In this document: piece by piece, positions 1-64,000 of the stretch
Layout of the letters: every line of letters starts with the position of its first letter
Numbering within the stretch: position 1 is the first letter of the stretch
Assembly: GCA_963706565.1 (NCBI GenBank)
Contig: CAVPMQ010000003.1
Location: forward strand, 259,119-323,118
Direction: 5' to 3'
DNA from: an uncultured Solirubrobacterales bacterium
GTDB taxonomy: Bacteria > Actinomycetota > Thermoleophilia > Solirubrobacterales > Solirubrobacteraceae
DNA: 64,000 nucleotides
The notes under the pieces: generated by a model
What the model was told of the DNA's origin: nothing
Seen by the model: the letters and a program-made list of their open reading frames with translations, nothing else
Database searches by the model: none
Program-made: the position numbers and the translations under genes

Positions 1-87
1 GACGTCGGGGAGCGTGCGCTCGCCGGTCAGCTCCAGCGGCGGCACTCCGGCGGGCTGGTTGCGCTGAACGTACTCGTTCGCTGGCAA
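1..87 (-). CDS. N-terminus (partial) of class I SAM-dependent methyltransferase, Rv3030-like
   Basis: Hand translation from TTG at 87 gives LPANEYVQRNQPAGVPPLELTGERTLPDV, running off the window edge. LxLTGERTxPD is the N-terminal motif I recall for Rv3030-type methyltransferases. Confidence 0.65.
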   Translation of the reverse strand, partial: MPANEYVQRNQPAGVPPLELTGERTLPDV

Positions 88-114
88 GGTTCGACAGGGT
101 AATGTCCGCCGGCC

Positions 115-1035
115 ATGGAGGCAGTCCGGACGGCGGAGCAGATCCGCGATGTCAACACGCGTTACCACGACGCTGCGGCTTCGAGCTACGACACCAAGTG
201 GGGGATCGACTTCGGGGGTATCGGCCAGGCGCAGGTGCTCGGCAAGATGCGCAAGCTGCTCGGCTCAGAGCTCGACCGTGGCTATGACCGCTCGCTGGAG
301 ATCGGCGCCGGCACCGGCTACTTCAGCCTGAACCTGCTGCAGGCCGGCGCGGTGCGGCAAGCGACCTGCACCGACATCTCGCCCGGGATGGTGCGGACGC
401 TGCGATCGAACGCCGACGAGCTGGGACTGACCGTCAAGGCGGCGCGTGCGGACGCCGAATCGCTCCCGTTCGCGGATTCGAGCTTCGACCTCGTACTTGG
501 CCACGCGGTGCTGCATCACCTGCCCAACCTGCGGCGCGCGTTCGACGAGTTTCACCGGGTGCTGCGTCCGGGCGGGCGGATCGCGTTCGCCGGCGAGCCC
601 TCGCGGCTGGGCGACCGGCTGGCGGCGATCCCCAAGCGCACGGCGGTGTTCGTCTCGCCGGTATGGCGGGCACTGATGCGGGCGGGCCGGGCACCCGACG
701 AGGACGGGCGCGACGCGCCCGACCGCGAGCGGCGCGATCACGCGCTCGAGCCCTACGTCGACATCCATGCGTTCGCCCCCGGCGACCTGGAACGCCACGC
801 CCGGCGCGCCGGCTTCGAGCAGGTCACGGTCCGCGGCGAGGAGCTCGTCGCGAACTGGTTCGGTTGGTTCAACCGAGGGCTCGAGGCCACCGCCGAGCCC
901 GATGATGTGCCGATGCTGTGGCGCCGCTACGCGTTCAGCGGGTACCTCGCGCTCCAGCAGGTCGACAGCCACGTGCTCGAGTCGCGGCTGCCGCCGGCGA
1001 TCTTCTACAACCTGCTGCTGAGCGCCCGCAAGTAA
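115..1035 (+). CDS. Class I SAM-dependent methyltransferase (Rv3038c-like)
   Basis: SAM motif LEIGAGTG, plus DISPGM, DAESLPF, FDLVLGHAVLHH and LRPGGRIAFAGEP; N-terminal YHD..A..YD.KW. Confidence 0.85.
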   Translation: MEAVRTAEQIRDVNTRYHDAAASSYDTKWGIDFGGIGQAQVLGKMRKLLGSELDRGYDRSLEIGAGTGYFSLNLLQAGAVRQATCTDISPGMVRTLRSNADELGLTVKAARADAESLPFADSSFDLVLGHAVLHHLPNLRRAFDEFHRVLRPGGRIAFAGEPSRLGDRLAAIPKRTAVFVSPVWRALMRAGRAPDEDGRDAPDRERRDHALEPYVDIHAFAPGDLERHARRAGFEQVTVRGEELVANWFGWFNRGLEATAEPDDVPMLWRRYAFSGYLALQQVDSHVLESRLPPAIFYNLLLSARK

Positions 1036-1149
1036 CCGGCCGCCGGGTTCGTTGATTCGGCGACAAGCGCGCCTAGCTGGGGCGCGTTGGGGGCAGTTGA
1101 CGGGGACGCAGAGCGCGGCGCGGGCACCGTGCCAACGGAGGAGCCACTC

Positions 1150-2563
1150 ATGTTTTTCGCATCCTGTGGGCGATCGTCTGTACGACGCCGGCGCGCATGG
1201 TCTGGGCGTTTCGCCGTCGCCGCGACCGTCCTGTTGACCGTCGGTTCGATCGCCGGGCCCGCCGGCGCACAGTCACCGACGAGCGTCACGAGCCGAGCGC
1301 CAGCTCAGGCTGGCCCGTCATCAGCGCGAGGACGCGCGTCTCAGCGCGGCGCTCGCGCGAGCGGCCCGCAGCGCGCGGGCGCACGCGGCCGCCGGCGTGC
1401 CATGTACGCGCGGTGACGTGTTCCTCGCCGGAGGCGGCGCCATCCAGGAGTACTCCCCGAGCGGACAGCTGGTGCAGACGGTGGCCGGCACGACCGGGGC
1501 GGGCCCGATCTGCTTTGACCCCGACGGCGCGCACCTGATCGCCCCCGGAGTGGTCCACATCGACTATCATGCGGCTCTCCCGAGCTGTCTGGCACGAGAC
1601 ACGCTGAACTCGGTCCCGTACTCGATCACCAAGTACGACATCAATGGGAACGTCCTGCAGACGTTCAACATCAGCGACCGTGAATTCCATTCGCTGGCGA
1701 TCGACCTTGCGTCCGACCAGTGCACGATCTACTACGGCAGCTGGGGCGTGCCGGGCAACATGATCAACCGCCTCAATACGTGCACGAGCACGACCGGGAC
1801 GCCGTTCAACGGCGACAGCTTCGTCGACGACCTGCGGGTGCTGCCCGACGGACGGGTGATCGCGCTCGACGATTCCTACGCCCAGCTGTACGACGCATCT
1901 GGACAGACGATCCAGCAGAAGTACACGGCTCCGATCGACACGGACGCGCTGCGGACGATGAGCCTGGACCCGGACGGCAGCTCGGTCTGGCTCTGCTGTG
2001 GCGCCGACCGCAGCGGGGCCGTCCACGTCTACCGGTTCGACATCGCCAGCGGCCAGCTGCTGTCGGACTGGTCTCCGAGCGGTACCGCCGGCGGCTCGAT
2101 CGCGGTCTATGCCCCGCCGCTCGTCGGCGACGCCGACGTAGCCGGCACGGTTGATTCCGACACTTCCGGTACCGCCGAGGCGTTCTCGACCAAGGCGGGA
2201 TCCTCCGGACAGCTCACGCGCCTGCACCTGTACGTCGACGCCTCCTCGACCGCCACGCAGGCCGTCGTCGGGATCTACTCGAACAAGTCGGGTCACCCGA
2301 AGGCGCTCCTGGCCCAGGCCACGATCAGCGGCTTGCAGATCGGCAGCTGGAACTCTGTCGACGTCCCGGCGACGACCCTTGCCGGCGGCCAGCGTTACTG
2401 GCTCGCGGTGCTGGGGCCGAGCGGCGGCAAGCTGAGCTTCCGCGACGCCGCTTCCGGCGGCTCCGCGGAGACCAGCGCCAAGCACAATCTGACGACGCTG
2501 CCCGCCACCTGGGCGACCGGAAACACCTCGTCGTCCGGGTCGCTGTCGGCCTACGGGAGCTGA
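1150..2563 (+). CDS. Secreted protein with beta-propeller-like repeats and a C-terminal beta-sandwich domain (frameshift near 1400)
   Basis: GGAGGAG RBS, ATG at 1150 and a signal peptide (RRRRAWSGRFAVAATVLLTVGSIAGPAGA) in one frame. The body (ORF 1397..2563) is in another frame and has blade-like xYDxxGxxxQT repeats. Confidence 0.6.
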
Positions 2564-2591
2564 TCGGCCGACCGCAAATAAACTCCTGGGG

Positions 2592-3218
2592 GTGCCCGAC
2601 CAGGTTGTCAGTGAATTTCCGCTGTTCCCGCTGGCGCTCGTCGCGCTTCCCCACGAGCTGATCCCGCTGCACATCTTCGAGCAGCGCTACAAGACGATGA
2701 TGAACGAGTGCATCCGCAACGAGCGCGAGTTCGGGATCCTGTGGCTGGCCGACGACGGGTTGCGGGAGGTCGGATGCGCTTGTGAGATCTCCGAGGTGCT
2801 CGAGCAGATGGAGGACGGCCGAATGAACCTGGCCACGCGAGGAACGCGGCCGTTCCGCGTGCTCGAGCGCCAGGGCCATCTCCCATACCCGGCGGGCGTG
2901 ATCGAGTTCCTCGACGACCGCGACGAGGACGTCGACCCCGAGCTCGCCGACGCCGCCCATGAGGCCTACGGAGACCTCGTCAGGCGCGCCACCGATCGCG
3001 ATCCCGAAGCCGACGAGCTCGCTGAGATGAGTGCGTACGCGATGGCGGCGACGGTCGACTTCGGCCTGGACGCGAAGCAGGGGCTGCTCGATCTGCGCTC
3101 GGAGAACGCGAGGCTGCGGCTGGTCACGAGGTTGTTCCGGGCCGCGATCAAGCGGCTTGACTTCGTCGATCGAGCCCAGGCCCGGGCTCGCTCCAACGGC
3201 CGCGTACGGCTGCGATAA
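2592..3218 (+). CDS. LON peptidase substrate-binding (N-terminal) domain protein
   Basis: FPLFPL..VALP.E.IPLHIFE.RY..M motif; GTRPFRV. Confidence 0.9.
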   Translation: MPDQVVSEFPLFPLALVALPHELIPLHIFEQRYKTMMNECIRNEREFGILWLADDGLREVGCACEISEVLEQMEDGRMNLATRGTRPFRVLERQGHLPYPAGVIEFLDDRDEDVDPELADAAHEAYGDLVRRATDRDPEADELAEMSAYAMAATVDFGLDAKQGLLDLRSENARLRLVTRLFRAAIKRLDFVDRAQARARSNGRVRLR

Positions 3219-3225
3219 GGCGAGC

Positions 3226-3660
3226 TCAGCCGGACAGCCCGCACGGACCCTGGGCGGCCTGAGCGGCGAACAGCTCGGCCCGCGACAGCTCGGGGAACTT
3301 CGGGTTGCGCGCGGCGGCGGTGTCGCTGAACGTCAGCGTCCCGTCCTGGAGCTGGACTCGGTAGGTGAACACCTTGGCGGGCGCGGGGAAGCGGCGGTTG
3401 TCCTGGACGTCAGCGTCGAGGTCCTTGGCCAGGTCCCGGGCGTCGAGCAGCAGCGGATCGGCGATCGACTTGGGCTTGGAGCCGTTACAGCGGATCGTGC
3501 CGCTGTCGTTGACGAGCAGCGTGAGCGTCTGGCCCTGTCCGGTGCGGTGCAGGACGAACAGATCGGGCGAGGCGACGTCGAGCCCGCATCCGGCGATCGT
3601 GGCGCACGCCGTGGCGGCCGTGAGCGCGGCGAGCCCGATCCGAAACCAGTACGCGGTCAT
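3226..3660 (-). CDS. Hypothetical lipoprotein
   Basis: Hydrophobic N-terminus with IAGC lipobox-like motif; fills the gap between neighbouring genes. Confidence 0.6.
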   Translation of the reverse strand: MTAYWFRIGLAALTAATACATIAGCGLDVASPDLFVLHRTGQGQTLTLLVNDSGTIRCNGSKPKSIADPLLLDARDLAKDLDADVQDNRRFPAPAKVFTYRVQLQDGTLTFSDTAAARNPKFPELSRAELFAAQAAQGPCGLSG

Positions 3661-3764
3661 CTCCCCATCGTGCCGAATCCCGGTCTCGTGCCGCGCGGCG
3701 CAGCTAACATGCCCCCAAGCTCGGACGCCGAGGACGGATCCTCGGGGGCGCCGGGTGAGACGCC

Positions 3765-4637
3765 ATGCATCCGATTTCCTACTTCCAGGCCATCGTGCTC
3801 GGACTGCTCCAAGGAGCGTCCGAGCTGTTCCCGATCTCGAGCCTCGGGCACGCGGTGATCGCCCCTCGCCTGTTCGGCTGGGACATTCATCAGAACGACA
3901 CGTTCTTCCTAACGTTCCTGGTCGCGGTACACCTGGCCACGGCGCTGGTGCTGCTGGGCTTCTTCTGGCACGACTGGGTCCGGATCGTCAAGGGCTTCTT
4001 CCGCACAGTCCGCGAGCGGGGGATCGATCCCGCCGACGCCGACGCGCGGCTGGCCTGGCTGCTGATCGCGGGGACGATCCCGGCCGGGATCATCGGCCTG
4101 GTGCTCGAGCATCCGCTGCGCAAGCTGTTCGCGTCGCCGGAGTACGCGGCGGTGTTCCTGATCGTCAACGGGCTGCTCCTGTTCGGCGCAGAGCGACTGC
4201 GCCGCCGTGCTCCCGACGCGCCCGAACGCGAGGCCGACGAGGACTTCCGGATCGCGCACCGGATGAGCTTCCGGCAGGCCGTCGGCGTCGGGGCGGCGCA
4301 GGCGCTGGCGCTGATCCCCGGCATCTCCCGTTCCGGGGTGACGATGGGCGGCGGGCTGATGGTCGGCCTGAACAACCGCGACGCCGCGCGCTTTGGATTC
4401 CTGCTGGCCACGCCGATCATCGGCGCCGCCGCGCTGCTGAAGCTGCCCGAGCTGTTCGGCCACGACGGCGATGGCGTGCGTGGCCCGGCACTCGTGGCGG
4501 CGCTGTGCGCGGCGGGCAGCGCGTTCCTGTCGGTGCGGTTCCTGATGCGGTTCTTTGAGACCAACCGGCTGACGCCGTTTGCGATCTACTGCGTGGTCGC
4601 CGGGACCGCCTTGACGATCGGGTTCGCAGTCACCTAG
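3765..4637 (+). CDS. uppP: Undecaprenyl-diphosphate phosphatase (BacA/UppP)
   Basis: QGASELFPISSLGH and ALIPGISRSG motifs; multiple TM helices. Confidence 0.95.
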   Translation: MHPISYFQAIVLGLLQGASELFPISSLGHAVIAPRLFGWDIHQNDTFFLTFLVAVHLATALVLLGFFWHDWVRIVKGFFRTVRERGIDPADADARLAWLLIAGTIPAGIIGLVLEHPLRKLFASPEYAAVFLIVNGLLLFGAERLRRRAPDAPEREADEDFRIAHRMSFRQAVGVGAAQALALIPGISRSGVTMGGGLMVGLNNRDAARFGFLLATPIIGAAALLKLPELFGHDGDGVRGPALVAALCAAGSAFLSVRFLMRFFETNRLTPFAIYCVVAGTALTIGFAVT

Positions 4638-4651
4638 GCCGAGTGCTGGAC

Positions 4652-4680
4652 GTTTAAGCGAAGCCCTGCTTCGTTAAAAC
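4652..4680. terminator. Hairpin between convergent uppP and ggt (possible bidirectional terminator)
   Basis: GTTTAAGCGAAGC-CCT-GCTTCGTTAAAAC imperfect inverted repeat with A/T-rich flanks. Confidence 0.5.
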
Positions 4681-4690
4681 ATCCACCCTC

Positions 4691-6181
4691 CTAGGTCACG
4701 ACGACCGCGGCGCCGCCTCGCCGCGGGTCCCCTCCGCCCCAGAAGCACCCGTCAGCATCGCGCTCGACGGCCTGTGCGCCCCCGAAGAACAGGTTGAGGT
4801 CGCGGAACCGGGCGATCTCGCGGCCGCCCGCCTCCAGAACCCCGGTGTCGATCCCCGGCTCGGCGTAGACCACGCCGTCCTCCCAGTGCAGCCTGGGCGC
4901 GCGGACCGCGTCCCCAGCCCGCAACCCCTCGTCGACCACCCGGATGATCGTCTGCAGGATCGCTGAGCGGATCCGGTTCGATCCCGCGCTCCCCACGGCC
5001 AGCTCGGGCGTCCCGTCGCGCATCAGGATCGTCGGCGCCATCATGCTCGGCAGCCGCCGGCCCGGCGGGTGGCGGTGGAAGCCGAGCGGGTTGAGGTCCT
5101 GCTCGCCGAGCATGTTGTTCAGGTGCACGCCGGTCCCCGGGACGACGATCCCCGAGCCCTCGCCGTTGGAGCAGGTGACCGAGCACGCCCAACCTTCGCG
5201 GTCGAGCACGGCGATATGGGTGGTCGAGCCCAGCCGCCCGGCGCCGGCCAGGAACCGCCGCACGAACTCGGGGTCGTCGAGCCCCTCGAGGAACTCGGTG
5301 GTGCGCTCGCGCTGGGTGCGCTCCATCACGTCGACGATCGCCGCCAGCGCAGGGGGACCCGGCGCCGCATCGAGCATCGCCAGTGCCCGCGCGATCAGGA
5401 TCCCGCCCGCCGACGGCGGCGCGTTGGTCAGCACCTCGCGCCCTCGGTACGGGACGCGGACGGGCTCGCGATCGACGACCTCGTAGGCGGCGAGGTCGGC
5501 CGCGGTCAGCATCGCTCCGCGGGCGCTCACCCAGTCGACGATCGCGGCCGCGATGTCGCCCGTGTAGAACGCCCCCGAGCCCTCGGCCGCAAGCAGCTCG
5601 ATCGCATCGGCGAGCTCCGGCTGGCAGATCCGCTCGCCCGCCCGCAGCACCCGCCCGTCGGGGGCGTACAGCTCGCGGCACTCCGGGGTGGCGGTGACGA
5701 TCCCGGCCAGGATCTCGACCACGTAGGCCTGTGCGGGGTTGAGCTCGACCCCGTCGCGGGCCAGCCGCGCGGCCGGCGCCACCAGCTCGGCCAGCGGCAC
5801 CCGGCCGAACCGCGCCGAGGCCTCGCACAGCCCCGCCGGCACCCCGTAGGCGCCGACCGAGGCGGCGCCGATGTTGAACACCTGCTCGGCGTCGCCGAAG
5901 GAGACGTCGATCGGAACCAGGTCCGAGCGGACGGCGGGGTCGGCGCCCCGGCCCGGCGCCTCCACGAAGAAGTCCAGTAGCGACGGCCGGCCGTCGGGAC
6001 CGACCACGAGCATGTAGCCGCCCGCTCCCAGACCGGTCAGCAGCGGCTCGCACGAGAACGACGCCAGCATCGCGCCGAGCGCCGCGTCCACGGCGTTGCC
6101 GCCTGCGCGCAGCACATCGGCCCCCGTGCGGGCGGTCAGCGGGTGGCCCGCTGCGATGACGCCGAGCTGCGGCCCGGCCAC
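4691..6181 (-). CDS. ggt: Gamma-glutamyltransferase
   Basis: GGNAVDAA, catalytic STTHIAVLD, LNNMLGE, PSMMAPT and GGGDPRRGG motifs; GTG at 6181 follows the ftsZ stop. Confidence 0.9.
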   Translation of the reverse strand: MAGPQLGVIAAGHPLTARTGADVLRAGGNAVDAALGAMLASFSCEPLLTGLGAGGYMLVVGPDGRPSLLDFFVEAPGRGADPAVRSDLVPIDVSFGDAEQVFNIGAASVGAYGVPAGLCEASARFGRVPLAELVAPAARLARDGVELNPAQAYVVEILAGIVTATPECRELYAPDGRVLRAGERICQPELADAIELLAAEGSGAFYTGDIAAAIVDWVSARGAMLTAADLAAYEVVDREPVRVPYRGREVLTNAPPSAGGILIARALAMLDAAPGPPALAAIVDVMERTQRERTTEFLEGLDDPEFVRRFLAGAGRLGSTTHIAVLDREGWACSVTCSNGEGSGIVVPGTGVHLNNMLGEQDLNPLGFHRHPPGRRLPSMMAPTILMRDGTPELAVGSAGSNRIRSAILQTIIRVVDEGLRAGDAVRAPRLHWEDGVVYAEPGIDTGVLEAGGREIARFRDLNLFFGGAQAVERDADGCFWGGGDPRRGGAAVVVT

Positions 6182-6186
6182 CGCTG

Positions 6187-7590
6187 CTATCGCCTGGGGA
6201 TGAACTCTGGGACGTCGAGCTCGCCCGGTGACCTGGCCGGGCGGCGGTCGCGCATCCGGCTCACCCGCGGCTCGCCTCTCGGCTCGCGCAGCCGCTCGTC
6301 GGTCGTGCGCTCGCTGACGTCGAAGCCCGGACGCTCGCCCCCGCGGCGGCGCTGGCCGTCGTAGCCGGTGGCCACGACGGTGACCCACACCTGGTCGTCG
6401 AGCTTCTCGTCGAGCATCGCGCCGAAGATGATGTTGGCGTCGGGGTGCGCGGCCTCGGCCACCGCCTTGGCGGCCTCGTTGACCTCCCACAGCGACAGGT
6501 CACGCCCACCGGTGATCGACAGCAGGATCGAACGTGCCCCCTCCATGCTCGTCTCCAACAGCGGCGAGGACACCGCCTGCTCGGAGGCGTCGATCGCACG
6601 GCGATCGCCGACACCCATCCCGATCCCCAGCAGCGCGTTGCCGGCGCCGGCCATGATCGTGCGCACGTCGGCGAAGTCGAGGTTGATCAGGCCGGGCAGC
6701 GTGACCAGGTCGGAGATCCCCTGCACGCCCTGGCGCAGCACGTCGTCGGCGACGCGGAACGCCTCGACCATCGAGGTGTTGCGCTCGAGCACGGTCAGCA
6801 GCCGGTTGTTGGGGACGACGATCAACGTGTCGACCTCATCGGCCAGCGCCTCGATCCCGGCCTCGGCCTGGGCGCGGCGCCGCGAGCCCTCAAACTGGAA
6901 CGGCCGGGTGACGATCCCCACCGTCAGCGCGCCGATCTCGCGGGCGATCTGGGCTACGACCGGAGCGGCGCCCGTACCGGTTCCCCCGCCCGCGCCGGCG
7001 GCGATGAAGATCATGTCCGAACCGCGCAGCATCGCCTTGATCCGGTCGTATTCCTCGCGCGCGGCCTGGCGGCCGAGATCGGGGTTGGAGCCGGAGCCAA
7101 GACCGCGGGTGATCGAGTCGCCGATGTGCAGCGTCTCGTGAGCGGCGGACTGCTGCAGCGACTGCAAGTCGGTGTTGATCGCCAGGAACTCGACGCCCGC
7201 GATCTCGGCCTCGACCATCCGGTTGACCGCGTTGACGCCGGCGCCACCGACGCCAACGACGCGCAGCACCGGGCCGCCGAGCTGCGGCGCGGGCGGCTGG
7301 ATCGCGTCCGGCCGCGCGTACACATCGGGCTCCGGCCCCGGCTCGGATTCGGGCCCGGGCTCGGGCTCGGGCTTGCGGGGCTCCAACACGTTTTCGGGGA
7401 TGTCCGCCGAGAACGCGTTGCGCAGACGCTCCTGCGGCGAAGGCACGGGACGCTCGTCGGCCGGCGTCGAACCCTGCGCCTGCGGTTCGGCGGCGGGCTG
7501 CTGCTCGGGAGCGCCGGTGTCCTCGGCCGTCTTGCGAAACAGGGCGGTCAGTGGTCCCTCGCGCATGCTGGCGCGCTTAGCGTTTGGCAT
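6187..7590 (-). CDS. ftsZ: Cell division GTPase FtsZ with ~105-aa N-terminal extension
   Basis: VVGVGGAGVNAVNRM, tubulin signature GGGTGTG, INLDFADV and C-terminal peptide ELDVPEFIPRR; GGAGG RBS upstream of 7590. Confidence 0.95.
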   Translation of the reverse strand: MPNAKRASMREGPLTALFRKTAEDTGAPEQQPAAEPQAQGSTPADERPVPSPQERLRNAFSADIPENVLEPRKPEPEPGPESEPGPEPDVYARPDAIQPPAPQLGGPVLRVVGVGGAGVNAVNRMVEAEIAGVEFLAINTDLQSLQQSAAHETLHIGDSITRGLGSGSNPDLGRQAAREEYDRIKAMLRGSDMIFIAAGAGGGTGTGAAPVVAQIAREIGALTVGIVTRPFQFEGSRRRAQAEAGIEALADEVDTLIVVPNNRLLTVLERNTSMVEAFRVADDVLRQGVQGISDLVTLPGLINLDFADVRTIMAGAGNALLGIGMGVGDRRAIDASEQAVSSPLLETSMEGARSILLSITGGRDLSLWEVNEAAKAVAEAAHPDANIIFGAMLDEKLDDQVWVTVVATGYDGQRRRGGERPGFDVSERTTDERLREPRGEPRVSRMRDRRPARSPGELDVPEFIPRR

Positions 7591-8344
7591 TTGAGAGGAC
7601 CTCCTTAGCGAGCTGCCGGTAGGCGTGTGCTGCCAGACCGTCGGGATCGTACTTCAGCACGGACATTCCTTTCACAGGAGCCTCGGCGAATCGCACGGTC
7701 TTGCGGATCCTTGACGCGAACACCCGGTCTCCGAAGTTCTCCTCCAGCAGTTCGATTGCCTCCTTGGCGTGCAGCGTCCGAGTGTCGACGAGCGTCGGCA
7801 GGATCCCCTCGATGTCGACGTCCGGGTTCAGGTTCTCGCGGACCATCGCCAAGGTGTTCTGGAGCTGGATCAGGCCGCGCATCGACAGATATTCGCACTG
7901 CACGGGGACGATTACCTTGTCCGACGCGGTCAGCGCGTTGATCGTCAGCAGCCCCAGGCTAGGCGGCGTGTCGATGAACACGAAGTCGTAGTCCTCGTCG
8001 ACTTCCTTGAGCGCCTTCTCGAGCACGCGCTCGCGGCCGATCATCGTCGACATCGCGATCTCGGCCCCAGCAAGATCGATCGACGCGCAGGCCACGTCGA
8101 CCTCGCGCTTGCGGATCACCTCGCGGATCGAGATCTTGTGCACCAGAACGTCGTACATCGACTTCTCGAGCGTGTCGGGGTCGATCCCCTGCGACATCGT
8201 CAGGTTTCCTTGCGGGTCCATGTCGGCGCAGAGCACCCGGTGGCCCTCCTCGGCGAACGCGACAGCGAGGTTCAGCGTGGTCGTCGTCTTGGCGACGCCG
8301 CCCTTCTGGTTGGCGAACGTGATCACCTTCGGGCTCGAACTCAT
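7577..8344 (-). CDS. ParA/Soj family ATPase
   Basis: Deviant Walker A NQKGGVAKTT, DMDPQGN, IDTPPSLG and FAEAP; ATG at 8344; stop overlaps the ftsZ start. Confidence 0.93.
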   Translation of the reverse strand: MSSSPKVITFANQKGGVAKTTTTLNLAVAFAEEGHRVLCADMDPQGNLTMSQGIDPDTLEKSMYDVLVHKISIREVIRKREVDVACASIDLAGAEIAMSTMIGRERVLEKALKEVDEDYDFVFIDTPPSLGLLTINALTASDKVIVPVQCEYLSMRGLIQLQNTLAMVRENLNPDVDIEGILPTLVDTRTLHAKEAIELLEENFGDRVFASRIRKTVRFAEAPVKGMSVLKYDPDGLAAHAYRQLAKEVLSNAKR

Positions 8345-8460
8345 CACGCGCCTGTATTCGCAGCGATACGCGGGAATCCTCCGCGCCGTATGCCAATCCG
8401 CAGCCGCGTCGGGGACGACCGGGGGCATGATCGCCCCTCGCCTCGGTAACTTGACCTCTC

Positions 8461-9479
8461 GTGCGTGAGCTTCTGGACCGACGCCTGGTGTTCGTGACCG
8501 GCAAGGGCGGCGTCGGAAAATCGACCGTCGCGATCGCGCTGGGCATGCTGGCCGCCCGGCGCGGACAGCGCACGATCGTGGCCGAGCTGGCCAGCCAGGA
8601 GCGCGTCCAGCGCACCTTCGACCGCCAGGGCGAGCGCTTCGAGGAGATCGAGCTGGTCCCGGGGCTGTTCACGATCTCGATCGACCCGCAGCTGGCGATG
8701 GAGGAGTACCTCCGGGTCAAGACCGGCTCGGTCGGCCAGATGCTCGGATCAAGCCGGCTGTTTCACGCGTTCGCGATGGCCACGCCGGGGATGCGGGAGC
8801 TGCTGAGCATGGGCAAGGTGTGGGAGCTGGCCCAGCTCGAGCGGCGAAGCACCGGCGGAGCCCCGTACGACTTCGTGGTCGTCGATGCCCCCGCCACCGG
8901 ACACGGCGTCGGGATCCTGCGCACGCCCAAGACGTTCGCCGACATCGCCTTGGCCGGACCGATCGCGCGACAGGCCGCGCGGATCGCCGGCTCGATCGCC
9001 GACCGCAACTTCACCGGCGTGGTCGCGGTCGCGACCCCGGAGGAGATGGCGGTCAACGAGACGGTCGCGCTGCGTGACGCGCTGGCTCGCGACGAGATGG
9101 CGCTCGACCTGGCGATCGTCAACGCGCTTTACCGCGAGCGCTTCGACGCCGCCGAGGTGGCCGAGCTCGACGCGGCGCTACCCGGACCCGGTCGCCGCTG
9201 GTCCGGTCGGCGCTCAAAGCCGCGCTGTCCGAGCACGCCCGGGCCGCGACCCAGCGCGAGCAGCGCGGCCGGCTCGGTGACGAGCTCGACACCCCGATCG
9301 TCGAGCTGCCCTACGTGTTCGCCGACCACCTCGGGCGGGCCGAACTCGAGCTGCTGGCCAACGACCTCGAGGCCGGAATGACCGCAGCGCAGTCGCGCAA
9401 CGGAGCGTCTGTCAACGGGCGGCCAGCGCCGCCGCCCGGGTACCGGCCCGCAGGCCCGACTCGATCGCCCCGTCAATGA
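8461..9479 (+). CDS. ArsA/GET3-family ATPase (Rv3679-like; frameshift near 9185)
   Basis: FVTGKGGVGKST, VDAPATGH and PEEMAVNET motifs. The shifted frame gives ...ELPYVFADHLGRAELELLANDL and reaches TGA at 9477-9479. Confidence 0.8.
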
Positions 9480-10701
9480 ACCCCGACCAGCCGTCGGCGA
9501 TGTCCGAGCCGGCCAGCACCACGCGTCCCTCGGCCGACCGCATCGCGGCGTGGTGGTGCTCGTACCAGCCGGGGCGATGGATCGCCCAGGTCCCGCGCGA
9601 ACGCTCGTCGGCGAGCCAGTCGTGGGCGGTCGCGTCGAGCACCTCGTAGCCGGGCATGATCTCGTCGAGCTGGCGTTGCACCGCCGGCAGGTCGGTTGCG
9701 TCGCAGCGCTCGGCGTCGATCCCGAACCCGATCATCAGCTGGGTCCCGTCGTCGAACAGCTCCTCGGTGTCGAGATAACCGAACGGGTGGCCCGACCGGA
9801 TCGCGTTCTGCCACACGGGTTCGCCCCGCGCGTGGATGAAGATCTTGATCCCGCGCGATGCCTGACCGACTGCGATCGCCTCGAGCTTGTCCTCGGACAG
9901 CCCGGGCGAGAACGAGATCGCGTCGAGTGCGTTGATCGGCACCGCCACCACCGCCGCCCGCGCCGCCACGACTGCGCCGTCGCGCGTCTGCACCTCGACG
10001 TGGCCGCTGCGCTGCGCCACCTCGGCCACCGCCGCGCCGAGGCGCCGCTCGACCGGCGCCCCGGTCGCGATCGCCTGCAGCAGCGCCCGCGTCCCGCCGG
10101 CGATCGTCACCCGGCCGCCGGTGAACTGCGTGAGCTCGAGGCTGTAGCCCGACAGGGCGTGCCAGCGCAGTACCGAGACCGCGCCGGCGTCGGCCAGCGG
10201 CGCGTGGGCGAGCGACTCGAGCTCGGCGGTCAGCACGTCGCGCTCCTCCGCCGGCAGCTCGAGCTCGTCGAGCCGCTGGGCGATCGAGAGCCGGTCAAAC
10301 CGCGCGAGCTCGTCGATCGCAGACAGTGGGTCGTGGGGATTAGGGAGTGCGGTGCGCACGCCGTCGACGAACTTGTCCCAGCCGCGACGGGCGATCTCGT
10401 CGCGCTCTGAGATCGTCGCCCGGCGACGCTCGTCGCCGACGTACCAGGCCGCGACCTCGGCGTCCTCTGAGAGCAGCACCGAGAGGCCCGCCCGAGTGAG
10501 CTCAGAGAAAGTGTGCGGCTGGTGCCAGTGCACCCAGGCGCCTCCGTATTCGATCGGCACCGGCCCCCAATCCGAGCGCCAGGTCCGACCGCCGAGGCGG
10601 TCGCGCGCCTCGAGCAACACGACCGAGCGCCCCTGCAACGCCGCCTCCCGGGCCGCGGTGACGCCCGCGAACCCACCTCCAACGACGGCTACGTCGTACA
10701 C
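9412..10701 (-). CDS. Flavin monoamine oxidase family protein
   Basis: YDVAVVGGGFAG FAD motif, LLEARDRLGGR, EYGGAWVH and GFIDGAIESG; GTG at 10701 overlaps the upstream stop. Confidence 0.9.
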   Translation of the reverse strand: MYDVAVVGGGFAGVTAAREAALQGRSVVLLEARDRLGGRTWRSDWGPVPIEYGGAWVHWHQPHTFSELTRAGLSVLLSEDAEVAAWYVGDERRRATISERDEIARRGWDKFVDGVRTALPNPHDPLSAIDELARFDRLSIAQRLDELELPAEERDVLTAELESLAHAPLADAGAVSVLRWHALSGYSLELTQFTGGRVTIAGGTRALLQAIATGAPVERRLGAAVAEVAQRSGHVEVQTRDGAVVAARAAVVAVPINALDAISFSPGLSEDKLEAIAVGQASRGIKIFIHARGEPVWQNAIRSGHPFGYLDTEELFDDGTQLMIGFGIDAERCDATDLPAVQRQLDEIMPGYEVLDATAHDWLADERSRGTWAIHRPGWYEHHHAAMRSAEGRVVLAGSDIADGWSGFIDGAIESGLRAGTRAAALAAR

Positions 10702-12839
10702 GCCCGCGCCCCCTCGGCCGCGGACCCGACAGCGTCGGCCACGGGCCGCGGCGACCGGATCGCTGCATCGGCCACGACCGCGCCGGCGGCGGACACCAGC
10801 ACCGGGTTGAGCTCGACGAGCTCCAGCGAGCGTTCGACCAGCAGCTCGCCGACGCGCTCGGCCAGCCGCGCCGCGGCACCGACGTCGCACATCTCCCGGC
10901 CGCGGCCGCCCTCCAGCACCGGGGCCCCACGCAGCGACCGCAGCGCCCGCTCGATCCGAGCGGCGTCGGCGGGCAGCGGCACGATCGCCACGTCGTCGAG
11001 CAGCTCGGTCCAGATTCCGCCCAGACCCAGCACCAGCGCCGGCACGATCGCGTCGGTGCGTGCCGCCACTAACAGCTCCACCCCGGGGTCGGCCATCCGC
11101 TCGCCCAGGACCTCGCCGCCGTGATCGGCGGCCACCGCGGCGATCCGGGTGAACGCATCGCGGACGGCAAGCGGATCGGCGAGCCCGAGCGCGACCCCGC
11201 CGAGCTCTGACTTGTGCTGGACCGCCGGCGAGCTCAGCTTCAGCGCGATCGGCCCGCCCAGCTCGGCCAGCGCCGCGACCGCGTCGTCGGGGTCGGCCAC
11301 CACGCGCCCCTCGACCACGTCGACGCCGGCGGCGCGCAGCAGTTGCTTTGACTCGTGCTCGCTGAGCCAGACCGGGTCGCCCTCGGTCCCCGAAGCGGCC
11401 CGCCCGGCGACCTCGGCGATCTCGCGCAGCCGAGCGGAGTCGCCCGGGGGCAGCCGCATCGCGGCCGCGCACGCGATCCCGGTGCGCAAGCCCGCGGCCG
11501 CCGGCACCCCAGCCTGGGCGAACCGCCAGGCAGCGGCGTCGTCGAGCAGTTCGGGTAGCGTCGCCGCCACCAGCGTCGGCGCCGGGCTCGCCGCCGACCC
11601 GGCGATGATCCCGTCGCGAACCGCGGCCCACGACTCGTCGACGGCCCCCGCCATCCCGGTCGGCGTGTCGTAGAACACCAGCACCTGGCCGATCGACGGG
11701 TCCGAGCCGACGGCGGTCACGAGCTCCCCGAGCGCGCGCTTGTCGCCCCAGATCATCGCGGTGTAGTCGAGCGGGTTGGCGACGGTCGCGGCCGACGGCA
11801 GCAGCTCGCGCAGTCGCGCGGCCGTCTGGTCAGAGAACGCGGGCAGCCCGAGTCCGGCCTCGGCGGCGGCGTCGGCGCCCTGCGCCGAGTCGCCGCCAGA
11901 ACACGTCACGATCGCCAGCCCGCGGCTGGGCCGCGTCGAGCGCGGCACCGCCAGTGTCTTGGCCAGCTCGAGCAGCTCGTGCACGTCCGCGGCCCAGACC
12001 CCTCCGGCCTCTTGCACCAGGCTGCGGAAGACCCGCTGGTCGCCGGCGAGCGCGGCGCTGTGTGCGGCCGCGGCTCGCGCCCCGGCGGGGGAGCTCCCGA
12101 CCTTGAGCACCACCACCGCGACGCCGGCGTCCGCGCACGCGGCCAGCCCCTGGCACAGGCGCGGACCGCCGTCGTCCTCCAGATACAGCGCGACCGATCG
12201 CAGGCCGTCCTCGCGAGCCAGCAGCTCGAGGTAGTCGGCGGCCGACAGGACCGCCTGGTTACCGCTGGCGACCACGGTGTGAAACCGCAGCCCGCGGCGG
12301 GTGCCGAGCGCATTGACGGCGACGTTGCCGCTCTGGGAGATCAGCGCCACCGCGCCGGGCTCCGCGGGCGCGAACGCGTCGCCCCACAACGCCGTGCGCG
12401 AGTGCATGGCCACGATCCCGTTGCAGTTGGGGCCGCACACCGGCAGTCGCTGGCGGCGGGACGCCCGGACGAGCTGTGCCTGCAGCGCCACGCCGTCGGC
12501 GACCTCGGCGAAGCCGGCGCTGAACACGACCGCGCCGCCGCACCCGCGGACCCCGGCCTGCTCGATCGCGTCGGGCACCGCGGCCGCGGGGATCGCGACC
12601 ACGACCGCGTCGGCGGCCTCGGGCAGATCGGCGATCGACGGCACACACGGACGCCCCAGCGCCTCGTCGCGGTTGGGGTTCACCCCCCAGACCTTGCCGG
12701 GGTAGCCGATCGCGTCGAGGCTGATCAGCGCCTGGGCGCCATAGCTCCCGCGGCGGTCGGTGGCCCCGACGACCGCGACCGATCGCGGCCGCAGCAGCCG
12801 GTCCAGGCGGTATCCGGGGGCATCATCGGAACCGCTCAA
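10689..12839 (-). CDS. Acetate/acyl-CoA ligase (ADP-forming type; CoA-binding + ATP-grasp)
   Basis: PRSVAVVGAT, GPNCNG, SQSG, AAAHSAALAG (phospho-His region), NPLD, HKSELGGV and ELNPV motifs. Confidence 0.88.
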   Translation of the reverse strand: MSGSDDAPGYRLDRLLRPRSVAVVGATDRRGSYGAQALISLDAIGYPGKVWGVNPNRDEALGRPCVPSIADLPEAADAVVVAIPAAAVPDAIEQAGVRGCGGAVVFSAGFAEVADGVALQAQLVRASRRQRLPVCGPNCNGIVAMHSRTALWGDAFAPAEPGAVALISQSGNVAVNALGTRRGLRFHTVVASGNQAVLSAADYLELLAREDGLRSVALYLEDDGGPRLCQGLAACADAGVAVVVLKVGSSPAGARAAAAHSAALAGDQRVFRSLVQEAGGVWAADVHELLELAKTLAVPRSTRPSRGLAIVTCSGGDSAQGADAAAEAGLGLPAFSDQTAARLRELLPSAATVANPLDYTAMIWGDKRALGELVTAVGSDPSIGQVLVFYDTPTGMAGAVDESWAAVRDGIIAGSAASPAPTLVAATLPELLDDAAAWRFAQAGVPAAAGLRTGIACAAAMRLPPGDSARLREIAEVAGRAASGTEGDPVWLSEHESKQLLRAAGVDVVEGRVVADPDDAVAALAELGGPIALKLSSPAVQHKSELGGVALGLADPLAVRDAFTRIAAVAADHGGEVLGERMADPGVELLVAARTDAIVPALVLGLGGIWTELLDDVAIVPLPADAARIERALRSLRGAPVLEGGRGREMCDVGAAARLAERVGELLVERSLELVELNPVLVSAAGAVVADAAIRSPRPVADAVGSAAEGARACTT

Positions 12840-14032
12840 TGGATCGTCGCCTCGACCCCGCGGCGCTCGAGCGCGCGGGCGATGATCAGCCGCTGAACCT
12901 CGCTGGTCCCCTCCCAGATCCGGTCCACGCGCAGCTCGCGCTGAAAACGCTCGGCCACGTTGGAGCGCATGTAGCCGCGGCCACCGAAGGTCTGCACGGC
13001 ACGGTCGGCGCAGCGGCCGGCCGCCTCGGACACGAACAGCTTGGCCATCGACGCCTTCGCGTGGATCAGCTTGAGGTCAGCGCCGCCGTCGACCATCCCG
13101 GCCACCTGCAGCGCCAGCAGCCGCCCGACCGCCGCGTCGGTCGCGGAGTCCGCGAGCGGGAACGAGACGCCCTGGTAGTCCATGATCCGAGCGCCGCCCT
13201 GGACCCGGTGAAGCGCCCAGTCGGTGGTGTCTTCGAGCAGCCGCCACATCGCGCCGAGGCCGTGGGTGGCGATCCCGAGACGCTCCTCGGTGAACCAGGC
13301 GCGCTGCAGCGTCTCGCCCTCGCCGATGCCGCCGATCACCGCGTCGGCCTCGACCTCGACCTCGGTGAAGCGGATCGTCGGGTGACCGTGGGGGTAGTTG
13401 TGGGTGAATTTCGGGTTGTCGACGTACTCGACGCCGGTCGCGCCCGGCTCGATCAAGAACAGCGTCGGCAGCCGGTCGGAGCCGTCGACGACGTTGGCCA
13501 TCACGATCAGCACGCGCGCCACGTCGCCCGACGTCACGAACCACTTCTCGCCGTTGATCCGCCAGCCCGCGTCGGTGCGCACCGCGGTGCTCGCGATCCC
13601 ACCGGGATCCGAGCCGGCCTCGGCCTCGGTGACCGCATATGCGTCGCCGCCCTCGCCGCGCAGCGCCGGCAGCAGGTAGCGCTCGATCTGCTCGGGCGTG
13701 CCCTGGATCAGCACGTTGTAGGCACTGGGGACGTGCCAGTGAAGGCCGTTGGTGACGCGGCCGAATTGCTCGTTGACCAGGAACCAGTCGAGCATCGACC
13801 AGCCTTGTCCGCCGTACTCCGGCGCGAACCGGCCGCCGTTGAGCCGGGCCGCAATCGCCTCGCGCTTGATCGCGTCGATCGTCGCCTCGGGCAGCTCACC
13901 GCCGCGCTCCTCGGCCTCGAGCTCGAGCGGCATCAGCACGTTCTCGACGAACTCGCGAGCTCGTTGCTGCAGTTCGAGCTGATCCGGCGTCAGCTCAAGT
14001 CCGCCGGTCGTGGGGGATGTCGTCGTGCTCAT
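12836..14032 (-). CDS. Acyl-CoA dehydrogenase
   Basis: AYAVTEAEAGSD, INGEKWFVT, QTFGGRGY and RIWEGTSEVQR motifs. Confidence 0.93.
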   Translation of the reverse strand: MSTTTSPTTGGLELTPDQLELQQRAREFVENVLMPLELEAEERGGELPEATIDAIKREAIAARLNGGRFAPEYGGQGWSMLDWFLVNEQFGRVTNGLHWHVPSAYNVLIQGTPEQIERYLLPALRGEGGDAYAVTEAEAGSDPGGIASTAVRTDAGWRINGEKWFVTSGDVARVLIVMANVVDGSDRLPTLFLIEPGATGVEYVDNPKFTHNYPHGHPTIRFTEVEVEADAVIGGIGEGETLQRAWFTEERLGIATHGLGAMWRLLEDTTDWALHRVQGGARIMDYQGVSFPLADSATDAAVGRLLALQVAGMVDGGADLKLIHAKASMAKLFVSEAAGRCADRAVQTFGGRGYMRSNVAERFQRELRVDRIWEGTSEVQRLIIARALERRGVEATIH

Positions 14033-14421
14033 GGGCTTCCTTTGAGTGATTCGTGGTGGTTTTGGTCCTCGGCCAGCTCCGAGAGCCGCGCCCTGTCCGC
14101 TGCCGTTCGCTCCGCGGCGCGCCCCGGCAGCGCCAGCAGCAGGTTGTGGTGGTTGGCCAGCACCGCCGTCGCCCGCGTGCGAGCGCGGGCCAGCTCCGGG
14201 TCGTCAGCGGGCAGCGCCCGCTCGATCAGCCCGATCACGCCGTGCAGGTAGGCGAGCCAATCGCGCTGGCGGCCGTGCAGCACCAGCCGCTCGATCCGCT
14301 CACGCTCGGCGTCGACCGCCGCGGGCGGCGGCACGTGGCCGTGGCGAAGCGTCGCGACGGCCTGGGGAAGCTCACGCTCGGGCTCGGGCGTGATCGACAG
14401 CCACGACACGCGCTTGACCAT
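14029..14421 (-). CDS. Hypothetical protein, first gene of the ACAD-ligase-MAO operon
   Basis: ATGA overlap with the ACAD start; 130-aa helical ORF. Confidence 0.65.
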   Translation of the reverse strand: MVKRVSWLSITPEPERELPQAVATLRHGHVPPPAAVDAERERIERLVLHGRQRDWLAYLHGVIGLIERALPADDPELARARTRATAVLANHHNLLLALPGRAAERTAADRARLSELAEDQNHHESLKGSP

Positions 14422-14440
14422 GCGCGGTAGACTAACACCA

Positions 14441-14460
14441 ACTGATCACAAAGTCAGGAA
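14441..14460. promoter_or_regulatory. Putative TetR operator (CTGA-N8-TCAG core)
   Basis: ACTGATCACAAAGTCAGGAA in a divergent intergenic region; its reverse complement matches the site at 17653-17672. Confidence 0.6.
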
Positions 14461-14472
14461 TCGGAGAGGGAC

Positions 14473-15660
14473 ATGGAATCCAGCACCACGCCGGGCACGC
14501 ACGACCAGCCGACCAACGGTCACCAGGAGGTCCCGCCGTCGGTGCCGCTGTCCCCCGAGGACCTATCGTTTCGCGCGCTCAGTCCCCGCCTGTACACCGA
14601 TCCTGAGGTGGCCACGGCCGAGCAGGAGCTGATCTTCGAGCGGACCTGGCAGCTGGCCGGTCACGTCGGTTCGCTGTCCGGACCCGGCAGCTACATCACC
14701 GCCACCGCCGGCACCCAGCCGGTGCTGATCGTCCGTGACGAGAACGGAGAATTGCGGGCCTATCGCAACATCTGCCGGCACCGCGGTTCGCGCCTGCTCA
14801 GCGGCGACGGCCAGTGCAAGGGGGCGATCCGCTGCCGCTATCACGGCTGGACGTATCGGTTCGACGGGACGCTGATCGGCGTTCCCGAAGGGCTCGCGTT
14901 CGGGGAGCGCCTGGACAAGCCCAAGCTCGGGCTGCTGCCGGTTTCAGTCGAGGAGTTCTGCGGGCTGGTGTTCTTCAACATCGATCCGCACGCCACCCCC
15001 CTGGCCGAGCTGCTCGGCGACCTGCCGCAGCGGCTGGAGCGCTATCGGATCCCAACGCTGGAGTCGTTCGCTCCCGGCCGCGGAACTCAGCCGGCCAACT
15101 GGAAGGTTGTCGCCGACAACTACATCGAGGGCTACCACATCCCGATCGCCCATCCTGGGCTGATGCGGATGCTCGACTACAAGCGCTACGCCGTCGAGGT
15201 CCATCGGCACTACATCTGGTTCGAGGCCCCGATGCGCGACAAGCCCAGCAATAACCGGCTCGAGCGCATGTACTCCAAGCTCGTGACCACGATGCCCGGC
15301 CTGACCGAGGAGGACCTCCGGGTCTGGCGTTACGTGTTCATCTACCCGAACACGACGATCGACCTGTACCCCGACCAGGTCAATACCTGGCAGATGAATC
15401 CCGACGGCGTGGCCCGGACGCGCGACGTGTTCGGCTCCTACCGGGCGACCGGCGCCGACCCTCGGACCCGGGCCGCTCAGTGGCTCAACCAGAAGCTCAA
15501 CAACCTCGTGCTCGACGAGGACATCGATCTCGTCGACAACGTCCAGCAGGGCCTGCAGACACGCGGGTACGAGTGCGGTCCGCTGTCGCGGCGCGAGGAT
15601 GCGGTGGCATGGCTCGCCGACCGCGTCCGCGCCGACCTCGCCCCTAAGATCGAGGTATGA
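14473..15660 (+). CDS. Rieske non-heme iron oxygenase alpha subunit (choline/carnitine monooxygenase-like)
   Basis: CRHRG...CRYHGW Rieske ligands; NWK..ADNYIEGYH...AH iron site; EDIDLVDNVQQG. Confidence 0.92.
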   Translation: MESSTTPGTHDQPTNGHQEVPPSVPLSPEDLSFRALSPRLYTDPEVATAEQELIFERTWQLAGHVGSLSGPGSYITATAGTQPVLIVRDENGELRAYRNICRHRGSRLLSGDGQCKGAIRCRYHGWTYRFDGTLIGVPEGLAFGERLDKPKLGLLPVSVEEFCGLVFFNIDPHATPLAELLGDLPQRLERYRIPTLESFAPGRGTQPANWKVVADNYIEGYHIPIAHPGLMRMLDYKRYAVEVHRHYIWFEAPMRDKPSNNRLERMYSKLVTTMPGLTEEDLRVWRYVFIYPNTTIDLYPDQVNTWQMNPDGVARTRDVFGSYRATGADPRTRAAQWLNQKLNNLVLDEDIDLVDNVQQGLQTRGYECGPLSRREDAVAWLADRVRADLAPKIEV

Positions 15661-16349
15661 GCGCGGATAGTCGCGGGAGCGCTCGCGAGCGGATCCTCGC
15701 GGCCGCTGTCAGGCAGATCGCCCTCGAGGGCATCGACGGCGTCCGGATCGCGCGGATCGCGATGGACGCCGGCGTCTCGACATCACTGGTCCACTACCAC
15801 TTCGCCAGCCGCGACGCGCTGCTGGCCGAGGCGCTCGACTACTCCTACGTGCACGCCGGCGACGCGCGGATCTCGACCGGCGACCTGCCATTCAGCTCCC
15901 GGGCACAGCGGCTGCAGTCGATGATCGATCAGTGCCTACCGCACTCCGAAGCGTTGCGCGAGGACTGGGTGCTGTGGGTCGAGCTGTGGCTGCGCGCGGC
16001 GCGCGTGCCGGAGCTGCGTCCGGTGGCCGAGGAGCTCTACGCGCGGCTGCACGCCTGGTTCGCCGAAGAGATTTCGGCGGGCGTGGAGAGCGGCGAGTTC
16101 CAGCGCTGCGATCCGGATGAGGTCACCGATCGGGTGCTCGCGCTGCTGGACGGATATGGCGTGCGCACGCTGATTGGCGACTCGGCGATCCCGCTCGAGC
16201 GCGCCCGGCGTGCGGTCGGCTCGGCGCTGGCCCGCGACCTCGGGTTGGGCGAGCAGCTGGTTCTGGCCGGGAGCGCTCAGACGGGGGAGCCGGTGCCCAG
16301 CGCCGACCGCGCCGCCGAGCGGCCGGTGCGGACCGCGCCCTCCATGTAG
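15657..16349 (+). CDS. TetR family regulator (BetI-like C-terminus)
   Basis: HTH IARIAMDAGVSTSLVHYHF; WVLWVELW. Confidence 0.9.
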   Translation: MSADSRGSARERILAAAVRQIALEGIDGVRIARIAMDAGVSTSLVHYHFASRDALLAEALDYSYVHAGDARISTGDLPFSSRAQRLQSMIDQCLPHSEALREDWVLWVELWLRAARVPELRPVAEELYARLHAWFAEEISAGVESGEFQRCDPDEVTDRVLALLDGYGVRTLIGDSAIPLERARRAVGSALARDLGLGEQLVLAGSAQTGEPVPSADRAAERPVRTAPSM

Positions 16350-17596
16350 CCGGCCACCCAGTGGTCTGAGCCGGCCACGTAGAACGGTGGCTCGTGGGTG
16401 CCGTGCAACGGCCCCACCCGGTTCACGTCGCCCGGCGCCCAGCTCGTGATGTAGCCCCGGGTGAACGGGTCTGAGCCCCAGGCTCGCTCGAGCATCGACA
16501 GCGGGGTGCGGGCGCGCTCGCCATACAGCTCCACAAGTCCGTCGATCACCGCTTCGCCGCGCGCCGGTGCGGGCGCCGACACGAACGCCGAGAAGCGCTC
16601 TGGCGGAACCAGCATCGATAGCACCCCCGGGCTCTGCGGCCACGTCGAACCGAACAGCCACTCGGTCTCGGCAAGTCCGTTCTGACCGCTCTCCTGCCAG
16701 AACGGCTCGTCGTAGGCGGCGACCACCTTGGCCGCCAGCGCGTGTCGCTGGGCTCCCAGCGAGCGCAGCCGCGCGTCGCTGACGCCGCTGATCTGCAGCT
16801 CGCGGAGCGGACCGGCGGGGACCGCGCACACCACCGCCTCGGCCTCGATCAGCTCGCCATCGACGAGCGTCACCCGCACCCGGCCCGGAGCCACGGCGAT
16901 CCGACGCACGACCGCGTCGTAGCGGACGCGGTCGCCCAGCTCCGAGGCCATCGTCAACGCGACCGAGGCCGACCCCTCCGCGACCCGCAGCCCCTCCCAC
17001 TGATCGAGGTCGTAGAAGTTGTCGCCGCCGAGCGCGGCATGCTTGCGGAGATCCGACAGCAGCGAGGTGCGCTCCGGCGAGTCGCACGACAGCGACAGCG
17101 ACGCGAGCTCATGGCGCCGGCACACGGCGGGCAGCGCCCGCTCAGCGCGCAGCCACGCTCCGAGGCTGAGCCGATCCAGCTTGTCGGCGTCGGGGTGCGA
17201 CCACGGGTCGTCGGCGTCGACCATCGCGGCCAGCCGCGCGAACTCGCGCTGCACCCGCTCCTCGTCGGCATGCTCCTCGGCGCTCATCCACGGCGGCTCG
17301 TCGCCGACGTGCACTCCCTCGAGCAGGCCCCAGGTCATCTCGCCGGGGTCGGCGACGTAGCTCTCCTCGATCGTCAGCCCGAGCTCCTCGACAAGCTCGC
17401 GGTAGGCGTGGTGTCCGGGGCCGAACACCTCTCCCCCAGCCTGCGCGGTCCGGCCGTCGGGGAGCATCACCTGCTCGACGCGCCCGCCGGGGCGGTCTCG
17501 AGCCTCGAGGACCATCACGTCTGAGCCCGCGCGGGCGAGGTCACGCGCCGCCGCCAGGCCACCCAATCCGGCTCCCACGACAGCGACGTCAATCAA
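16277..17596 (-). CDS. Flavin monoamine oxidase family protein
   Basis: DVAVVGAGLGG, VLEARDRPGGR, WGSDPFTRG and GYMEGAVRTG motifs; TTG at 17596 after a GGGGAGG RBS. Confidence 0.9.
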   Translation of the reverse strand: MIDVAVVGAGLGGLAAARDLARAGSDVMVLEARDRPGGRVEQVMLPDGRTAQAGGEVFGPGHHAYRELVEELGLTIEESYVADPGEMTWGLLEGVHVGDEPPWMSAEEHADEERVQREFARLAAMVDADDPWSHPDADKLDRLSLGAWLRAERALPAVCRRHELASLSLSCDSPERTSLLSDLRKHAALGGDNFYDLDQWEGLRVAEGSASVALTMASELGDRVRYDAVVRRIAVAPGRVRVTLVDGELIEAEAVVCAVPAGPLRELQISGVSDARLRSLGAQRHALAAKVVAAYDEPFWQESGQNGLAETEWLFGSTWPQSPGVLSMLVPPERFSAFVSAPAPARGEAVIDGLVELYGERARTPLSMLERAWGSDPFTRGYITSWAPGDVNRVGPLHGTHEPPFYVAGSDHWVAGYMEGAVRTGRSAARSALGTGSPV

Positions 17597-17624
17597 AACC
17601 GATACCTCCCCGTGCGCCTGGCAC

Positions 17625-17654
17625 TTGACAGCGGTCACCAGACGGCGCTAGTTT
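17625..17654 (+). promoter_or_regulatory. Sigma-70 promoter for the TetR-ABC transporter operon
   Basis: TTGACA (17625-30), 18-nt spacer, TAGTTT (17649-54). Confidence 0.55.
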
Positions 17655-17672
17655 CCTGACTCGTCGTTCAGT
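17653..17672. promoter_or_regulatory. Putative TetR operator
   Basis: TTCCTGACT-N6-TCAGT, the same motif as 14441-14460; overlaps the predicted -10/TSS. Confidence 0.6.
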
Positions 17673-17719
17673 ATACGAATTCGTCCTCGGGCTGTGGAAG
17701 TGGATTCGTCGGAGAGAGA

Positions 17720-18385
17720 GTGGCAGGAGCGAGCTTGAGCCCGCGACCGAAAATCGAACATCTGCGCAAGCCGCAGATCATCGCGGCGGCCGCCGAGGTG
17801 TTGTACGAGCGAGGCCTGTTCGACACCCGGATCGGCGACGTGGCCGAGCGTGCGGGCACCAGCTCCCCCACGATCCTCTACTACTTCGAGTCCAAGGACC
17901 GGCTGCTCGAGGAGGCCGTCGACCAGACCGACCGCGATTTCTACACGCGGGTCACCGAAGGCCAGGCCCGGCAGCGCAGCGCCGTCGACAAGTTGGTGCA
18001 CCTGGTGACCGAGACCAGCCTCGGCCCGGCGGGCCTGACCGACTGGACGCTGTGGATGGAGATGTGGGTCCGGGCCCGGCGCGATGAGAACGTGCGCTCG
18101 ACGTACTTCCGGCTGGACCGCCGTCAGCGCGGCCTGATCGCGGACATCGTGCGTGAGGGTCAGGCATCGGGCGAGTTCGATGCCGCCGCGGACCCCGATG
18201 ATTTCGCGCTCGCGCTGAGCGGGCTCATGGACGGGCTCGGTGTGCAGGTGACGCTCGGACAACCGGACGTGACCGCCGAGCGGATGATCGACCGGTGCCT
18301 CGCGCTCGCCTCGTCGGAGCTGGGGTGCACGCTCCGGCGCGACAACGGCGACGGGACACCGCTCAGGAGAGGAGAGCAGGCGTGA
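17720..18385 (+). CDS. TetR family regulator (BetI-like C-terminus)
   Basis: HTH IGDVAERAGTSSPTILYYF; WTLWMEMW. Confidence 0.9.
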   Translation: MAGASLSPRPKIEHLRKPQIIAAAAEVLYERGLFDTRIGDVAERAGTSSPTILYYFESKDRLLEEAVDQTDRDFYTRVTEGQARQRSAVDKLVHLVTETSLGPAGLTDWTLWMEMWVRARRDENVRSTYFRLDRRQRGLIADIVREGQASGEFDAAADPDDFALALSGLMDGLGVQVTLGQPDVTAERMIDRCLALASSELGCTLRRDNGDGTPLRRGEQA

Positions 18386-19671
18386 CTCCAGATCACACTC
18401 ACGATTTCGGTGGCATCAGCGCGACCAGCCGCCGGACGTTCATCAAGCGCGCGGCGGGGATCGCCGCAGGGCTCTCGGTTCCCGGGCTGCTGGCCGCCTG
18501 CGGGACGACTGAGCCGGTCGCCACGGGCGGCGGCGGGTCGGCTGCGCGCGGCCCTGGGGGACTCGCGCTGGCTCGCCCCGACAACCCGGTCACGCTGCCG
18601 ATCTACGCTGGCAACAAGGCGATCGCCTCGGGCCTGAAGCCCGAGAAGGGCCCGCTGCAGTTCTACAACTGGGACCAGTACATCAATAACGACGTCGTCA
18701 AGGCGTTCGAGAAGAAGTACGGCGTCAAGGTCCAGATCAGCACGTTCACCACGATCGACGAGGCGATCTCGAAGATCTCGAGCGGCAACGTCCAGTTCGA
18801 CGTGTTCGTGCCCGAGCTGGTGTTCCTCGAGCGGCTGGCGGTCGGTAAGGTGCTGCAGCCGCTGAACCTCAGCTACATCCCGAACCTGAAGGCAAACGTG
18901 TGGCCGTCGCTGCACAGCCCGTGGTACGACGTCGGCAGCCGCTACACGGTCCCGTACACGATCTACACCACCGGGATCGGCTGGCGCGCCGACAAGCTCC
19001 CCGGCTTCAACCCGGCGAAGCTGTCGAATCCTTGGAGCGCGCTGTGGCAGGAGGGTCCGAAGATCTCGGGCAAGGTCGGGCTGCTCGACGACCAGCACGA
19101 GGGGCTGGCGATGGGGCTGCTGCACAACGGCGTCACCGACGTCAACAGCGAGAACGAGAAGCAACTCAACGCCTCCAAGGAAGCCCTGATCCAGCTCGTC
19201 AACTCGGCCAACCTGAAGTTCGACACCAACGAGTACCAGCACCTCGCCGACGGTTCGCTGTGGTTGCACCAGGCGTGGTCGGGCGACATGGCCTCGACGC
19301 CCTACTACGCGCCGAAGGGGACGAAGCCCTCGGTGTTCCGCTACTGGTGGCCGGCCGACGGACGCGGACCGATCTCAAACGACACCTTCTCGATCGTCAA
19401 GGGCGCCAAGAACCCGGTGCTGGCACACCTGTTCCTCAACCACCTGCTCGACACCAAGCAGGTGTTCAGCAACTTCAACTTCGTCTACTACCAGCAGCCG
19501 ATCAACGCGATGACGCCCGAGGCGCTGGTGTCCAAGGGCGTGATCGTCCCGAACCTGAAGTCGACGATCATCCGCGAATCGCAGTTCAAGAACGGGCTCG
19601 TCCAGGGCCCGCTCAGCCAGCAGGGTGAGGTGCTCTGGGAGAACACGTGGGCGGCGGTGAAGTCGGCGTGA
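18382..19671 (+). CDS. potD: Polyamine-type ABC transporter substrate-binding lipoprotein (PotD/PotF-like, Tat signal)
   Basis: SRRTFIK Tat motif, LAAC lipobox, YNWDQYI, YTVPY...TTGIGW and QAWSGD. Confidence 0.85.
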   Translation: MTPDHTHDFGGISATSRRTFIKRAAGIAAGLSVPGLLAACGTTEPVATGGGGSAARGPGGLALARPDNPVTLPIYAGNKAIASGLKPEKGPLQFYNWDQYINNDVVKAFEKKYGVKVQISTFTTIDEAISKISSGNVQFDVFVPELVFLERLAVGKVLQPLNLSYIPNLKANVWPSLHSPWYDVGSRYTVPYTIYTTGIGWRADKLPGFNPAKLSNPWSALWQEGPKISGKVGLLDDQHEGLAMGLLHNGVTDVNSENEKQLNASKEALIQLVNSANLKFDTNEYQHLADGSLWLHQAWSGDMASTPYYAPKGTKPSVFRYWWPADGRGPISNDTFSIVKGAKNPVLAHLFLNHLLDTKQVFSNFNFVYYQQPINAMTPEALVSKGVIVPNLKSTIIRESQFKNGLVQGPLSQQGEVLWENTWAAVKSA

Positions 19672-20561
19672 ACGAGCGCGTGGGCAGCGGCAGCTATTGG
19701 CGTACGTTCGCCGTGCCCGGGGTCGTGTGGCTGCTGTTGTTCGTGGTCGTCCCGGCCTATGCCGTGCTCGCAATGGCGACCGGCCGGGTCAACCTCCTGC
19801 TGCAGCCGATTCCGGCGTGGGATCCGACGACTTGGAACCCGGGGTACCTGTCCAAGGCATTCTCGGGGGCGATTCCCGGCGGCGAGTACTGGCCGGCCGT
19901 CCGCAACACGCTCGTGTACGTGGCGGCCTCGCTGGGCCTGTGCTTCGCGATCGGCTATCCGGTGGCCTATTACGTGGCCCGCCACGCCAAGCGCTCCAAG
20001 ACGCTGCTGGTCGTGCTGCTGGTGATCCCGTTCTGGGTGAGCTACCTGCTGCGGATGCTGGCCTGGATCGGGCTGCTGTCGACCGACGGCTACGTCAACA
20101 AGATCCTGATCGACCTGGGAATCGCGCACCCGCCCAACTGGCTCGACGGCAACGCCTACTCGGTGATCCTCGCGCTCGTCTACGGGTACATCCCGTACTT
20201 CATCCTGCCCGTGTTCGCCGGCCTGGATCGGATCGACCGCAGTCAGATCGAAGCGGCACGCGACCTCGGGGCGACTCCGTTTCAAGCGTGGCGGAAGGTG
20301 ACGCTGCCGCTCAGTCGTCCTGCGGTGCTCGCCGGCTCCGCACTGGTGGTGCTGCCGATGTTCGGCGACTACTACACCAACGACCTGATCTCCGCCTCGC
20401 CGCGCACGAACATGCTCGGCAACGAGATCAACCTGTTCATCCAGGGCGGCCCCCAGAAGAACCTCGGGGCGTCGTTGGTGATCGTGCTGATGGTGATCCT
20501 TTCGATCGGGATGCTCTATTACGTGCTGCAGACCACTCGCGACGCCCGGAGGTTCGCGTGA
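19668..20561 (+). CDS. potB: Polyamine-type ABC transporter permease (PotB-like)
   Basis: GYPVAY, IPFWVSYLLR and EAARDLGA (EAA motif). Confidence 0.88.
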   Translation: MNERVGSGSYWRTFAVPGVVWLLLFVVVPAYAVLAMATGRVNLLLQPIPAWDPTTWNPGYLSKAFSGAIPGGEYWPAVRNTLVYVAASLGLCFAIGYPVAYYVARHAKRSKTLLVVLLVIPFWVSYLLRMLAWIGLLSTDGYVNKILIDLGIAHPPNWLDGNAYSVILALVYGYIPYFILPVFAGLDRIDRSQIEAARDLGATPFQAWRKVTLPLSRPAVLAGSALVVLPMFGDYYTNDLISASPRTNMLGNEINLFIQGGPQKNLGASLVIVLMVILSIGMLYYVLQTTRDARRFA

Positions 20562-21525
20562 CCGCCACGCGTACGCCCGTGCCCGCGATCGAGTCCGCGG
20601 TGGCACCGCAACCGGCGCCGCGGCGGCACCTGCTCCCAGCGCGGCTGCGCAACCCGTGGGGACGGCCCCGGTTCATGGTCGCGCTCACCTGGCTGTATGT
20701 GATCTGGGCGCTGGTGCCGGTTGTTATCGCGATGCTGTTCTCGTTCAACAACGGGCGCTCGCGCAGCGTATGGCAGGGCTTCTCGATCCGGTGGTGGTGG
20801 GGCGACCCGAGCCTGTCGATCTTCCACGACCCCGACTACGTGCACGCGTTGGTCCACAGCCTGGAGCTGGCGGCGCTCGACATGCTGATAGCGGTGCCGC
20901 TGGGGGTGCTGCTGGCACTCGGGCTGTCCCGCTGGCGTGGCCGGGGCTCGGGCTTCGCCAACGGCCTGATGCTGGTGCCGCTGATCACGCCCGAGATCGT
21001 GATGGCCACGTCGCTGCTGCTGGTGTTCACGCAGCTCGCGCTGCTGCCGTTCACGCTCGTGCACCTCGGCACCCCGGCGCAGGTGATCGGTCAGGTGACG
21101 TTCTCGCTGTCCTACGTGGTGGTGATCGTCCGAGGACGGCTGGCCACGATCGGGTCCGAGTACGAGGAGGCGGCGCGAGACCTCGGCGCGACCCCGCTCG
21201 GGTCGTTGCGGCTGGTGCTGCTGCCGTTGCTGATGCCGGCGATCCTGGCCAGCACGCTGATCGTGTTCGCGCTGTCGATCGACGACTTCGTGGTCACGCA
21301 GTACATGTCGTCGAACTCGTCGACGACGACGATCCCGATGTACCTGTACGCCAACGCCCGCGGCGGCACGACCACGCCGGCGCTGAACGCGCTGGCGACG
21401 GTGCTGGTGCTGACGACGTTGGTCGGGATCGGGATCGCGTATCTGCTTTACACAATGTTCGGTCGCCGCGCGTCCACCGGGGACGTGTCGGCGATGCGGG
21501 AGCTTTCTGGATTGGAGACGGCGTG

Positions 21526-21526
<1 letters not shown>
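20558..21526 (+). CDS. potC: Polyamine-type ABC transporter permease (PotC-like)
   Basis: FSFN...W.GFS.RW, PEIV, EEAARDLGA and SIDDFVVT; GTG at 20558. Confidence 0.88.
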
Positions 21527-22638
<1,112 letters not shown>

Positions 22639-22648
22639 ACTGCTCCGC

Positions 22649-23794
22649 GTGAGCGTCGCTGAGCTGCTCGACGGCAAGCGTGTGTGCGTCTGCGCCGGCT
22701 CCGGCGGCGTGGGCAAGACGACGACCTCGGCGGCGATCGCGCTGGGGATGGCCGCGCGCGGGGCGAAGGTCGCGGTGGTCACGATCGACCCGGCCAAGCG
22801 CCTGGCCAACGCGCTCGGGCTCGAGGAGCTCCAGAACGAGCCGCGGCGGGTTGAGCCCGAGCGGCTGACCACATCGGGGCTGGAGATCTCCGGCGAGCTG
22901 TGGGCGATGATGCTCGACCCCAAGCGCACGTTCGACGAGCTGATCGAGCGGATCGCGCCCGACCCGGCCAAGGCCCAGGAGATCAAGGCCAACCGCGTCT
23001 ACCACGAGCTGTCCACCGCGGTCTCGGGCTCTCAGGAGTTCACGGCGGTGGCGAAGCTGTACGACCTCGCCCAAGCCGGCGACTTCGATCTGCTGGTGCT
23101 CGACACCCCGCCGTCGCGTAACGCGGTTGACTTCCTCGACGCGCCCGGCCGCCTGACCTCGTTTCTGGACGGGCGCGGCGTCAAGGCGTTCGTGCGGCCG
23201 ACCGGGCTCGGGATGCGCGTGCTCGGACGCGGCGCCTCGCCGCTGCTATCGGCGCTGCGCAAGGTGACCGGCGTCGACCTGCTCACCGATCTGAGCACGT
23301 TCTTCTCGCTGCTGGGCGACATGACCGACGACTTCAGCGAGCGCGCCGCGCAAGTCCAGAAGCTGTTGCGGGCCCGCACCACCGCGTTCCTGCTGGTGAC
23401 CTCGGCTCAGCGCGAGCCGATCGACGAGGCGATCTGGTTTCGGCGCACGCTCGAGCAAAGCCGGCTGCCGTTCGCCGGCGTGGTCGTCAACCGCGTCCAC
23501 CACGACCTGATGGGCGACACCGAGCCCAAGCACGTCGGCGCCGCGCTCGCCCGTCGGCTGAGCCCGGAGCTCGCCTCCAAGGTCGCCGCGAACTTCCTCG
23601 ACTACCACGTGCTGGCCCGCCGCGACCACGGCAACATCGGCCGCCTGGCCCGGGAGTTCGACGCCCAGCCGCTGCTGCTCGTGCCCCAGCTCGACGACGA
23701 TGTCCACGACGTCGAGGGCCTCCTACGCGTGCACCGCTACCTGTTCGCGCAGCGCGCCGAGCGCGACGCGCTTATCGACCAGGTCGTTGCCTAG
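22649..23794 (+). CDS. ArsA/GET3-family ATPase (Rv3680-like)
   Basis: CAGSGGVGKTT, TIDPAKRLANALG, LDTPPSRNA.DFLDAP and DDDVHD motifs. Confidence 0.9.
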   Translation: MSVAELLDGKRVCVCAGSGGVGKTTTSAAIALGMAARGAKVAVVTIDPAKRLANALGLEELQNEPRRVEPERLTTSGLEISGELWAMMLDPKRTFDELIERIAPDPAKAQEIKANRVYHELSTAVSGSQEFTAVAKLYDLAQAGDFDLLVLDTPPSRNAVDFLDAPGRLTSFLDGRGVKAFVRPTGLGMRVLGRGASPLLSALRKVTGVDLLTDLSTFFSLLGDMTDDFSERAAQVQKLLRARTTAFLLVTSAQREPIDEAIWFRRTLEQSRLPFAGVVVNRVHHDLMGDTEPKHVGAALARRLSPELASKVAANFLDYHVLARRDHGNIGRLAREFDAQPLLLVPQLDDDVHDVEGLLRVHRYLFAQRAERDALIDQVVA

Positions 23795-24387
23795 CCGGCG
23801 ACGCGCGTTCGGTCCTCGGCACGCGCGGCGGTAACGGTCACCTCGGTAGGGCCCGCGTCGATCCAGCTCGGCCACGACAGCAGCACCCGCTGCCAGTGGT
23901 CGCGGTCGACGGGCCGGTCGCCGCGGCACATCGCCAGGCTGCCCTGGTGAAGCAGCTCCCACACCGCCTGCTCGGTCACCGCGACGAGCTCTGAGGGACG
24001 GCGCTGCGGGTTGCGGACCGCGACCAGCTCCACGACCCCACGCAGCGGCAGCGGCGACGCCTCCGCGGCCGTCACGATGTCGCGCTTGAGCTCGTCGGCG
24101 GGCGACGGCCCGACCTGCCGGTCGGCCTCGCCGACCAGCGCCCCGGTCACGTCCTGTCCCTCGCGCACCGCATTGCCCCAGCCGCGCCCGAGACCGAGGT
24201 CGCCGGCCGCGAGCTCGGGCCCCTCGATGATTGTCAGCTTCGACTTCGCCGCCGACCAGCTGCGGTCCTGAAGCGCGATCGTGTTGCCGTTGACCCAGGG
24301 GTGCAGGATCCGGGCGTCCAACTCCTCGCGGGTGAGGTTGAAGGCGCGGGCGGTGTGCACGAACTGGCGAAGCTCGACGTGGAACAT
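23791..24387 (-). CDS. Hypothetical protein
   Basis: ATG at 24387 overlaps the ppa stop (TGATG); begins MFHVELRQF. Confidence 0.65.
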   Translation of the reverse strand: MFHVELRQFVHTARAFNLTREELDARILHPWVNGNTIALQDRSWSAAKSKLTIIEGPELAAGDLGLGRGWGNAVREGQDVTGALVGEADRQVGPSPADELKRDIVTAAEASPLPLRGVVELVAVRNPQRRPSELVAVTEQAVWELLHQGSLAMCRGDRPVDRDHWQRVLLSWPSWIDAGPTEVTVTAARAEDRTRVAG

Positions 24388-24896
24388 CAGCCGGCTGCGT
24401 GGGCGCGGTCGTCGCGGTACGCCGTCCGGGCCGCGTCGATCGTCTCCAGCGCCGCCGCCCGGTCCGCCCAACCCTTGACTTCGGAGAAGCGGTCCGGATC
24501 GAGGTCCTTGTAGATGTCGAAGAAGTGCTGGATCTCCGAGCGCAGCTGCCGCGGCAGGTCCTCGACGTCGCGCAACATGTTCCACCCCGGGTCGTTGCAG
24601 GGGACGCACACGACGTGGTCGTCGGGCCCCTTCTCGTCGGACATCCGGAACAGCCCGACCGGCAGCGCCGGAACCACGCAGCCCGGGAACGTGGGCTCGG
24701 ACACGCACACCAGCACGTCGAGCGGGTCGCCATCGGGGGCCAACGTCTCGGGCACGAACCCGTAATCCGTCGGGTACACGACCGACGCCGAGATGAACCG
24801 GTCCAGCTTGATCGCGCGGAGCGCCGGGTCGTACTCGTACTTGTTGCGGCTACCCCTGGGGATCTCGATCACGCATAGCAGCGGCTCGCCGCTCAT
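24387..24896 (-). CDS. ppa: Inorganic pyrophosphatase (family I)
   Basis: IEIPRGSRNKYEYD, YPTDYGF, DGDPLD and HFFDIYKDL motifs. Confidence 0.95.
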   Translation of the reverse strand: MSGEPLLCVIEIPRGSRNKYEYDPALRAIKLDRFISASVVYPTDYGFVPETLAPDGDPLDVLVCVSEPTFPGCVVPALPVGLFRMSDEKGPDDHVVCVPCNDPGWNMLRDVEDLPRQLRSEIQHFFDIYKDLDPDRFSEVKGWADRAAALETIDAARTAYRDDRAHAAG

Positions 24897-24906
24897 CGTC
24901 GGGTGA

Positions 24907-25128
24907 TCAGCTCATCTCGCCGCGGGCTACCGCGAGGCACGCCTCGCACCGCGGCCACGGCGGATTCCACGGATAGCCACTGACATCCTTGCCGCACAGC
25001 GCGGTGTCGGGATCCTCCTCGGTCACGAGGTGGCAGAGCTCCTCGAAGCCGTCCTCGTTGCGACCGGGGACGTTGATGCACTTCGGGTGGACGTTGGGGG
25101 CGATCGTCGGCCGGGTCGTGCTCGCCAT
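24907..25128 (-). CDS. Small Cys/His zinc-binding-like protein (DUF3039-like)
   Basis: CH...ALCGK...P.CEAC pattern; TATGCT 7 nt upstream of the ATG at 25128. Confidence 0.55.
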   Translation of the reverse strand: MASTTRPTIAPNVHPKCINVPGRNEDGFEELCHLVTEEDPDTALCGKDVSGYPWNPPWPRCEACLAVARGEMS

Positions 25129-25174
25129 CGCGATGAGCATAACTCCGGATGCATGGACCGCGCGTTAACCAGAA

Positions 25175-25196
25175 CGAGCGGGCTTTCGCCCGCTCG
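25175..25196. terminator. Perfect hairpin, probable terminator
   Basis: CGAGCGGGC-TTTC-GCCCGCTCG downstream of the 25263-26606 gene. Confidence 0.55.
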
Positions 25197-25262
25197 AAAC
25201 TGAAGATCGCGCTCCCCCTAACTACTTAAAAGCACCAGGTCTTACATGTCGTCGCCTGGCGG

Positions 25263-26606
25263 CTAGACACTCCCGGCCCCGCGTACGGGACCGAGTAGGG
25301 AGCGGTCTTCCCGAAAGGCTAGCGCCACCGTCTCTTCCGTGTCCTGCTGCGATCCGGGCACCGAGCCACGCTGGGCCGCCTCGACCAGGATCGAGTCAGC
25401 GACCGCGCGCAAGTCCGGATCCAGATGGCCGCAGAGGACGTCGCGCAGCAGCGCCCGCAGGTGCTCAGACAGCTCGTCGACCAGGGTGTCGATCCCGGAT
25501 TCGGTGACCGCCGTCCCGGCGATCGCGGCGCGCTCCAGCGAGCTCGCGCGGTTCGTCCGGTCGGCCAGCGTGTCCTGGTACTCGGGCGTCGCGCAGATCG
25601 CAGCCAGCCGCTTGGCGAGTAACCCGCTCTCTGGCCCCTCGGGCTCGAGCAACGCCCGCAGGGCCAGCAGGTAGTCGGTCAGCGCCTCGAACGGCGCCAG
25701 CCGCTCACAGCCCATCTCGAACCGGGCCAGTGCCCACGCGACCTCGCCGCTGCCCGGCGTGCGCCGCGCGATCAGGTTGCAGAACGCCCGCAGCTCATCC
25801 TCATGCTCGGCCGAGATGAACGTCACAAACCGTGGCCGGCCGCTGGCGCCGAGTGGGATCGGCCGCCAGGGTCCGGCGTCGGTCCGAGCCCAGGCGATCG
25901 GCCCCAGCGCATATCCGCCGCGTTCGAACAGCCGCAGCGCGGTCAGCGTCCGACGAAAGCGGATGCGAGCGCTGGACACCGGCGATCTCGCGCCGCGCTC
26001 CTGCGCGACGGTCAGCACCGCGAGCACGTGCGGCTCCTCCCCGTCGCCCCAGACCGCCTCCGCGGGCGCGTCGGGCAGCGCGTCTCCGCGGACCAGCGAC
26101 AGGCCCTCGCCGATCGGCAGCTCGTTCGTCGAATGCTCGAGCGCCAGCCCCAGCAGCGGCGCGATCACGGTCGCCACGCACCGGCCCTCGTACAGCGACC
26201 GCTCCAGCTCGGCGTACGCCAGCTCGAATCGCTCCCGGTCGAATTCGAACTCGCTGCGATCCGCGAACACCTGGGACAGCAACGAGCGCAAGGTCGCGTC
26301 CGCGCGCTCGCGGGGCTCGCCCGGGATCCGCGGCTCGCCCCGATGCGAGAGGTACGCCTCGACCCCGTCGAGGCTCGCCAGGGCCCGGGCTGCCGGCGCG
26401 TACGTCGGTAGGCGCGAGAGCAGCCCGACACGCTCGCGTATGAAAGCCCCGGTCAGCGGGCGGTAGCAGTACAGCGAGGCGTTGGCGCCGGGCTCCTCGA
26501 CAACCTCAAATGGGACCTCGGCCCCACGGGAAGTCTCCATCGCCAGCTGGCCGGCGGCGTCTGCGGCGAACGCCTCGATCGCCGCCTTGAGCGTTGGGTT
26601 GTGCAC
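25263..26606 (-). CDS. Hypothetical protein with HEPN/ApeA-like helical C-terminal region
   Basis: ALARF.MGCER...EALTDYLLALRALL...LAKRLAAI resembles ApeA-HEPN helices (from memory). Confidence 0.55.
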   Translation of the reverse strand: MHNPTLKAAIEAFAADAAGQLAMETSRGAEVPFEVVEEPGANASLYCYRPLTGAFIRERVGLLSRLPTYAPAARALASLDGVEAYLSHRGEPRIPGEPRERADATLRSLLSQVFADRSEFEFDRERFELAYAELERSLYEGRCVATVIAPLLGLALEHSTNELPIGEGLSLVRGDALPDAPAEAVWGDGEEPHVLAVLTVAQERGARSPVSSARIRFRRTLTALRLFERGGYALGPIAWARTDAGPWRPIPLGASGRPRFVTFISAEHEDELRAFCNLIARRTPGSGEVAWALARFEMGCERLAPFEALTDYLLALRALLEPEGPESGLLAKRLAAICATPEYQDTLADRTNRASSLERAAIAGTAVTESGIDTLVDELSEHLRALLRDVLCGHLDPDLRAVADSILVEAAQRGSVPGSQQDTEETVALAFREDRSLLGPVRGAGSV

Positions 26607-26700
26607 GCGGGCCGTTTCGTCTCCGGCCGGATTGGTCCTGCAGCGCGAACGCGAACTTGCAGCGGCCGGTGCCCGGGCTACCGGGCGTCGGTGGGGCTCA

Positions 26701-27897
26701 CTAGATGCCGCGCTGGAGCGCCAGCACCAACAGCACGACGGCGACCACGCCGGCCAGCACGACCACGGCCAGGTTGGTCGCCAGTGCGACCCTCAGCGCG
26801 CCGGGCGAGGGAGCCTGCTTGGGCTCGTCGGCGGGCGGCTCGGAGACGACGCTCTGCGCGGGGTCATCGGGTGTCAGCGTATCGACCGGTTCGTTAGCCG
26901 CAGGCGTCAACGACGTGGCGAGCGCATCTGTCACGTAGCGGTTGAGGCTTACTTCTTGGCGCTCGGCGGCGCGGGCCAGCTGCTCGTGGAGGTCGCTGGG
27001 CATCCGCACCAGGAATCGCCCGCTGTAGTTGGAGCCGTCCTTGTGCTTGCCCGGTCGAGTCGCCTGACTCTGCTGGTCTGCGCCCACGGCGGCGATTCTA
27101 GAGTTCGCCTGCCCGCTCGCGCGAGCTTTCGGACCCGGGCCCTTGGCGTTTGCCGGTTTGACGGGCGATCGAGGAGGAATAACGGGCGATATCACCGCTT
27201 CAGGGGTGATATCAGCGGGGTGGCCGTCGAGCTGCTCGCGGAGCTTGACAAGCGCCCCCTCGAGCAGCCGGGAGACGTGCGCCTGGGAGATCCCGACCGC
27301 ACGACCGATCTCGCGTTCGGTCATGTCCGCGTGAAAGCGCAGGAACACGATCCGGCGCTCGCGGTCGTCGAGCGCCCGCAGGCTGCCCGCCAGCAGCATC
27401 CGATCGTCGCTGGTGACCAGCGGTTGCGCGGTGTCGCTGCCCTCGAGCGGCTCATCGCTCGCCGGTGGCGTCACCGAATCAGCAGCCCGCTGGGCGGCCA
27501 GCGCTCGCTCTACCGCCGGCAGGTCGGCGTCGAGCGCCGTCGCGACCTCCTGGGTCGTCGGGAACCGACCGAGCTTGGTGGCGAGCTCTCCCTGGCGACG
27601 GCGGACCCGGCGGCTCATCCGAGCCACGTCGCGGGGGATCCGCACCGCGGAGACCCGATCGAGCAGGTGGCGGCGGATCTCGCCTTCGATCGCCGGCGTG
27701 ACGAACGTCGCGAACGCGACGCCGCGATCGGGGTCGAATCGGTCGGAGGCCCGTACGAGACCGATCGCGCCGACCTGGACGAGGTCGTCGAGCTCCTCTC
27801 CACGGCCCGCATACCGGCGTGCCACCGATCGGACAAGCGGCATGTGCCGGTCGATCAGAACCTGACGGGATTGCTTCTTTGCCCCTTTCACTGCCAC
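26701..27897 (-). CDS. SigB/SigF-family sigma factor fused to HicB/Arc-type RHH domain and C-terminal TM helix
   Basis: Region 2 LDDLVQVGAIGL..A.DRFDPDRG..FATF..P.IEGEIRRH; region 4 EREIGRAVGISQAHVSRL; RHH YSGRFLVRMPSDLHEQLARAAERQEVSLNRYV; hydrophobic tail LAVVVLAGVVAVVLLVLAL. Start uncertain (27891-27927). Confidence 0.85.
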   Translation of the reverse strand: MAVKGAKKQSRQVLIDRHMPLVRSVARRYAGRGEELDDLVQVGAIGLVRASDRFDPDRGVAFATFVTPAIEGEIRRHLLDRVSAVRIPRDVARMSRRVRRRQGELATKLGRFPTTQEVATALDADLPAVERALAAQRAADSVTPPASDEPLEGSDTAQPLVTSDDRMLLAGSLRALDDRERRIVFLRFHADMTEREIGRAVGISQAHVSRLLEGALVKLREQLDGHPADITPEAVISPVIPPRSPVKPANAKGPGPKARASGQANSRIAAVGADQQSQATRPGKHKDGSNYSGRFLVRMPSDLHEQLARAAERQEVSLNRYVTDALATSLTPAANEPVDTLTPDDPAQSVVSEPPADEPKQAPSPGALRVALATNLAVVVLAGVVAVVLLVLALQRGI

Positions 27898-28014
27898 ACC
27901 CCCATGTGGACCAGTATCACCCCTCAAACTAACAGGGATAGCACGACAAATGTCACTTTTGGTGGGGATCGGCGGGCTGGATCCTGGCGATAAAGAAGGG
28001 CAGGACGCAGGTTT

Positions 28015-29142
28015 ATGGCTTGTCGTAGAACGCGAAAGCTATGGGGGCATTGGGGTGTTCTGGCGTCGACCGCGACGCTGACGCTCCTATCGCTCGCCAT
28101 CCCCGGGATCGCCCAGGCCGCAAGCGCGGATGTCGCCGGCGCGGCCAGAGTCGCCATCCCCTCCGCGCCGGCCGTGCCGGCGGCCGCAGTCACGGCCGCC
28201 ACCTCCGCGCGCTCGATCGCGTCGACGGCGACCGCACATGCCTCCGCCGCGATGCCCGCCGCGCAGCCTGCCGCCGCTGCCGTCGCCGCCGCCGAGGCCG
28301 TCGCTCAGAAGGTCACTTCGAGTCCGTCCGCCGCCTCCGCAGTGAGCTCCCAGCCCTCGAGTCCGCAGGCTGTCGCCGGCGGCTCGAGCTCTTCGCCCCC
28401 ACCACCGCCCCCGGCCGTCCACTCCGGGTCCGCGTCTCAGCCGGACCCCAGTCCCGGATCGCTCGCCGACACGATCGTTCGCCACGTCGAGACCGAGGTC
28501 TCGGCCGCGATCCCGCACAACGTGCGGCCCGACTCGCCGGTCCCGTCCCAGATCAAGGCGATCGTGGCCGATCCCGTTTCGGTCGCGCATCAGGGCGCGC
28601 CCGTCACCGTGGTCGGCCCGAGCAGCGGCCGACGACACCGCGGGCCCAGCAGCTCGTGGCGCCCCGATCCGCGCTCGAGCTCGGGTCATGCGTCGGCGTC
28701 AAGGACACGGGCCGGCACGTTGCTCGCCGGCGCAGCCGCGCCCAGCGCGTGGCTCGCCGCGGCACCTGCGCCGCCCCAGTCAGCTTCGCTGTCAGCCACC
28801 GGAGACCGGCCGGGGGCGGTGGCGCCCCCCACCTCGGACGCGACCGGACCTCCGGGCTCCGGCGGCCACGCCCGCGACCACCTCCGCACCGGCTCTCGGG
28901 CTGGACGCGTTGACATCGCCACGCCGGTCGGCTCGTCGGCTCCGGCCACGGCGGCCGTGGCGCCGGCTGGATCTGAGGGCACGAGCTCGGGCGTCGGCGC
29001 AGGCGGCTCAGCGGCCGCGGCGGCGATCGTGGGGCTGGCTGGCCTCGGGCTGCTGCGGGCGTTGCTGCCGGGGCTGCTCACGCTCGACATCTTTCCCTGG
29101 CAGTCCACGCTCCGGGCCATGCGGCTCGAGCGCCCTGGCTAG
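28015..29142 (+). CDS. Exported Ala/Pro/Ser-rich protein with C-terminal hydrophobic segment ending LERPG
   Basis: N-terminal signal peptide (..LLSLAIPGIAQA), low-complexity body, AAAIVGLAGLGLLRALL segment. Confidence 0.65.
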   Translation: MACRRTRKLWGHWGVLASTATLTLLSLAIPGIAQAASADVAGAARVAIPSAPAVPAAAVTAATSARSIASTATAHASAAMPAAQPAAAAVAAAEAVAQKVTSSPSAASAVSSQPSSPQAVAGGSSSSPPPPPPAVHSGSASQPDPSPGSLADTIVRHVETEVSAAIPHNVRPDSPVPSQIKAIVADPVSVAHQGAPVTVVGPSSGRRHRGPSSSWRPDPRSSSGHASASRTRAGTLLAGAAAPSAWLAAAPAPPQSASLSATGDRPGAVAPPTSDATGPPGSGGHARDHLRTGSRAGRVDIATPVGSSAPATAAVAPAGSEGTSSGVGAGGSAAAAAIVGLAGLGLLRALLPGLLTLDIFPWQSTLRAMRLERPG

Positions 29143-29143
29143 C

Positions 29144-29202
29144 TGAGCTGTCGGTTTCGACAGTCCCATCGCCCTGCTCGACCTGAGCGGGCGAACAGCT
29201 CA
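29144..29202 (+). promoter_or_regulatory. Structured intergenic leader with mutually exclusive pairings upstream of the RBS
   Basis: CTGTCG/CGACAG hairpin competes with TGAGCTGT/ACAGCTCA; inner TCGCCC.GCTC/GAGC.GGGCGA stem; AAGGAG RBS just downstream. Confidence 0.45.
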
Positions 29203-29222
29203 AGTCAAGGAGAAACACAGCA

Positions 29223-31163
29223 ATGAGATCGAAAATGCTCACTGCTGCGGTGACGATCGCTGCGCTGGCACTGCCGGCGTCGGCGATGGCCAGTCCCGGG
29301 TCTGGAGGCTCAGGACAGGCGCAGCAGTCAAAGCAGGCCGCAGCCACGCTGCAGGCAGCCCTGTCAGCGGCACACGCCAAGCAGAACGCAACCAACGCGA
29401 ACGCTCCGGTCAACGTCGCCGGCGGCGACATCTCGGGCGGCGACAACAGCGCCAACCAGACCGCCACCAACGGCGCCCTGAGCGCAGCCGGCAACGCGGC
29501 CGGTACGCACCAGAGCAACAACCAGACCCAGTCGACTTCGGGCTCCGGCTCGGGGTATGGGTCGGGCTCCGCTCCGGGGTACAAGTCCGCTCCGGAGTAC
29601 AAGTCCGAGTCGGCTCCGTCCGCGGGGTCGGGCGGCGCTGGCCAGGCTCAGGCATCTGAGCAGGCGGCGGCTACCGCCCAGCTCGCGGCCTCCAAGGCCA
29701 AGGCCGAGCAGAACGCGACGAACGCCAACGCTCCGGTCAACGTCGCCGGCGGCGACATCTCGGGCGGCGACAACAGCGCCAACCAGACCGCCACCAACGG
29801 CGCCCTGAGCGCAGCCGGCAACGCGGCCGGTACGCACCAGAGCAACAACCAGACCCAGTCGGACCCGCCCTCGGGCCCGTCGATCGGGTCGGGTGGCTCC
29901 GGCCAGGCACAGCTGTCCGCGCAGAAGTCGCTGACCGCTCAGCTGGCGGCCTCCAAGGCCAAGGCCGAGCAGAACGCGACCAACGCGAACACGCCCGTGA
30001 ACGTCGCCGGTGGCGACGTCAACGGCGGTGACAACAGCGCCGACCAGACGGCCACCAACGGCGCCGCGAGCCTGGCCGGCAACGCGTCGGGAACGCACCA
30101 GAGCAACGACCAGAGCCAGTCCGCCGACTCCAGCTGCTACATCGGATGCGGCGGCGCGGGCCAGGCCCAGCTCTCCGAGCAGAAGTCGCTGACCGCCCAG
30201 CTGGCGGCATCGAAGGCCAAGGCCGACCAGAACGCGGTCAACGCGAATGCCCCCGTGAACGTCGCCGGTGGCGACATCTCGGGCGGCGACAACAGCGCCA
30301 ACCAGACGGCCACCAACGGCGCCCTGAGCGCCGCCGGCAATCTGGCCAACACCGACCAGAGCAACAACCAGACCCAGTCCGCCGACTCCAGCTGCTACAT
30401 CGGATGCGGCGGCGCGGGCCAGGCCCAGCTCTCCGAGCAGAAGTCGCTGACCGCCCAGCTGGCGGCGTCGAAGGCCGACGCAAACCAGAACGCGGTCAAC
30501 GCCAATGTTCCGGTGAACATCGCGGGCGGTGACGTCTACGGAGGCGACAACAGCGCCAACCAGACGGCCACCAACGGCGCCTTCAGCGCCGCCGGCAATC
30601 TGGCCAACACCGACCAGAGCAACAACCAGACCCAGTCCGCCGACTCCAGCTGCTTCATCGGATGCGGCGGCGCGGGCCAGGCTCAGCTCTCGAGCCAGGA
30701 GTCGGCCACCCTGCAGGCGGCCCTCTCCAAGGCGGACGCTCACCAGAACGCGGTCAACGCCAACGTTCCGGTGAACATCGCCGGCGGTGACATCTACGGA
30801 GGCGACAACAGCGCCAACCAGACGGCCACCAACGGCGCCTTCAGCGCCGCCGGCAATCTGGCCAACACCGACCAGAGCAACAACCAGACCCAGTCCGCCG
30901 ACTCCAGCTGCTTCATCGGATGCGGCGGCGCGGGTCAGGCCCAACTATCGGGCCAGGCCGCGCTCACGTTGCAGGGAGCGTTGTCCAGCGCGAATGCGAA
31001 CCAGAACGCGGTGAACGCCAACGTTCCGGTGAACATCGCGGGCGGTGACATCTACGGAGGCGACAACAGCGCCAACCAGACCGCCACCAACCTCGCCGGC
31101 AGCCTAGCCGGCAACTTCGCCAACACAGGCCAGACAGGAGGGCAGGACCAGTCATCGAGCTGA
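29223..31163 (+). CDS. Secreted Gln/Asn/Ala/Ser/Gly repeat protein, 7 repeats (putative fibre or amyloid-like major subunit)
   Basis: AAGGAG RBS; Sec signal ending ASAMA; seven copies of QNAxNANxPVNxAGGDxxGGDNSAxQTATN; CYIGC/CFIGC loops. Confidence 0.85.
   Translation: MRSKMLTAAVTIAALALPASAMASPGSGGSGQAQQSKQAAATLQAALSAAHAKQNATNANAPVNVAGGDISGGDNSANQTATNGALSAAGNAAGTHQSNNQTQSTSGSGSGYGSGSAPGYKSAPEYKSESAPSAGSGGAGQAQASEQAAATAQLAASKAKAEQNATNANAPVNVAGGDISGGDNSANQTATNGALSAAGNAAGTHQSNNQTQSDPPSGPSIGSGGSGQAQLSAQKSLTAQLAASKAKAEQNATNANTPVNVAGGDVNGGDNSADQTATNGAASLAGNASGTHQSNDQSQSADSSCYIGCGGAGQAQLSEQKSLTAQLAASKAKADQNAVNANAPVNVAGGDISGGDNSANQTATNGALSAAGNLANTDQSNNQTQSADSSCYIGCGGAGQAQLSEQKSLTAQLAASKADANQNAVNANVPVNIAGGDVYGGDNSANQTATNGAFSAAGNLANTDQSNNQTQSADSSCFIGCGGAGQAQLSSQESATLQAALSKADAHQNAVNANVPVNIAGGDIYGGDNSANQTATNGAFSAAGNLANTDQSNNQTQSADSSCFIGCGGAGQAQLSGQAALTLQGALSSANANQNAVNANVPVNIAGGDIYGGDNSANQTATNLAGSLAGNFANTGQTGGQDQSSS
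29310..31140 (+). repeat. Intragenic tandem repeat, 258-bp period in the distal repeats
   Basis: GCCGACTCCAGCTGC recurs at 30123, 30381, 30639 and 30897, exactly 258 bp apart. Confidence 0.9.
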
Positions 31164-31175
31164 CCTGACCCGGAC

Positions 31176-31226
31176 CGGGCGCCCCGGCGGCCCCCTCGTG
31201 GGGCCCGCCGGGGCCCGCCGGCCTTT
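31176..31226 (+). terminator. Strong GC hairpin after the repeat gene (terminator or mRNA stabiliser)
   Basis: CCCGGCGGCCCC-CTCGT-GGGGCCCGCCGGG stem followed by a short T tract. Confidence 0.5.
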
Positions 31227-31239
31227 CGTGATCCACGCG

Positions 31240-33000
31240 ATGCGAGCTCTCGGACATCCCCTGCTGCTCCCGGCGGTCGCCACGGCCGCCCTGCTGCTGT
31301 TCGTGGCGCCGCAAGCCCGGGCGGCGGACTCGGCGAGCGTGGTATCGCAGGTTCAGGCGGCGGATCTTCCCGCTACCACTGCGGATCCGGCCGCCGCGGC
31401 GGCGCCGACGAACGCTGATATCAGCGCCCCGGCGAGTCCAGATACCACCGATACAAGCTCCGTCGACAACGTTCAGAACACGGTCCAGAGCACCGATCAG
31501 ACGGATGCTCCAGCGGAGCCGGTGACACCTCCTCCCGCGCCGCCGACGCCCCCTCCCCCGCCGCCGACGTCTCCTCCCACGGCACCGGCGCCTTCGGTCG
31601 CGTCGGCGGCTCCCGCTCCGGCCGCAGCGACGAACGCGACCACCCAGGTTGTCTCGCAGGTGCAGGTCGCGGGATGTCTGTCGCACTGTCAGGGCGGGAG
31701 TCAGACCCAAGTGGCGGCGCAGCAGAACCAGACCGTCCACACGCCGGCCTCGACGTCGACTCCGACCTCGACCCCAGCGCCGTCCACCAGCCACATCAAG
31801 CAGGTCCAGGTCGGGTGCGCCAGCGCGTGTTTCGGAACCACGTCCAAGGGCTCGAGCCCCGGGCTGGGGCCGCACGAGCTGTCGGAGCTTGTGCTCGCGC
31901 TCGGCGTCGCCGACTCGCTGCCGACGACGGCGCCCATCAGCGGAGCCGTCCACAACACGGTCTCGCAGACCTCCTCGCAGCTTCAGGTTGGGACCGGCGA
32001 CGCGCAATCCCAGACACAGAGCGCCGCCCAGGCGAACCTCACGATCCAGGCACTCGGCGCCGACCTCGTCGCAAACAGCACCACGCAGGCGATCGCCCAG
32101 ATCCAGATCGGCTGTCTGTTCTATTGCCACGGCACCTCCCAGCAGCAGATCGCGACCCAGTCGAACACGACCGTCGACGTCGCTCCTTCGGCCGCAAGCG
32201 TGTCGACCGTCACAGCTTCGGCCGTGTCCAACGTCACCGACCAGCTGATCTGGCAGTTGCAGGTCGGCTGCCTGATGTGGTGCTGGGACGCGACCCAGGA
32301 TCAGTCGGCATCCAGCGACGACGCGCTGATCGAACTTCCCTCTCAGTGGCCCCCACCCCCGGCGCAGCCGTCGGACCCACAGCAGCCTCCGGACCCCGGG
32401 CCGACGGCCCCCTCGGGCCCGCCGTCGCCGTCCGTGCCGGCGCCGTCCGCTCCGGCTGCGCCGCCGGGTGTCACCGCCCCGCCGCCGTCGTTGGCCCCAT
32501 CGCCGGCGTTCGCGGCCACGCAGTCAACTTCCCCGCCGGCGGCCGGCGCCAACACCCCGACACCGGCCGGCTCGGCGATCGATGTCGGCGGCGTCGTCTC
32601 GGGATCGGTTTGGTCGGGAGCGTGGTCGGAGTCGCTCTCGGCCGCCGGTTGGAGCGTCACCGAGGCGGCGTCGCCGGCGCGCCCGGCCGAGCCTTCCGGG
32701 TCGCGGTCGCGGTCGCGGTCGCCGTTGCCGCCGTCGGCCGGCACGGTATCGGTCGTCCGCCAGGTCGCGACGTCGTCGACCTCGTTCGCCTTGGGCTCTG
32801 CGGTCCACGCCCGCCGAGCGGCCCGGAACGAGCACCGGCACGGATCGGACCCCGCTGGCGCGAAGCCGGCCGGGACGGCGGCGATCGGCGACAGCTCGGT
32901 CGACGGCAGCGCGGACCGAGCGCTCGAGCTGGGGCTGGCAGCGTTCGCGCTCGTCGGTCTGCTGGCCGGGGCTGTGGCATGGCGGCGGCGGATCGGTTGA
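31240..33000 (+). CDS. Secreted, C-terminally membrane-anchored protein with Gln-ladder/CxxxC repeats (putative minor subunit or anchor)
   Basis: Signal peptide ending QARA; repeats QVQVAGCLSHC, QVQVGCASAC, QIQIGCLFYC and QLQVGCLMWC; Pro-rich linkers; LGLAAFALVGLLAGAVA-WRRR tail. Confidence 0.8.
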   Translation: MRALGHPLLLPAVATAALLLFVAPQARAADSASVVSQVQAADLPATTADPAAAAAPTNADISAPASPDTTDTSSVDNVQNTVQSTDQTDAPAEPVTPPPAPPTPPPPPPTSPPTAPAPSVASAAPAPAAATNATTQVVSQVQVAGCLSHCQGGSQTQVAAQQNQTVHTPASTSTPTSTPAPSTSHIKQVQVGCASACFGTTSKGSSPGLGPHELSELVLALGVADSLPTTAPISGAVHNTVSQTSSQLQVGTGDAQSQTQSAAQANLTIQALGADLVANSTTQAIAQIQIGCLFYCHGTSQQQIATQSNTTVDVAPSAASVSTVTASAVSNVTDQLIWQLQVGCLMWCWDATQDQSASSDDALIELPSQWPPPPAQPSDPQQPPDPGPTAPSGPPSPSVPAPSAPAAPPGVTAPPPSLAPSPAFAATQSTSPPAAGANTPTPAGSAIDVGGVVSGSVWSGAWSESLSAAGWSVTEAASPARPAEPSGSRSRSRSPLPPSAGTVSVVRQVATSSTSFALGSAVHARRAARNEHRHGSDPAGAKPAGTAAIGDSSVDGSADRALELGLAAFALVGLLAGAVAWRRRIG

Positions 33001-33109
33001 AGCGCACAAGAAAGAGGCGTATCGTCCGCACCAGGTATCGACACGTAGGTCGCCGCGCGACAGCGGAGTGCTCGGAGCGTGGCGGACCGGGGGTAGTGGA
33101 AGGTTGAGC

Positions 33110-33781
33110 GTGAGCCGCGTGCACGGTCGTAGAGCCATCGTCTCGATGGGCGCATTCGCCCTGATGCTGGGCGCACCCGCGGTCGCGATCGCCGCCTCAC
33201 CCAGCGCCCAGCCCTCGCCCCAGAAGGCCCCGTCGGTGAGCGCCGCCGCGACGCCCGCTCCGGACCCTGCGCCCCAGGCGTCGTCGTTCTCGTCGACGCC
33301 GCACACGACCGTCACCTCGCAGCCGTCCGCCGGCTCGCCGGTATCCGTGTCGCCGACGGTCACTTCGTCGCCGGTCTCGAGCGCGCCGTCTCAGACGGCG
33401 ACGTCCGCTCCGGTCCAAACTCACAATAAGTCCGCGGTGACCGGGCCGACGTCGACCGCCGACTCCACGTCGCCGGCCAAGGCCGTCGCGGCGGCGTCAC
33501 CGACGCGGCCCCGGCCCGCCGCCCATCACGCCGACAGGCCCAAGCCCGCCCCGGTGCATCACCGCAAGCCCGTGGCAAAGCCCTTCGTGCTGTCGCTGAT
33601 GAACCCGCGCGAGCTGCCGCAATTGCCGCTGGAGGCGGTTGCGGCGACTAAGGCGGTGCGGCCGGATGGGATGCTGTTACTGCTCAGCGCGCTCGCGCTC
33701 GGGACGCTCGTGGTCGCCAGCCTGTCGCTGCTGCGTCGGCTGACCCGGCTGCATGACGAGTGGCGGGAGCGGTCGGTTTGA
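33110..33781 (+). CDS. Exported Ser/Pro/Thr-rich protein with C-terminal TM helix
   Basis: Signal-like N-terminus (FALMLGAPAVAIA), low-complexity stalk, MLLLLSALALGTLVVASLSLL-RR. Confidence 0.6.
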   Translation: MSRVHGRRAIVSMGAFALMLGAPAVAIAASPSAQPSPQKAPSVSAAATPAPDPAPQASSFSSTPHTTVTSQPSAGSPVSVSPTVTSSPVSSAPSQTATSAPVQTHNKSAVTGPTSTADSTSPAKAVAAASPTRPRPAAHHADRPKPAPVHHRKPVAKPFVLSLMNPRELPQLPLEAVAATKAVRPDGMLLLLSALALGTLVVASLSLLRRLTRLHDEWRERSV

Positions 33782-35131
33782 TCCGGCGGCGGTACCGGCT
33801 CGCGCTGGTCGGGGCCGTCGTGGTGATTGGGGTGCTACTCGTAAGTGTCGGGATGGCGTTGGCGGACGACATCTCGCGCGACGTGCACAGACAGGTCGGT
33901 CGGCGCCGGCGTGCGACGGCGGCTGGTACGCGAGCCCGGTTTCGGTCGTCTGGCAGGCGAATCCCGCTCCGACGAGCACCGACCGTGCCTGCTTGGCGTC
34001 GTGACCCAGTTCACGACGGACACTGTCACGAAGGTTTCGTGCACTGCGAATTGGCCTTCCGACAGCCAGTCGCGAAGCTACACGCTGCACGTCGAGGCTT
34101 CGAACCCGAGCGCGTCCGCAGTCGCCGTCTCGACCACCGGATGCGAACGGCTGGTACAACCATCCGTTCTCGCGTTTCGTTCCGGGGTAGCGCGTTCTCT
34201 GGGATCGCGTCTTGCAGCGTGCCGGTGACGTACGGCGGTCCCGACACGCTCAACACGAGCGTTGCCGGCATCTGCATCGACCACGCCGGCAAGACCGCGG
34301 GCGCAAGCGTCTCGGTCCACTACGACGCAACCCCCCCGACGATCACCTCGGGCCTCCCCACCCGGGCGCCGGACCACAACGGCTGGTACACGCACCCGGT
34401 CACGTTCGCGTTCAACGGAACCGACGCAACCTCGGGGGTGAGCAGCTGCGCGAACATCACCTACGCGGGCCCGAGCAGCGCCTCGGCCGCGGTGACCGGC
34501 AGTTGCGTAGACCGCGCGGGCAACGTCGCCCGGATGGCGGTGCCGCTGCACTACGACTCGACCGCGCCCTCGCTGGCGGTATCGACCGCTACCGGCGACG
34601 GGTTCGTGGGGCTCGATTGGAAGACAGGTGCCGACGTCGCGCCGCTGACGTACGATCGAGGTGACCCGCAAGCCGGGCCGCCGCGCCGCCGACAGCAGCG
34701 TCGTCTACCGCGGCAAGGCCGGCGACTTCCGCGACCTGCACGTCAGTAACCGAAAGCGCTACCGGTACACGATCACCGCCACCGACCAGGCCGGCAACAG
34801 GTCGGCCCGGGTCGTGTCGATCACCGCCGGCCCGCACCTGATCTCACCCGGCGACGGCGCCCGGGTGGGGGCTCCGCCGCTGCTGACCTGGACCTCGGTT
34901 CGCCGCGCCACCTACTACAACGTCCAGCTGTTCCGCGGCCGGAAGCTGATGAGCATCTGGCCGGACACCACGAGCCTGCAGCTCAAGCGCAGCTGGCGCT
35001 TCGGCCGCCATCACTACAACCTGCGCCCCGGCCGCTACCGGTGGTTCGTGTGGCCGGGCTTCGGCGAGCGCTCAGCCGCCCGCTACGGACACGCGATCGG
35101 CAGCGGGACATTCGTGGTCACCGCACGGTGA
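33778..35131 (+). CDS. Secreted Ig-like/fibronectin-type repeat protein (several frameshifts)
   Basis: Signal peptide; repeated (N/G)GWY..P...C.D.AG(K/N)...V.YD.T.P modules spread over three frames; Fn3-like YRYTITATDQAGN.S. Confidence 0.65.
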
Positions 35132-35157
35132 CCGACCGGCGCGAAACGCCTCCCCGC

Positions 35158-35272
35158 CATGCTTAACATCCCATTCGAGCCGTCCCGCTGTTACCGCGGG
35201 ACGTTCGTCACCTGGGACATGATCAACGTCCCACGGTGCACCGCCAGGCGGTCGAGCGGGACGTTAGTCATG
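35158..35272. repeat. Intergenic palindromic REP/MITE-like element
   Basis: Imperfect 15-bp terminal inverted repeats (CATGCTTAACATCCC / GGGACGTTAGTCATG, 12/15) enclosing two hairpins built from the same RTCCC/GGGAC core. Confidence 0.5.
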
Positions 35273-35280
35273 TCGATCGC

Positions 35281-35734
35281 CTAGCCTAGCCGGCTCCGCT
35301 CGATCTCGCCCACGTGCTCGACGTTGGCCACGTCGTCGCGCTCCTCGCTTGGGCTCCCCGAAAACCAGGCGTCGAGGATCTCCTCGAGCTGCGCCTGCGA
35401 GGTGGCGCGGAGGCTCAGCGCCAGTACGTTGGCGTCGTTCCACCGACGCGCTCCGTCGGCGGTCTGGGCATCGGCGCACAGCGCCGCCCGAACTCCCGCA
35501 ACCTTGTTGGCGGCGATCGAGGCCCCGGTGCCCGTCCAGCAGGCGACGATCGCCTGCTCGGCCAGGCCGTCGACTACCGCGCGCGCGGCCGCCTCGCTCG
35601 CCCACGCCCAGTCGGGGCGTTGCCCGCTCGTCGTAGGCGCCGAGCAGGATCGGCTCGTGGCCCCGGCGACGCAGCTCGGCCGGCAGCGCGTCGGCGATCC
35701 CGGTCAGCTCGTCCGCGGCCAGCGCGATCCGCAC
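35281..35734 (-). CDS. RpiB/LacA/LacB family sugar-phosphate isomerase (frameshift near 35625)
   Basis: VRIALAADE, then in a shifted frame CWTGTGASIAANKV.GVRAALC...AR.WNDANVL. Confidence 0.8.
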
Positions 35735-35744
35735 GAAAGCGAGC

Positions 35745-36128
35745 TCAGACGGCCGCGGCGACCGGCTCGGGCTCGTCGAGCGGCTCGCTGGCGGACGCGT
35801 CCTCGTCGTCGCAGTCGCTGCCCAGCAGCCACTTGAGCCCGTAGGCACGCATGTCCTCGATCAGCGGCACGAGCGCCCGGCCCTTCACGGTGAGCGCGTA
35901 CTCGACCCGCGGCGGGACCTCGGGAAACGTCTGGCGCTCCACGATCCCCTCTTCCTCTAGCGCACGCAGGCGCAGCGAGAGAGTGCGCGGGCTGATCCCC
36001 GCCAGCGAGCGCTCCAGCTCGCAGAAGCGGGACCGGCCCTCGGCCAGGTCGCGGATCACCAGCAGCGTCCATTTGCCGCACACCACATCCGCGGTGCGGC
36101 AGACCGGACAAGTGTCATTCGTTGCCAT
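35745..36128 (-). CDS. HxlR family winged-helix regulator
   Basis: CPV..TADVVCGKWTLLVIRDL, ISPRTLS.RLR.LE and PPRVEY.LT motifs. Confidence 0.9.
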   Translation of the reverse strand: MATNDTCPVCRTADVVCGKWTLLVIRDLAEGRSRFCELERSLAGISPRTLSLRLRALEEEGIVERQTFPEVPPRVEYALTVKGRALVPLIEDMRAYGLKWLLGSDCDDEDASASEPLDEPEPVAAAV

Positions 36129-36136
36129 CAATCCCG

Positions 36137-36165
36137 ATTCTAGCGCAATGCTTCACGAACTGAAG
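36137..36165 (-). promoter_or_regulatory. -10 box and palindromic operator upstream of the HxlR gene
   Basis: TAGAAT (complement of 36137-42) just upstream of the start; CTTCA-N5-TGAAG palindrome at 36151-65. Confidence 0.5.
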
Positions 36166-36242
36166 TGAATGACTTGACAAATGCGGTTCCGTAGCGCGGG
36201 ACGATCCCGGTGCCACACCGCGGAGCGGGCCCTTAACGACGA

Positions 36243-36274
36243 ACGGCCGCCGGCGAGTCGACGCCGACGGCCGT
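36243..36274 (-). terminator. Hairpin downstream of rpoD
   Basis: ACGGCCG.CGGCG-AGTCGA-CGCCG.CGGCCGT. Confidence 0.5.
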
Positions 36275-36293
36275 CGCCAAGGATCAGACGCCG

Positions 36294-37394
36294 CTAGGCG
36301 ACGTCCCTCAGCTTCTGCGCCTCGGCGAGCGACTGAAGCTTCTTCAGAGACTGGTTCTCGATCTGACGAATCCGCTCGCGGGTGACGTTGAACGTCCGGC
36401 CGACCTCGTCCAGCGTCCGCGGGTGCTCGCCGCCGAGGCCGTAACGGAGCTCGAGCACGCGGCGCTCGCGGTAGCTCAGGTTCTCCAAGGCCTCGCGGAG
36501 GGCCTCCTTGGTGAGGATCTCGGCGGCCCGCTCGTACGGAGACTCTGCCCGCTCGTCGGCGATGAACTGCCCGAACTCAGACTCCTCCTCGTCGCCCACC
36601 GGCTTCTCCAGCGAAACCGGCGCTTGCGCGGACCGCTTGATCGACTCGACCTCCTCGGGCTCGATCCCCGTGACCTCGGCGATCTCCTCGGCGGTCGGCT
36701 CACGACCGAGCTCGGTGACGAGCTTGCGCTCGGCCCGGCCGATCTTGTTGAGCTTCTCGACCACGTGAACGGGGATCCGGATGGTGCGGGCCTTGTCGGC
36801 CAGCGCGCGGGCGATTGCCTGTCGGATCCACCAGGTCGCGTAGGTCGAGAACTTGAACCCCTTGCGATAGTCGAACTTCTCTGCGGCGCGGACGAGGCCC
36901 AGCGTCCCTTCCTGGATCAGGTCGAGGAACGGAAGCCCCTGGTTGCGGTAGTTCTTCGCGATCGAGACGACCAGACGGAGGTTCGACTCGACCATCTTCT
37001 GCTTGGCATCAAGGTCGCCCCGCTCGATCCGCTTGGCCAGATCGACCTCCTCCTGAGCGGTCAGGAGGCGAACCTTGCCGATGTCCTTCAGGAACAGCTG
37101 GAGGGAATCGGTCGTCATGTCCGGCTTGAGATCGAGCGCAGTCTTGGGCTTGCGCCGGCCACGACGGTCAGGCGCACGCTCCAGTTCTGCGGCGGCGATC
37201 GCGGGATCCAGCTCTTCGACGAGCTCGATCTCGGCTCGCTCGAGGAAGCCGTGGAGGTCCTCGACGTCGGCCTCGTCGAGATCGAGCTCCGATACCGCGG
37301 TGGCAATGTCGGCGTACGTCAGAACGCCAAGCTGCTGTCCCCGCGTGACCAGCCCTTTGATCTCTTCGAGTTCCTGCAGTTCCGCTACTGACAT
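36294..37394 (-). CDS. rpoD: RNA polymerase sigma-70 factor, RpoD/SigA type
   Basis: Region 1.1-like N-terminus, [35 protein letters not shown] and [10 protein letters not shown]; could be a paralog of the primary sigma. Confidence 0.88.
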
Positions 37395-37507
37395 CTCATT
37401 CCGTTTCCGTCGTATGCACCGGTAGCTGGAAGCTTCCCAGCACGGAGGACTACGAAGCGGGCGCAGCCACCAACGGCGTACGCCCGCTACTCAACCATGT
37501 ACTTTCG

Positions 37508-37536
37508 AGTATAGGCGCTATATTTTTTGAAGTCAA
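37508..37536 (-). promoter_or_regulatory. Consensus sigma-70 promoter of rpoD
   Basis: TTGACT-17 nt-TATACT on the minus strand, ~115 nt upstream of the ATG. Confidence 0.7.
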
Positions 37537-37683
37537 CGGCCCTGGGGCGCGCCAGGCGACCTCGATCGCAGGCAATTCGGGCCGGCGCCGACGGCTCGGC
37601 GCCCATCTACTGCATAGCAATACGTAGAGCGTAGCCAGCAGTTTCAAAGTTTCGCGGCGAATTTCTGGGTCGGGACGAGATCC

Positions 37684-38040
37684 CTACGGGCGAGGCAGCC
37701 GCGAGACCGCGTTGCGCAGCGCGCGAGCGCCCGCCGACAGGCCGATCTCAGCGAGCTCGGCTGCCGCCTGCACCGCGGTGCCAAGGATCTCTGCCCCGCT
37801 GGCCGACGAGAACGATCGCGCCCGCGCCGGCTCTGATGCCCGCGGCGACTCGGGCGCGCCGTCCGGCTGCGCGGGCTGCCGCAGGCGCCGCGGCGAGGTC
37901 GGCTCCGGCACCGGCCGCGAAGGCCGCCTCGATGACCCGTTGGCCGGGCGCGGCTTAGGAGCGTCCCGCTTGTCGCTGCGCCGGTGCGGGCGGCGCCGCG
38001 GTAGCCCGCTGAGAACCTCGGATTTCGGCTCGTCGCTCAT
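37684..38040 (-). CDS. Hypothetical Arg/Pro-rich protein
   Basis: 118-aa ORF with an amphipathic C-terminal helix (AVQAAAELAEIGL). Confidence 0.55.
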   Translation of the reverse strand: MSDEPKSEVLSGLPRRRPHRRSDKRDAPKPRPANGSSRRPSRPVPEPTSPRRLRQPAQPDGAPESPRASEPARARSFSSASGAEILGTAVQAAAELAEIGLSAGARALRNAVSRLPRP

Positions 38041-38144
38041 CTCGCTTCACATCATCGCGCACGCGCGAGTCCGGGGCTGAAAATCGACCGCAAGATTCCC
38101 CTCACCGACACACGGCCGGTCTGGTTCTCATATACTTCCGCGCC

Positions 38145-38290
38145 GTTCACGCCGAGCGATCGTCCGTCCGTCGGACGGTCGGCGGGGGAACCACTTGCGG
38201 ACCACCCCGTCCGCAGGGGCGAATCGGCCCCGTAAAGGACCGTAGCGCCGCCCAGGCGCGAGCCCGTCAGCTCACCCCGTAGGCACGACA
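38145..38290 (+). ncRNA. c-di-AMP (ydaO/yuaA) riboswitch
   Basis: GCCGAG...GGGGAACCA...GGGGCGAATC...GTAG...GAGCCCGTCAGCTCACCCCGTAGGC; TATACT -10 at 38131; precedes a cell-wall enzyme gene. Confidence 0.88.
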
Positions 38291-38314
38291 CCCGAAATCG
38301 AGAGGACCGCCCCG

Positions 38315-39136
38315 ATCGCGATTCGTCGCGCTCATGTCTACGTCGTTGCTGCCCTGACCGCGCTCACGCTGGCGCTCGCGGCTTCGTCTTCCGCGCTCGC
38401 CAGCGGAACCGGTGGCGCCGGCGTCGGCGGCGCGAGCTCGCCCGCCAAGGCGCCCGCGAGGACCAACGCCACCGCGCGCTCGGTTCCCAGCGCAACGGTC
38501 AGCTCCGGCAACAGCGCGGTCACCGCGACGGCCGACGGGCTCAGCGTCTCCACGCGCGCCTCGGGGTTCCTGCGCGGGAAGGTCACGTTCACCGGGACGG
38601 TCTCCGGCGCCCGCTCGGGCGACATCATCGAGATCGAGCGCCTCGGCCACCAGACCGAATGGGGATGGGCGGCCACGGCCCACGCCACCGTCGGCCCCGG
38701 CGGCAGCTGGACGGTCGCGTGGCGCGCCAACCACATCGGCCAGTTCGAGTTCCGCGCTGTGCTCGAGAGCGGCGTCGGCGCTCCCGCCAAGGCGACCTCG
38801 CCTGCGGTCACCGTCACGGTGTACCGCTATGCACTTGCCACTCAAGAGGGCGGCCCGGCCGTCAACGGACACAAGACGGCCTGTGGTCAGACGTTCCGAC
38901 CGTCGATCATCGGCACCGCCAACCGCACACTGCCCTGTGGCGAGAAAGTCGCGCTCTACTACCACGGTCGCACGCTCGTCGTCCCCGTGATCGACCGCGG
39001 CCCATACGCCCACGGCGCCGACTTCGACATCTCGATCGCCGCCGCCAAGAGGCTCGGCCTCGACGGGATCAGCAAGATCGGCGCAGTGTCGCTGCCGCCC
39101 GCCCCCTCGTCGATCGTCAACTCGCGACGGCGCTAG
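38315..39136 (+). CDS. Secreted RlpA-like (DPBB) lytic transglycosylase family protein; non-canonical start
   Basis: Frame is open from 38246 with signal peptide IRRAHVYVVAALTALTLALAASSSALA; C-terminal TACG...LPCG...VIDRGPY...FDIS DPBB domain. Confidence 0.78.
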   Translation: MAIRRAHVYVVAALTALTLALAASSSALASGTGGAGVGGASSPAKAPARTNATARSVPSATVSSGNSAVTATADGLSVSTRASGFLRGKVTFTGTVSGARSGDIIEIERLGHQTEWGWAATAHATVGPGGSWTVAWRANHIGQFEFRAVLESGVGAPAKATSPAVTVTVYRYALATQEGGPAVNGHKTACGQTFRPSIIGTANRTLPCGEKVALYYHGRTLVVPVIDRGPYAHGADFDISIAAAKRLGLDGISKIGAVSLPPAPSSIVNSRRR

Positions 39137-39193
39137 ACCGGCCGCCCGGCGACGGGCCGCCCCACAGCCCGGTCGAGCAGCCACAATGTGCGC

Positions 39194-40399
39194 ATGCCCC
39201 AGCCGTTGATCTCGATCGCCCGCGCGCGCGAGCTCGTGCTCGAGCACGTCGTGGCGCTGGACCAGGAGCAGGTCGAGGTCGGCGACGCCCTGGACCGGGT
39301 GCTGGCGCAGGACGTGCGCGCGGTCGGCGACGTCCCCCCATTTCCGTGCTCGGCGATGGATGGGTACGCGATCAAGGCCGGGGCGTCCGGCCGGTCGCTG
39401 ACCGTGACCGGCGAGTCGCGCGCGGGGACTCCGAGCGCAGACGAGCTGGGTGAGGGCGAGGCGGTCCGGATCTCGACCGGTGCCGCCGTGCCGGCCGGCG
39501 CCACCGCGGTGATCCGTCAGGAGGACACCGACTCAGACGAGCGGACGGTGACGCTGAACGAGCCGGTCGCGGAGGGCGAGAACATCCGCCAGCCCGGCGA
39601 GGACATGCGCGCCGGCACCAAGGTCCTGCCCGCGGGCACGACGCTTCACGCCGGCGAGCTCGGCGCCGCGGTGGCGGCGGGGATGGGGCAGCTGATCGTG
39701 GCGCGCCGGCCGGTCGTCCAGGTGCTGTGCACCGGCGATGAGCTCAAGGCCCCCGGCGAGCCGCTGGGCCCGGGCGAGATCCACAACTCCAACGCCCCGA
39801 TGCTGGTGTCGCTGGCCAGCCGCGCAGGGGCGATCGCTCCGCCCGCGGCACGACTGCGCGACGACCGTGCCGCCACCGAGCACGCGCTGGGCGCGGCACT
39901 CGAGCACTCCGACGTCGTGGTCGTATCCGGCGGCGTGTCGGTCGGTCCTCACGATCACGTCAAGCCCGCGCTGGCCGCGCTCGGGGTCACCGAGGTGTTC
40001 TGGGGGGTGTCGCTGCAGCCCGGCAAGCCGACATGGTTTGGCACGGCCCCGGGCGGCAAGCTCGTATTCGGGCTCCCCGGTAACCCGGTGTCGGCGTTCG
40101 TCACGTTCTCGCTGTTCACGCGCCCCGCGCTGGCTGCGCTCCAGGGCGCGACCGGCGAGCACGTGATCGAGACCGAGGCGATGCTCGGCGTGCCGGTCAG
40201 ACGCAACACCAGCCGCGAGATGGCGATCAGGGTGAGGCTGCAGCGCGACGACGGCGCGATCGTGGCGATCCCCAACGGCCCGCAGGCGTCTCACATCATG
40301 ACCTCGCTGCTCGGAGCCGACGCGCTCGCGCTGATCGCCCCCGGAGACGGCGAGGCGCCCGTCGGAACCACGGTCCGGCTCGAGCCGCTGCCCAGCTAG
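39194..40399 (+). CDS. moeA: Molybdopterin molybdotransferase
   Basis: SAMDGYA, RISTGA, TGDEL, SGGVSVG, QPGKP and GLPGNPVS motifs. Confidence 0.95.
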   Translation: MPQPLISIARARELVLEHVVALDQEQVEVGDALDRVLAQDVRAVGDVPPFPCSAMDGYAIKAGASGRSLTVTGESRAGTPSADELGEGEAVRISTGAAVPAGATAVIRQEDTDSDERTVTLNEPVAEGENIRQPGEDMRAGTKVLPAGTTLHAGELGAAVAAGMGQLIVARRPVVQVLCTGDELKAPGEPLGPGEIHNSNAPMLVSLASRAGAIAPPAARLRDDRAATEHALGAALEHSDVVVVSGGVSVGPHDHVKPALAALGVTEVFWGVSLQPGKPTWFGTAPGGKLVFGLPGNPVSAFVTFSLFTRPALAALQGATGEHVIETEAMLGVPVRRNTSREMAIRVRLQRDDGAIVAIPNGPQASHIMTSLLGADALALIAPGDGEAPVGTTVRLEPLPS

Positions 40400-40417
40400 A
40401 CAAGGGATAACCATCGA

Positions 40418-41134
40418 ATGAACTTCCTCGCCGCGCTGATTGCCGCGATCGCTGGGCTGCTGTTCGCCCGCCGGCGACGCCGGCGGCGGATGCCGGCTCG
40501 GGTCAGGGTCTCGCCGCGCACCTCGACGGTGATCGCCGCCGACGGCGCGGTGCGCTCGGTGCAGTCGGCGGACATCACGCTGGCCCGCGCGGATCTGGAC
40601 CGGATGTGGACCGCCGACAACCTCGAGAACCTGGCTCGCACGTACTGGCGGTTCCTCACCCGGGTCACGCTTGGGCTGATCCGCGTGACCTATGGCCACG
40701 ATGAGCGCTCGGTTGTGTTCGTGGCGCGCCCGCTGACGCTGCTGCGGTTCAAGGCCCCCGAGTACTCGACCGATGGCGACCACGGCAACGTCCGCTGGAT
40801 GATCCAGGGCGGGCTGCTGGTCGCCCGCGCCGGCCGGGGCTGCGGCTTTTTATCGCTCGACGTCCGCCGGGTGCCCGACGACCCCTCGCGCTCGGACGCC
40901 ACGCTGCACATCGCGGTCGAGGTCGCGAACTTCTATCCGGCGATCGCGGCCGGGTTCAGCACGCCGGTGTATGAGGCGACGCAATCGGCGATCCACGTGC
41001 TGGTCACCCATGCGTTCCTGCGCTCACTGGGGCACCTCGACCTGGCGCGCTCCAAGGTCGGAAAGCTGTCGATGGCGTCGCCGGCACCCGAACCGCGAGC
41101 CGCCGACCCCGTCAGCCGTAGCGCTCGCCAGTGA
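40418..41134 (+). CDS. Hypothetical protein with N-terminal membrane anchor
   Basis: Hydrophobic N-terminus plus Arg run; globular body ([12 protein letters not shown]...). Confidence 0.65.
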
Positions 41135-42116
41135 GCGACCGCAGCTTGGCGCGATCGTGGCGCGCCGACACGCGCCGGACCGTGCCCGAGCGTGAGCGCA
41201 TCACCAGCGACTCGGTCGTGGCTCCGCGGCCACCCTGGTAGCGCACTCCTTGCAGGACGTCGCCGTCGGTCACGCCCGTCGCCGAGAAGAACACGTCCTC
41301 GCCGGCGACGAGGTCGTCGCAGTTGAGCACCTTGGCGAGGTCGTACCCGGCCTTCTGCGCGGCGTTTCGCTCGTCGTCGTCGCGCGGCCACAGGCGCCCG
41401 AGTAGCTGGCCGCCCAGGCACTTGATCGCGGCCGCCGAGATCACGCCCTCGGGGGTGCCGCCGATGCCCCACAGCAGGTCGACCGGCGAGTTCTCGCTGA
41501 CCGCCAGCAGCGCGGCCGACACGTCGCCGTCGAGGATCAGCCGGACGCGGGCGCCCGCCTCGCGGACCTCGGCCATCGCCTCGTGATGGCGCTCGCGGTC
41601 GAGCATCACGACCATCACGTCGCGGATGTCGGTCTCCTTGCGCTCGGCAACCAGCGCCAGCGTCTCGGGGAGCGGCCGGTCGAGGTCGAGCAGGTCGGCG
41701 ATCTCCGGGCCGCCGGCGATCTTCTCCATGTACACGCACGGGCCCGGGTCGAACATCGTGCCGCGCTCGGCCAGCGCGATCACCGCGATCGCGCTCGGCA
41801 TCCCCAGCGCGGTCAGGCGCGTGCCCTCCAGCGGATCGACCGCGACATCGACTTCGGGCGGGGTCCCGTCGCCGATCTGCTCGCCGTTGAACAGCATCGG
41901 CGCCTCGTCCTTCTCGCCCTCACCGATCACGACCACGCCATCCATCGAGACCTGGTCCAGAACGTTGCGCATCGCGTCGACGGCCGCCTGGTCGGCCCCC
42001 TCCTTGTCCCCGCGTCCGACCATCCGCGCCGAGGCCAGCGCGGCCGCCTCGGTGACGCGCACGAGCTCGAGCGCGAGGTTGCGATCCGGCCTGTGCAGTG
42101 CTTCCTGGTCGTTCAT
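41112..42116 (-). CDS. glpX: Fructose-1,6-bisphosphatase class II
   Basis: [34 protein letters not shown] and ATGVTDG motifs. Confidence 0.96.
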
Positions 42117-42152
42117 CGGCGCAGCCTATCCCGGACCTGCCTGGCGAAGCGC

Positions 42153-42614
42153 TCAGAGCACGCCGGGCGGCTTGCGTCTGCCGGCGCTCTCCTGCGCGCG
42201 CCACACCGAGCCGACCACGATCAGGACCGCCCCGGCCAGCCCGATCCACCAGCCGTAGCCGATGCTGATCTGGCCCGACGGCGATCCGGGGCGGTCGATC
42301 ACCCCGCGAAACAGCGTGAGCGTCAGCGCCACCAGCGCCACGATCGCCGTGAGCTCGCCGCGCGGCCAGGACAGCGCGTGCCCACGAACGATGATCCAGG
42401 CCAGGATCAGCGGCGCCACCGCCGCAATCAGCAGCAGGTACCGCAGGACCGTGAGCGCCGCCCAGCCGGTGCACGTCGCGTCGGGTCCACGGCAATCGTT
42501 GAGGACCGCGTTGGCGTTACCGAGCCGATACCACGCCAGAAACAGCGACGCGCCCAGGAGAATCCCTCCCGCCACGGCGATCAGCTCCCCGCGGTCCAGC
42601 CGCCTGAAGTCCAT
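42153..42614 (-). CDS. Four-TM membrane protein
   Basis: Begins MDFRRLDRGE, four hydrophobic helices; TAGGCT 7 nt upstream of the ATG. Confidence 0.7.
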   Translation of the reverse strand: MDFRRLDRGELIAVAGGILLGASLFLAWYRLGNANAVLNDCRGPDATCTGWAALTVLRYLLLIAAVAPLILAWIIVRGHALSWPRGELTAIVALVALTLTLFRGVIDRPGSPSGQISIGYGWWIGLAGAVLIVVGSVWRAQESAGRRKPPGVL

Positions 42615-42666
42615 CGCGAGCAGCCTAATGGGGGCCTGCCGCCAGCGGTTGGTAGGTTCGACGCTC

Positions 42667-43431
42667 GTGCCCGACGCCTCCTCGATCGAGCTCAGACAGC
42701 TGCTGCCGCAGCCGCGGACGATCACCGCCCGCGAGCTGATGCGCGAGCTGGACCCCGCTCGGGTCCCGGTGAACGACCGCCCCTACACATTGGTCAACTT
42801 CATCGCCACCGCCGACGGCCGCGCCACGTTCGGCGGGCGCTCGGGCCCGATCTCAGACCCCGGAGATCGCGAGCTGTTCCACGGCCTTCGCGAGCGCGTC
42901 GACGCGGTCATGGCCGGCACCGGCACCCTCCGGACCGAGCGCTACGGCCGGATCGCCCGCGACCCGGAGCGTCGCGAGCGACGCGTGGCGGAAGGTCTGC
43001 CGCCCGAGCCGATCGCCTGCGTGGTGTCGCGCAGCGGCTCGATCCCGATCGACATCCCGCTGTTCGCCGAGCCCGAGGCCCGGATCGTGGTGTTCACCAC
43101 CCGGCCGCTTGACATCGCGGGCTGCGCCGCATCGGTCGAAGTCGTCGAGCTTGACCCGGCGCAGCTGACGATGACCACCGCGCTGCGCCACCTGCGGGCC
43201 GAGCATGGCGTCAGGCTGCTGCTGTGCGAGGGCGGACCGACGGTGTTCGGGGCGCTGCTGCAAGAGCAGCTCGTCGACGAGCTGTTCCTGACGATCTCGC
43301 CGAAGCTCTCGGGCGGCGGCACGGGCCCCACGATCACCAGCGGGCCGGAGCTTCCCGAGCTGGTGGCGCTGGACCTGCGCTGGGCGGTCGAGCTCGACGG
43401 GACGTTGTTCCTTCGCTACAGCATCGGGTAA
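42667..43431 (+). CDS. RibD C-terminal / DHFR-like reductase family protein
   Basis: NFIATADG, DAVMAG.GT.R.E.Y, LLCEGGP and LVDELFLTISP motifs. Confidence 0.85.
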   Translation: MPDASSIELRQLLPQPRTITARELMRELDPARVPVNDRPYTLVNFIATADGRATFGGRSGPISDPGDRELFHGLRERVDAVMAGTGTLRTERYGRIARDPERRERRVAEGLPPEPIACVVSRSGSIPIDIPLFAEPEARIVVFTTRPLDIAGCAASVEVVELDPAQLTMTTALRHLRAEHGVRLLLCEGGPTVFGALLQEQLVDELFLTISPKLSGGGTGPTITSGPELPELVALDLRWAVELDGTLFLRYSIG

Positions 43432-43470
43432 CCGGCGAGCCGAGCAACCGAGGATGCAACAATCGAACAG

Positions 43471-44779
43471 ATGAGCTCTCCGAGCCCAGCGGTCGCCAGC
43501 GTGACGGCGGCGGATGCCATCGACGCTTTCGCGGAGGCCCGGGAGCGGACCTTGGCGCTGGTCTCATCGGTACGCGACGAGGACCTCGAACGGGTCCACT
43601 CCACGCTGATGAGCCCGCTGGTGTGGGACCTCGGGCACATCGCCGCATTCGAGGACCTGTGGCTGGTGCACCGCTACGGCGACCAGCCGATGCTCCGGGA
43701 GGATCTGGCCGACGTCTACGACGCGTTCGAGACGCCTCGGGCGGATCGGGGCGACCTTCCGTTCCTGGGACCTGACGCCGCGCGCGACTACCTCGACCAG
43801 GTGCGCCTGCGCATGCTGGAGGTGATCGACGAACGCGGGGTCGGCAACGGCCGAATCCACGAGATGGTCCTGCGCCACGAGCACCAGCACAACGAGACGA
43901 TGCTGCAAACGCTCGAGCTGGCCTGCCTGCGCGACTACGAGCCCGCCTCCGAGCAGCACGCCCTGGCTGGGCAGGGCCGAACCCCGACCGGTCTCGAGCT
44001 GATCGAGATCCCCGCGGGCGAGTGCACGATCGGCGCCACCGGCGAGGGCTTCGCCTACGACAACGAGCGACCGCTGCACCGCACCGACATCCGCGGCTAC
44101 CTGATCGGCAAGGCGCCGATCACCAACGCCTCCTACCTCACGTTCGTCGAGGGAGGCGGCTACGAGCGCCGCGAGTGGTGGACCGACGAGGGCTGGTCGT
44201 GGAAGGAGCAGTACGACATCACGAGACCTCAAGGTTGGACGGCGGACCTCAGCGCCGAGTGGCGTCTGGGAACGCTGGAGCCGCTTGATCCGCACCGGCC
44301 CGTCGTCCACCTGTCCTGGTTCGAGGCCGACGCCTTCACCCGAGCACACGGCGTTCGGCTCCCCACCGAGATTCGAGTGGGAGAAGGCGGCGACCTGGGA
44401 CCAGCAGCAAGGCCGGGCACGTCCGTATCCGTGGGGCGATGAGGCGCCGGTTGCGGGCGTGCACGCCAACGTCGATCAGCGCGGGCGCGGGACGGTTCCC
44501 GTCAGCGCTCACCCGGCCGGCGCGTCGCCGTACGGCTGCCTGGGGATGATCGGCGATGTCTGGGAGTGGACCTCCAGCGAGCTCGAGGCGTACCCGGGCT
44601 TCGTGGCCTACCCCTACAGGGAGTATTCCGAGGTGTTCTTCGGCCAGGGCTACCGGGTCCTGCGCGGAGGCTCCTGGGCGACCCGAGCGCGGGTCGCCAC
44701 CCCGACCTTCCGTAACTGGGACTACCCGCAGCGCCGCCAGATCTTCTCGGGGCTGCGAATCGCGAGCGACCTGACATGA
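43471..44779 (+). CDS. egtB: Ergothioneine biosynthesis sulfoxide synthase EgtB (frameshift near 44370)
   Basis: DinB-like SPLVWDLGH, HEHQHNETML iron motif; FGE-sulfatase domain DNERP, RLPTE.EWEKAA, GDVWEWT, LRGGSW. Confidence 0.88.
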
Positions 44780-44792
44780 GAGCTGAGCTGAC

Positions 44793-45789
44793 ATGAGAGC
44801 GCTGCTTGACACAGACGAGATCCGGATCGAGTCGTGGCTGTCGGAGACCGAGGAACGCAGCCTCGCCAACGACGTGCTCGACGGGCTCACGCGCCCGTTC
44901 AAGGAGCTCCCGCCCAAGCACTTCTATGACACCCGCGGGTCCGAGCTGTTCGAGCAGATCTGTGAGCTCCCCGACTACTACCCGACCCGTTCAGAGCGCG
45001 AGATCCTCGAGCTTCGGGCCGGCGAGATCGTCCGCGAGACCGGCGCCGGCGAGCTCGTCGAGCTCGGCTCGGGCTCGGCCGACAAAGCGCGGATCCTGCT
45101 CGACGCGATGGCCGGCGAGGGGACGTTGCGCCGCTACATCCCGTTCGACGTCTCCGAGCAGGTCGTCCGCGACGCCGCGCAGCAGCTCGCCGACGAGTAC
45201 GACGGGCTGCGGGTGCACGGGGTCGTCGGCGACTTCGAGCGACACCTCGACCGCGTGCCCGCCCACTGGCGACGAGCCTCGCCTGGTTGCCCTGCTCGGC
45301 GGCACGATCGGCAACTTTCCGCCTGGCACGCGCCGGCGGGTGCTGCGCAAGATCAGCGCCCTGCTCGGCCCCGAGGACCGCCTCCTGCTCGGCACCGACC
45401 TGGTCAAGGACCCGGCCGAGATCGAGGCCGCCTACGACGACCCCCAGGGCGTCACCGCCGAGTTCAACCGCAACGTCCTGCACGTGATCAACCGCGAGCT
45501 CGACGCCGACTTCGACCCCGACGCGTTCGAGCACATCGCGTTCTTTGACCGCCGGCACGAGTGGATCGAGATGCGCCTGCGGGCGTTACGGGCGTGCTCG
45601 GTGCTGATCGGCGAGCTCGGGCTGCGCGTCGAGTTCGCCCATGGGGAGGAACTGCGGACCGAGATCAGCGCCAAGTTCACGCGCGCACGGGTGCGCGAGG
45701 ATTTCGAGTCGGCGGGGCTGTCATTGCGCGGGTGGTACACGGATCCGAACTCCAGGTTCGCGTTGTCGCTCGCCGCTCGCGCGGCGTAG
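44793..45789 (+). CDS. egtD: L-histidine N-alpha-methyltransferase EgtD (frameshift near 45265)
   Basis: [53 protein letters not shown] and RTEISAKF motifs. Confidence 0.9.
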
Positions 45790-45800
45790 GGTCCCGAGCG

Positions 45801-46568
45801 ATGCGGATCGACGGCAGCGCCGCGGTCGTGGCCGGCGGCGCCTCGGGGCTCGGCGAGGCGACCACGCGCGAGCTGCATGCCCGCGGCGCCCGGATCGTGA
45901 TCGCAGATCTGAACGTCGATCGCGGTCAGGCTCTGGCGGATGAGCTCGGGGACCCGGTCTCGTTCGTGCGCGCGGATGTGAGCGACCCCGAAGCGGTGGC
46001 GGCGGCCGTCGACGCAGCGGCCGCGCTCCCCGGGGGGCTGCGGATCGCGGTCTGCTGCGCGGGCATCGGCTGGGGCGAGCGGGTCGCCGGCCGGAGCGGC
46101 GCGCACGCGCTCGAACCGTTCGAGAAGGTGATCGCGGTCAACCTGATCGGGACCTTCAACGTGTTGCGACTGGCCGCCGAGGCGATGATGCCCGGCGAGC
46201 CGTCGGCCACCGGCGAACGCGGGGTGTGCATCAACACGGCGTCGATCGCGGCCTACGACGGCCAGATCGGCCAGATCGCCTACTCGGCCTCGAAGGGAGC
46301 GATCGTCGGGATGACGCTGCCGGCCGCGCGCGACCTGGCGTCGGTGGGTATCCGGGTGTGCACGATCGCCCCGGGGACGTTCGATACGCCGCTGCTCGGC
46401 GGGCTGTCCGACGAGACCCGGGAGGCACTCGGTGCCGCCGTCCCGTTCCCGCGCCGGCTCGGACGGCCCGACGAGTACGCGGCGCTCGCCGTCCACATCA
46501 TCGAGAACGAGATGCTCAACGGAGAGGTGATCCGGCTCGACGGCGCGCTGCGGATGCCGCCACGGTGA
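45801..46568 (+). CDS. SDR 3-hydroxyacyl-CoA dehydrogenase (HSD17B10-like)
   Basis: [28 protein letters not shown] and [13 protein letters not shown] motifs. Confidence 0.92.
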
Positions 46569-46624
46569 GCGCCCGTAGGACCACGGGACCCCGGCCGTTC
46601 CCGCTCGCGTAGGATCAGGATCAG

Positions 46625-47779
46625 ATGTCAGCGCTCGCCGATCTGTACACGATTCCCCGCGATCATCTCGACTTCCGCGACACGATCCGGCAGATCGCGC
46701 GCGAGCGGATCGCGCCGCGGGCGGCCGACATCGACGAGCGCGCCGAGTACCCCTACGACCTCCGCAAGCTGCTGTCCGAGCAGGACATCCTCGGGCTCCC
46801 GTTCGAGATCGAGCACGGCGGCACCGGCACTGGAACGCTGATGCTCAACATGGCGGTCGAGGAGATCGCCAAGGCGTGCGCTTCGACCGCGCTGATCCTG
46901 ATGATCCAGGAGCTGGGCACGCTCCCGATCAAGTTGTTCGGCACCGACGAGCTCAAGCAGCGGTTCCTCCCGCGCTGCGCCAGCGGCGAATGGACGCCGG
47001 CGTTCGCGCTGTCAGAGCCCGACGCCGGCTCTGACCCGGGCGGGATGCTGACCCGTGCGCATCCCGATGGCGACGATTGGGTGATCACCGGCACCAAGAA
47101 CTGGATCACCAACCTCGGCGTCGCGGACTTCTACGTGGTGTTCGCGGTCACCGACCCCGACGCGGGCCACTCGCGCGGGATCAGCGCGTTCGTGGTCGAG
47201 GCCGACCGGCCGGGCTTCAGCGTCGGCAAGCTCGAGCACAAGCTGGGGATCCGAGGCTCCCCGACCGGCCAGCCGATCTTCGAAGGCGTCCGGGTCCCGC
47301 GGGACAACGTGATCGGCGAGATCAACGAGGGCTTCAAGGTGGCGATGGCAACGCTCGATCGCTCGCGGCTGGGCGTGGCCGCGCAGGCGCTCGGGATTGC
47401 CCAGGGTGCAACCGACTACGCCGCCGCCTACGCACAGGAGCGCCGGCAGTTCGGCAAGCCGATCGCCTCGTTTCAGGCGATCCAGTTCAAGCTCGCCGAC
47501 ATGGAGACCCAGTGCGCGGCAGCGCGCGAGCTCCTCTACCAGGCGTGCGCGAAGATCGACCGAGGCGATCCCGACGTCGGTAAGTACTCCGCGATGGCCA
47601 AGCTGTTCTGCTCGGACACCGCGATGAGCGTCACCGTCGAGGCCGTGCAGGTCCTGGGTGGCTACGGTTATGTGAAGGAGTATCCGGTCGAGCGCATGAT
47701 GAGGGACGCCAAGATCACCCAGATCTACGAGGGGACCAACGAGATCCAGCGTCTCGTGATCGCGCGTACGCTGAGGTAG
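46625..47779 (+). CDS. Acyl-CoA dehydrogenase
   Basis: FALSEPDAGSD, GTKNWITN, KLGIRGSPT and GGYGY...RDAKITQIYEGTNEIQR motifs. Confidence 0.95.
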   Translation: MSALADLYTIPRDHLDFRDTIRQIARERIAPRAADIDERAEYPYDLRKLLSEQDILGLPFEIEHGGTGTGTLMLNMAVEEIAKACASTALILMIQELGTLPIKLFGTDELKQRFLPRCASGEWTPAFALSEPDAGSDPGGMLTRAHPDGDDWVITGTKNWITNLGVADFYVVFAVTDPDAGHSRGISAFVVEADRPGFSVGKLEHKLGIRGSPTGQPIFEGVRVPRDNVIGEINEGFKVAMATLDRSRLGVAAQALGIAQGATDYAAAYAQERRQFGKPIASFQAIQFKLADMETQCAAARELLYQACAKIDRGDPDVGKYSAMAKLFCSDTAMSVTVEAVQVLGGYGYVKEYPVERMMRDAKITQIYEGTNEIQRLVIARTLR

Positions 47780-47785
47780 ACCGAG

Positions 47786-48430
47786 ATGCCTTCAGGACAG
47801 CCCACCGTCCGCCGGATCCTTTTCTCCGCGCTGGCCGCGCTGACCGTCGGCCTCGGCGCGGTGAGCTTGATCTTCGGCTTCAGCGACTCGTTCCCGGTGC
47901 GGCTGCTCCAGGGACTGGCCGTGTTCGGCGCCGGAGCGGTGATCCTCGGCGGCGCCGTCGTGCTGGCGATGCTCCGCCTCGCCGGCTGGCGCGAGCCCGA
48001 GTCCGAGGACGAGTTCGAAGCGATCGTTCGCCGCGCCGAGCGGCTCGCCGCTCAGGACGCCTGGGAGGACACGCCGGAGTACGAGCCCGAGGACGACGAG
48101 TTGATCGATCCTCACAACGAGGACGACTTCCGCGCGATCGTCCGCGCGGCGATCGACGATCTTCCGCTCGAGTTCCACCGAGCGCTCGAGCACGTGGCGA
48201 TCGTGGTGTCCGACGGCGGGCGCCGGCAGCGGGCCTACGGGCTCTACCAGGGCGACACCGTCGCTCAGGACTACTTCCACGACAGGATCGTGATCTTCCG
48301 CGACACGCTGGTCCGCGACTTCGGCGACGACCCCGAGCTGCTCAAGGCCCAGGTCACCCGCACCGTCCGCCACGAGCTCGCCCATCACCTCGGCTGGGAC
48401 GAGAAGGGCGTCCGCCGCCTCGGCCTGTAG
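47786..48430 (+). CDS. Zincin-like metallopeptidase family protein with two N-terminal TM helices
   Basis: YGLYQG, DRIVIFR and TVRHELAHHLG (HExxH). Confidence 0.82.
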   Translation: MPSGQPTVRRILFSALAALTVGLGAVSLIFGFSDSFPVRLLQGLAVFGAGAVILGGAVVLAMLRLAGWREPESEDEFEAIVRRAERLAAQDAWEDTPEYEPEDDELIDPHNEDDFRAIVRAAIDDLPLEFHRALEHVAIVVSDGGRRQRAYGLYQGDTVAQDYFHDRIVIFRDTLVRDFGDDPELLKAQVTRTVRHELAHHLGWDEKGVRRLGL

Positions 48431-48449
48431 GCCACGCGGGAGCAGACCG

Positions 48450-49653
48450 ATGCCCGAAGCGGTGATCGTCGACGCGATCCGCACGCCGATCGGCCGCGCG
48501 GGCAAGGGCTCGCTGAAGACCGTCCGGGCCGATGATCTCGCCGCGCTGCCGATCCGCACGCTGATCGAGCGTAACCCCGAGGTTGACTTCTCGCGCACCG
48601 TCGACGTGATGATGGGCGCCGCCTCCGGCGTCGGCGAGCAGGGCTACAACGTCGGCCGCAACGCGTCGCTGATCGCCGGGCTGGACCATCACGTCCCGGC
48701 GTGCACGGTCAACCGCTTCTGCGCCTCCTCGCTTCAGACGATCCGGATGGCGTTCCACGCGATCAAGGCCGGCGAGGGCGACCAATACATCGCGGCCGGA
48801 GTCGAGGCCGTCTCGCGCGCCGGACTCGGCGCCGGGATGATGGATGAGGCCAAGCACCCGATGCTCAACGGCTCCGACGGCTCGGCCTACGACGTCTACA
48901 TCCCGATGGGGCTCACCGCCGAGAACGTGGCCGACCGCTGCCACGTGACCCGTGAGCAGCAGGACGAGTGGGCGGTGATCTCCCAGAACCGCGCCGTCGA
49001 CGCCCGCGACTCAGGCCACTTCGACTCCGAGATCGTGCCGGTCCCGGTGCCCGCTCACAGGGATGTCGATCGCGACGGCAACGAGATCGACGTTCCCGAC
49101 ACCGTCGTGACTCGCGACGACGGGCCGCGGCCGGGCACGACGATGGAGGTGCTGTCCAAGCTCAAGCCGGCGTTCCGGCCCGACGGCACCGTGACCGCCG
49201 GTAACGCCTGCCCGCTCAACGACGGCGCCGCGGCCGTGCTGGTGATGTCCGAGGATCGGGCTCGGGAGCTCGGCTGCCAGCCGATGGCCCGGATCGTGGG
49301 CTCGACCGTGGCCGCGATCCGCCCCGAGATCATGGGGCTCGGCCCGATTCCGGCGATCCGAGCGCTGCTCGAGCAGACCGGGATGACGATCGACGACGAT
49401 CGATGTGGTCGAGATCAACGAGGCGTTCGCCGCTCAGATCGTTCCCTGCAAGCAGGAGCTCGGGATCCCCGACGATAAGCTCAACCCGTTCGGCGGGGCG
49501 ATCGCGCTGGGACACCCGTTCGGCATGACCGGCGCGCGGATCATGACCACGCTGATCAACGGGCTGCGGACGCTGGACGGGACCTACGGGATCGAGTCGA
49601 TGTGCGTCGCCGGCGGGATGGGCCAGGCGATGCTGATCGAGCGGCTGTCCTAG
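48450..49653 (+). CDS. Acetyl-CoA C-acyltransferase (thiolase; frameshift near 49400)
   Basis: [37 protein letters not shown] and MCVAGGMG motifs. Confidence 0.92.
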
Positions 49654-49677
49654 TCCGAGCGGAGCCCGAGCCGCTAC

Positions 49678-50697
49678 CTACCGGATCACCTTGTTCGCGC
49701 TGACCGCGTAGTGGGCGCGGTTATGGCTGAGGCTGATCGGGCGCCAATCGCGGGCAGCCCGGGCGCCACGTCCGCCGGGGCGATAGATCCGGTTGTGACT
49801 GATCACGAAGTTCTCGTCGGTGGCACCACCGACGTCGCCGGGCGAGACGTAGATCCCGGCGGTGCCCGAGTTCACGATCGTGTTGCCGGTCCAGCGGCTC
49901 GTCCCGGTCTGGGTGTCGTATTGAAACCAGGCGATCCCGAAGCGACCGTCGGCGATGTAGTTGTTGGTGACGACGCTGTTGCGATAGCGCACGGACACGC
50001 CGTTGTCGCGGAAGTGCACGATCCGGTTGCCGGTGACGATCGAGTCGGTGGCTTTCAAATAGACACCATGCTCGCCGTAGCCGAGCGAGCCGTCGAGGCC
50101 GGTCCGGGTGATCGTGTTACCGGCCACCAGGAAGTGGTCGCCCCGCAGCAGCATCCCGGAGTCGGCGGTACGGCTGATGCGGTTGGCGGCGAGCACCCAG
50201 TGCGATCCGACCGCGTTGATGGCGATCTTCACCGTGCCGGTCAGGTTCGCGAACGTGCAGTGGGTGACGACGATGTAGCTGCCGGCCCCGTTGATTCCCT
50301 GAAGTGGGCCGACGTGCAGGTTGTTGAACACCAGCCGGCTCTCGCCTTTGATCCAGATTCCCTTGGGCAGCACGGCCTGGCCACTGCCGTAGGAGCCGAA
50401 CGTAACCGGGGCGGCCTTGGCGCCCGAGACGTGCAGGCCCCAGCCGGGCATCAGGGTGTCGTCGCCGAAGCTTGACCCAGCCTTGAACAGCACGGTGTCG
50501 CCCGGCCTCAGGTGGGCCTTGTTGACGCGGAACATCGTCCGCCAGGGGTGACGCGGGCTGCGGCCGGCGCTGTGGTCAGAGCCGTGTGGCGCCACGTAGA
50601 AGGTCCGCGCCACCGCCGCCGGGACGGACGCCAGCGCCACCACCGCGACACTCGCCACGGCGATCCGAAGCGGAGCCCGGCAGATCCCCTTCAGCAC
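49678..50697 (-). CDS. Secreted right-handed parallel beta-helix protein
   Basis: Signal peptide, TFYVAPHGSD...PW, LRPGDTVLFK, repeated V.GN.I / HGVY coils; start uncertain. Confidence 0.78.
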   Translation of the reverse strand: MLKGICRAPLRIAVASVAVVALASVPAAVARTFYVAPHGSDHSAGRSPRHPWRTMFRVNKAHLRPGDTVLFKAGSSFGDDTLMPGWGLHVSGAKAAPVTFGSYGSGQAVLPKGIWIKGESRLVFNNLHVGPLQGINGAGSYIVVTHCTFANLTGTVKIAINAVGSHWVLAANRISRTADSGMLLRGDHFLVAGNTITRTGLDGSLGYGEHGVYLKATDSIVTGNRIVHFRDNGVSVRYRNSVVTNNYIADGRFGIAWFQYDTQTGTSRWTGNTIVNSGTAGIYVSPGDVGGATDENFVISHNRIYRPGGRGARAARDWRPISLSHNRAHYAVSANKVIR

Positions 50698-50863
50698 CAG
50701 GCAAGCCTTTCCGCCTGCGGGACCGCCGACGCGCCCGGTCACGCCTTTGCGCAGGATCGCGAGCGCGGATCTATAACGAATGAGGAATGCGCGGGAGACC
50801 CGGCCGAGGTCCCTCCCGCTCGCATTCATTTGGACGCTCCGAGTAGCTGGCTAGGCCTCCGCT

Positions 50864-51709
50864 CTACCAACCCGTCGGGTGACGAACGACGAACCCGCTC
50901 GAAGGCGAGGAGCGTCGCGTGGACCAGCGGTCGTTGCCGTTGGAGCTGCTCTGGGAGCCGGTGTCGAAGTACAGACCCGCGATCTGCATGTAGACGTGCC
51001 CACCGTTGGCCCAGATCGTGATCCAGCGTCCGGGGCCTGCGCCGCCGTAGCTCTCGAACGAACCCGAGACCATCGGGCTGGACAACAGGCCGCCGCCGTG
51101 GAGCGCGTAGCTCACCGATCCTGAGCAGTCATAGCCGCTGGCGTTCCAGCTGCCATGACCGCCGCCCCAGACGTACGGGGTGTGGGCGATCCGGTTTGCG
51201 GCGGCGATGATCGACTTGATCTGTGAGGGCGCGCTCGCCGGAGCGCTGACCAGGCCGTTGCTGTTGAGCCGGGCGCGACTGCCGGGCGCCGTCGATGTCG
51301 ACGGCGTGGCCTTGGCCACGATCGAACGCAGCTTGGCGTTCACCGCGAACGTCACCACGCCGTTGGCAGCCATGTGCTGCTGGCGCTGGAACCTGATCAC
51401 GTTGCGCTTGGTGCCGGTGCCGAACGAGCCGTCGATCGTGGTCGGAAATCCGGCGAGCGTCAGGTAGTCCTGCAGGACGCGAACGTCGTGTCCCTTCATC
51501 CCTGGGCGCAGCATGCGATCTCCGAGATGCTTGGAGTCGCCGATGTAGTGGTAGTTGTCCACGACGGCGCCGGCCGACGCCGAGGTGCCACCACTCAGTC
51601 CGCCACCGCCACTGGCGGCATTGGCCGAGGCGGCAAAGGCCAATGATGCGACTGCAGCGCAGAGTCCCGCAGAACGGACTACGCGTGCACGGTGCTGATA
51701 TGCCAACAC
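50864..51709 (-). CDS. Peptidoglycan-binding domain + NlpC/P60-like cell-wall hydrolase
   Basis: Signal peptide; LRPGMKGHDV..LQ..L...DGSFG..T...V..FQ PG-binding motif; PYVWGGGH, YDCSGSVS and GHVYM. Confidence 0.88.
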   Translation of the reverse strand: MLAYQHRARVVRSAGLCAAVASLAFAASANAASGGGGLSGGTSASAGAVVDNYHYIGDSKHLGDRMLRPGMKGHDVRVLQDYLTLAGFPTTIDGSFGTGTKRNVIRFQRQQHMAANGVVTFAVNAKLRSIVAKATPSTSTAPGSRARLNSNGLVSAPASAPSQIKSIIAAANRIAHTPYVWGGGHGSWNASGYDCSGSVSYALHGGGLLSSPMVSGSFESYGGAGPGRWITIWANGGHVYMQIAGLYFDTGSQSSSNGNDRWSTRRSSPSSGFVVRHPTGW

Positions 51710-51726
51710 TAACCCCTTCTCTTTCT

Positions 51727-51876
51727 CGCGCCTACGGGGTTAGCTGTCGGGCTCGCGCTGAAAGAGTTGCGCTACGCCGGATGTCCGGCGATTCGCCCCC
51801 GGAGCCTTTGGGGGGGAAGGCTCCCATGGGTTCCCCGTTCCCTGGTTCGCATGGCGGCCAGGGACTCGGCTGGGTC
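51727..51876 (-). ncRNA. c-di-AMP (ydaO/yuaA) riboswitch
   Basis: Minus strand reads CAGCCGAGTCCC...GGGGAACCCA...GGGGCGAATC...GTAG...GAGCCCGACAGCTAACCCCGTAGGC, upstream of the NlpC/P60 gene. Confidence 0.92.
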
Positions 51877-51955
51877 TTTTCTCGCGCGGCAATCTATCGG
51901 AACTCGGCGACGGATGCCACCCGGTACCCATAACGCCCTTCGCTACGCTCGGCGA

Positions 51956-52282
51956 ATGGACTCCGAATACACGCCGCGAGAGGTCGCGGGGCTGCTCGAG
52001 GAGGGCGGGATCCAGCTGATCGACGTACGCGAGCGCTACGAGCACGAGGCCGGAAGAATCGCCGGGGGACGGCTGATTGGGCTCACCGAGCTCGCCGCCG
52101 CCGCGGAGACGATCGATCGCGAACGGCCGGTCGTGTTCTACTGCCGCAGCGGCAGCCGCTCCGCGATGGCCACCGAGGCGTTTCGCGGCGCTGGTTATGA
52201 CGCCCACAACATGGCAGGCGGATTGCAAGATTGGGCCGCGGAAGGACTACCGCTGGAGCCCGTCGACGGCCACGTGGCCTGA
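51956..52282 (+). CDS. Rhodanese-like domain protein
   Basis: LIDVRE..E...GRI.G, YCRSGSRS and GG...W...GLP motifs. Confidence 0.9.
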   Translation: MDSEYTPREVAGLLEEGGIQLIDVRERYEHEAGRIAGGRLIGLTELAAAAETIDRERPVVFYCRSGSRSAMATEAFRGAGYDAHNMAGGLQDWAAEGLPLEPVDGHVA

Positions 52283-52320
52283 ACGGCGCCGCGCGCCGAG
52301 CCGCCTGACCAGGCGGCCGC

Positions 52321-52845
52321 CTACTGCTTCCACTTGATCGAACAGCCCACGGGCTTGGTCTCGGCTGTACCGGGCTGCTCGCCGCCGAGCACGGCATCGA
52401 GCGCATCGCGCAGCCACGCCGCCCGCTGGCTCGGGTCCTCGTAATCGGAGTCGGGCGCGCCCCGATAGGCCAGGCGACCCTCGCCGTCGACCACGAACAC
52501 GTCGGGCGTGGTCTTCGCGCCGTAGGCACGGGCCACGTCCTGGGTCTCGTCGTACAGGTAGGGCATTGGCCAGTCCTCGGAGGCCACGCGCTGTTGCATC
52601 GCCTCGTAGGAATCGCGCGGATAGCGCTCCGCGTCGTTGGAGCTGATCGCCAGGAAGCGCACGCCGCGGTCGGAGTAGTCGCGGGCGGCGTCGGCGATGC
52701 GGTCGTGCCAGGCCAGCGCGTACGGGCAGTGGTTGCAGGTGAACACCACGACGGTCGGGCCGCCGCCGTCGGCAGACGACCAGGTCGTGCCGTCGGTGTC
52801 GGGCAGGTCGAACTTCGGCGCGTTGTCTCCGATCGCAATCGTCAT
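52321..52845 (-). CDS. Thioredoxin-fold redoxin (AhpC/TSA-like)
   Basis: FTCNHCPY, ISSND...YP.DS, TPDVF and GCSIKWK motifs. Confidence 0.9.
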   Translation of the reverse strand: MTIAIGDNAPKFDLPDTDGTTWSSADGGGPTVVVFTCNHCPYALAWHDRIADAARDYSDRGVRFLAISSNDAERYPRDSYEAMQQRVASEDWPMPYLYDETQDVARAYGAKTTPDVFVVDGEGRLAYRGAPDSDYEDPSQRAAWLRDALDAVLGGEQPGTAETKPVGCSIKWKQ

Positions 52846-52849
52846 CTCG

Positions 52850-53185
52850 TCACCTCTCGCTTCGGGCGGCTCGCCGCAGCGCGTCGCGCAGATCTTCGGG
52901 GTCCGGGGTCGGGCTGATGCGGCCGTCGCGACGGCGGTAGATGCGGCAGCCGAGCCCGATCTGGTCGTCGGGGGACGCGCCCGCGATATCGACGCCGTCG
53001 ACCAGGATCGTCGGCGAGCCGCGGAAGCCCGCCTCGCCGGCCTCGTCGTCGGTCTCGATCTCCCGGGTGCGGATCTCGGTCCGATCCAAGCCGACGTCGC
53101 CGAGGGCCTCCCGCAGCTCGGTGAGCGCCCGCTCCGTCGACGGGCAGCCCTCCCACCACAGCAGCTCGAGATCGGGGGCCCGCAT
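52850..53185 (-). CDS. Small thioredoxin-like protein (GCP...GSPT...CRIY family)
   Basis: LLWWEGCPS, FRGSPTILVDG.D and CRIY motifs. Confidence 0.75.
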   Translation of the reverse strand: MRAPDLELLWWEGCPSTERALTELREALGDVGLDRTEIRTREIETDDEAGEAGFRGSPTILVDGVDIAGASPDDQIGLGCRIYRRRDGRISPTPDPEDLRDALRRAARSER

Positions 53186-53242
53186 ACCCCTCAGGGTACT
53201 TCGGGGGTCGGGATCATCGGCTGGAGGCGGGCGAGCCGCCGG

Positions 53243-54267
<1,025 letters not shown>

Positions 54268-54271
<4 letters not shown>

Positions 54272-56103
54272 TGGCGCTCCTCGATCTCGCGCTCGATCTC
54301 CGACGCGTACAACGGCAGCCCCTGCACCTTGGTGAACGACTCGACGTCGACCAGGTAGCGGGCGCGCAGGATCTGCGCCAGCTGGCCCGAGTTCAGCTCC
54401 GGCACGAGCACCCGGTCAAATGACCGCAGCACATCCCCGGTGTTCTCGGGAAGCGGGTTGAGGTGGCGCAGCTGCGCGGACGCGACCTTGTGGCCCCCCA
54501 GCCGAGCCCGGCGTACCCCGGCGCGGATCGCGCCCTCGCTCGAGCCCCAGCCGAGCACCAGCAGCGTCGCTCCCGGCTCGGAGTCGACAACCAGCGGCGG
54601 AACCTCGATCCCAGCGACCTTGGCCGCACGCAGGTCGGTCATCCGCTGGTGGTTAGCGCCGTCATAGGAGATGTTGCCCGACCCGTCGGTCTTCTCCAGA
54701 CCGCCGATCCGGTGCTGAAGCCCAGGGGTGCCGGGGATCGCCCACGGTCGCGCGTGGTCCTCGTCGCGGCTGTAGGGCAGGAAATCGTCGGCGGCGTGCG
54801 CATCGGCGGTCGCGAAGCCCGGGTCGATCGCCGGCAGGTCGCCGACCGACGGCACCATCCACGGCTCAGACGAGGAAGCCAGGAACGTGTCTGAGAGCAG
54901 GATCACCGGCGTCCGGTAGCGGATCGCGATCGATGCCGCCTCGAACGCCGCGTCGAAGCAGTTGCCGGGCGTGCTCGGCGCGATCACCGGCAGCGGCGAC
55001 TCGCCGTGGCGACCGTACAGCGCCATCAGCAGGTCGGACTGCTCGGTCTTGGTCGGCATCCCGGTCGATGGTCCGGCGCGCTGGACGTCGACGATCAGCA
55101 TCGGCAGCTCGAGCATCACCGCCAACCCGATCGTCTCGGCCTTCAAGTCCATGCCGGGGCCGCTGGTCGCGGTCACCCCCAGCCGGCCGCCGAACGCGGC
55201 GCCCAGCGCCATCCCGGCGGCCGCGATCTCGTCCTCGGCCTGAATCGTGCGCACCCCGAACTCGGCGTGGCGCGAGAGCTCATGCAGCAGCTCCGATGCC
55301 GGGGTGATCGGGTAGCTGGCCAGCAGCAGCGGCAGCTTGCTGCGGACGCTCGCGGCGATCAGCCCGAGCGACAACGCGGTGGTGCCGTTGACGTTGCGGT
55401 AGGTGCCGGGGGTGACGTCGGTGGCCCGGTTGACCCGGTACTGGACGTCAAGCAGCTCGGTCGTCTCGCCGAACGACCAGCCGGCGTTGAACGCGGCGAG
55501 GTTGGCCTGGGCGACCGCGGGCCGGCTGGAGAACTTCTGCTCGATCCACTTCTGGGTGACGTCGGTGGGCCGGCCATACAGCCACGACAGCACGCCGAGG
55601 GCGAACAGGTTCTTGGCGCGGCCGGCGTCGCGCGTGGACGCCTCATCGATCCCTTCGACCGCCTTCGTGGTCAGCGTCGTCATCGGGATCCGGTGCACGC
55701 GGTAGGCCGACAGCGACCCGTCCTCGAGCGGGTTCTCGGCGTAACCCGCCTTCTCCAGGTTGCGCTTGGAGAACGCGTCCTCGTTGACGATGATCGTCGC
55801 GCCACGCTCGAGCTCGGGCAGGTTCGCCTTCAGCGCCGCGGGATTCATCGCCACCAGCACGTTCGGGGCGTCGCCGGGGGTCAGGATGTCGCGCGAGGCG
55901 AAGTGGATCTGGAAGGCCGAGACGCCGGCCAGGGTGCCCGCCGGTGCCCGGATCTCGGCGGGGAAGTTCGGAAGCGTCGCGAGGTCGTTGCCGAGCACCG
56001 CGGTCGCGTCGGTGAACCGGCTCCCGGCAAGCTGCATCCCGTCGCCGGAGTCCCCCGCGAAGCGGACCACTACCCGCTCGCGCTCCTCGATTGCCTTGCT
56101 CAT
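54268..56103 (-). CDS. korA: 2-oxoacid:ferredoxin oxidoreductase alpha subunit
   Basis: FAGDSGDGMQL, YPITPAS, QAEDEIAA, TSGPG and QRAGPSTGMPTK motifs. Confidence 0.93.
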
Positions 56104-56179
56104 GTGGTCCGTGGCAGTTGCGCCTGGCTCACCTGGAGATCAATTGTAAAGAGGTTCGGGGACGGGCACTTATCCGAGG

Positions 56180-56816
56180 TCAGTTGCGTGCATCGCTGCT
56201 GTCGACGTTCCAGTAGCGGACCACCTCGGCACGCCGTCCGTCGCCGGTCGGGGCCGGGCTCAGCCCGAACCGGGCGATCGTGCGCTGGCCGCCCTCATAG
56301 TCGCCGTAGAGCACGTCGACCAGGACCCGCTCCCCCGCGCTCTCGGCCGCCCGCAGCAACTCGTGATAGGGGTCGCCGCGGTCGCGCACCGCCCCCTGCC
56401 AGAAGCCGGTGTCGCCGGCTGGGATGTACAGGTCGCGCTGCTGGCGGCGGAAGTCGTGCGAGCGGCGGCGCCTCGTTGCCGGTCCGCTCGGTCACCTGGG
56501 CGCGCCAGCCGTGGATGATCGCCAGCCCGCTACCGCCGTTGCGCAGCGCCATCGCCATGTACACCCTGTCGCTGTGGACCTCGAGCGCCCCAGCATGGCC
56601 ACCGACGCGCAGCGTGACCGCGTCGCCGAACCGGACGGACTCCTCGGGGTCGTCGTCGCGGGACGGGACCAGCACCGGCCGCAGGCCGGCCAGCAGCGTG
56701 CGCTCCGCGACGCGCGCGGAGCGGTTCGCACTCTTGACCGCGCTGAACGTCGCGACCGCGAGCACCAGCGTGCCGCCGGCCGTAGCCAGCGCCGAGATCG
56801 TGACCCAATCCGCCAT
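56180..56816 (-). CDS. Hypothetical membrane-anchored protein (frameshift near 56460)
   Basis: N-terminal TM (ATAGGTLVLAVATF); the C-terminal part continues in ORF 56180..56389. Confidence 0.55.
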
Positions 56817-56950
56817 CGACGCGATCCTAGCCAGCCGTTTGGCGCCACCAAGCCGCCCCGGATCTCAGCCCGTGACGATGCGTTGGCCACCCGTTGCGCG
56901 GGACGCCGTCGCGGTGTTGTCAGCCGGGGCCTTGACGCCCCGGCGAGGAC

Positions 56951-57154
56951 CTAGAGCTTTTCGACGTTGATCGCCTTCGGGCCCTTCGGTCCGGCTTCCT
57001 CCTCGTAGGACACCTTGGCGCCCTCCGCGAGTGAGCGGTAGCCGTCGACGTTGATGTTCGAGTGGTGGACGAATAGGTCCCGGCTGCCCTCATCGGGCGT
57101 GATGAAGCCGAACCCCTTCTCGTCGCTGAACCACTTGACTGTTCCGGTTGGCAT
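56951..57154 (-). CDS. cspA: Cold-shock protein (CspA family)
   Basis: [15 protein letters not shown] and DLFVHHS motifs; GGAGGAG RBS. Confidence 0.93.
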
Positions 57155-57333
57155 CTGGAGAACTCCTCCGTAGCGTGCTGTGCTGCTGGCGGAGAATCTG
57201 TTCTCACGTACCCCGCGGGCCTGCACCAGCTGTCACCGCCCGACCTTTCGAACGGCCTTACGGCGGGGAAGGTATCACGGGGGTCCGGCGTCAGGAAGCT
57301 TGGTTCGCGGGGCCTAGTCTGCATGCTTACCCC

Positions 57334-57747
57334 ATGGAAGACCCGATGCCACTTGGCCGCGGCGCCTCGATCCCACTGCGCGAGATCGAGCTCCGAGCGT
57401 CCCGTTCGTCGGGTCCCGGAGGCCAGCACGCGAACGTCACCGCCTCGCGGATCGAGGCGGTGTTCGACGTCGAGGAGTCGGGGTCGCTGAGCGATGAGCA
57501 GAAGCGCCGCGTGATCGCCCGGCTGGGCCCGCGAGTGGTTGCGGTAGCCCAGGACGAGCGCAGCCAGGCTCGCAACCGCGAGCTCGCGCTCGAGCGGCTG
57601 CAGGGCCGTCTCACCGCCGCGCTGGCCGTGCCGCGCCCGCGTCGCGCCACCCGCCCGACCGCCGCCTCCGAGCAGCGTCGCCTGGACGACAAGCGCCGCC
57701 AGGCCGCCCGCAAGCGCGACCGGCGGGCCCCGGGGAACGACGACTAG
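57334..57747 (+). CDS. arfB: Alternative ribosome rescue peptidyl-tRNA hydrolase ArfB
   Basis: RSSGPGGQHAN (GGQ), RSQARNR and basic tail RRATRPT...K. Confidence 0.92.
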   Translation: MEDPMPLGRGASIPLREIELRASRSSGPGGQHANVTASRIEAVFDVEESGSLSDEQKRRVIARLGPRVVAVAQDERSQARNRELALERLQGRLTAALAVPRPRRATRPTAASEQRRLDDKRRQAARKRDRRAPGNDD

Positions 57748-57948
57748 GAAACCGGGCGGCCGGTGGACCCGGCGCTGGACGGGGCCGGCGGACCGGGGAC
57801 CGCGGCTGGATCACCGCCGGGTCGCGAGAGGCGTGCATAACGCGACAAACTCGACGCGCGAACGCGCGGTGAACAGCCTCTACGCGCGTGCGCGCGTGAG
57901 ACCAACCGCACACAGGGCCCGCCCGACCCCCGCACTACCCTCAAATGC

Positions 57949-58323
57949 ATGCGCTGGTTGGTCGATGGCATGAACGTGATCGGGACCCGACCGGATGCCT
58001 GGTGGAAGGACCGCGACGCGGCGATGCTCCGGCTCGTCGACCAGCTCGAGCGGTGGGCCGTCGACGACGGCGAGGATGTGACGGTCGTGTTCGAGCGGCC
58101 GCCGTCGCCGCCGATCCGCTCGACCGTGATCGACGTCGCCCACGCCCCCAAGCCCAAGCGCAACGCGGCCGACGACGAGATCGTCCGCCGCCTGCGCGCC
58201 GACCCCAACCCCGGCGCCGTGCGCGTCGTCACCTCCGATCGCTGGCTCGCCGACCGCGTCTATGCGGCCGGCGCGAGCGTCGAGGGCGCCAACTCGTTCC
58301 GCACTCGACTGGAGACGATCTGA
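57949..58323 (+). CDS. NYN/YacP-like PIN-fold protein
   Basis: [20 protein letters not shown] and VVTSDR motifs. Confidence 0.82.
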
Positions 58324-58379
58324 GCGCCGATGCCGCAGGTCTTCCGAGGCACTTATGCGTGCTTGCCACAATCAGTGAT

Positions 58380-60410
<2,031 letters not shown>

Positions 60411-60418
60411 CGAACGAA

Positions 60419-60802
60419 CTACAGCGGCTGGCGCCCGGCGAAACCCGCATCGGGCGCGTGCCAGTAGCCGATCTCCTCCTCGTCGAGCAGCCAGCACAGG
60501 TAGATCTCCTCGCCGTCGCGCAGCGCGGGGAAGTCGATCAGGCCGCGGTCGACGTCGCGCACGACCACGTCGACGGCCTCGAGCTCGGAGAACGCGCGGC
60601 TGAGCTCGACCAGCGCCGTCGCCACCTCGCGGCCGGGGTAGGTGCCGCCCGCGCCGGGGTCCAGGCACGCCAATCCCTCGCGTACGCGGCCGCCGAGCCT
60701 GACCAGCTCGACCTGTGCCTCGCGGATCCAGCGAACCCGGTCGGCGACCCAGCCGCGAACCGCGCTGGCCTGCTCGAGCGTGTAGTGGCGCTGGTGGCGC
60801 AT
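60419..60802 (-). CDS. DUF2203 domain protein
   Basis: YTLEQA, RDVDRGLIDFP...GEEIYLCW...E..I.YWH..DAGFAGRQPL. Confidence 0.85.
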   Translation of the reverse strand: MRHQRHYTLEQASAVRGWVADRVRWIREAQVELVRLGGRVREGLACLDPGAGGTYPGREVATALVELSRAFSELEAVDVVVRDVDRGLIDFPALRDGEEIYLCWLLDEEEIGYWHAPDAGFAGRQPL

Positions 60803-60838
60803 TCCCCGGGTGTCGCCGGCTTGCCTGGGCCGAGAGGG

Positions 60839-61141
60839 CTAGTCTCCCAGCCGGGTCATCCGTGCCAGCGCCTGGTGGCATTCCACGACGCGCTGCTTGA
60901 CGGGGTCATCGTCTTCGCGGTCGTGCACCAGATCCCAGGTGCGGTCGGCTACATCTCGGGCGTTCTCGGGCGTCGCGGTCTCCCACAGCCGGTCGACCAG
61001 CTTGAGCTCGAAGCTCTGAATCTGGTCGGCCGGATCGCCGGGCGCAAGCTTGGGCAGCGGCTCTCCGGTCGCCTCTCGCCACATCCCGGTGGCGACGAGC
61101 AGACGGTTTCGCAACGTGATCTGATCCATCCCGGCCATCAT
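60839..61141 (-). CDS. Hypothetical protein
   Basis: 100-aa ORF (MDQITLRNRLLVATGMW...) with typical codon usage. Confidence 0.65.
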   Translation of the reverse strand: MMAGMDQITLRNRLLVATGMWREATGEPLPKLAPGDPADQIQSFELKLVDRLWETATPENARDVADRTWDLVHDREDDDPVKQRVVECHQALARMTRLGD

Positions 61142-61188
61142 CCTAGACAGGCCGGTAGCCGGGAGCCAAGCGGGTACTGATTTACCCG

Positions 61189-61692
61189 CTATTGCCCAAG
61201 CTTCTCGTGAATCTCCGACACGATTGACGTGAACTTCGAGCTCGCGTCGGTGGTGGCCGACACCAGCATGTCTCCCGCTCGCAGCGCGCCGTCAGGGGCG
61301 ACCGCCTCGCGCGCGGCCTGGGTCAGCCGCACCCGGTAAGCCCGCACGAGCGACACCAGGCGCGCGTGCTCTCCGGCGACCGCGTCGGGAGGTCTGATCG
61401 CCGCCAGGTCATCGCCGAGGCGGCCGATCGCCGACCCCAGCAACCCGATCGAGCGCGCCAGCTGCGCCGGGGTGCGAGGACGGCTGGGGATCGCGCGCTC
61501 GGCGACCGCGAGCCGATTCTGCTCGCGCCGCAGCGACGCCAGGTAGGCCGCCGGGTCGGTCGCGTCCGAGCCGGTTGTAGCGGTCGTCGACTTGGAGTCG
61601 TCGCGGAGCGACGAGGTCCCGTGGCAGCCGGCCACCCCGGCGCCGATCACCGTAACCGCGATCAGACTCAGTACGTGCGCGCGAGCGGGCAT
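61189..61692 (-). CDS. Hypothetical lipoprotein
   Basis: VAGC lipobox; helical body. Confidence 0.6.
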   Translation of the reverse strand: MPARAHVLSLIAVTVIGAGVAGCHGTSSLRDDSKSTTATTGSDATDPAAYLASLRREQNRLAVAERAIPSRPRTPAQLARSIGLLGSAIGRLGDDLAAIRPPDAVAGEHARLVSLVRAYRVRLTQAAREAVAPDGALRAGDMLVSATTDASSKFTSIVSEIHEKLGQ

Positions 61693-61695
61693 GCC

Positions 61696-64000
61696 CTACC
61701 CGATCGCCGGCAGCTTCTGGCGCAGGCTCTCCAGCGGCGCGAACAGGTCGCCCTGGTCGGCGACCCGCTCGAGCACCTGCTCGGTCTCGAACGTCAGCAG
61801 CTCGGGGTCGCGCTCCTCCAGGCAGCCCGTCACCTCATCCCAGCTGACCGGAGTCGACACCGTGGGACGCTCGCGCGCGCGTACCGAGTACACGGTCACG
61901 GTCGTCTTGTGGTCGTCGTTCTGGCTCCAGTCGACCAGCACCTTGCCCTTGCGCAGTTGCTTGGTCATCCGCGAGACGACGAGCTCGGGCATCCGGGCTT
62001 CGAGCAGCTCGGCGATCCGTCGTGCGAACGGCTTGGTCTGGGCGTAGTCGACCGGCGTGTTGAGCGGCAGATACACCTGCATGCCCTTGGAGCCGGACGT
62101 CTTGATGAAGCTCTCGAGCCCGATCTGCTCGAACAACCCGCGCAGCACCAGTCCGACTCGGCAGCATTCGACGATCCCGGCGGGCGCGCCCGGATCGAGG
62201 TCGAACACCAGCATCGTCGGCTGCTGCGGGCCGGACGCGAACGCCAGCGACGTATGCAGCTCGACGTCGGCCAGGTTGCCGAGCCACACCAGCGTCGCCC
62301 GGTCCTGGGCCAGCGTGTAGTCGACCCCGCCGATCCGCTCGGTCTGCACCCACTCAGGCCGGTGCGAGGGCGACTGCTTCTCGTAGAAGTACTTGGCGTC
62401 GACGCCGTTGGGGTAGCGCTTGAGCGTCAGCGGACGATCGCGCAGGTGCGGCAGCACCGCGGGGGCCACGCGGGCGTAATAGGCGATCAGGTCGCCCTTG
62501 GTGAAGCCAGTCTCTCCGAACAGCACCTTGGTCCAGTTGGTGATCTTCAGCGTGCGCCCGTCGACGACCACCGACAGCGCTCCCTCGGGCAGGCGCTCGA
62601 CCTCGTCGAACAGCGCCTCAGGCGAGGCGGGGTCGACGCCGGCCGCGCGATCTGGTCCGGCCGTCGTGTCCCCGGCCGGGGGTTCGCCGTCGGCGCGCTC
62701 CAGCACCACTTCGCGCGCCGGCTTGTCGTCGCGAAACCCCTTGAACGAGGGGGCTCGCATGACGCCGTCGCCGGTCCACTCCCGAAACTCGATCTCGGCG
62801 ACCACCTCGGGTTCGACGAACACCGCTTCGCGCGGGAGCTTCGGTGCCGAGCCAAACCCGCTGTCGGACCGGCGCAACGGCCCCAGCCGGTCACCAAGCT
62901 CGCCCAGCGTCCGCTCGGTGAAACCGGTGCCGACGCGCCCGGCGTAGACGAACTCGCCGTCGCGGAAGTAGCCCATCAGCAGCGCGCCGATCCGTTTGCT
63001 GCGCCGCCCCTCCCCCGGGATCCAGCCGCCGATTACGAGCTCCTGCCGGCGGGTGTGCTTGATCTTCAGCCAGGCCCCGTTGCGCTTTCCGGGCTCATAG
63101 CGCGAGTTCAGGCGCTTGGCGATCACGCCCTCGAGGCCCTGGGACCGCGTCGCCTCCAGCAGGGCCGTGCCCTGGTCCGGACGCGCCGTCGGCACCCGCC
63201 AGGCGGCGCCGCCGAGCTCCAGCGCCTCCAGCGCCTCGCGCCGCTCCCGGTATGGCCGCTCCATCAGCGAGTGGCCATCCAGGTACAAGAGATCGAAGAT
63301 CGCGTAGACGACCGGCGTGCTCGCCGCCAGCCGGCGGACGGAGTTCGGCGAGGTCACGTGCATCCGCCGCTGCAGCCGCTCGAAGCTCGGCTTCGGGTGG
63401 GCGGGGTCCGAATAGTCGAACGCGACGATCTCCCCGTCGAGCACCGCCTCGTGCATCCCCAGCTGCGTCACCAGACCGCGGACCTCGGGGTAGGCGGCGG
63501 TCACGTCGTTGAGGTTGCGGCTCTCCAGCCGCAACCTGCCGGGTTGCACGTAGGCGATCGCGCGTACCCCGTCCCACTTGACCTCGAACGACCACCCCCG
63601 CTGAGGCTCGGGCAGCCGGTCGTCGGCGCGGGCCATCATCGGCACGATCCGCTCGGGGATCGGCTCCCGGTCGGGATCGTCCGGCGGATCCATCCGGTGG
63701 ATCATCCAGTCCTGCTTGGCCGACTCGTCGCGCCCGATCGGGAACAGCCCGTAGCGGCCGTTGAGGCGCTCGCCGTGGAACGTGATTTCGACCTTGCGCG
63801 GCTCCCATTTGTGCAGCTCGTAGGTGCCGGCGTCCCAGATCGTCATCGTGCCGGCGCCGTACTGGCCCTTCGGGATCTCGCCGTGGAAGTCGATGTACTC
63901 GAGCGGATGATCCTCGGTGCGGACCGCGAGCCGGTTATCGGCCGGGTCAGGCGGGATCCCGTTGGGAATCGCCCACGACGCCAGCACGCCGTCGTGCTCG
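61696..64000 (-). CDS. ligD: NHEJ DNA ligase D (phosphoesterase-ligase-polymerase), 5' end beyond the window
   Basis: PE domain SWAIP.G, EDHPLEY, YGAG; ligase EVKWDG, EGVIAK, WLKIK; polymerase RYPNG, FDLDPG, KTSGSKG, VDWSQN. Confidence 0.93.
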   Translation of the reverse strand, partial: EHDGVLASWAIPNGIPPDPADNRLAVRTEDHPLEYIDFHGEIPKGQYGAGTMTIWDAGTYELHKWEPRKVEITFHGERLNGRYGLFPIGRDESAKQDWMIHRMDPPDDPDREPIPERIVPMMARADDRLPEPQRGWSFEVKWDGVRAIAYVQPGRLRLESRNLNDVTAAYPEVRGLVTQLGMHEAVLDGEIVAFDYSDPAHPKPSFERLQRRMHVTSPNSVRRLAASTPVVYAIFDLLYLDGHSLMERPYRERREALEALELGGAAWRVPTARPDQGTALLEATRSQGLEGVIAKRLNSRYEPGKRNGAWLKIKHTRRQELVIGGWIPGEGRRSKRIGALLMGYFRDGEFVYAGRVGTGFTERTLGELGDRLGPLRRSDSGFGSAPKLPREAVFVEPEVVAEIEFREWTGDGVMRAPSFKGFRDDKPAREVVLERADGEPPAGDTTAGPDRAAGVDPASPEALFDEVERLPEGALSVVVDGRTLKITNWTKVLFGETGFTKGDLIAYYARVAPAVLPHLRDRPLTLKRYPNGVDAKYFYEKQSPSHRPEWVQTERIGGVDYTLAQDRATLVWLGNLADVELHTSLAFASGPQQPTMLVFDLDPGAPAGIVECCRVGLVLRGLFEQIGLESFIKTSGSKGMQVYLPLNTPVDYAQTKPFARRIAELLEARMPELVVSRMTKQLRKGKVLVDWSQNDDHKTTVTVYSVRARERPTVSTPVSWDEVTGCLEERDPELLTFETEQVLERVADQGDLFAPLESLRQKLPAIG

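Follow-up and report, generated by a model that had tools for sequence, protein, structure and literature searches.

A single gene in the window, as the whole 64-kb stretch of DNA analysed here is called, encodes a sigma factor of SigB/F affinity that runs on, in one reading frame, into a ribbon-helix-helix (RHH) domain and a predicted C-terminal transmembrane (TM) helix, and this sigma-RHH-TM gene is real and widely conserved. Sequence comparison indicates that the RHH-TM part is an autonomous, separable partner of one sigma family, because it forms a gene of its own in sister lineages, and that the pair has toggled repeatedly between two genes and one fused gene. As the fused gene also appears to have kept the start signal of the partner, the locus points to an undescribed mode of sigma-factor control. 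Group-3 sigma factors are the standard example of soluble partner-switching control, and here a whole Thermoleophilia lineage of them is tied to a predicted membrane-anchored RHH protein instead. This raises the questions of whether an RHH domain can serve as an anti-sigma or co-sigma factor, whether a sigma factor can work, or be stored, on a sensor-less tail anchor, and how a nested short isoform would affect stoichiometry.

The long reading frame and its integrity

The minus strand carries a single unbroken open reading frame (ORF), open from TTG 27927 to the stop codon at 26701-26703. The original prediction gave the gene a span of 26701-27897, and an in-frame GTG does lie at 27897, but close homologs begin at the equivalent of GTG 27891 (MKGAK...), which is likely the start of the sigma-RHH-TM gene (26701..27891, minus strand) and yields a protein of 396 aa. 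Residue numbers of the domains given below are those of the 408-aa frame that opens at TTG 27927. Pfam and AlphaFold2 agree on the order of parts that had been read from the letters alone, namely sigma regions 2-4, a linker, the RHH domain, a second linker and a hydrophobic terminus, all in one ORF. Linker 1 (aa 235-298, 27034..27225, minus strand) is rich in Pro, Ala and Lys, is predicted to be disordered and varies in length among homologs; linker 2 (aa 341-376, 26800..26907, minus strand) is acidic, Pro-rich, variable and disordered as well, and AlphaFold2 places disorder at residues 239-303 and 346-368.

That the fusion might be an indel artefact had been a concern from the outset. Gap-free contigs from three independent studies span the ORF, including both linkers, and differ from it only by substitutions, never by an indel; the fusion is genuine. 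The same architecture recurs in homologs: sigma regions and PF05534 are present in all of the best 120, and the hydrophobic tail follows in every homolog that has the RHH motif (116/116). An assembly or indel error that joined two genes has therefore a negligible probability. Such an error could be suspected since many of the related metagenome-assembled genomes (MAGs) are long-read assemblies, and a few ‘split’ loci of Solirubrobacterales (L060, L064 and L076) stand on the tree beside near-identical fused sisters and may themselves be frameshift errors. It is opposed, however, by the gap-free coverage from three studies, by the fused state of all of the top 120 homologs and by the 55 species-representative loci that are fused, some of them from short-read assemblies.

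The sigma part and partner switching

Regions 2, 3 and 4 all match Pfam models above the cut-offs: region 2 with PF04542 (Sigma70_r2, E=6e-20; aa 24-91, 27655..27858), region 3 with PF04539 (Sigma70_r3, E=8.6e-8; aa 106-159, 27451..27612) and region 4 with PF04545 (Sigma70_r4, E=3.9e-12; aa 183-231, 27235..27381), each on the minus strand. Of region 1.1, no r1_1 or r1_2 match was found in the protein by Pfam. The AlphaFold2 helices are consistent with sigma2, sigma3 and sigma4, and the sigma domains are modelled confidently, with pLDDT above 90 for the helices of region 2. The ECF model PF07638 is marginal only (E=0.045), and region 3 is present, so the protein does not fall into group 4.

The SigB/F affinity that had been proposed is upheld by regions 2-4 and by TIGR02980 (SigB/F/G), which is the best NCBIfam model, albeit with 197.9 bits under a curated cut-off of 234.35 that four paralogs of the same genome pass. 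The nearest solved sigma factor is sigma-F bound to SpoIIAB (1L0O chain C, E=2e-33). The closest structure and the best model are thus those of SigF/SigB with SpoIIAB/RsbW, whereas the score below the subfamily cut-off and the gene neighbourhood set the protein apart. RsbW-like PF13581 and STAS_2 PF13466 have no match in the 64-kb window, in agreement with the earlier statement that no partner-switching genes adjoin the gene. In the same genome, STAS or RsbW genes do adjoin some SigB/F-like paralogs, with STAS genes next to those at C12:248023 and C11:247631, and RsbW/STAS genes may still exert control from a distance.

The RHH domain and the C-terminal tail

The RHH domain is of the HicB/Arc type (aa 299-340, 26908..27033, minus strand) and has an invariant core. 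HicB PF05534 matches residues 299-336 (E=7e-13, 48.7 bits vs a cut-off of 21); the Arc match in Pfam is weak (E=0.016). Both RHH helices are modelled by AlphaFold2 (311-323 and 328-340), and the strand, which is not formed in the monomer model, has a conserved sequence pattern that aligns to AmrZ. R/K304, L306 and R308 align with the base-reading K18, V20 and R22 of AmrZ, and neither L306 nor R308 varies among the fused or the split forms. We infer from these sequences that the RHH domain would bind DNA. The domain shares with HicB/Arc/MetJ regulators, such as AmrZ and Arc, a PF05534 match above the cut-off and the basic-hydrophobic-basic sequence pattern of the strand; unlike them, the module is predicted to be membrane-anchored, is always sigma-linked and has no HicA nearby. 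HicA PF07927 has no match in the 64-kb window, its sole match in the genome (C3:805174) is ~500 kb off, and no HicA was called in the related loci L002, L003 and L005. The N-terminal HicB domain PF15919, which binds HicA and which a subset of homologs keeps, gave no Pfam match in the window protein.

The predicted C-terminal TM tail anchor (aa 377-405, 26713..26799, minus strand) is delimited by conservation and by an AlphaFold2 helix of the same extent, ending three residues short of the C-terminus (408). R379 and N385 are near-invariant, and A396, L399 and A403 are invariant. Sequence and model agree on a layout of tail-anchor type, in which the N-terminus is the sigma domain and the single TM helix is C-terminal. 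Because the external tail would consist of only three residues, an extracytoplasmic sensor is not to be expected.

Bacterial tail-anchored proteins likewise have no N-terminal signal sequence and one TM helix at the extreme C-terminus, but no sigma factor is among them in the text searched, and the predicted tail-anchored transcription factor there, the TetR-like SCO4008, was soluble on fractionation (PMC3087755). The latter case lends substance to the view that the sigma-RHH protein is soluble and uses the hydrophobic helix, outside the membrane, to oligomerise or to bind a partner, and the conserved Asn and small residues would suit helix-helix packing. This view is nonetheless very unlikely to be right, as about 25 hydrophobic residues in a row, preceded by a near-invariant Arg and placed at the very C-terminal end of nearly all forms checked, make up the classic tail-anchor layout. 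For a Get3-like role of Rv3679/Rv3680, no supporting paper was found in the literature searched.

Fused and split loci

In a set of 80 loci from species representatives, the sigma and RHH-TM parts are one gene in 55, whereas in 23 an RHH-TM gene of its own immediately follows the orthologous sigma gene; this split arrangement was also found in 13 of 14 loci examined separately and in L011. Separate genes in homologs had been named beforehand as evidence against the fusion; they literally exist in sister lineages, but the fusion here is conserved, in frame and stands. When RHH-TM proteins are clustered at 50% identity, 61 of the 149 representatives have a sigma domain and 88 have none, and in nearly all 149 the module match reaches the C-terminus or stops a few residues short of it. 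All 89 RHH-TM-linked sigmas form one group, apart from 10 paralogs of the genome that contains the window and nine unlinked sigmas (SH-aLRT 80, in a quick tree), and the tree shows at least five changes between fused and split. Species-representative genomes contain 545 matching stretches, and the matching proteins form 443 clusters (E≤1e-10). With the C-terminal 124 aa as the query, matches were found in at least 38 of 301 genomes of the class, a floor rather than a measure of distribution since at most 14 candidates were scored per genome. The Thermoleophilia carriers come mostly from soil and related metagenomes.

The repeated switching between states could also be taken to mean that RHH-TM is a former antitoxin, a HicB-like repressor of its own operon only, and that the fusion is a tolerated stop loss without meaning for sigma activity. 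The module does match the HicB family, some homologs retain PF15919, and stand-alone forms are named HicB antitoxins in public records. What makes this account unlikely is the constancy of the association: once loci truncated by a contig end are set aside, 78 of 79 are linked to one sigma family, the reading frame of fused loci is held across linkers of 44-165 aa, and the TM sequence is conserved far beyond the needs of anchoring. The distance of about 500 kb to the only HicA match of the genome also speaks against it.

A probable nested start for the RHH-TM part

Within linker 1, on the minus strand, a -10-like hexamer, TAGAAT (27095..27100), is spelled by the rare codons TCT-AGA-ATC (AGA accounts for 1.6% of the codons used for Arg, and TCT for 2.6% of those used for Ser) and is followed, 7 nt on, by an in-frame GTG (27085..27087), the proposed leaderless start of a 128-aa RHH-TM protein (26701-27087). 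Of 46 fused loci, 35 have TAnnnT-N7-GTG in frame, the spacer being 7 nt in every case, vs two such sites among the 11,062 codons that encode the sigma part, and wherever the peptide motif is present its Val is encoded by GTG (27/27 loci, vs a background of 44%); as the loci are mutually related, these counts overstate independence. The geometry resembles the start of the partner gene in split loci, many of which have TAnnnT 6-9 nt before the candidate start codon of that gene. Because this leaderless-type start is conserved, the locus probably makes a second product, the 128-aa RHH-TM, beside the 396-aa sigma-RHH-TM protein. Mapped mycobacterial leaderless promoters fit the TAnnnT/GTG geometry (PMC6448022). 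The internal start had not been noticed in the original prediction.

Upstream hexamers and neighbouring genes

Upstream of RHH-TM-linked sigma genes, the palindromic hexamer GRTAYC reaches 5.1 per kb vs 0.54 per kb elsewhere in the loci (~9-fold), often as pairs 14 bp apart. The lineage of the window has near-matches only (GCTATC and GATACT), which form a conserved, promoter- or operator-like element, GCTATC-N18-GATACT (27913..27942, minus strand), of which the window has no other copy. Because the hexamers also look like the SigB/F-type -10 element GGGTAT, they may serve as promoter elements and not as operators.

Motif searches of window and genome made no regulon callable. In the 64-kb window, GyTAyC-N15-18-GrTAyy has no copy beyond the one before the sigma gene, SigB-type GkTT-N14-19-GGGTAy has no match vs 1.6 expected, and GRTAYC alone is not enriched (26 vs 22.7 expected). 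Hexamer pairs 13-15 bp apart number five in the whole genome vs two expected, with no clear excess. A local GRTAYC cluster at 31341-31446 was set aside, being inside coding sequence.

The gene 94 nt downstream, in the same orientation, encodes a 447-aa protein (25263..26606, minus strand) and is directly downstream in 31 related loci. It has no Pfam family, an Atlas features search gave unnamed actinobacterial clusters only, and its AlphaFold2 model (pLDDT 76) has no match in the PDB at E≤0.001 and only unnamed folds in the Atlas. Divergently, on the plus strand, runs a series of ORFs (28015..35131), of which three were scanned and showed no Pfam family; at least two have signal-peptide-like N-termini, and one, at 29223-31163, is a repeat protein that recurs upstream, in divergent orientation, at 40 of the 80 related loci. 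In fused and split lineages, the context consists of exported, surface or polysaccharide-related genes. It is possible that the divergent run is the regulon, and the neighbouring exported repeat proteins are flagged as its candidate members.

Proposed mechanism

The explanation to which we tentatively lean, at somewhat less than an even chance, is that the RHH partner, as a tail-anchored dimer, tethers the sigma factor or antagonises it, and may also bind the palindromic GRTAYC sites upstream. RHH domains are obligate dimers, and together with the near-invariant Asn of the TM helix this suggests that the long (396 aa) and short (128 aa) forms should pair at the membrane. Pairing would hold the sigma domain at the membrane, with the partner acting as a built-in anti-sigma factor or tether, and the sigma factor would become active on release, be it by cleavage in the disordered linkers or the TM helix, or by a shift in the long:short ratio. 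Since the DNA-reading strand is invariant, the same module probably also binds the GRTAYC sites upstream of the sigma gene and would thereby exert autoregulation. The exported repeat proteins encoded nearby would be the most likely targets. Sequestration at the membrane followed by proteolytic release, as first suggested, is plausible. The locus has no linked protease; M50 proteases, which most bacteria have, are encoded at other places in the genome.

By analogy, we infer an anti-sigma-like role for RHH-TM. The gene of an anti-sigma factor typically lies at position +1, and its product usually has a single TM helix (PMC7826278). No known anti-sigma domain (ASD, zf-HC2, RskA and similar) was matched in Pfam down to E=1. 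A complex prediction from sigma aa 14-240 and two copies of RHH aa 294-345, with a custom alignment, scored 0.00 (mark 0.32) and counts neither way.

A different arrangement, in which transcription takes place at the membrane without release, is rather doubtful but deserves weight. RHH-TM would then bind DNA as a co-activator or recruiter, much as ToxR and CadC do; from GRTAYC sites it would present the tethered sigma factor or holoenzyme to the promoters of genes for the envelope or for exported proteins, and the fusion would be a permanent contact of sigma factor and activator, with no proteolysis needed. The invariant DNA-reading residues of fused and split forms, the ~9-fold enrichment of hexamers upstream of the sigma genes, the flexible linker of ~60 residues after the sigma C-terminus and the exported, surface or polysaccharide gene context of both lineage types would all fit. 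Yet the upstream element has no second copy before the divergent cluster or elsewhere in the window, the genome itself has no clear excess of hexamer pairs, and the hexamers may be read as promoter elements by the sigma factor itself; the conserved, separately started short form would also be left unexplained.

Tethering or antagonism by the RHH partner can be extended to a bolder proposal, which we put forward as speculation and consider rather improbable as a whole. Tail-anchored RHH dimers would constitute a new anti-sigma/co-sigma class for a dedicated Thermoleophilia group-3 sigma family, the nested start would supply the free partner, and the long-short heterodimer would be (RHH)2:sigma1 at the membrane. 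RHH would read GRTAYC as operators and so couple sequestration to autoregulation of genes for exported surface structures.

Comparison with known systems

The pro-sigma-K and pro-sigma-E proteins of Bacillus subtilis are inactive, membrane-associated precursors that are activated by proteolysis. Their pro-sequences are short and N-terminal and lack both a DNA-binding domain and a true TM anchor. The likeness lies in the proposed inactive, membrane-associated precursor, and the difference in the RHH domain and the predicted C-terminal TM anchor of the present protein.

Membrane anti-sigma factors of the RseA/RsiW/RsgI types resemble the RHH-TM partner in their place at +1, which it holds in split lineages, their one TM helix and their N-terminal cytoplasmic part (PMC7826278); the TM helix of RsgI is cleaved by RseP (PMC12203970). 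In contrast to these systems, the sigma factor here belongs to group 3 rather than to the ECF or SigI type, an RHH takes the place of a known anti-sigma domain, no extracytoplasmic domain is present, and the partner is fused and keeps a start of its own. In ECF41, ECF42 and ECF263, a regulatory module is also fused after region 4 (PMC3426412; PMC7826278), and ECF263 has five or seven TM helices (PMC7826278). However, these are group-4 factors without region 3, what follows region 4 in them is SnoaL-like, Cys-rich or polytopic rather than an RHH with a tail anchor, and they are not known to have a nested second product.

Full-text literature searches found no description of a sigma factor fused to or paired with an RHH domain or a tail anchor. 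Public records call a fused form simply ‘sigma-B factor’ and a stand-alone one ‘HicB antitoxin’; the present result corrects the annotation of both.

A sigma factor family genetically coupled to a predicted tail-anchored RHH protein

A single open frame on the minus strand, running from TTG 27927 to the stop codon at 26701-26703, encodes a sigma factor, a ribbon-helix-helix (RHH) domain and a predicted C-terminal transmembrane (TM) helix. Numbered along this 408-residue frame, the Pfam matches above cut-off are Sigma70_r2 (aa 24-91), Sigma70_r3 (aa 106-159), Sigma70_r4 (aa 183-231) and HicB PF05534 (aa 299-336, E=7e-13), the last overlapped by a weak match to Arc. The top NCBIfam model is the SigB/F/G subfamily, at 197.9 bits below its cut-off of 234.35, and the nearest solved chain is sigma-F of the SpoIIAB complex (1L0O). 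The AlphaFold2 model, built on an alignment of 114 homologs, contains confident sigma2, sigma3 and sigma4 domains, disordered linkers, two RHH helices and a C-terminal helix (377-405) that stops 3 residues short of the C-terminus. Together with the Pfam matches, it bears out the SigB/SigF-type regions 2-4, RHH and hydrophobic terminus of the original prediction, the start of which (27897) lies two codons upstream of the homolog-supported GTG 27891. Because the equivalent of this GTG is the start in close homologs and the conserved upstream block reaches no further than this codon, the fused product is likely 396 aa long. After region 4, the fused proteins share a short conserved motif, D-x-T-x-x-x-V-I-S-P (aa 239-248, about 27184-27213), perhaps used in docking or cleavage; L011, the only split-form locus whose sigma tail was read, and the fused locus L029 have a related [VI]-S-P.

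That an assembly or indel error has joined two genes, a concern attached to the original prediction, has a negligible probability. Logan contigs from three studies differ from 26600-28000 by substitutions only; one of 2027 nt covers this entire interval, and others cross the sigma4-RHH and RHH-TM linkers without gaps. Moreover, the sigma regions and PF05534 occur together in all 120 of the best of 1056 database matches, and the same hydrophobic tail ends every one of the 116 among these 120 that bear the RHH motif. The fusion therefore stands.

The RHH and tail anchor (RHH-TM) are a separable partner of the sigma factor. When the C-terminal 124 aa were searched against 301 genomes of the class, many matches fell in short open frames. 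L011 has a 230-aa sigma gene and, 13 nt after it, a gene for a 170-aa protein with a HicB N-domain, RHH and tail anchor, and a SigB/F-like sigma lies directly upstream of RHH-TM in 13 of 14 further loci, mostly in another frame or past a stop. A scan of the RHH-TM alignment against one genome per GTDB species returned 545 stretches. Separate genes for the two parts, which the original prediction regarded as contradicting a fusion, were found in 23 of the best 80 loci, with the sigma gene directly upstream, while the fusion itself holds in 55; of the other two, one has no visible sigma and the second runs into a contig end. All but one of these 80 come from MAGs labelled Solirubrobacterales, Solirubrobacteraceae, Thermoleophilaceae, Gaiellaceae, or only Actinomycetota, Actinomycetes or Actinobacteria. 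The exception (L042, DATJUU010000081.1) is a 9.5-kb contig, also given as 9-kb, labelled Opitutaceae; its fused gene is typical of Solirubrobacterales, the genes downstream match those of its relatives, and the contig is probably mis-binned. Profile searching across all 1.84 billion cluster representatives yielded 443 clusters that match RHH-TM at E≤1e-10; among the best 149, a sigma domain is present in 61 and absent from 88, and the match reaches the C-terminus, or a few residues short of it, in nearly all.

In a quick maximum-likelihood tree of sigma domains, all 89 RHH-TM-linked members form one group with moderate support (SH-aLRT 80); neither the 10 paralogs from the same genome nor the top 9 module-less sigmas of related genomes fall within it. 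The genetic link between this dedicated sigma family and the predicted tail-anchored RHH protein takes the form of either fusion or adjacency. The tree implies at least five switches between the fused and split arrangements, and three 'split' Solirubrobacterales loci that adjoin near-identical fused sisters may be frameshift errors.

Within its own genome the RHH-TM module is single-copy. No close ortholog was found in the five same-genus genomes (G005, G017, G101, G125 and G244), whose best matches are sigma-only and 42-45% identical, and the module is rare in 30 same-family genomes (split in G214, fused in G299). Dozens of other Solirubrobacterales species carry the locus with its gene order conserved. 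Possible explanations are a patchy distribution or a contig (C3) foreign to the rest of this MAG, for which completeness is 89.7% and contamination 4.7%. None of the conclusions draws on the unpublished genome G302. In public records the fused forms go by 'sigma-B factor' or 'sigma-70 family', whereas stand-alone forms are entered as 'HicB antitoxin' or 'hypothetical'; no description of an RHH/tail-anchor-linked sigma was found in the full-text literature searched.

A putative nested start signal in the first linker

The sole conserved peptide motif of linker 1, [KR]-I-x-x-V-[GSAD], appears to be a nucleotide signal. Its Val codon is GTG in 27 of 27 motif loci, compared with 44% of Val codons overall, and the bases ahead of this GTG read TAGAAT, TAAAAT or TAAGAT. 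In a general scan, TAnnnT followed after exactly 7 nt by an in-frame GTG (ATG in one locus) was found in the linkers of 35 of 46 fused loci, against 2 TAnnnT-N7-start sites in 11,062 codons of the sigma parts; a putative internal start signal is conserved in fused genes. In the gene studied here, the hexamer occupies 27095-27100 and the GTG 27085-27087, both on the minus strand, and the hexamer is encoded by codons rare in genes of the window (TCT, 2.6% of Ser codons; AGA, 1.6% of Arg codons). The nested site immediately precedes the HicB N-domain wherever this domain is present; elsewhere it lies 13-33 residues ahead of the RHH, where the stand-alone protein starts in split genomes. Many split loci likewise have TAnnnT 6-9 nt upstream of the candidate start codon of the partner gene. 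The geometry agrees with that of mapped actinobacterial promoters: ANNNT stands at -13 to -6 in 79% of Mycobacterium smegmatis promoters, 63% of which have a T ahead of it, and leaderless transcripts make up 24% of the total (PMC6448022). Based on the conserved signal, the rare codons, the split-gene start position and this geometry, we propose that the fused locus also yields a second product, a 128-aa RHH-TM protein. Among the sequencing runs that contain the locus, none is recorded as RNA. In the Gaiellaceae-type split loci L084, L088, L093, L096 and L100, an invariant TACAATCG (about 3695-3710) precedes the first ATG of the partner, and its hexamer is just 2 nt from this ATG, too short a gap for a leaderless start there.

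Properties of the partner and possible modes of action

The RHH core, S-G-[RK]-[FL]-L-[VL]-R-M-P ... L-H ... S-L-N, shows little or no variation across fused and split forms, and its R/K304, L306 and R308 align with K18, V20 and R22, the base-reading residues in the AmrZ-DNA structure. Three residues of the TM helix (A396, L399 and A403) are invariant and two more (R379 and N385) nearly so, a conservation well beyond the need of anchoring alone, which suggests that helices pair or that an intramembrane protease recognises the helix. It is very improbable that this helix lies outside the membrane.

Diverged lineages have in common palindromic GRTAYC hexamers upstream of the sigma gene, at a density of 5.1 per kb, compared with 0.54 per kb for the remainder of the loci. 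At least two occur in 31 of 71 loci, often spaced 14 bp apart, and several Gaiellaceae-type split loci have GATAAT and then GRTAYC one helical turn on. The present lineage has near-matches only, GCTATC-N18-GATACT (27913-27942), the sole such site in the window. These hexamers could be RHH operators; equally, since they resemble GGGTAT, the -10 element of SigB/F, they could be promoter elements for the sigma itself. No regulon emerged from hexamer and element scans of the window and its own genome. That RHH-TM is an autorepressor and nothing else seems unlikely.

An anti-sigma factor is usually recognised by a gene at position +1 and a single TM helix (PMC7826278). RHH-TM shares both with membrane anti-sigma factors but differs in having an RHH domain, no external segment and a putative nested start. 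Other described systems that come nearest are ECF sigmas with fused extensions, including ECF263 with its TM helices, and membrane anti-sigma factors that are cut within the membrane. Our tentative preference is for RHH-TM as an anti-sigma-like membrane tether: it would dimerise and hold the sigma at the membrane, activation would follow release or an altered isoform ratio, and the RHH may autoregulate through the upstream hexamers. The main rival, a membrane-bound co-activator that acts without release, is a less probable reading.

Genomic surroundings

Profile searches of the 64-kb window gave no match to an RsbW-like kinase, STAS_2 or HicA, in agreement with the earlier statement that RsbW-type partners are not adjacent. 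Elsewhere in the genome there are about 15 matches to STAS_2 and several small genes of RsbW type, and two canonical SigB/F paralogs (C12:248023-249335 and C11:247631-248660) directly adjoin STAS_2 genes, providing an internal contrast to the fused sigma in the same genome. On C12, RsbW-like genes lie ~10 kb from the SigB/F paralog.

Downstream, fused lineages have in order a 447-aa protein (31 loci), a 77-aa Cys-containing protein (26 loci) and an inorganic pyrophosphatase (23 loci). The first (25263-26606, minus strand), 94 nt downstream of the sigma gene and 58-91% identical across its loci, has no Pfam family, an AlphaFold2 model (pLDDT 76) without a PDB match, and only unnamed actinobacterial clusters in the ESM Atlas. 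The second (24907-25140, minus strand), between the 447-aa gene and ppa, has four Cys and no family. Divergent from the sigma gene is a run of plus-strand ORFs (28015-35131), three of which were scanned and gave no Pfam family. One of these ORFs encodes 375 aa rich in Ala, Pro and Ser, with an N-terminus resembling a signal peptide and a hydrophobic stretch at the C-terminal end; another, of 646 aa, has about seven repeats rich in Q/N. In 40 of 80 related loci the Q/N-rich repeat protein occupies this divergent upstream position, where L065 (Thermoleophilaceae) has a different, N/S/Q-rich repeat protein. In split lineages, the neighbours resemble surface or polysaccharide genes upon inspection of the sequence.

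An ArsA-family ATPase (22598-23794, plus strand; PF02374, E=3e-25) is syntenic within a few kb of the tail-anchored sigma in at least 11 loci, and L002 and L003 have more ArsA/ParA-like genes and ftsZ close by. The ArsA family includes Get3, the eukaryotic tail-anchor targeting factor; any connection with the insertion of tail anchors is purely speculative. A principal-type sigma factor with regions 1.1 to 4 (36294-37394) and an HxlR-family regulator (35745-36131), both on the minus strand, are located about 8 kb away from the fused sigma and recur as its neighbours in L003 and L005.

Follow-up and report, generated by a model that had tools for sequence, protein, structure and literature searches.

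The curli subunit CsgA is a secreted, uncapped beta-solenoid that grows head to tail and is accompanied by a surface- or membrane-bound paralogue, CsgB; each of its repeats (rungs) is 23 ± 5 aa long (PMC10192328). In Pseudomonas, FapC (PDB 9u4u) is a secreted functional amyloid of stacked imperfect repeats with variable linkers. Its operon, fap, also codes for an outer-membrane channel (FapF) and other accessory proteins. The chaplins of Streptomyces (ChpA-H, PF03777) are actinobacterial, Sec-exported and amyloid-forming, with long anchored and short free forms encoded side by side. Thermoleophilia are common in soil; we found no literature that ties this class, Solirubrobacter, Conexibacter or Gaiella to amyloid or to repeats of the kind described below, and no paper on surface structures of Thermoleophilia. 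The window analysed here by computation, a 64,000-nucleotide stretch of the genome of an uncultured Solirubrobacterales bacterium, contains the gene of a repeat protein, P0001 (Table 1). We give about even chances to the reading that a functional-amyloid-like fibre or ribbon on the cell surface has P0001 as its major subunit; it would work like curli while standing outside the curli family.

The resemblance to CsgA (Curlin_rpt PF07012; PDB 8enq, 8c50) lies in imperfect repeats that each form a strand-arc-strand beta-arch, an inward zipper of Gln/Asn ladders, a near-mirror placement in the core and freely varying outward residues, all of which come from prediction and conservation on the P0001 side. 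In contrast to the short CsgA rungs, those of P0001 and its relatives have 86-88 aa, with strands about four times longer. P0001 also differs from CsgA in a core without hydrophobic Psi positions and in the presence of Cys loops, and from curli in its Gram-positive-type actinobacterial host and in putative anchors that are C-terminal membrane helices. No match to the curlin repeat profile was found in P0001 by hmmscan against Pfam-A, and no accessory families of the csgB/E/F/G type were found among the flanking genes scanned (sigma factor, upstream ORF, P0002, Ser/Pro protein and GWY protein). P0001 resembles FapC in being secreted and in its imperfect repeats with variable linkers, the stacking of which is predicted; however, no sequence similarity to FapC was seen when PDB chains were searched with the unit profile, and 9u4u was the top row in Foldseek at a non-significant level (E 0.55, probability 0.03, TM 0.06-0.16). 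With the chaplins it shares an actinobacterial host, Sec export and a short P-V-N-[VI]-x-G-like motif, read in the preliminary description of the sequence as a loose chaplin echo (NVPVNIAG). That echo was not sustained: Pfam returned nothing at E<=1, and hhalign of the unit alignment against 10 chaplin domains gave a probability of 1.85% over 15 columns, so that kinship was rejected. The chaplin domain has about 55 aa and two Cys 18 apart (columns 36 and 54 of the alignment), whereas the P0001 unit has 86 aa and a C-x3-C, with units 1-2 free of Cys. No chaplin gene was found in the bacterium's own genome (90% complete).

The P0001 gene was single-copy in its genome. The AGGAG core of its strong ribosome-binding site was invariant or nearly so (>=90%) in the alignment of 20 species loci; a conserved promoter upstream was not found by the promoter/terminator scan or the upstream-spacer alignment, which gave the ribosome-binding site only. 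Cleavage of the signal peptide probably occurs at the ASA/AMA motif, and a leader of similar kind was also present in homologues (A1 consensus). Past the leader, A+G+S made up 47% of the residues, Q+N 22%, charged residues 8% and aromatic residues 2%; Arg and Trp were absent, as had been noticed from the sequence at the outset, and so was Met. When the protein was cut at the GQAQ anchor, seven units of 109, 87, 86, 86, 86, 86 and 76 aa were obtained, and Tandem Repeats Finder gave a 258-nt period in the DNA (5.8 copies, 84% matches, over 29631-31134), in agreement with the seven 86-aa-type repeats first reported. The units were pairwise 66-91% identical. The reported Gln ladder, Q-x3-Q-x-Q ahead of the Cys loop and Q-x-Q-x3-Q behind it, was also present, its key Gln being invariant or nearly so in 43 homologues. 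The Cys-loop turns were recovered in part, with CxxxC at four of the six unit junctions (3/4 to 6/7) and Cys-free Gly/Ser/Pro loops at junctions 1/2 and 2/3. P0001 showed neither a wall-anchor motif nor a membrane segment, and no further domain (translation, Pfam, NCBIfam). A C-terminal sorting signal (LPXTG, PEP-CTERM, GlyGly-CTERM and others) was likewise absent; the last unit is a normal one, no hydrophobic tail follows it, and NCBIfam gave no meaningful match.

Table 1. Features of the P0001 locus, in window positions (nt, nucleotide).
Feature	Position	Strand	Basis or remark
Divergent SigB/F/G-type (SigF-like) sigma factor with HicB/Arc-like ribbon-helix-helix and hydrophobic C-terminus	26701..27927	-	Pfam and NCBIfam matches
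Exported low-complexity protein, C-terminal membrane helix, ends RLERPG	28015..29142	+	upstream ORF
Shine-Dalgarno AAGGAGA	29207..29213	+	read from sequence; 9 nt 5' of ATG
P0001 gene, 646-aa repeat protein	29223..31163	+	ORF open; stop codon counted in
Putative Sec-type signal peptide, about residues 1-23	29223..29291	+	basic start, hydrophobic stretch, ASA/AMA cleavage motif; read from translation
Unit 1, residues 31-139, then long Cys-free Gly/Ser/Tyr/Pro/Lys loop	29313..29639	+	GQAQ cut; AF2
Unit 2, residues 140-226, junction without Cys	29640..29900	+	GQAQ cut; AF2
Unit 3, residues 227-312, first CxxxC loop at end (Cys305/309, nt 30135-30149)	29901..30158	+	
Unit 4, residues 313-398, CxxxC loop Cys391/395 (nt 30393-30407)	30159..30416	+	
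Unit 5, residues 399-484, CxxxC loop Cys477/481 (nt 30651-30665)	30417..30674	+	
Unit 6, residues 485-570, CxxxC loop Cys563/567 (nt 30909-30923)	30675..30932	+	
Unit 7, residues 571-646, last rung, no cap domain behind	30933..31160	+	
P0002: signal peptide, Pro-rich linkers, beta-rich core, C-terminal membrane helix and basic tail	31198..33000	+	translation
Ser/Pro/Thr-rich exported protein, C-terminal membrane helix	33128..33781	+	translation; no Pfam match
GWY...GTD...SG...C...AGN repeat protein, weak Ig-like hints, two frames in assembly	33760..35131	+	translation

More than 512 homologues kept the 86-aa-type unit. Hmmscan of P0001 against Pfam-A gave no family at E<=1, the Pfam/NCBIfam scans gave chance rows only (up to PEP carboxykinase at 14 bits), and the PDB chains searched with the unit sequence profile also gave chance rows only (E 1.6 and 3.9); by sequence comparison, the family is an unnamed one without a Pfam or NCBIfam match. 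It was almost confined to Thermoleophilia soil MAGs, and all members found came from metagenome-assembled genomes. With carriers numbering 12 among 301 genomes sampled from the class and 4 among 25 from the genus (own genome counted), the family is patchy and hence not a core envelope component. The unit length was constant at 86-88 aa across the family, in relatives sharing just 38-59% identity with the query, and extra residues occurred at the Cys loop only. In 60 diverse units, conservation rose and fell with a period of 2 along two segments, each about 30 residues long (Mann-Whitney p ~1e-5 per strand), the conserved positions having 3.7 bits vs 1.6 bits for the others in segment A and 3.1 vs 1.3 bits in segment B. 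The conserved face consisted of A (32%), Q (26%), N (14%), S (10%) and T (7%), with about 1% charged residues and few large hydrophobics. D, K and E were almost wholly on the opposite face, and the outward positions were poorly conserved (0.5-1.7 bits; mixed residues including D, K, E and L). Judged from the sequences, the repeat observation is not chance, because more than 512 homologues keep the unit and the period-2 conservation is significant.

The AlphaFold check of the monomer proposed in the preliminary description was run with 43 sequences. AF2 predicted a parallel beta-solenoid of two sheets in which every unit makes one rung (pTM 0.68, pLDDT >90 in the strands), and the strand-arc-strand pattern was identical in all seven units. 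In Unit 1, the predicted strands covered residues 32-60 and 75-104, and the loop 106-138 had pLDDT <50; confidence was lowest in the Cys loops (pLDDT <50), where a disulfide-pinned turn had been suggested at the outset and for which units 1-2 have no Cys. Constant-length rungs and in-register parallel contacts of equivalent residues place P0001, as far as prediction goes, in the parallel beta-solenoid class. The two long segments, which had been taken for hairpins, are instead modelled as beta-arches, in which side chains bring the strands face to face and backbone bonding links one rung to the next. The mirrored Gln pattern agrees with a core where the conserved faces of two strands meet, as judged from predicted contacts and conservation. 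Pairings predicted for the core include Q402 opposite Q471 and T410 opposite T463. Every one of the notable structural neighbours of the model (VIA) was a parallel beta-helix or solenoid. The best superpositions were with SufD, SufB and SmsB (PDB 1vh4, 5awf, 9h78; Z 13.7-15.0, 214-225 residues, rmsd 3.8-4.8), showing that the P0001 model is a regular parallel beta-helix; the CsgA fibril 8enq had Z 10.0 (110/111 residues aligned, rmsd 8.7) and Pontibacter CsgA 8.5. Unlike P0001, the SufD/SufB/SmsB proteins serve cytoplasmic Fe-S assembly; with 8% identity and about a third of each rung superposable, their likeness is one of architecture, neither of kin nor of function. The ESM Atlas gave unrelated families by shape (TM <=0.17 by query, 0.12-0.32 by matched model) and just unnamed actinobacterial clusters by features, at 0.81-0.85, below the level trusted for this tool. 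The predicted core, without large hydrophobics over 30-residue strands, would be unusual and might not be stable.

When two copies of residues 227-646 were submitted to ESMFold2, they were placed head-to-tail in register, with an ipSAE of 0.71, whereas none of three controls exceeded 0.00. Contacts agreed to at least 93% among the three runs, and the pLDDT of the partner was at least 82. In the calibration of ESMFold2, the mark was reached by 20 of 30 solved homo-pairs and 1 of 23 single chains, a rough guide here with our own alignment supplied. In the predicted dimer, the rung 569-646 lay on the rung 227-304, with residue 620 on 276; each residue i of the last rung thus touched residue i-344 of the partner copy, a shift of four units (4x86 = 344). 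The rung of Unit 7 formed the entire interface on one side, the second-layer residues reaching the partner had exactly the parity of the conserved face, and the cross-sheet contacts 619-254 and 623-250 fixed which positions are opposed. Of the stacking first suggested, a cross-beta solenoid continued head-to-tail by a second copy was thus retained as a prediction, and the in-plane H-bonded hairpins were dropped. AF2 and ESMFold2 are not fully independent, the same alignment having been given to both; the N-terminal end in the dimer test was non-native (rung 3, not rung 1), and a predictor might stack any two homologous rungs.

In the explanation we propose, P0001 would be exported via Sec and would then fold extracellularly into a flattened parallel beta-solenoid of two sheets. 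One unit of 86 aa would make one rung, in which a first strand (about 29 residues) is followed by an arc of the conserved pattern P-V...G...G (14 residues between the strands, Pro and Gly being conserved) and by a return strand (about 30 residues) that lies against the first. A variable loop, often C-x3-C-G-G, would connect each rung to the next. The sheets would pack by a conserved, near-chargeless steric zipper of Ala, Gln, Asn, Ser and Thr, with large Gln/Asn mostly opposite small Ala/Ser and like residues in axial ladders; the outside would carry all the charge and nearly all the sequence variation. Neither end of P0001 is capped in the model, so the last rung could accept the first rung of the next molecule as its own. 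Such head-to-tail growth would give a cross-beta fibre or ribbon as wide as a strand is long, roughly 10 nm for 29-30 residues. The fibre would be encoded by a conserved Thermoleophilia cluster with its own sigma factor, in which the membrane-anchored partners are candidate anchors or nucleators. Fibre formation in vivo, anchoring by the neighbours and any disulfide are inferences, whereas the fold and the head-to-tail stacking are predictions. A more far-reaching version, which we hold tentatively and at less than even chances, would make P0001 a third bacterial functional amyloid architecture after curli and Fap, in Gram-positive, uncultured soil Thermoleophilia and dependent on Sec only. 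This would be a polar-zipper solenoid of 86-residue rungs with no hydrophobic core, forming flat ribbons (width about 10 nm, thickness about 1 nm) with one edge of redox-sensitive C-x3-C loops; membrane-anchored paralogues would seed or tether the ribbons and a membrane-tethered sigma factor would switch them on.

Without open-ended growth, the same beta-solenoid could instead cover the cell in the form of discrete plates of seven rungs (about 10 x 3.4 x 1-1.5 nm each). The plates would either join by lateral contacts into a 2D surface layer or wall-associated armour, or serve as spacers or adhesins to which the membrane-anchored neighbours hold on. We consider this unlikely, although several observations fit it. 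Outward ladders of Leu, Val, Phe and Tyr exist in the model and the aromatic share climbs toward the C-terminal rungs (0.5% in the first units, 7.7% in the last), suggesting lateral or polar contacts and not just end-to-end ones. The cluster encodes three membrane-anchored proteins, and copy number in the family was held tightly at 6-9 units, as would be expected for a part of fixed size. However, both ends of P0001 are uncapped, the sole interface found by the predictor was end-to-end and in register, and the poorly conserved outside speaks against specific lateral lattice contacts.

It is also conceivable, but improbable, that the solenoid is a prediction artefact. P0001 would then be a secreted polymer of hydrophilic, low-complexity sequence, mostly disordered and lacking a defined fold, which might fill a matrix, form a hydrogel or make up a water-retaining coat. 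AF2 is biased to solenoids for repeat sequences (PMC11795689). The composition, dominated by A+G+S and Q+N and poor in aromatics, would suit such a polymer; Foldseek of the model against the PDB gave nothing at E<=0.001 (best E 0.55), and the Atlas recognition score of P0001 was low (1262). Against disorder, a strict period-2 conservation over two 30-residue stretches is not kept by disordered regions, nor is a fixed 86-88-aa unit with insertions in one loop at such low identity. Buried uncompensated charges, the hallmark of solenoid artefacts (PMC11795689), were absent from the P0001 model, and the second predictor gave the same stacking.

Binding of ice, mineral or another surface through the flat faces of the beta-solenoid appears very improbable. 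The host lives in soil, and the structural neighbours included Lolium IBP (Z 7.6), Rhagium AFP (PDB 6xnr; Z 6.5), which is a two-sheet solenoid like the P0001 model, and Marinomonas AFP (Z 5.0); these Z values, however, are in the range common for repeats. The sheets of Rhagium AFP pack very closely via small side chains without a classical hydrophobic core. Unlike P0001, it is a much smaller, capped monomer whose function lies in a conserved outward Thr array. Faces that bind ice are regular and conserved, yet the outward positions of P0001 are variable and mixed, no conserved regular Thr/Ser/Ala or T-x-T-type array was found among them, and the anchors and sigma factor of the cluster would be left unexplained. 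An antiparallel meander of 14 long in-plane hairpins (twisted sheet or barrel), implied by the word hairpin in the preliminary description, is the least probable arrangement. It is permitted by connectivity alone and the mirrored Gln pattern also fits cross-strand neighbours, but in both predictions the equivalent residues of successive units touch in register and in parallel, the structural neighbours are all parallel solenoids, and the arc is too long for a tight hairpin turn.

If the fibre reading is true, the conserved cluster would be a first handle on surface building, aggregation or survival of drying in Thermoleophilia, and the curli principle (beta-arch rungs, Gln/Asn zipper, head-to-tail growth) would extend to rungs four times longer. 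A core of Ala, Gln, Asn, Ser and Thr only would test how far a polar zipper carries a fold. Engineering could also profit from a flat, genetically encoded ribbon whose width is defined, whose outer surface is free and whose edge is lined with Cys.

The genes around P0001 were compared in 80 species loci. A homologue of the sigma factor lay divergently upstream in 66 of them, and the upstream ORF with the RLERPG ending was present in 59-63; apart from the domains of the sigma factor, no Pfam family was matched by the flanking genes scanned. The RLERPG protein bore 3-6 divergent 86-aa-type units in 11 of 63 loci (E 7e-25 to 3e-5), and such a unit-bearing, membrane-anchored protein next to P0001 is comparable to the pairing of CsgB and CsgA, or of long and short chaplins; that of the window itself had no detectable 86-aa unit (E 64). 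P0002 starts 35 nt past the P0001 gene, and its core holds four Q-x-Q-x-G-C-x3-C elements. AF2 placed strands at residues 144-380 and a helix at 571-599, and a fold search with this model was uninformative, terminal helices dominating the rows (Z <=6.9). P0002 was rejected as a clear paralogue of P0001, the hhalign probability being just 7.6% over a 28-column C-x3-C...Q-x-Q-x3-Q-x3-T-x-Q stretch, and was kept as a lead. A P0002 homologue was found in 52 loci, with four CxxxC in 47 of the 52. The Ser/Pro/Thr-rich protein had BLAST matches in the closest relatives only, and a homologue of the GWY-repeat protein was present at a distance of at most 6 kb in 63 of the 80 loci.

The gene of the exported repeat protein P0001 was single-copy within its own genome, in a window of approximately 70% G+C, and AAGGAGA was located 9 nt 5' of its ATG. 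The leader had a basic N-terminal start, then a hydrophobic stretch and an ASA/AMA site, and was followed by seven units of 109, 87, 86, 86, 86, 86 and 76 residues. The preliminary description was right in the seven-unit secreted architecture and in the Gln spacing around the Cys loop, which was present in the sequence. However, CxxxC was found only at junctions 3/4 to 6/7 (eight Cys residues in four C-x3-C loops), and the loops at the first two junctions were Cys-free. Arg, Trp and Met were absent from the mature protein, which contained 47% A+G+S and 22% Q+N and had an acidic net charge (15 Lys, 28 Asp and 8 Glu). The units were 66-91% identical to each other while database homologues were 38-59% identical to the whole protein, which indicates apparent concerted evolution of the tandem array via recombination or gene conversion.

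In an alignment of 60 diverse units cut from many proteins, information content alternated with a strict period of two over residues 314-343 and 357-387 (numbering of unit 4 in P0001). Conserved positions had a mean of 3.7 and 3.1 bits in the two stretches, compared with 1.6 and 1.3 bits at the intervening positions (p about 1e-5 in each stretch). The conserved face was composed of Ala (32%), Gln (26%), Asn (14%), Ser (10%), Thr (7%) and Gly (4%), and Asp, Lys and Glu were almost confined to the variable face. In the arc joining the two stretches, Pro was invariant and Gly residues were near-invariant. Judged from the alignment, this period-2 pattern marks out a pair of long beta-strands with one face of each buried, a signature that is independent of any structure predictor.

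The AlphaFold2 model of P0001 (43-sequence alignment) had a mean pLDDT of 76.8 and a pTM of 0.68; pLDDT exceeded 90 in the strands and was lower than 50 in every Cys loop, in the long loop that follows unit 1 and in the leader. In each unit, the first predicted strand spanned about 29 residues and the second 30-35, and the arc between them included two mini-strands. Foldseek found nothing significant for this model, and its weak rows were FapC, CsgA and beta-helices. In the exhaustive VIA-align search, the best matches were SufD/SufB/SmsB beta-helices (Z 13.7-15.0); the CsgA fibril matched with Z 10.0 over 110 of 111 residues (rmsd 8.7) and Pontibacter CsgA with Z 8.5. Because of these structural matches, the model was read as a parallel beta-solenoid in which each 86-residue unit makes one rung (one solenoid turn), and this fold is likely for P0001. 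Confident but unrealistic AlphaFold2 solenoids arise from perfect repeats, and such artefacts typically show buried uncompensated charges and disagreement of other predictors (Pratt et al., PMC11795689). Almost no charge was present on the buried face of P0001 and the pattern was kept across divergent homologues, both arguing against an artefact; the stacking was reproduced by ESMFold2, which was given the AlphaFold2 alignment, so that the predictions are not fully independent. The lower VIA-align matches were mostly autotransporter passengers, RTX blocks, TPS domains, tailspikes and ice-binding solenoids. An ice-binding function of the predicted solenoid is disfavoured because it is the outward positions that vary. 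Aromatic residues located outward or within the arc rose from approximately 0.5% in the N-terminal rungs to 7.7% in the last rung when units 1-7 of P0001 and 81 complete homologues, many near-identical, were counted; this gradient would give the solenoid a chemical polarity.

When two copies of residues 227-646, a construct with a non-native N-terminal end, were modelled in ESMFold2, the median run scored 0.71, while the best of three controls scored 0.00. In the calibration of the tool, this mark was reached by 20 of the 30 homo-pairs with solved structures and by 1 of the 23 single chains, counts that apply only roughly here given the custom alignment. Contacts agreed by at least 93% between runs, with a partner pLDDT of at least 82. 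The predicted interface placed the whole last rung (569-646) against rung 227-304, the first in the partner, and equivalent residues touched (620 with 276, 627 with 283; an offset of 344, or 4x86). Second-layer residues reaching the partner (326, 328...344 and 529, 531...545) matched the conserved face exactly in parity. The sheet-to-sheet register was set by cross-sheet contacts 619-254 and 623-250, from which the facing pairs in unit 5 were Q402/Q471, T410/T463, Q412/A461, A414/N459 and N426/Q447. In the model these facing residues form a near-mirror zipper, large often against small; by this predicted register, the mirror-symmetric Gln ladder described earlier corresponds to the zipper of the two sheets. 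An analogous arrangement in curli was termed a centrosymmetric steric zipper (PMC10192328). The modelling of monomer and oligomers proposed in the preliminary description yielded, as predictions, a beta-solenoid (AlphaFold2) and a head-to-tail in-register stack (ESMFold2), and the two-copy model supports self-binding.

The curli layout of two sheets arranged as strand-arc-strand was matched by the P0001 model. However, P0001 had no curlin-repeat match, its rung was four times longer than that of curli and its core was without hydrophobic positions. No curli accessory genes were found near P0001. P0001 is curli-like in its predicted working and outside curli membership, and we class it as a secreted repeat beta-solenoid of functional-amyloid type. 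The chaplin echo noted earlier in NVPVNIAG amounted to a 15-column motif at 1.85% probability, and chaplin kinship was rejected.

Gene neighbourhoods were compared in the 80 best species loci, taken from the 145 genomes that encoded a relative. A SigB/F/G-type sigma factor was located divergently upstream in 66 of the 80; beside that of the window, neither anti-sigma nor partner-switching genes were observed, and none of the non-sigma cluster genes matched a Pfam family. The repeat gene was followed by a homologue of the downstream gene, P0002, in 52 loci. Four C-x3-C motifs were present in 47 of these 52 homologues, and most ended in a C-terminal membrane helix and a basic tail. The conserved P0002 core consisted of four Q-x-Q-x-G-C-x3-C elements, two with a conserved Trp, and was predicted by AlphaFold2 to be beta-rich (pLDDT 80-95) between long, disordered, Pro-rich linkers. 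A 28-column stretch, C-x3-C...Q-x-Q-x3-Q-x3-T-x-Q, was common to the P0002 family and the unit, at an hhalign probability of only 7.6%. A GWY...GTD...AGN repeat protein was encoded within 6 kb in 63 loci. The window's copy (GWY...GTD...SG...C...AGN) was split, and its first ~130 codons looked Arg-rich and in the wrong frame, probably reflecting a MAG assembly or frameshift error or a mis-set start.

Locations of the repeat gene and its neighbours (L numbers, species loci; other positions, window)
Feature	Location	Strand	Remarks
Sigma factor	26701-27927	-	SigB/F/G-type, HicB/Arc-like ribbon-helix-helix, hydrophobic C-terminus
Upstream ORF tail	29020-29142; L024-L103, immediately 5' of position 6001		W-[RQ]-S-x-L-L-x-x-R-L-E-R-P-G-stop
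P0001 gene	29223..31163	+	646 open codons
Tandem array in P0001 gene	29631-31134		258-nt period, 5.8 copies (Tandem Repeats Finder)
P0002 gene	31198-33000	+	52 homologous loci; without Pfam family
GWY repeat gene	33760-35131	+	Overlapping frames 33760-34749 and 34661-35131
Unit-bearing upstream protein	L074, 3500-5569; also L078, L086, L100, L094, L064, L077, L083, L072, L056, L087		

Directly upstream of the repeat gene, an ORF with a membrane helix and an RLERPG end was found in 59-63 of the 80 loci. This tail matched no known sorting-signal family; it may simply be cytoplasmic and conserved, or act as a processing signal of an unrecognised type. Eleven of 63 such ORFs, mostly from MAGs labelled Gaiellaceae, Thermoleophilia or only 'Actinomycetes', carried 3-6 divergent, Cys-free unit copies of ~80 aa (hmmsearch E 7e-25 to 3e-5). 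On sequence grounds, the unit-bearing protein is a membrane-anchored paralogue of the secreted repeat protein, and these loci resemble CsgA/CsgB or the short and long chaplins in having a free major subunit beside a membrane-bound paralogue. No unit was detected in the window's own upstream protein (E 64); an anchoring or nucleating role in this cluster is suggested by P0002 and by analogy.

According to sequence and prediction, P0001 would be exported by Sec and fold outside the cell into a seven-rung plate with an axial length of ~3.4 nm (4.8 Å per rung) and strands of 29-30 residues (roughly 10 nm). The uncapped plate ends are predicted to take further subunits head-to-tail. On its outside, the plate would expose acidic faces of variable sequence and the edge lined by the Cys loops, in which each Cys pair may either pin a single loop or link successive rungs. 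Synteny suggests that the fibre could be held or seeded by membrane-anchored partners and that its timing could be controlled by the sigma factor. Fibre formation by P0001 is plausible, with the balance about even.

P0001 matched no family in Pfam or NCBIfam, and the literature search found no paper on its family. The word-indexed search retrieved more than 512 homologues, which shared 38-59% identity with P0001 and were nearly all metagenomic 'hypothetical proteins'; when two units served as the query of an exhaustive HMMER search, 177 clusters at the 50% level matched. When one genome per species was scanned, a relative was encoded in 145 genomes. Of the 80 best loci, 79 were MAGs labelled with a Thermoleophilia taxon (Solirubrobacterales, Solirubrobacteraceae, Conexibacteraceae, Thermoleophilaceae, Gaiellaceae or Thermoleophilia) or only a broader actinobacterial rank (Actinomycetota, Actinomycetes or Actinobacteria). 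The sole non-actinobacterial record among them, L053 (DATJUU010000081.1), was a 9.5-kb contig labelled Opitutaceae with the repeat gene and its sigma and P0002 neighbours, most likely misbinned rather than transferred. The family was patchy: within the genus it occurred in 4 of 25 genomes, counting that of P0001 itself, and a sample of 301 genomes from the class contained it in 12. Complete family proteins had 6-9 units, spaced by 86-88 residues almost everywhere, and longer spacings were insertions at the Cys loop. Distant unit relatives (E about 1e-10) were observed at G435:C10:103770-105437 and in other genomes of family f7; their matched stretches, some adjacent or overlapping, repeated mostly every ~330 nt (~110 aa), which suggests that, beyond the core family, rungs and loops can vary in size.

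Follow-up and report, generated by a model that had tools for sequence, protein, structure and literature searches.

A Membrane-Anchored Gln-Ladder/CxxxC Protein Encoded Beside a Secreted Repeat Protein in Solirubrobacterales: A Candidate Base Subunit of a Surface Fiber

Organization of the Locus and of Gene B

The window, i.e., the whole analyzed stretch of 64,000 nucleotides from an uncultured Solirubrobacterales bacterium to which all coordinates refer, harbors two neighboring genes on the + strand, designated here A and B. Gene A (29223–31163, + strand) encodes a secreted protein of 646 aa with about seven 86-aa repeats bearing the same motif as B. The seven repeats are near-identical, and the protein has no anchor; QSNNQTQSADSSC[YF]IGCGGAGQAQLSxQ is present four times. 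Gene B (31240–33000, + strand), judging by its ORF and translation, encodes an exported, C-terminally membrane-anchored protein of 586 aa counted from an ATG; its GC3 is 0.84. An alternative in-frame start (GTG at 31198, + strand, with the stop ending at 33000) lies within the stem-loop separating the two genes, and the full-length orthologues (585–593 aa) start at the same signal peptide as B.

This signal peptide (MRALGHPLLLPAVATAALLLFVAPQARA; 31240–31323, + strand), recognized from the sequence and conserved in the homologues P0006, P0007, and P0012, is likely cleaved after ARA (MRALGHPLLLPAVATAALLLFVAPQARA followed by AD) and contains no lipobox Cys. The export of B probably proceeds via the Sec pathway, since neither P0006 nor P0007 retains the RR seen in the longer, GTG-initiated form (ARRPFVI); Tat export was rejected on the same grounds. 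The mature protein starts with a 105-aa spacer (31324–31638, + strand), delineated by its composition, rich in Ala, Pro, Thr, and Asp (26% Ala, 23% Pro), and not conserved in distant homologues. A second, low-complexity spacer of 195 aa (32338–32922, + strand), also assigned by composition, is rich in Pro, Ala, and Ser (19%, 19%, and 17%, respectively), and the homologues of B possess a similar kind of spacer with a variable sequence. The C-terminus, delineated by orthologue comparison, comprises a TM helix (LELGLAAFALVGLLAGAVA) and a predicted cytoplasmic tail, WRRRIG (32923–32997, + strand).

A hydrophobic 19-mer followed by K/R was found at the C-terminus of 37 of the 48 orthologue ORFs; a recognizable TM is absent from the other 11, some of which look frameshifted. 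An LPxTG-like motif before the TM is neither present in B nor conserved in the 48 orthologues, and the single sortase gene of the genome resides on another contig. Together, the signal peptide, the TM helix, and the basic tail render the membrane tethering of B, proposed in an earlier note on this DNA, well supported; the Pro-rich spacers, the C-terminal TM, the WRRR tail, and the lack of a clear LPxTG described there were also found by composition, sequence, and orthologue comparison. A membrane-tethered sigma factor is encoded in the neighborhood of B as well; an anti-sigma role of B towards this factor was rejected, since just six residues of B are on the cytoplasmic side.

Between the spacers, B contains a central domain of ~235 aa composed of five Gln-ladder units, four of them with CxxxC; all eight Cys residues of B belong to these four pairs (residues 160, 207, 306, and 358 of P0001). 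The alignment of 40 sequences displays 29 invariant columns in the domain, mostly Gln at alternate strand positions. Unit 1 (TTQVVSQVQVAGCLSHCQGGSQTQVAAQ; 31639–31743, + strand) consists of a Gln-ladder strand, a CLSHC turn, and another Gln-ladder strand with invariant Q, C, C, Q, A, and Q columns; its strands in the AF2 model span residues 144–157 and 168–182 of P0001. Unit 2 (HIKQVQVGCASACFGTT; 31792–31848, + strand) is represented by a half-unit (KQVQVGCASACFGTT) with the domain-invariant Q65, Q67, G69, C70, and C74, in which a Gln strand and CxxxC are followed by a conserved FGTT, the downstream Gln set being absent. A short helix is predicted between units 2 and 3 (31870–31908, + strand; DSSP helix 88–100 of the domain in the AF2 model). 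Unit 3 (SQTSSQLQVGTGDAQSQTQSAAQ; 31948–32052, + strand) is a Cys-less Gln-ladder hairpin (SQTSSQLQVG..QSQTQSAAQ) with strands in the AF2 model, where Q120 and Q124 are invariant, and Q126, G128, and A139 nearly so. Unit 4 (TQAIAQIQIGCLFYCHGTSQQQIATQ, TQAIAQIQIGCLFYCHGTSQQQIATQSNTTV; 32065–32181, + strand) is the best-conserved one, with invariant Q160, Q164, Q166, G168, C169, C173, Q178, Q180, and A182. Unit 5 (DQLIWQLQVGCLMWCWDATQDQ; 32227–32337, + strand) is hallmarked by the invariant Q216, Q218, G220, C221, C225, and Q232 and by W215 and W224, conserved at 90% or more. The four CxxxC turns are probably stapled by i/i+4 disulfides; disulfide formation outside the cytoplasm is plausible, since the genome has adjacent genes for a VKOR and a DsbA-like protein.

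The intergenic region of A and B harbors a GC-rich stem-loop (31172–31223, + strand) located 8 nt past the stop codon of A and followed by UUUCGUG; the MFE of the region 31155–31245 is −50.7 kcal/mol. For the corresponding 90 nt of 31 orthologous loci, the mean z is −3.55, and 26 of the 31 values are below −2; an alignment of 19 loci shows the stem to be conserved and contains one compensatory pair. A scan of 27800–35300 returned neither a sigma-70-like promoter nor a canonical + strand terminator; the stem-loop, with its short U run only, was missed by the terminator scan. In four rhizosphere metatranscriptome libraries, near-identical contigs span gene A; the stretch 31156–33000 is left almost uncovered, and one contig stops at 31159. 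Such contigs can neither rank genes nor show transcript ends, and DNA may be carried over into RNA libraries.

The Motif Shared by A and B and Its Distribution

The pattern Q.Q.{1,6}C...C.{1,6}Q.Q occurs seven times in 11.1 million residues of the six-frame genome translation, and its full mirror form Q...Q.Q..C...C..Q.Q...Q six times; all these matches fall in A and B. Shuffling B 20,000 times gave 0.00015 motifs on average, and none of the shuffled sequences reached four CxxxC. Hence, the Gln/CxxxC motif of A and B is not a chance occurrence. The suggestion that B carries about five degenerate units with the Gln spacing of A was confirmed, with the genome-wide matches confined to the two genes; the accompanying statement that the CxxxC loop is kept applies to four of the five units, since unit 3 has no Cys, and unit 2, while possessing the loop, lacks the downstream Gln set.

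The equivalence of the motifs goes deeper than noted initially, with ladders on both sides of the loop. Before the loop, A and B have in common a T-x-Q-x-[I/N]-x-Q-x-Q ladder and, from five residues past the second Cys, Q-x-Q-x-[A/S]-x-Q; the register of the ladder is identical in the two proteins. The conserved C-terminus of A ends with ...T.Q.GGQ.Q.SS (...GGQDQSSS), exactly where the CxxxC turn would come next, and its N-terminus after the signal peptide (GSGGSGQAQ) corresponds to the strand following a turn in its own repeats. Therefore, A possesses two open half-units. The units of B (about 35–40 aa) are shorter than the 86-aa repeats of A, so B could match just a part of an A rung. The hhalign comparison of the A repeat with B aligned 30 columns around CxxxC (unit 4 of B) at E 0.0038 with a probability of only 8.7%; given this weak profile similarity, the common motif could also be convergent or represent an ancestral remnant without a shared assembly.

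An A-like gene is located directly upstream of B in all 48 genome loci (Solirubrobacterales) and in all three divergent four-unit relatives from metagenomes (L050, L058, and L059), where the other neighbors are different. Among 201 sampled genomes of the order, two contained B; the strong matches to A were found in the same two genomes, where A and B are adjacent, and the single exception to the rule that both or neither are present was a weak, Cys-less A-like match. Homologues of B occurring independently of the repeat gene, which the earlier note regarded as decisive against its proposal, were looked for and not found in these sets. At least five natural fusions were recorded (P0018, P0045, P0077, i.e., the L030 gene at 4951–7599, P0108, and L033), in which two to four A-like repeats are followed, after a short linker, by the B domain and then by the TM anchor. 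The functional link of B to A, i.e., the tie to the repeat protein suggested earlier, is, therefore, well supported by upstream genes, co-occurrence, and fusions.

The family of B is small: 269 cluster representatives among 1.84 billion were retrieved at E ≤ 1e-3, and the located copies belong to Solirubrobacterales MAGs. It is a new family, defined here as the Gln-ladder/CxxxC hairpin domain of Solirubrobacterales. Its members have a signal peptide, a five-unit domain with invariant Q, G, and C columns, and then a spacer, a TM, and a basic tail, and their genes lie directly downstream of an A-like repeat gene. The literature search found no work combining Solirubrobacterales with amyloid or fibrils, and the family is undescribed there. 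The carriers, Solirubrobacterales of soil, are abundant but uncultured, and next to nothing is known of their cell surfaces.

Predicted Structure and Likeness to Known Fiber Systems

The AF2 model of the B domain (pLDDT 80.2, pTM 0.75) is built of long strand-turn-strand units, and that of the A-like repeats of a fusion attained a pLDDT of 65.5 and a pTM of 0.61; in both models, CxxxC marks the turn connecting two long strands. The units may stack as a solenoid or form a meander sheet. The Foldseek search of the B model against PDB gave zero matches at E ≤ 0.001, its top, insignificant rows being the FapC structures 9nqd and 9u4u (E 0.11–0.15, TM 0.14–0.20); with the fusion model, only insignificant beta-helix rows were obtained, headed by CsgA 8c50 (E 0.019, TM 0.07–0.09). 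VIA-align of the B model against 48,161 chains returned a best Z of 2.6, the shapes of the ESM Atlas matched it at TM ≤ 0.26, and the best ESM Atlas feature hit (0.87) was an unnamed cluster with no named relative. In the model, the long strands of B form a non-globular array unmatched among the known folds searched. Likewise, hmmscan against Pfam-A at E ≤ 1 assigned zero families to either A or B, and the NCBIfam and PDB profile searches revealed no named relative of B. The complex prediction for the C-terminal 213 aa of A with the B domain, run twice without controls, scored 0.00 both times, a result that counts neither for nor against a contact.

Among diderm bacteria, curli and Fap are thoroughly studied examples of functional amyloids that depend on a nucleator; the partners that anchor and seed fibers in monoderms (TapA, long chaplins) are poorly understood. 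CsgB, the minor curli subunit of Enterobacteria, was proposed to template the polymerization of CsgA, the long chaplins ChpA-C of Streptomyces were proposed to be a scaffold attaching short chaplins to the cell, and TapA of Bacillus subtilis is an accessory protein promoting TasA polymerization and anchoring the fibers to the cell (PMC7766987). Like CsgB with CsgA, B would be a minor, cell-associated protein that is encoded beside the major subunit and shares with it a Gln/Asn-ladder strand-turn-strand type of repeat. In contrast to curli proteins, neither B nor A matches Curlin_rpt (PF07012) at E ≤ 1, long linkers lie between the units of B, which possess a CxxxC turn, and the gene of B follows that of the major subunit. 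Moreover, B, a monoderm protein, would rely on its own TM helix and a spacer crossing the wall, whereas CsgB is held on the outer membrane via CsgF/CsgG.

The long chaplins resemble B in being cell-anchored counterparts of a secreted subunit (amyloid-forming in their case) in Actinomycetota and in having Cys pairs, which form intramolecular disulfides in chaplins. Still, B has no match to the chaplin domain (PF03777) in Pfam at E ≤ 1, and it is Gln-rich and polar, unlike the hydrophobic 40-aa chaplin domains. Of the sortase signal through which the long chaplins are covalently attached (LAxTG/LPxTG, hydrophobic stretch, basic tail), B has the hydrophobic stretch and the basic tail but not the motif. 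The likeness to CsgB and the long chaplins drawn in the earlier note should, therefore, be limited to analogy, since B falls outside both families in Pfam. Similar to TapA, B is encoded beside a fiber subunit in a monoderm, but it has no sequence or family relation to TasA/TapA (Pfam, NCBIfam). TapA is not known to have a repeat motif in common with TasA or a C-terminal TM anchor. The FapB/FapC pair of Pseudomonas also combines a major and a minor subunit with common imperfect Gln/Asn-rich repeats; B, however, has no Pfam match, and the outer-membrane secretion genes of Fap are absent here. Overall, the B system seems analogous to CsgB, TapA, and the long chaplins, yet unrelated to them.

Putative Role of B and Alternative Readings

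The main reading, for which a probability of roughly 55% is estimated, is that B is a membrane-anchored minor subunit forming the base to which the A fiber docks. B would be exported by Sec, with its C-terminal helix staying in the membrane and WRRRIG in the cytoplasm, and the 195-aa Pro/Ala/Ser spacer would span the cell wall. The ~235-aa domain would then be exposed outside as five strand-turn-strand units, with four turns probably disulfide-stapled. Its conserved face (T-Q-I-Q-Q on one strand and Q-Q-A-Q on the other) would repeat the ladder flanking every CxxxC turn of the A repeats, so that A could attach to B in register and grow outward from the cell, the product being a surface fiber or sheet; the stem-loop past the stop codon of A would keep the level of B below that of A. 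Docking of A on B, the seeding activity, and the A:B stoichiometry are what we infer, and B may template or nucleate A.

The module is a compact gene pair with a legible logic, i.e., the same ladder-and-loop element in a secreted polymer and in its tethered partner, with the order of the parts established by the fusions and a conserved RNA hairpin in the intergenic region. A more far-reaching version of the base-subunit reading, regarded as tentative, assumes that the five hairpins of B, disulfide-stapled, constitute an undescribed fold and serve as a membrane-tethered template that seeds and holds a wide, polar beta-solenoid of A. It would be a curli-like nucleator-dependent system of independent origin in monoderm Actinomycetota, its nucleator having its own TM anchor and its A:B stoichiometry being set by the stem-loop. 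If the base-subunit reading holds, the pair would provide a third, independent way of confining the start of a fiber to the cell surface and retaining the fiber there. It would also provide a new fold whose Gln ladders, buried or displayed, are combined with i/i+4 disulfide turns.

Alternatively, A and B could be co-structural parts of a two-protein surface layer or sheath, in which B would be integral, roughly stoichiometric, and membrane-held, and not a base or a seed. The cluster encodes three exported proteins with a C-terminal hydrophobic anchor and a long low-complexity spacer (P3, B, and the ORF at 33.1–33.8 kb) as well as an Ig-like membrane protein fitting an envelope layer; the fusions place the A-like and B modules into one anchored polypeptide, and the non-globular long-strand array of the B model, with no known fold, is in line with a layer, too. 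This reading is, however, considered unlikely: the anchorless A with its seven near-identical repeats is typical of a polymerizing major subunit, the B domain shows no tandem repetition beyond its five units, and the conserved stem-loop argues for unequal expression of the two genes.

The same linkage evidence would also suit B as a cell-bound cap, inhibitor, or chaperone binding the ends of A near the membrane against premature or misplaced polymerization: cognate hairpins could block an end of A as readily as seed it, and the tether puts B exactly where newly secreted A emerges. The fusions, joining A-like repeats permanently to the B domain, are hard to reconcile with an inhibitor and easy with a base, which makes such a role rather improbable. 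Neither CsgC nor CsgE, examples of inhibitors and chaperones of curli, is known to have the repeat motif of the subunit. An equally small chance is given to B being an independent surface protein (e.g., an adhesin, or an array that presents a flat Gln surface and binds the wall or a ligand) sharing ancestry and regulation with A but not co-assembling with it. About 29 invariant residues, mostly Gln at alternate positions, could form a regular polar binding face, and the profile similarity of A and B is weak; still, the adjacency in 51 of 51 loci across differing neighborhoods and the repeated fusions exceed what is usual for mere co-regulation.

Another candidate for the part assigned here to B is encoded in the same cluster. 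P3 (28015–29142), a second anchored protein, ends in a hydrophobic segment with LERPG and is as conserved in the cluster as B is. It could be the real anchor or nucleator instead of B, since in G177, a relative devoid of B, the P3-like protein bears a copy of the repeat motif of that cluster.

Architecture and distribution of B

Gene B, encoding the anchored partner of the secreted 646-aa repeat protein A (gene A, 29223..31163, + strand), lies in a window of ~70% G+C from a 5.57-Mb assembly of 14 contigs. Its frame (GC3 0.84) extends on the + strand from either a GTG at 31198 or an ATG at 31240 to position 33000. The ATG is preferred, since the N-terminus of the product is then a signal peptide of standard type (MRALGHPLLLPAVATAALLLFVAPQARA|AD) and the GTG sits within the strong A–B intergenic stem-loop. 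A near-identical database entry, P0005, is annotated from an internal start as only 428 aa; the orthologues of 585–593 aa retain the signal peptide, and the long form is therefore the real protein. Mature B comprises an N-terminal spacer (105 aa, Ala/Pro/Thr/Asp), the B domain (~235 aa), a second spacer (195 aa, Pro/Ala/Ser), a single hydrophobic helix (LELGLAAFALVGLLAGAVA), and the tail WRRRIG.

A hydrophobic 19-mer followed by Lys/Arg terminates 37 of the 48 orthologue ORFs, and several of the others look frameshifted. The lack of a clear LPxTG, remarked on in the earlier note, is borne out: the residues preceding the helix are unconserved, and no LPxTG, LAxTG or PEP-type motif was found in the 48 orthologue ORFs. 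Since such a motif is missing and the only sortase gene of the genome resides on a different contig from B, the C-terminus likely represents a permanent transmembrane (TM) anchor, not a sorting signal.

No Pfam or NCBIfam match to B was obtained at E<=1, and the profile search of the PDB returned no sequence relative. A word-indexed search yielded 19 relatives, the distant ones (~40% identity) displaying the same architecture, and 29 columns are invariant across an alignment of 40 domains, almost every one a Q, C, G or A. Searched with a profile, 1.84 billion cluster representatives yielded 269 proteins at E<=1e-3 (238 at E<=1e-10); the family is small yet real. A pattern scan across prokaryotes, with a single genome taken from each species, detected 48 B loci, all in Solirubrobacterales or Actinomycetota MAGs bar two short contigs binned elsewhere; the loci closest to the window belong without exception to soil MAGs of uncultured Solirubrobacterales.

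An evenly drawn set of 201 Solirubrobacterales genomes included just 2 with B. Among 31 genomes of the window's genus, the downstream cluster gene 34661–35131 was found in six and the upstream gene 25263–26606 in 28 (a count including the unpublished genome G224, on which the conclusion does not depend); the latter is therefore core and outside the module, which is patchy within the genus. In G215 and G219, the genes matching these two are ~8 kb apart, the same as in the window. This distribution suggests that the module is an accessory island occupying a fixed site.

Association of B with A

A tblastn search with the cluster proteins of the window revealed an A-like gene immediately upstream of B in 48/48 loci, with a conserved order: a sigma factor gene (-), P3 (encoding the second anchored cluster protein, 28015–29142), A, B, and two downstream ORFs. 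The B proteins of a divergent branch are built from four VFQVxWQVQxGCxxxCxGTSQxQ-type units; here too the A-like repeat gene is immediately 5' of B in all three contigs with upstream sequence (L050, L058 and L059), the remaining neighbours being unlike those of the window, with a Ser/Thr kinase and a PKD protein downstream. In L050 (6340–7887) and L058 (3176–7457) the A–B pair is followed by the Ser/Thr protein kinase in place of the sigma-factor context, and in L058 the PKD-domain protein is encoded between the pair and the kinase. Strong matches to A occurred in exactly the two genomes of 201 harboring B, adjoining it; one more genome encodes only a weak, Cys-less A-like repeat protein, without B. 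Hence, B lacking a repeat gene, which the earlier note had named as refuting its reading, was encountered in none of the 48 loci, the three divergent contigs or the 201-genome sample, and the A–B link is strong.

The two proteins also occur as single polypeptides: P0018 (745 aa), P0045 (834 aa), P0077 (882 aa; locus L030, 4951–7599), P0108 (867 aa), and a partial ORF in L033. In each, a signal peptide precedes two to four A-like repeats (...SSGCSAGCGGAGQVQVSGQ...), which a short linker joins to a full B domain; a spacer, TM helix and basic tail follow. This is the topology required by an anchor model: membrane, spacer, B domain, and A-type repeats facing outward. In L030, P3 and the fusion are separated by a gene (3093–4850) for a repeat protein of another kind, also containing Cys (585 aa; ...NSALCNQLAGENTAGIPQCEQTNGSLVLQ...GGNASANGG...), which may be an alternative major subunit.

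The glutamine ladder and the proposed role of B

The claim that B carries the motif of A in about five degenerate units proved accurate. Every one of the eight Cys of B belongs to one of four CxxxC pairs, the same holds for the eight of A, and five units (U1–U5) were identified: U1, U4 and U5 are complete, with a Gln strand on either side of the CxxxC, whereas U2 consists of the first Gln strand and CxxxC only, and U3 of two Gln strands without Cys. In a six-frame translation of the genome (11.1 million residues), the pattern Q.Q.{1,6}C...C.{1,6}Q.Q matched seven times, four in A and three in B; the full mirror form (Q...Q.Q..C...C..Q.Q...Q) gave six matches, solely in these two genes. Shuffled B sequences yield the motif essentially never, and its presence in A and B is beyond chance.

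Judging by per-position conservation, the ladder preceding the turn reads T-x-Q-x-I-x-Q-x-Q in B (domain T11, Q13, I15, Q17, Q19) and T-x-Q-x-N-x-Q-x-Q in A (repeat T30, Q32, N34, Q36, Q38); the ladder following it reads Q-x-Q-x-A-x-Q and Q-x-Q-x-S-x-Q, respectively, both beginning five residues past the second Cys. At the sequence level, this shows a common ladder in identical register, more than a loose motif. The opposite strand face in B is strongly hydrophobic near the turn (W/L/I, CLFYC-type turn residues) and variable farther off. Alignment of the A and B profiles with hhalign covered 30 columns around CxxxC (E 0.0038, probability just 8.7%), which would fit a distant common origin or convergence and leaves homology unproven. 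In all clean orthologues A ends with ...T.Q.GGQ.Q.SS, at the point where a CxxxC turn would come next, and past its signal peptide it begins with GSGGSGQAQ, a post-turn strand; we therefore infer that A carries two open half-units that could pair with a full unit of B or in a head-to-tail manner.

The AF2 model of the B domain (40-sequence alignment; mean pLDDT 80.2, pTM 0.75) displays five pairs of 13–15-residue strands with every CxxxC at a turn and one short helix between U2 and U3. In the model of P0018 residues 25–575 (pLDDT 65.5, pTM 0.61), the A-like repeats appear as pairs of 19–22-residue strands with CxxxC in the connecting loop, so in both kinds of module the motif is predicted to mark a single structural element. 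Structure searches matched no known fold (best VIA Z 2.6, far under the usual noise level of 7–8), pointing to an extended, non-globular array, whose units may be H-bonded hairpins of a meander or curli-like stacked arcs. A VKOR is encoded in the genome next to a DsbA-like protein, making oxidation of the exported Cys pairs plausible, in line with what is established on oxidative folding in actinobacteria.

On the best-supported reading, B would be a minor base, tethered to the membrane, onto which the A polymer docks; the orientation (B proximal, A distal) is given by the fusions together with the anchor. Of the template-and-tether role proposed in the earlier note, the tie to A and to the membrane stands, given the fusions and the C-terminal TM helix, whereas seeding of A by B is an analogy. 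The unequal size of the B units (35–40 aa) and the A repeats (86 aa) speaks against a base of this kind, and rival readings would have A and B build a stoichiometric two-protein surface layer, or make B a cap or inhibitor of A, or else an independent adhesin. A competing candidate for the anchor is P3, which is as conserved as B, ends in a hydrophobic segment plus LERPG and, in one B-less relative of the cluster, has a counterpart bearing that cluster's own repeat motif, a hint that anchoring or nucleation may fall to P3-type proteins themselves. In this relative (L053, G177:C20, 1156–3431, - strand), the P3-like protein ends with ...LRLERPG and holds one copy of the motif (VDIRILSPGDDGDVSQ); a Cys-less repeat protein (NISVRVLSPGDDGDVSQENNS..NDND.DQ..DQ.Q) follows. 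The ...LERPG terminus past a hydrophobic segment is common to P3 of the window (28015–29142), L030 1968–3083 and the G177 protein, and could serve as a sorting or processing signal not yet recognised as such.

As a tethered base, B would be alike in role to CsgB, the long chaplins, TapA and FapB (PMC7766987). B matches none of the four in the Pfam sequence test and differs from them in its own mode of anchoring, its CxxxC turns and its gene order; it constitutes a new family, in what would be a familiar type of role.

Intergenic hairpin and neighboring genes

A GC-rich stem-loop (31172–31223) begins 8 nt past the stop codon of A and is followed by UUUCGUG. The equivalent 90 nt of 31 orthologous loci fold far better than shuffled sequences (mean z -3.55; 26 of 31 below -2), and the stem is conserved in 19 alignable loci, with one compensatory pair. 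It may partially terminate transcription or, as a 3' hairpin, stabilise the mRNA, which would give A as the major and B as the minor product, much as is seen with the major and minor subunits of certain pilus operons.

Four rhizosphere metatranscriptome libraries contain contigs that agree with gene A (window 29066–31159) to within 0–3 differences over 150–396 nt. Three of these contigs start at 29103–29106, ~120 nt 5' of the A start codon and within the end of P3, which may hint at a separate A promoter, though contigs cannot show transcript ends.

The divergently transcribed sigma factor (26701–27927, - strand), syntenic in most of the 48 loci, combines SigB/F/G-type regions 2–4 with a HicB/Arc-like ribbon-helix-helix and a C-terminal hydrophobic segment. 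Downstream of B, the ORF 33760..34749 shares 89 nt with a second one, 34661..35131, which is read in another frame. Since the match to the second ORF in relatives falls inside open frames of 286–538 aa, 33760–35131 is probably one gene (N-terminal TM and Ig-like repeats) with a frameshift or an assembly error here.
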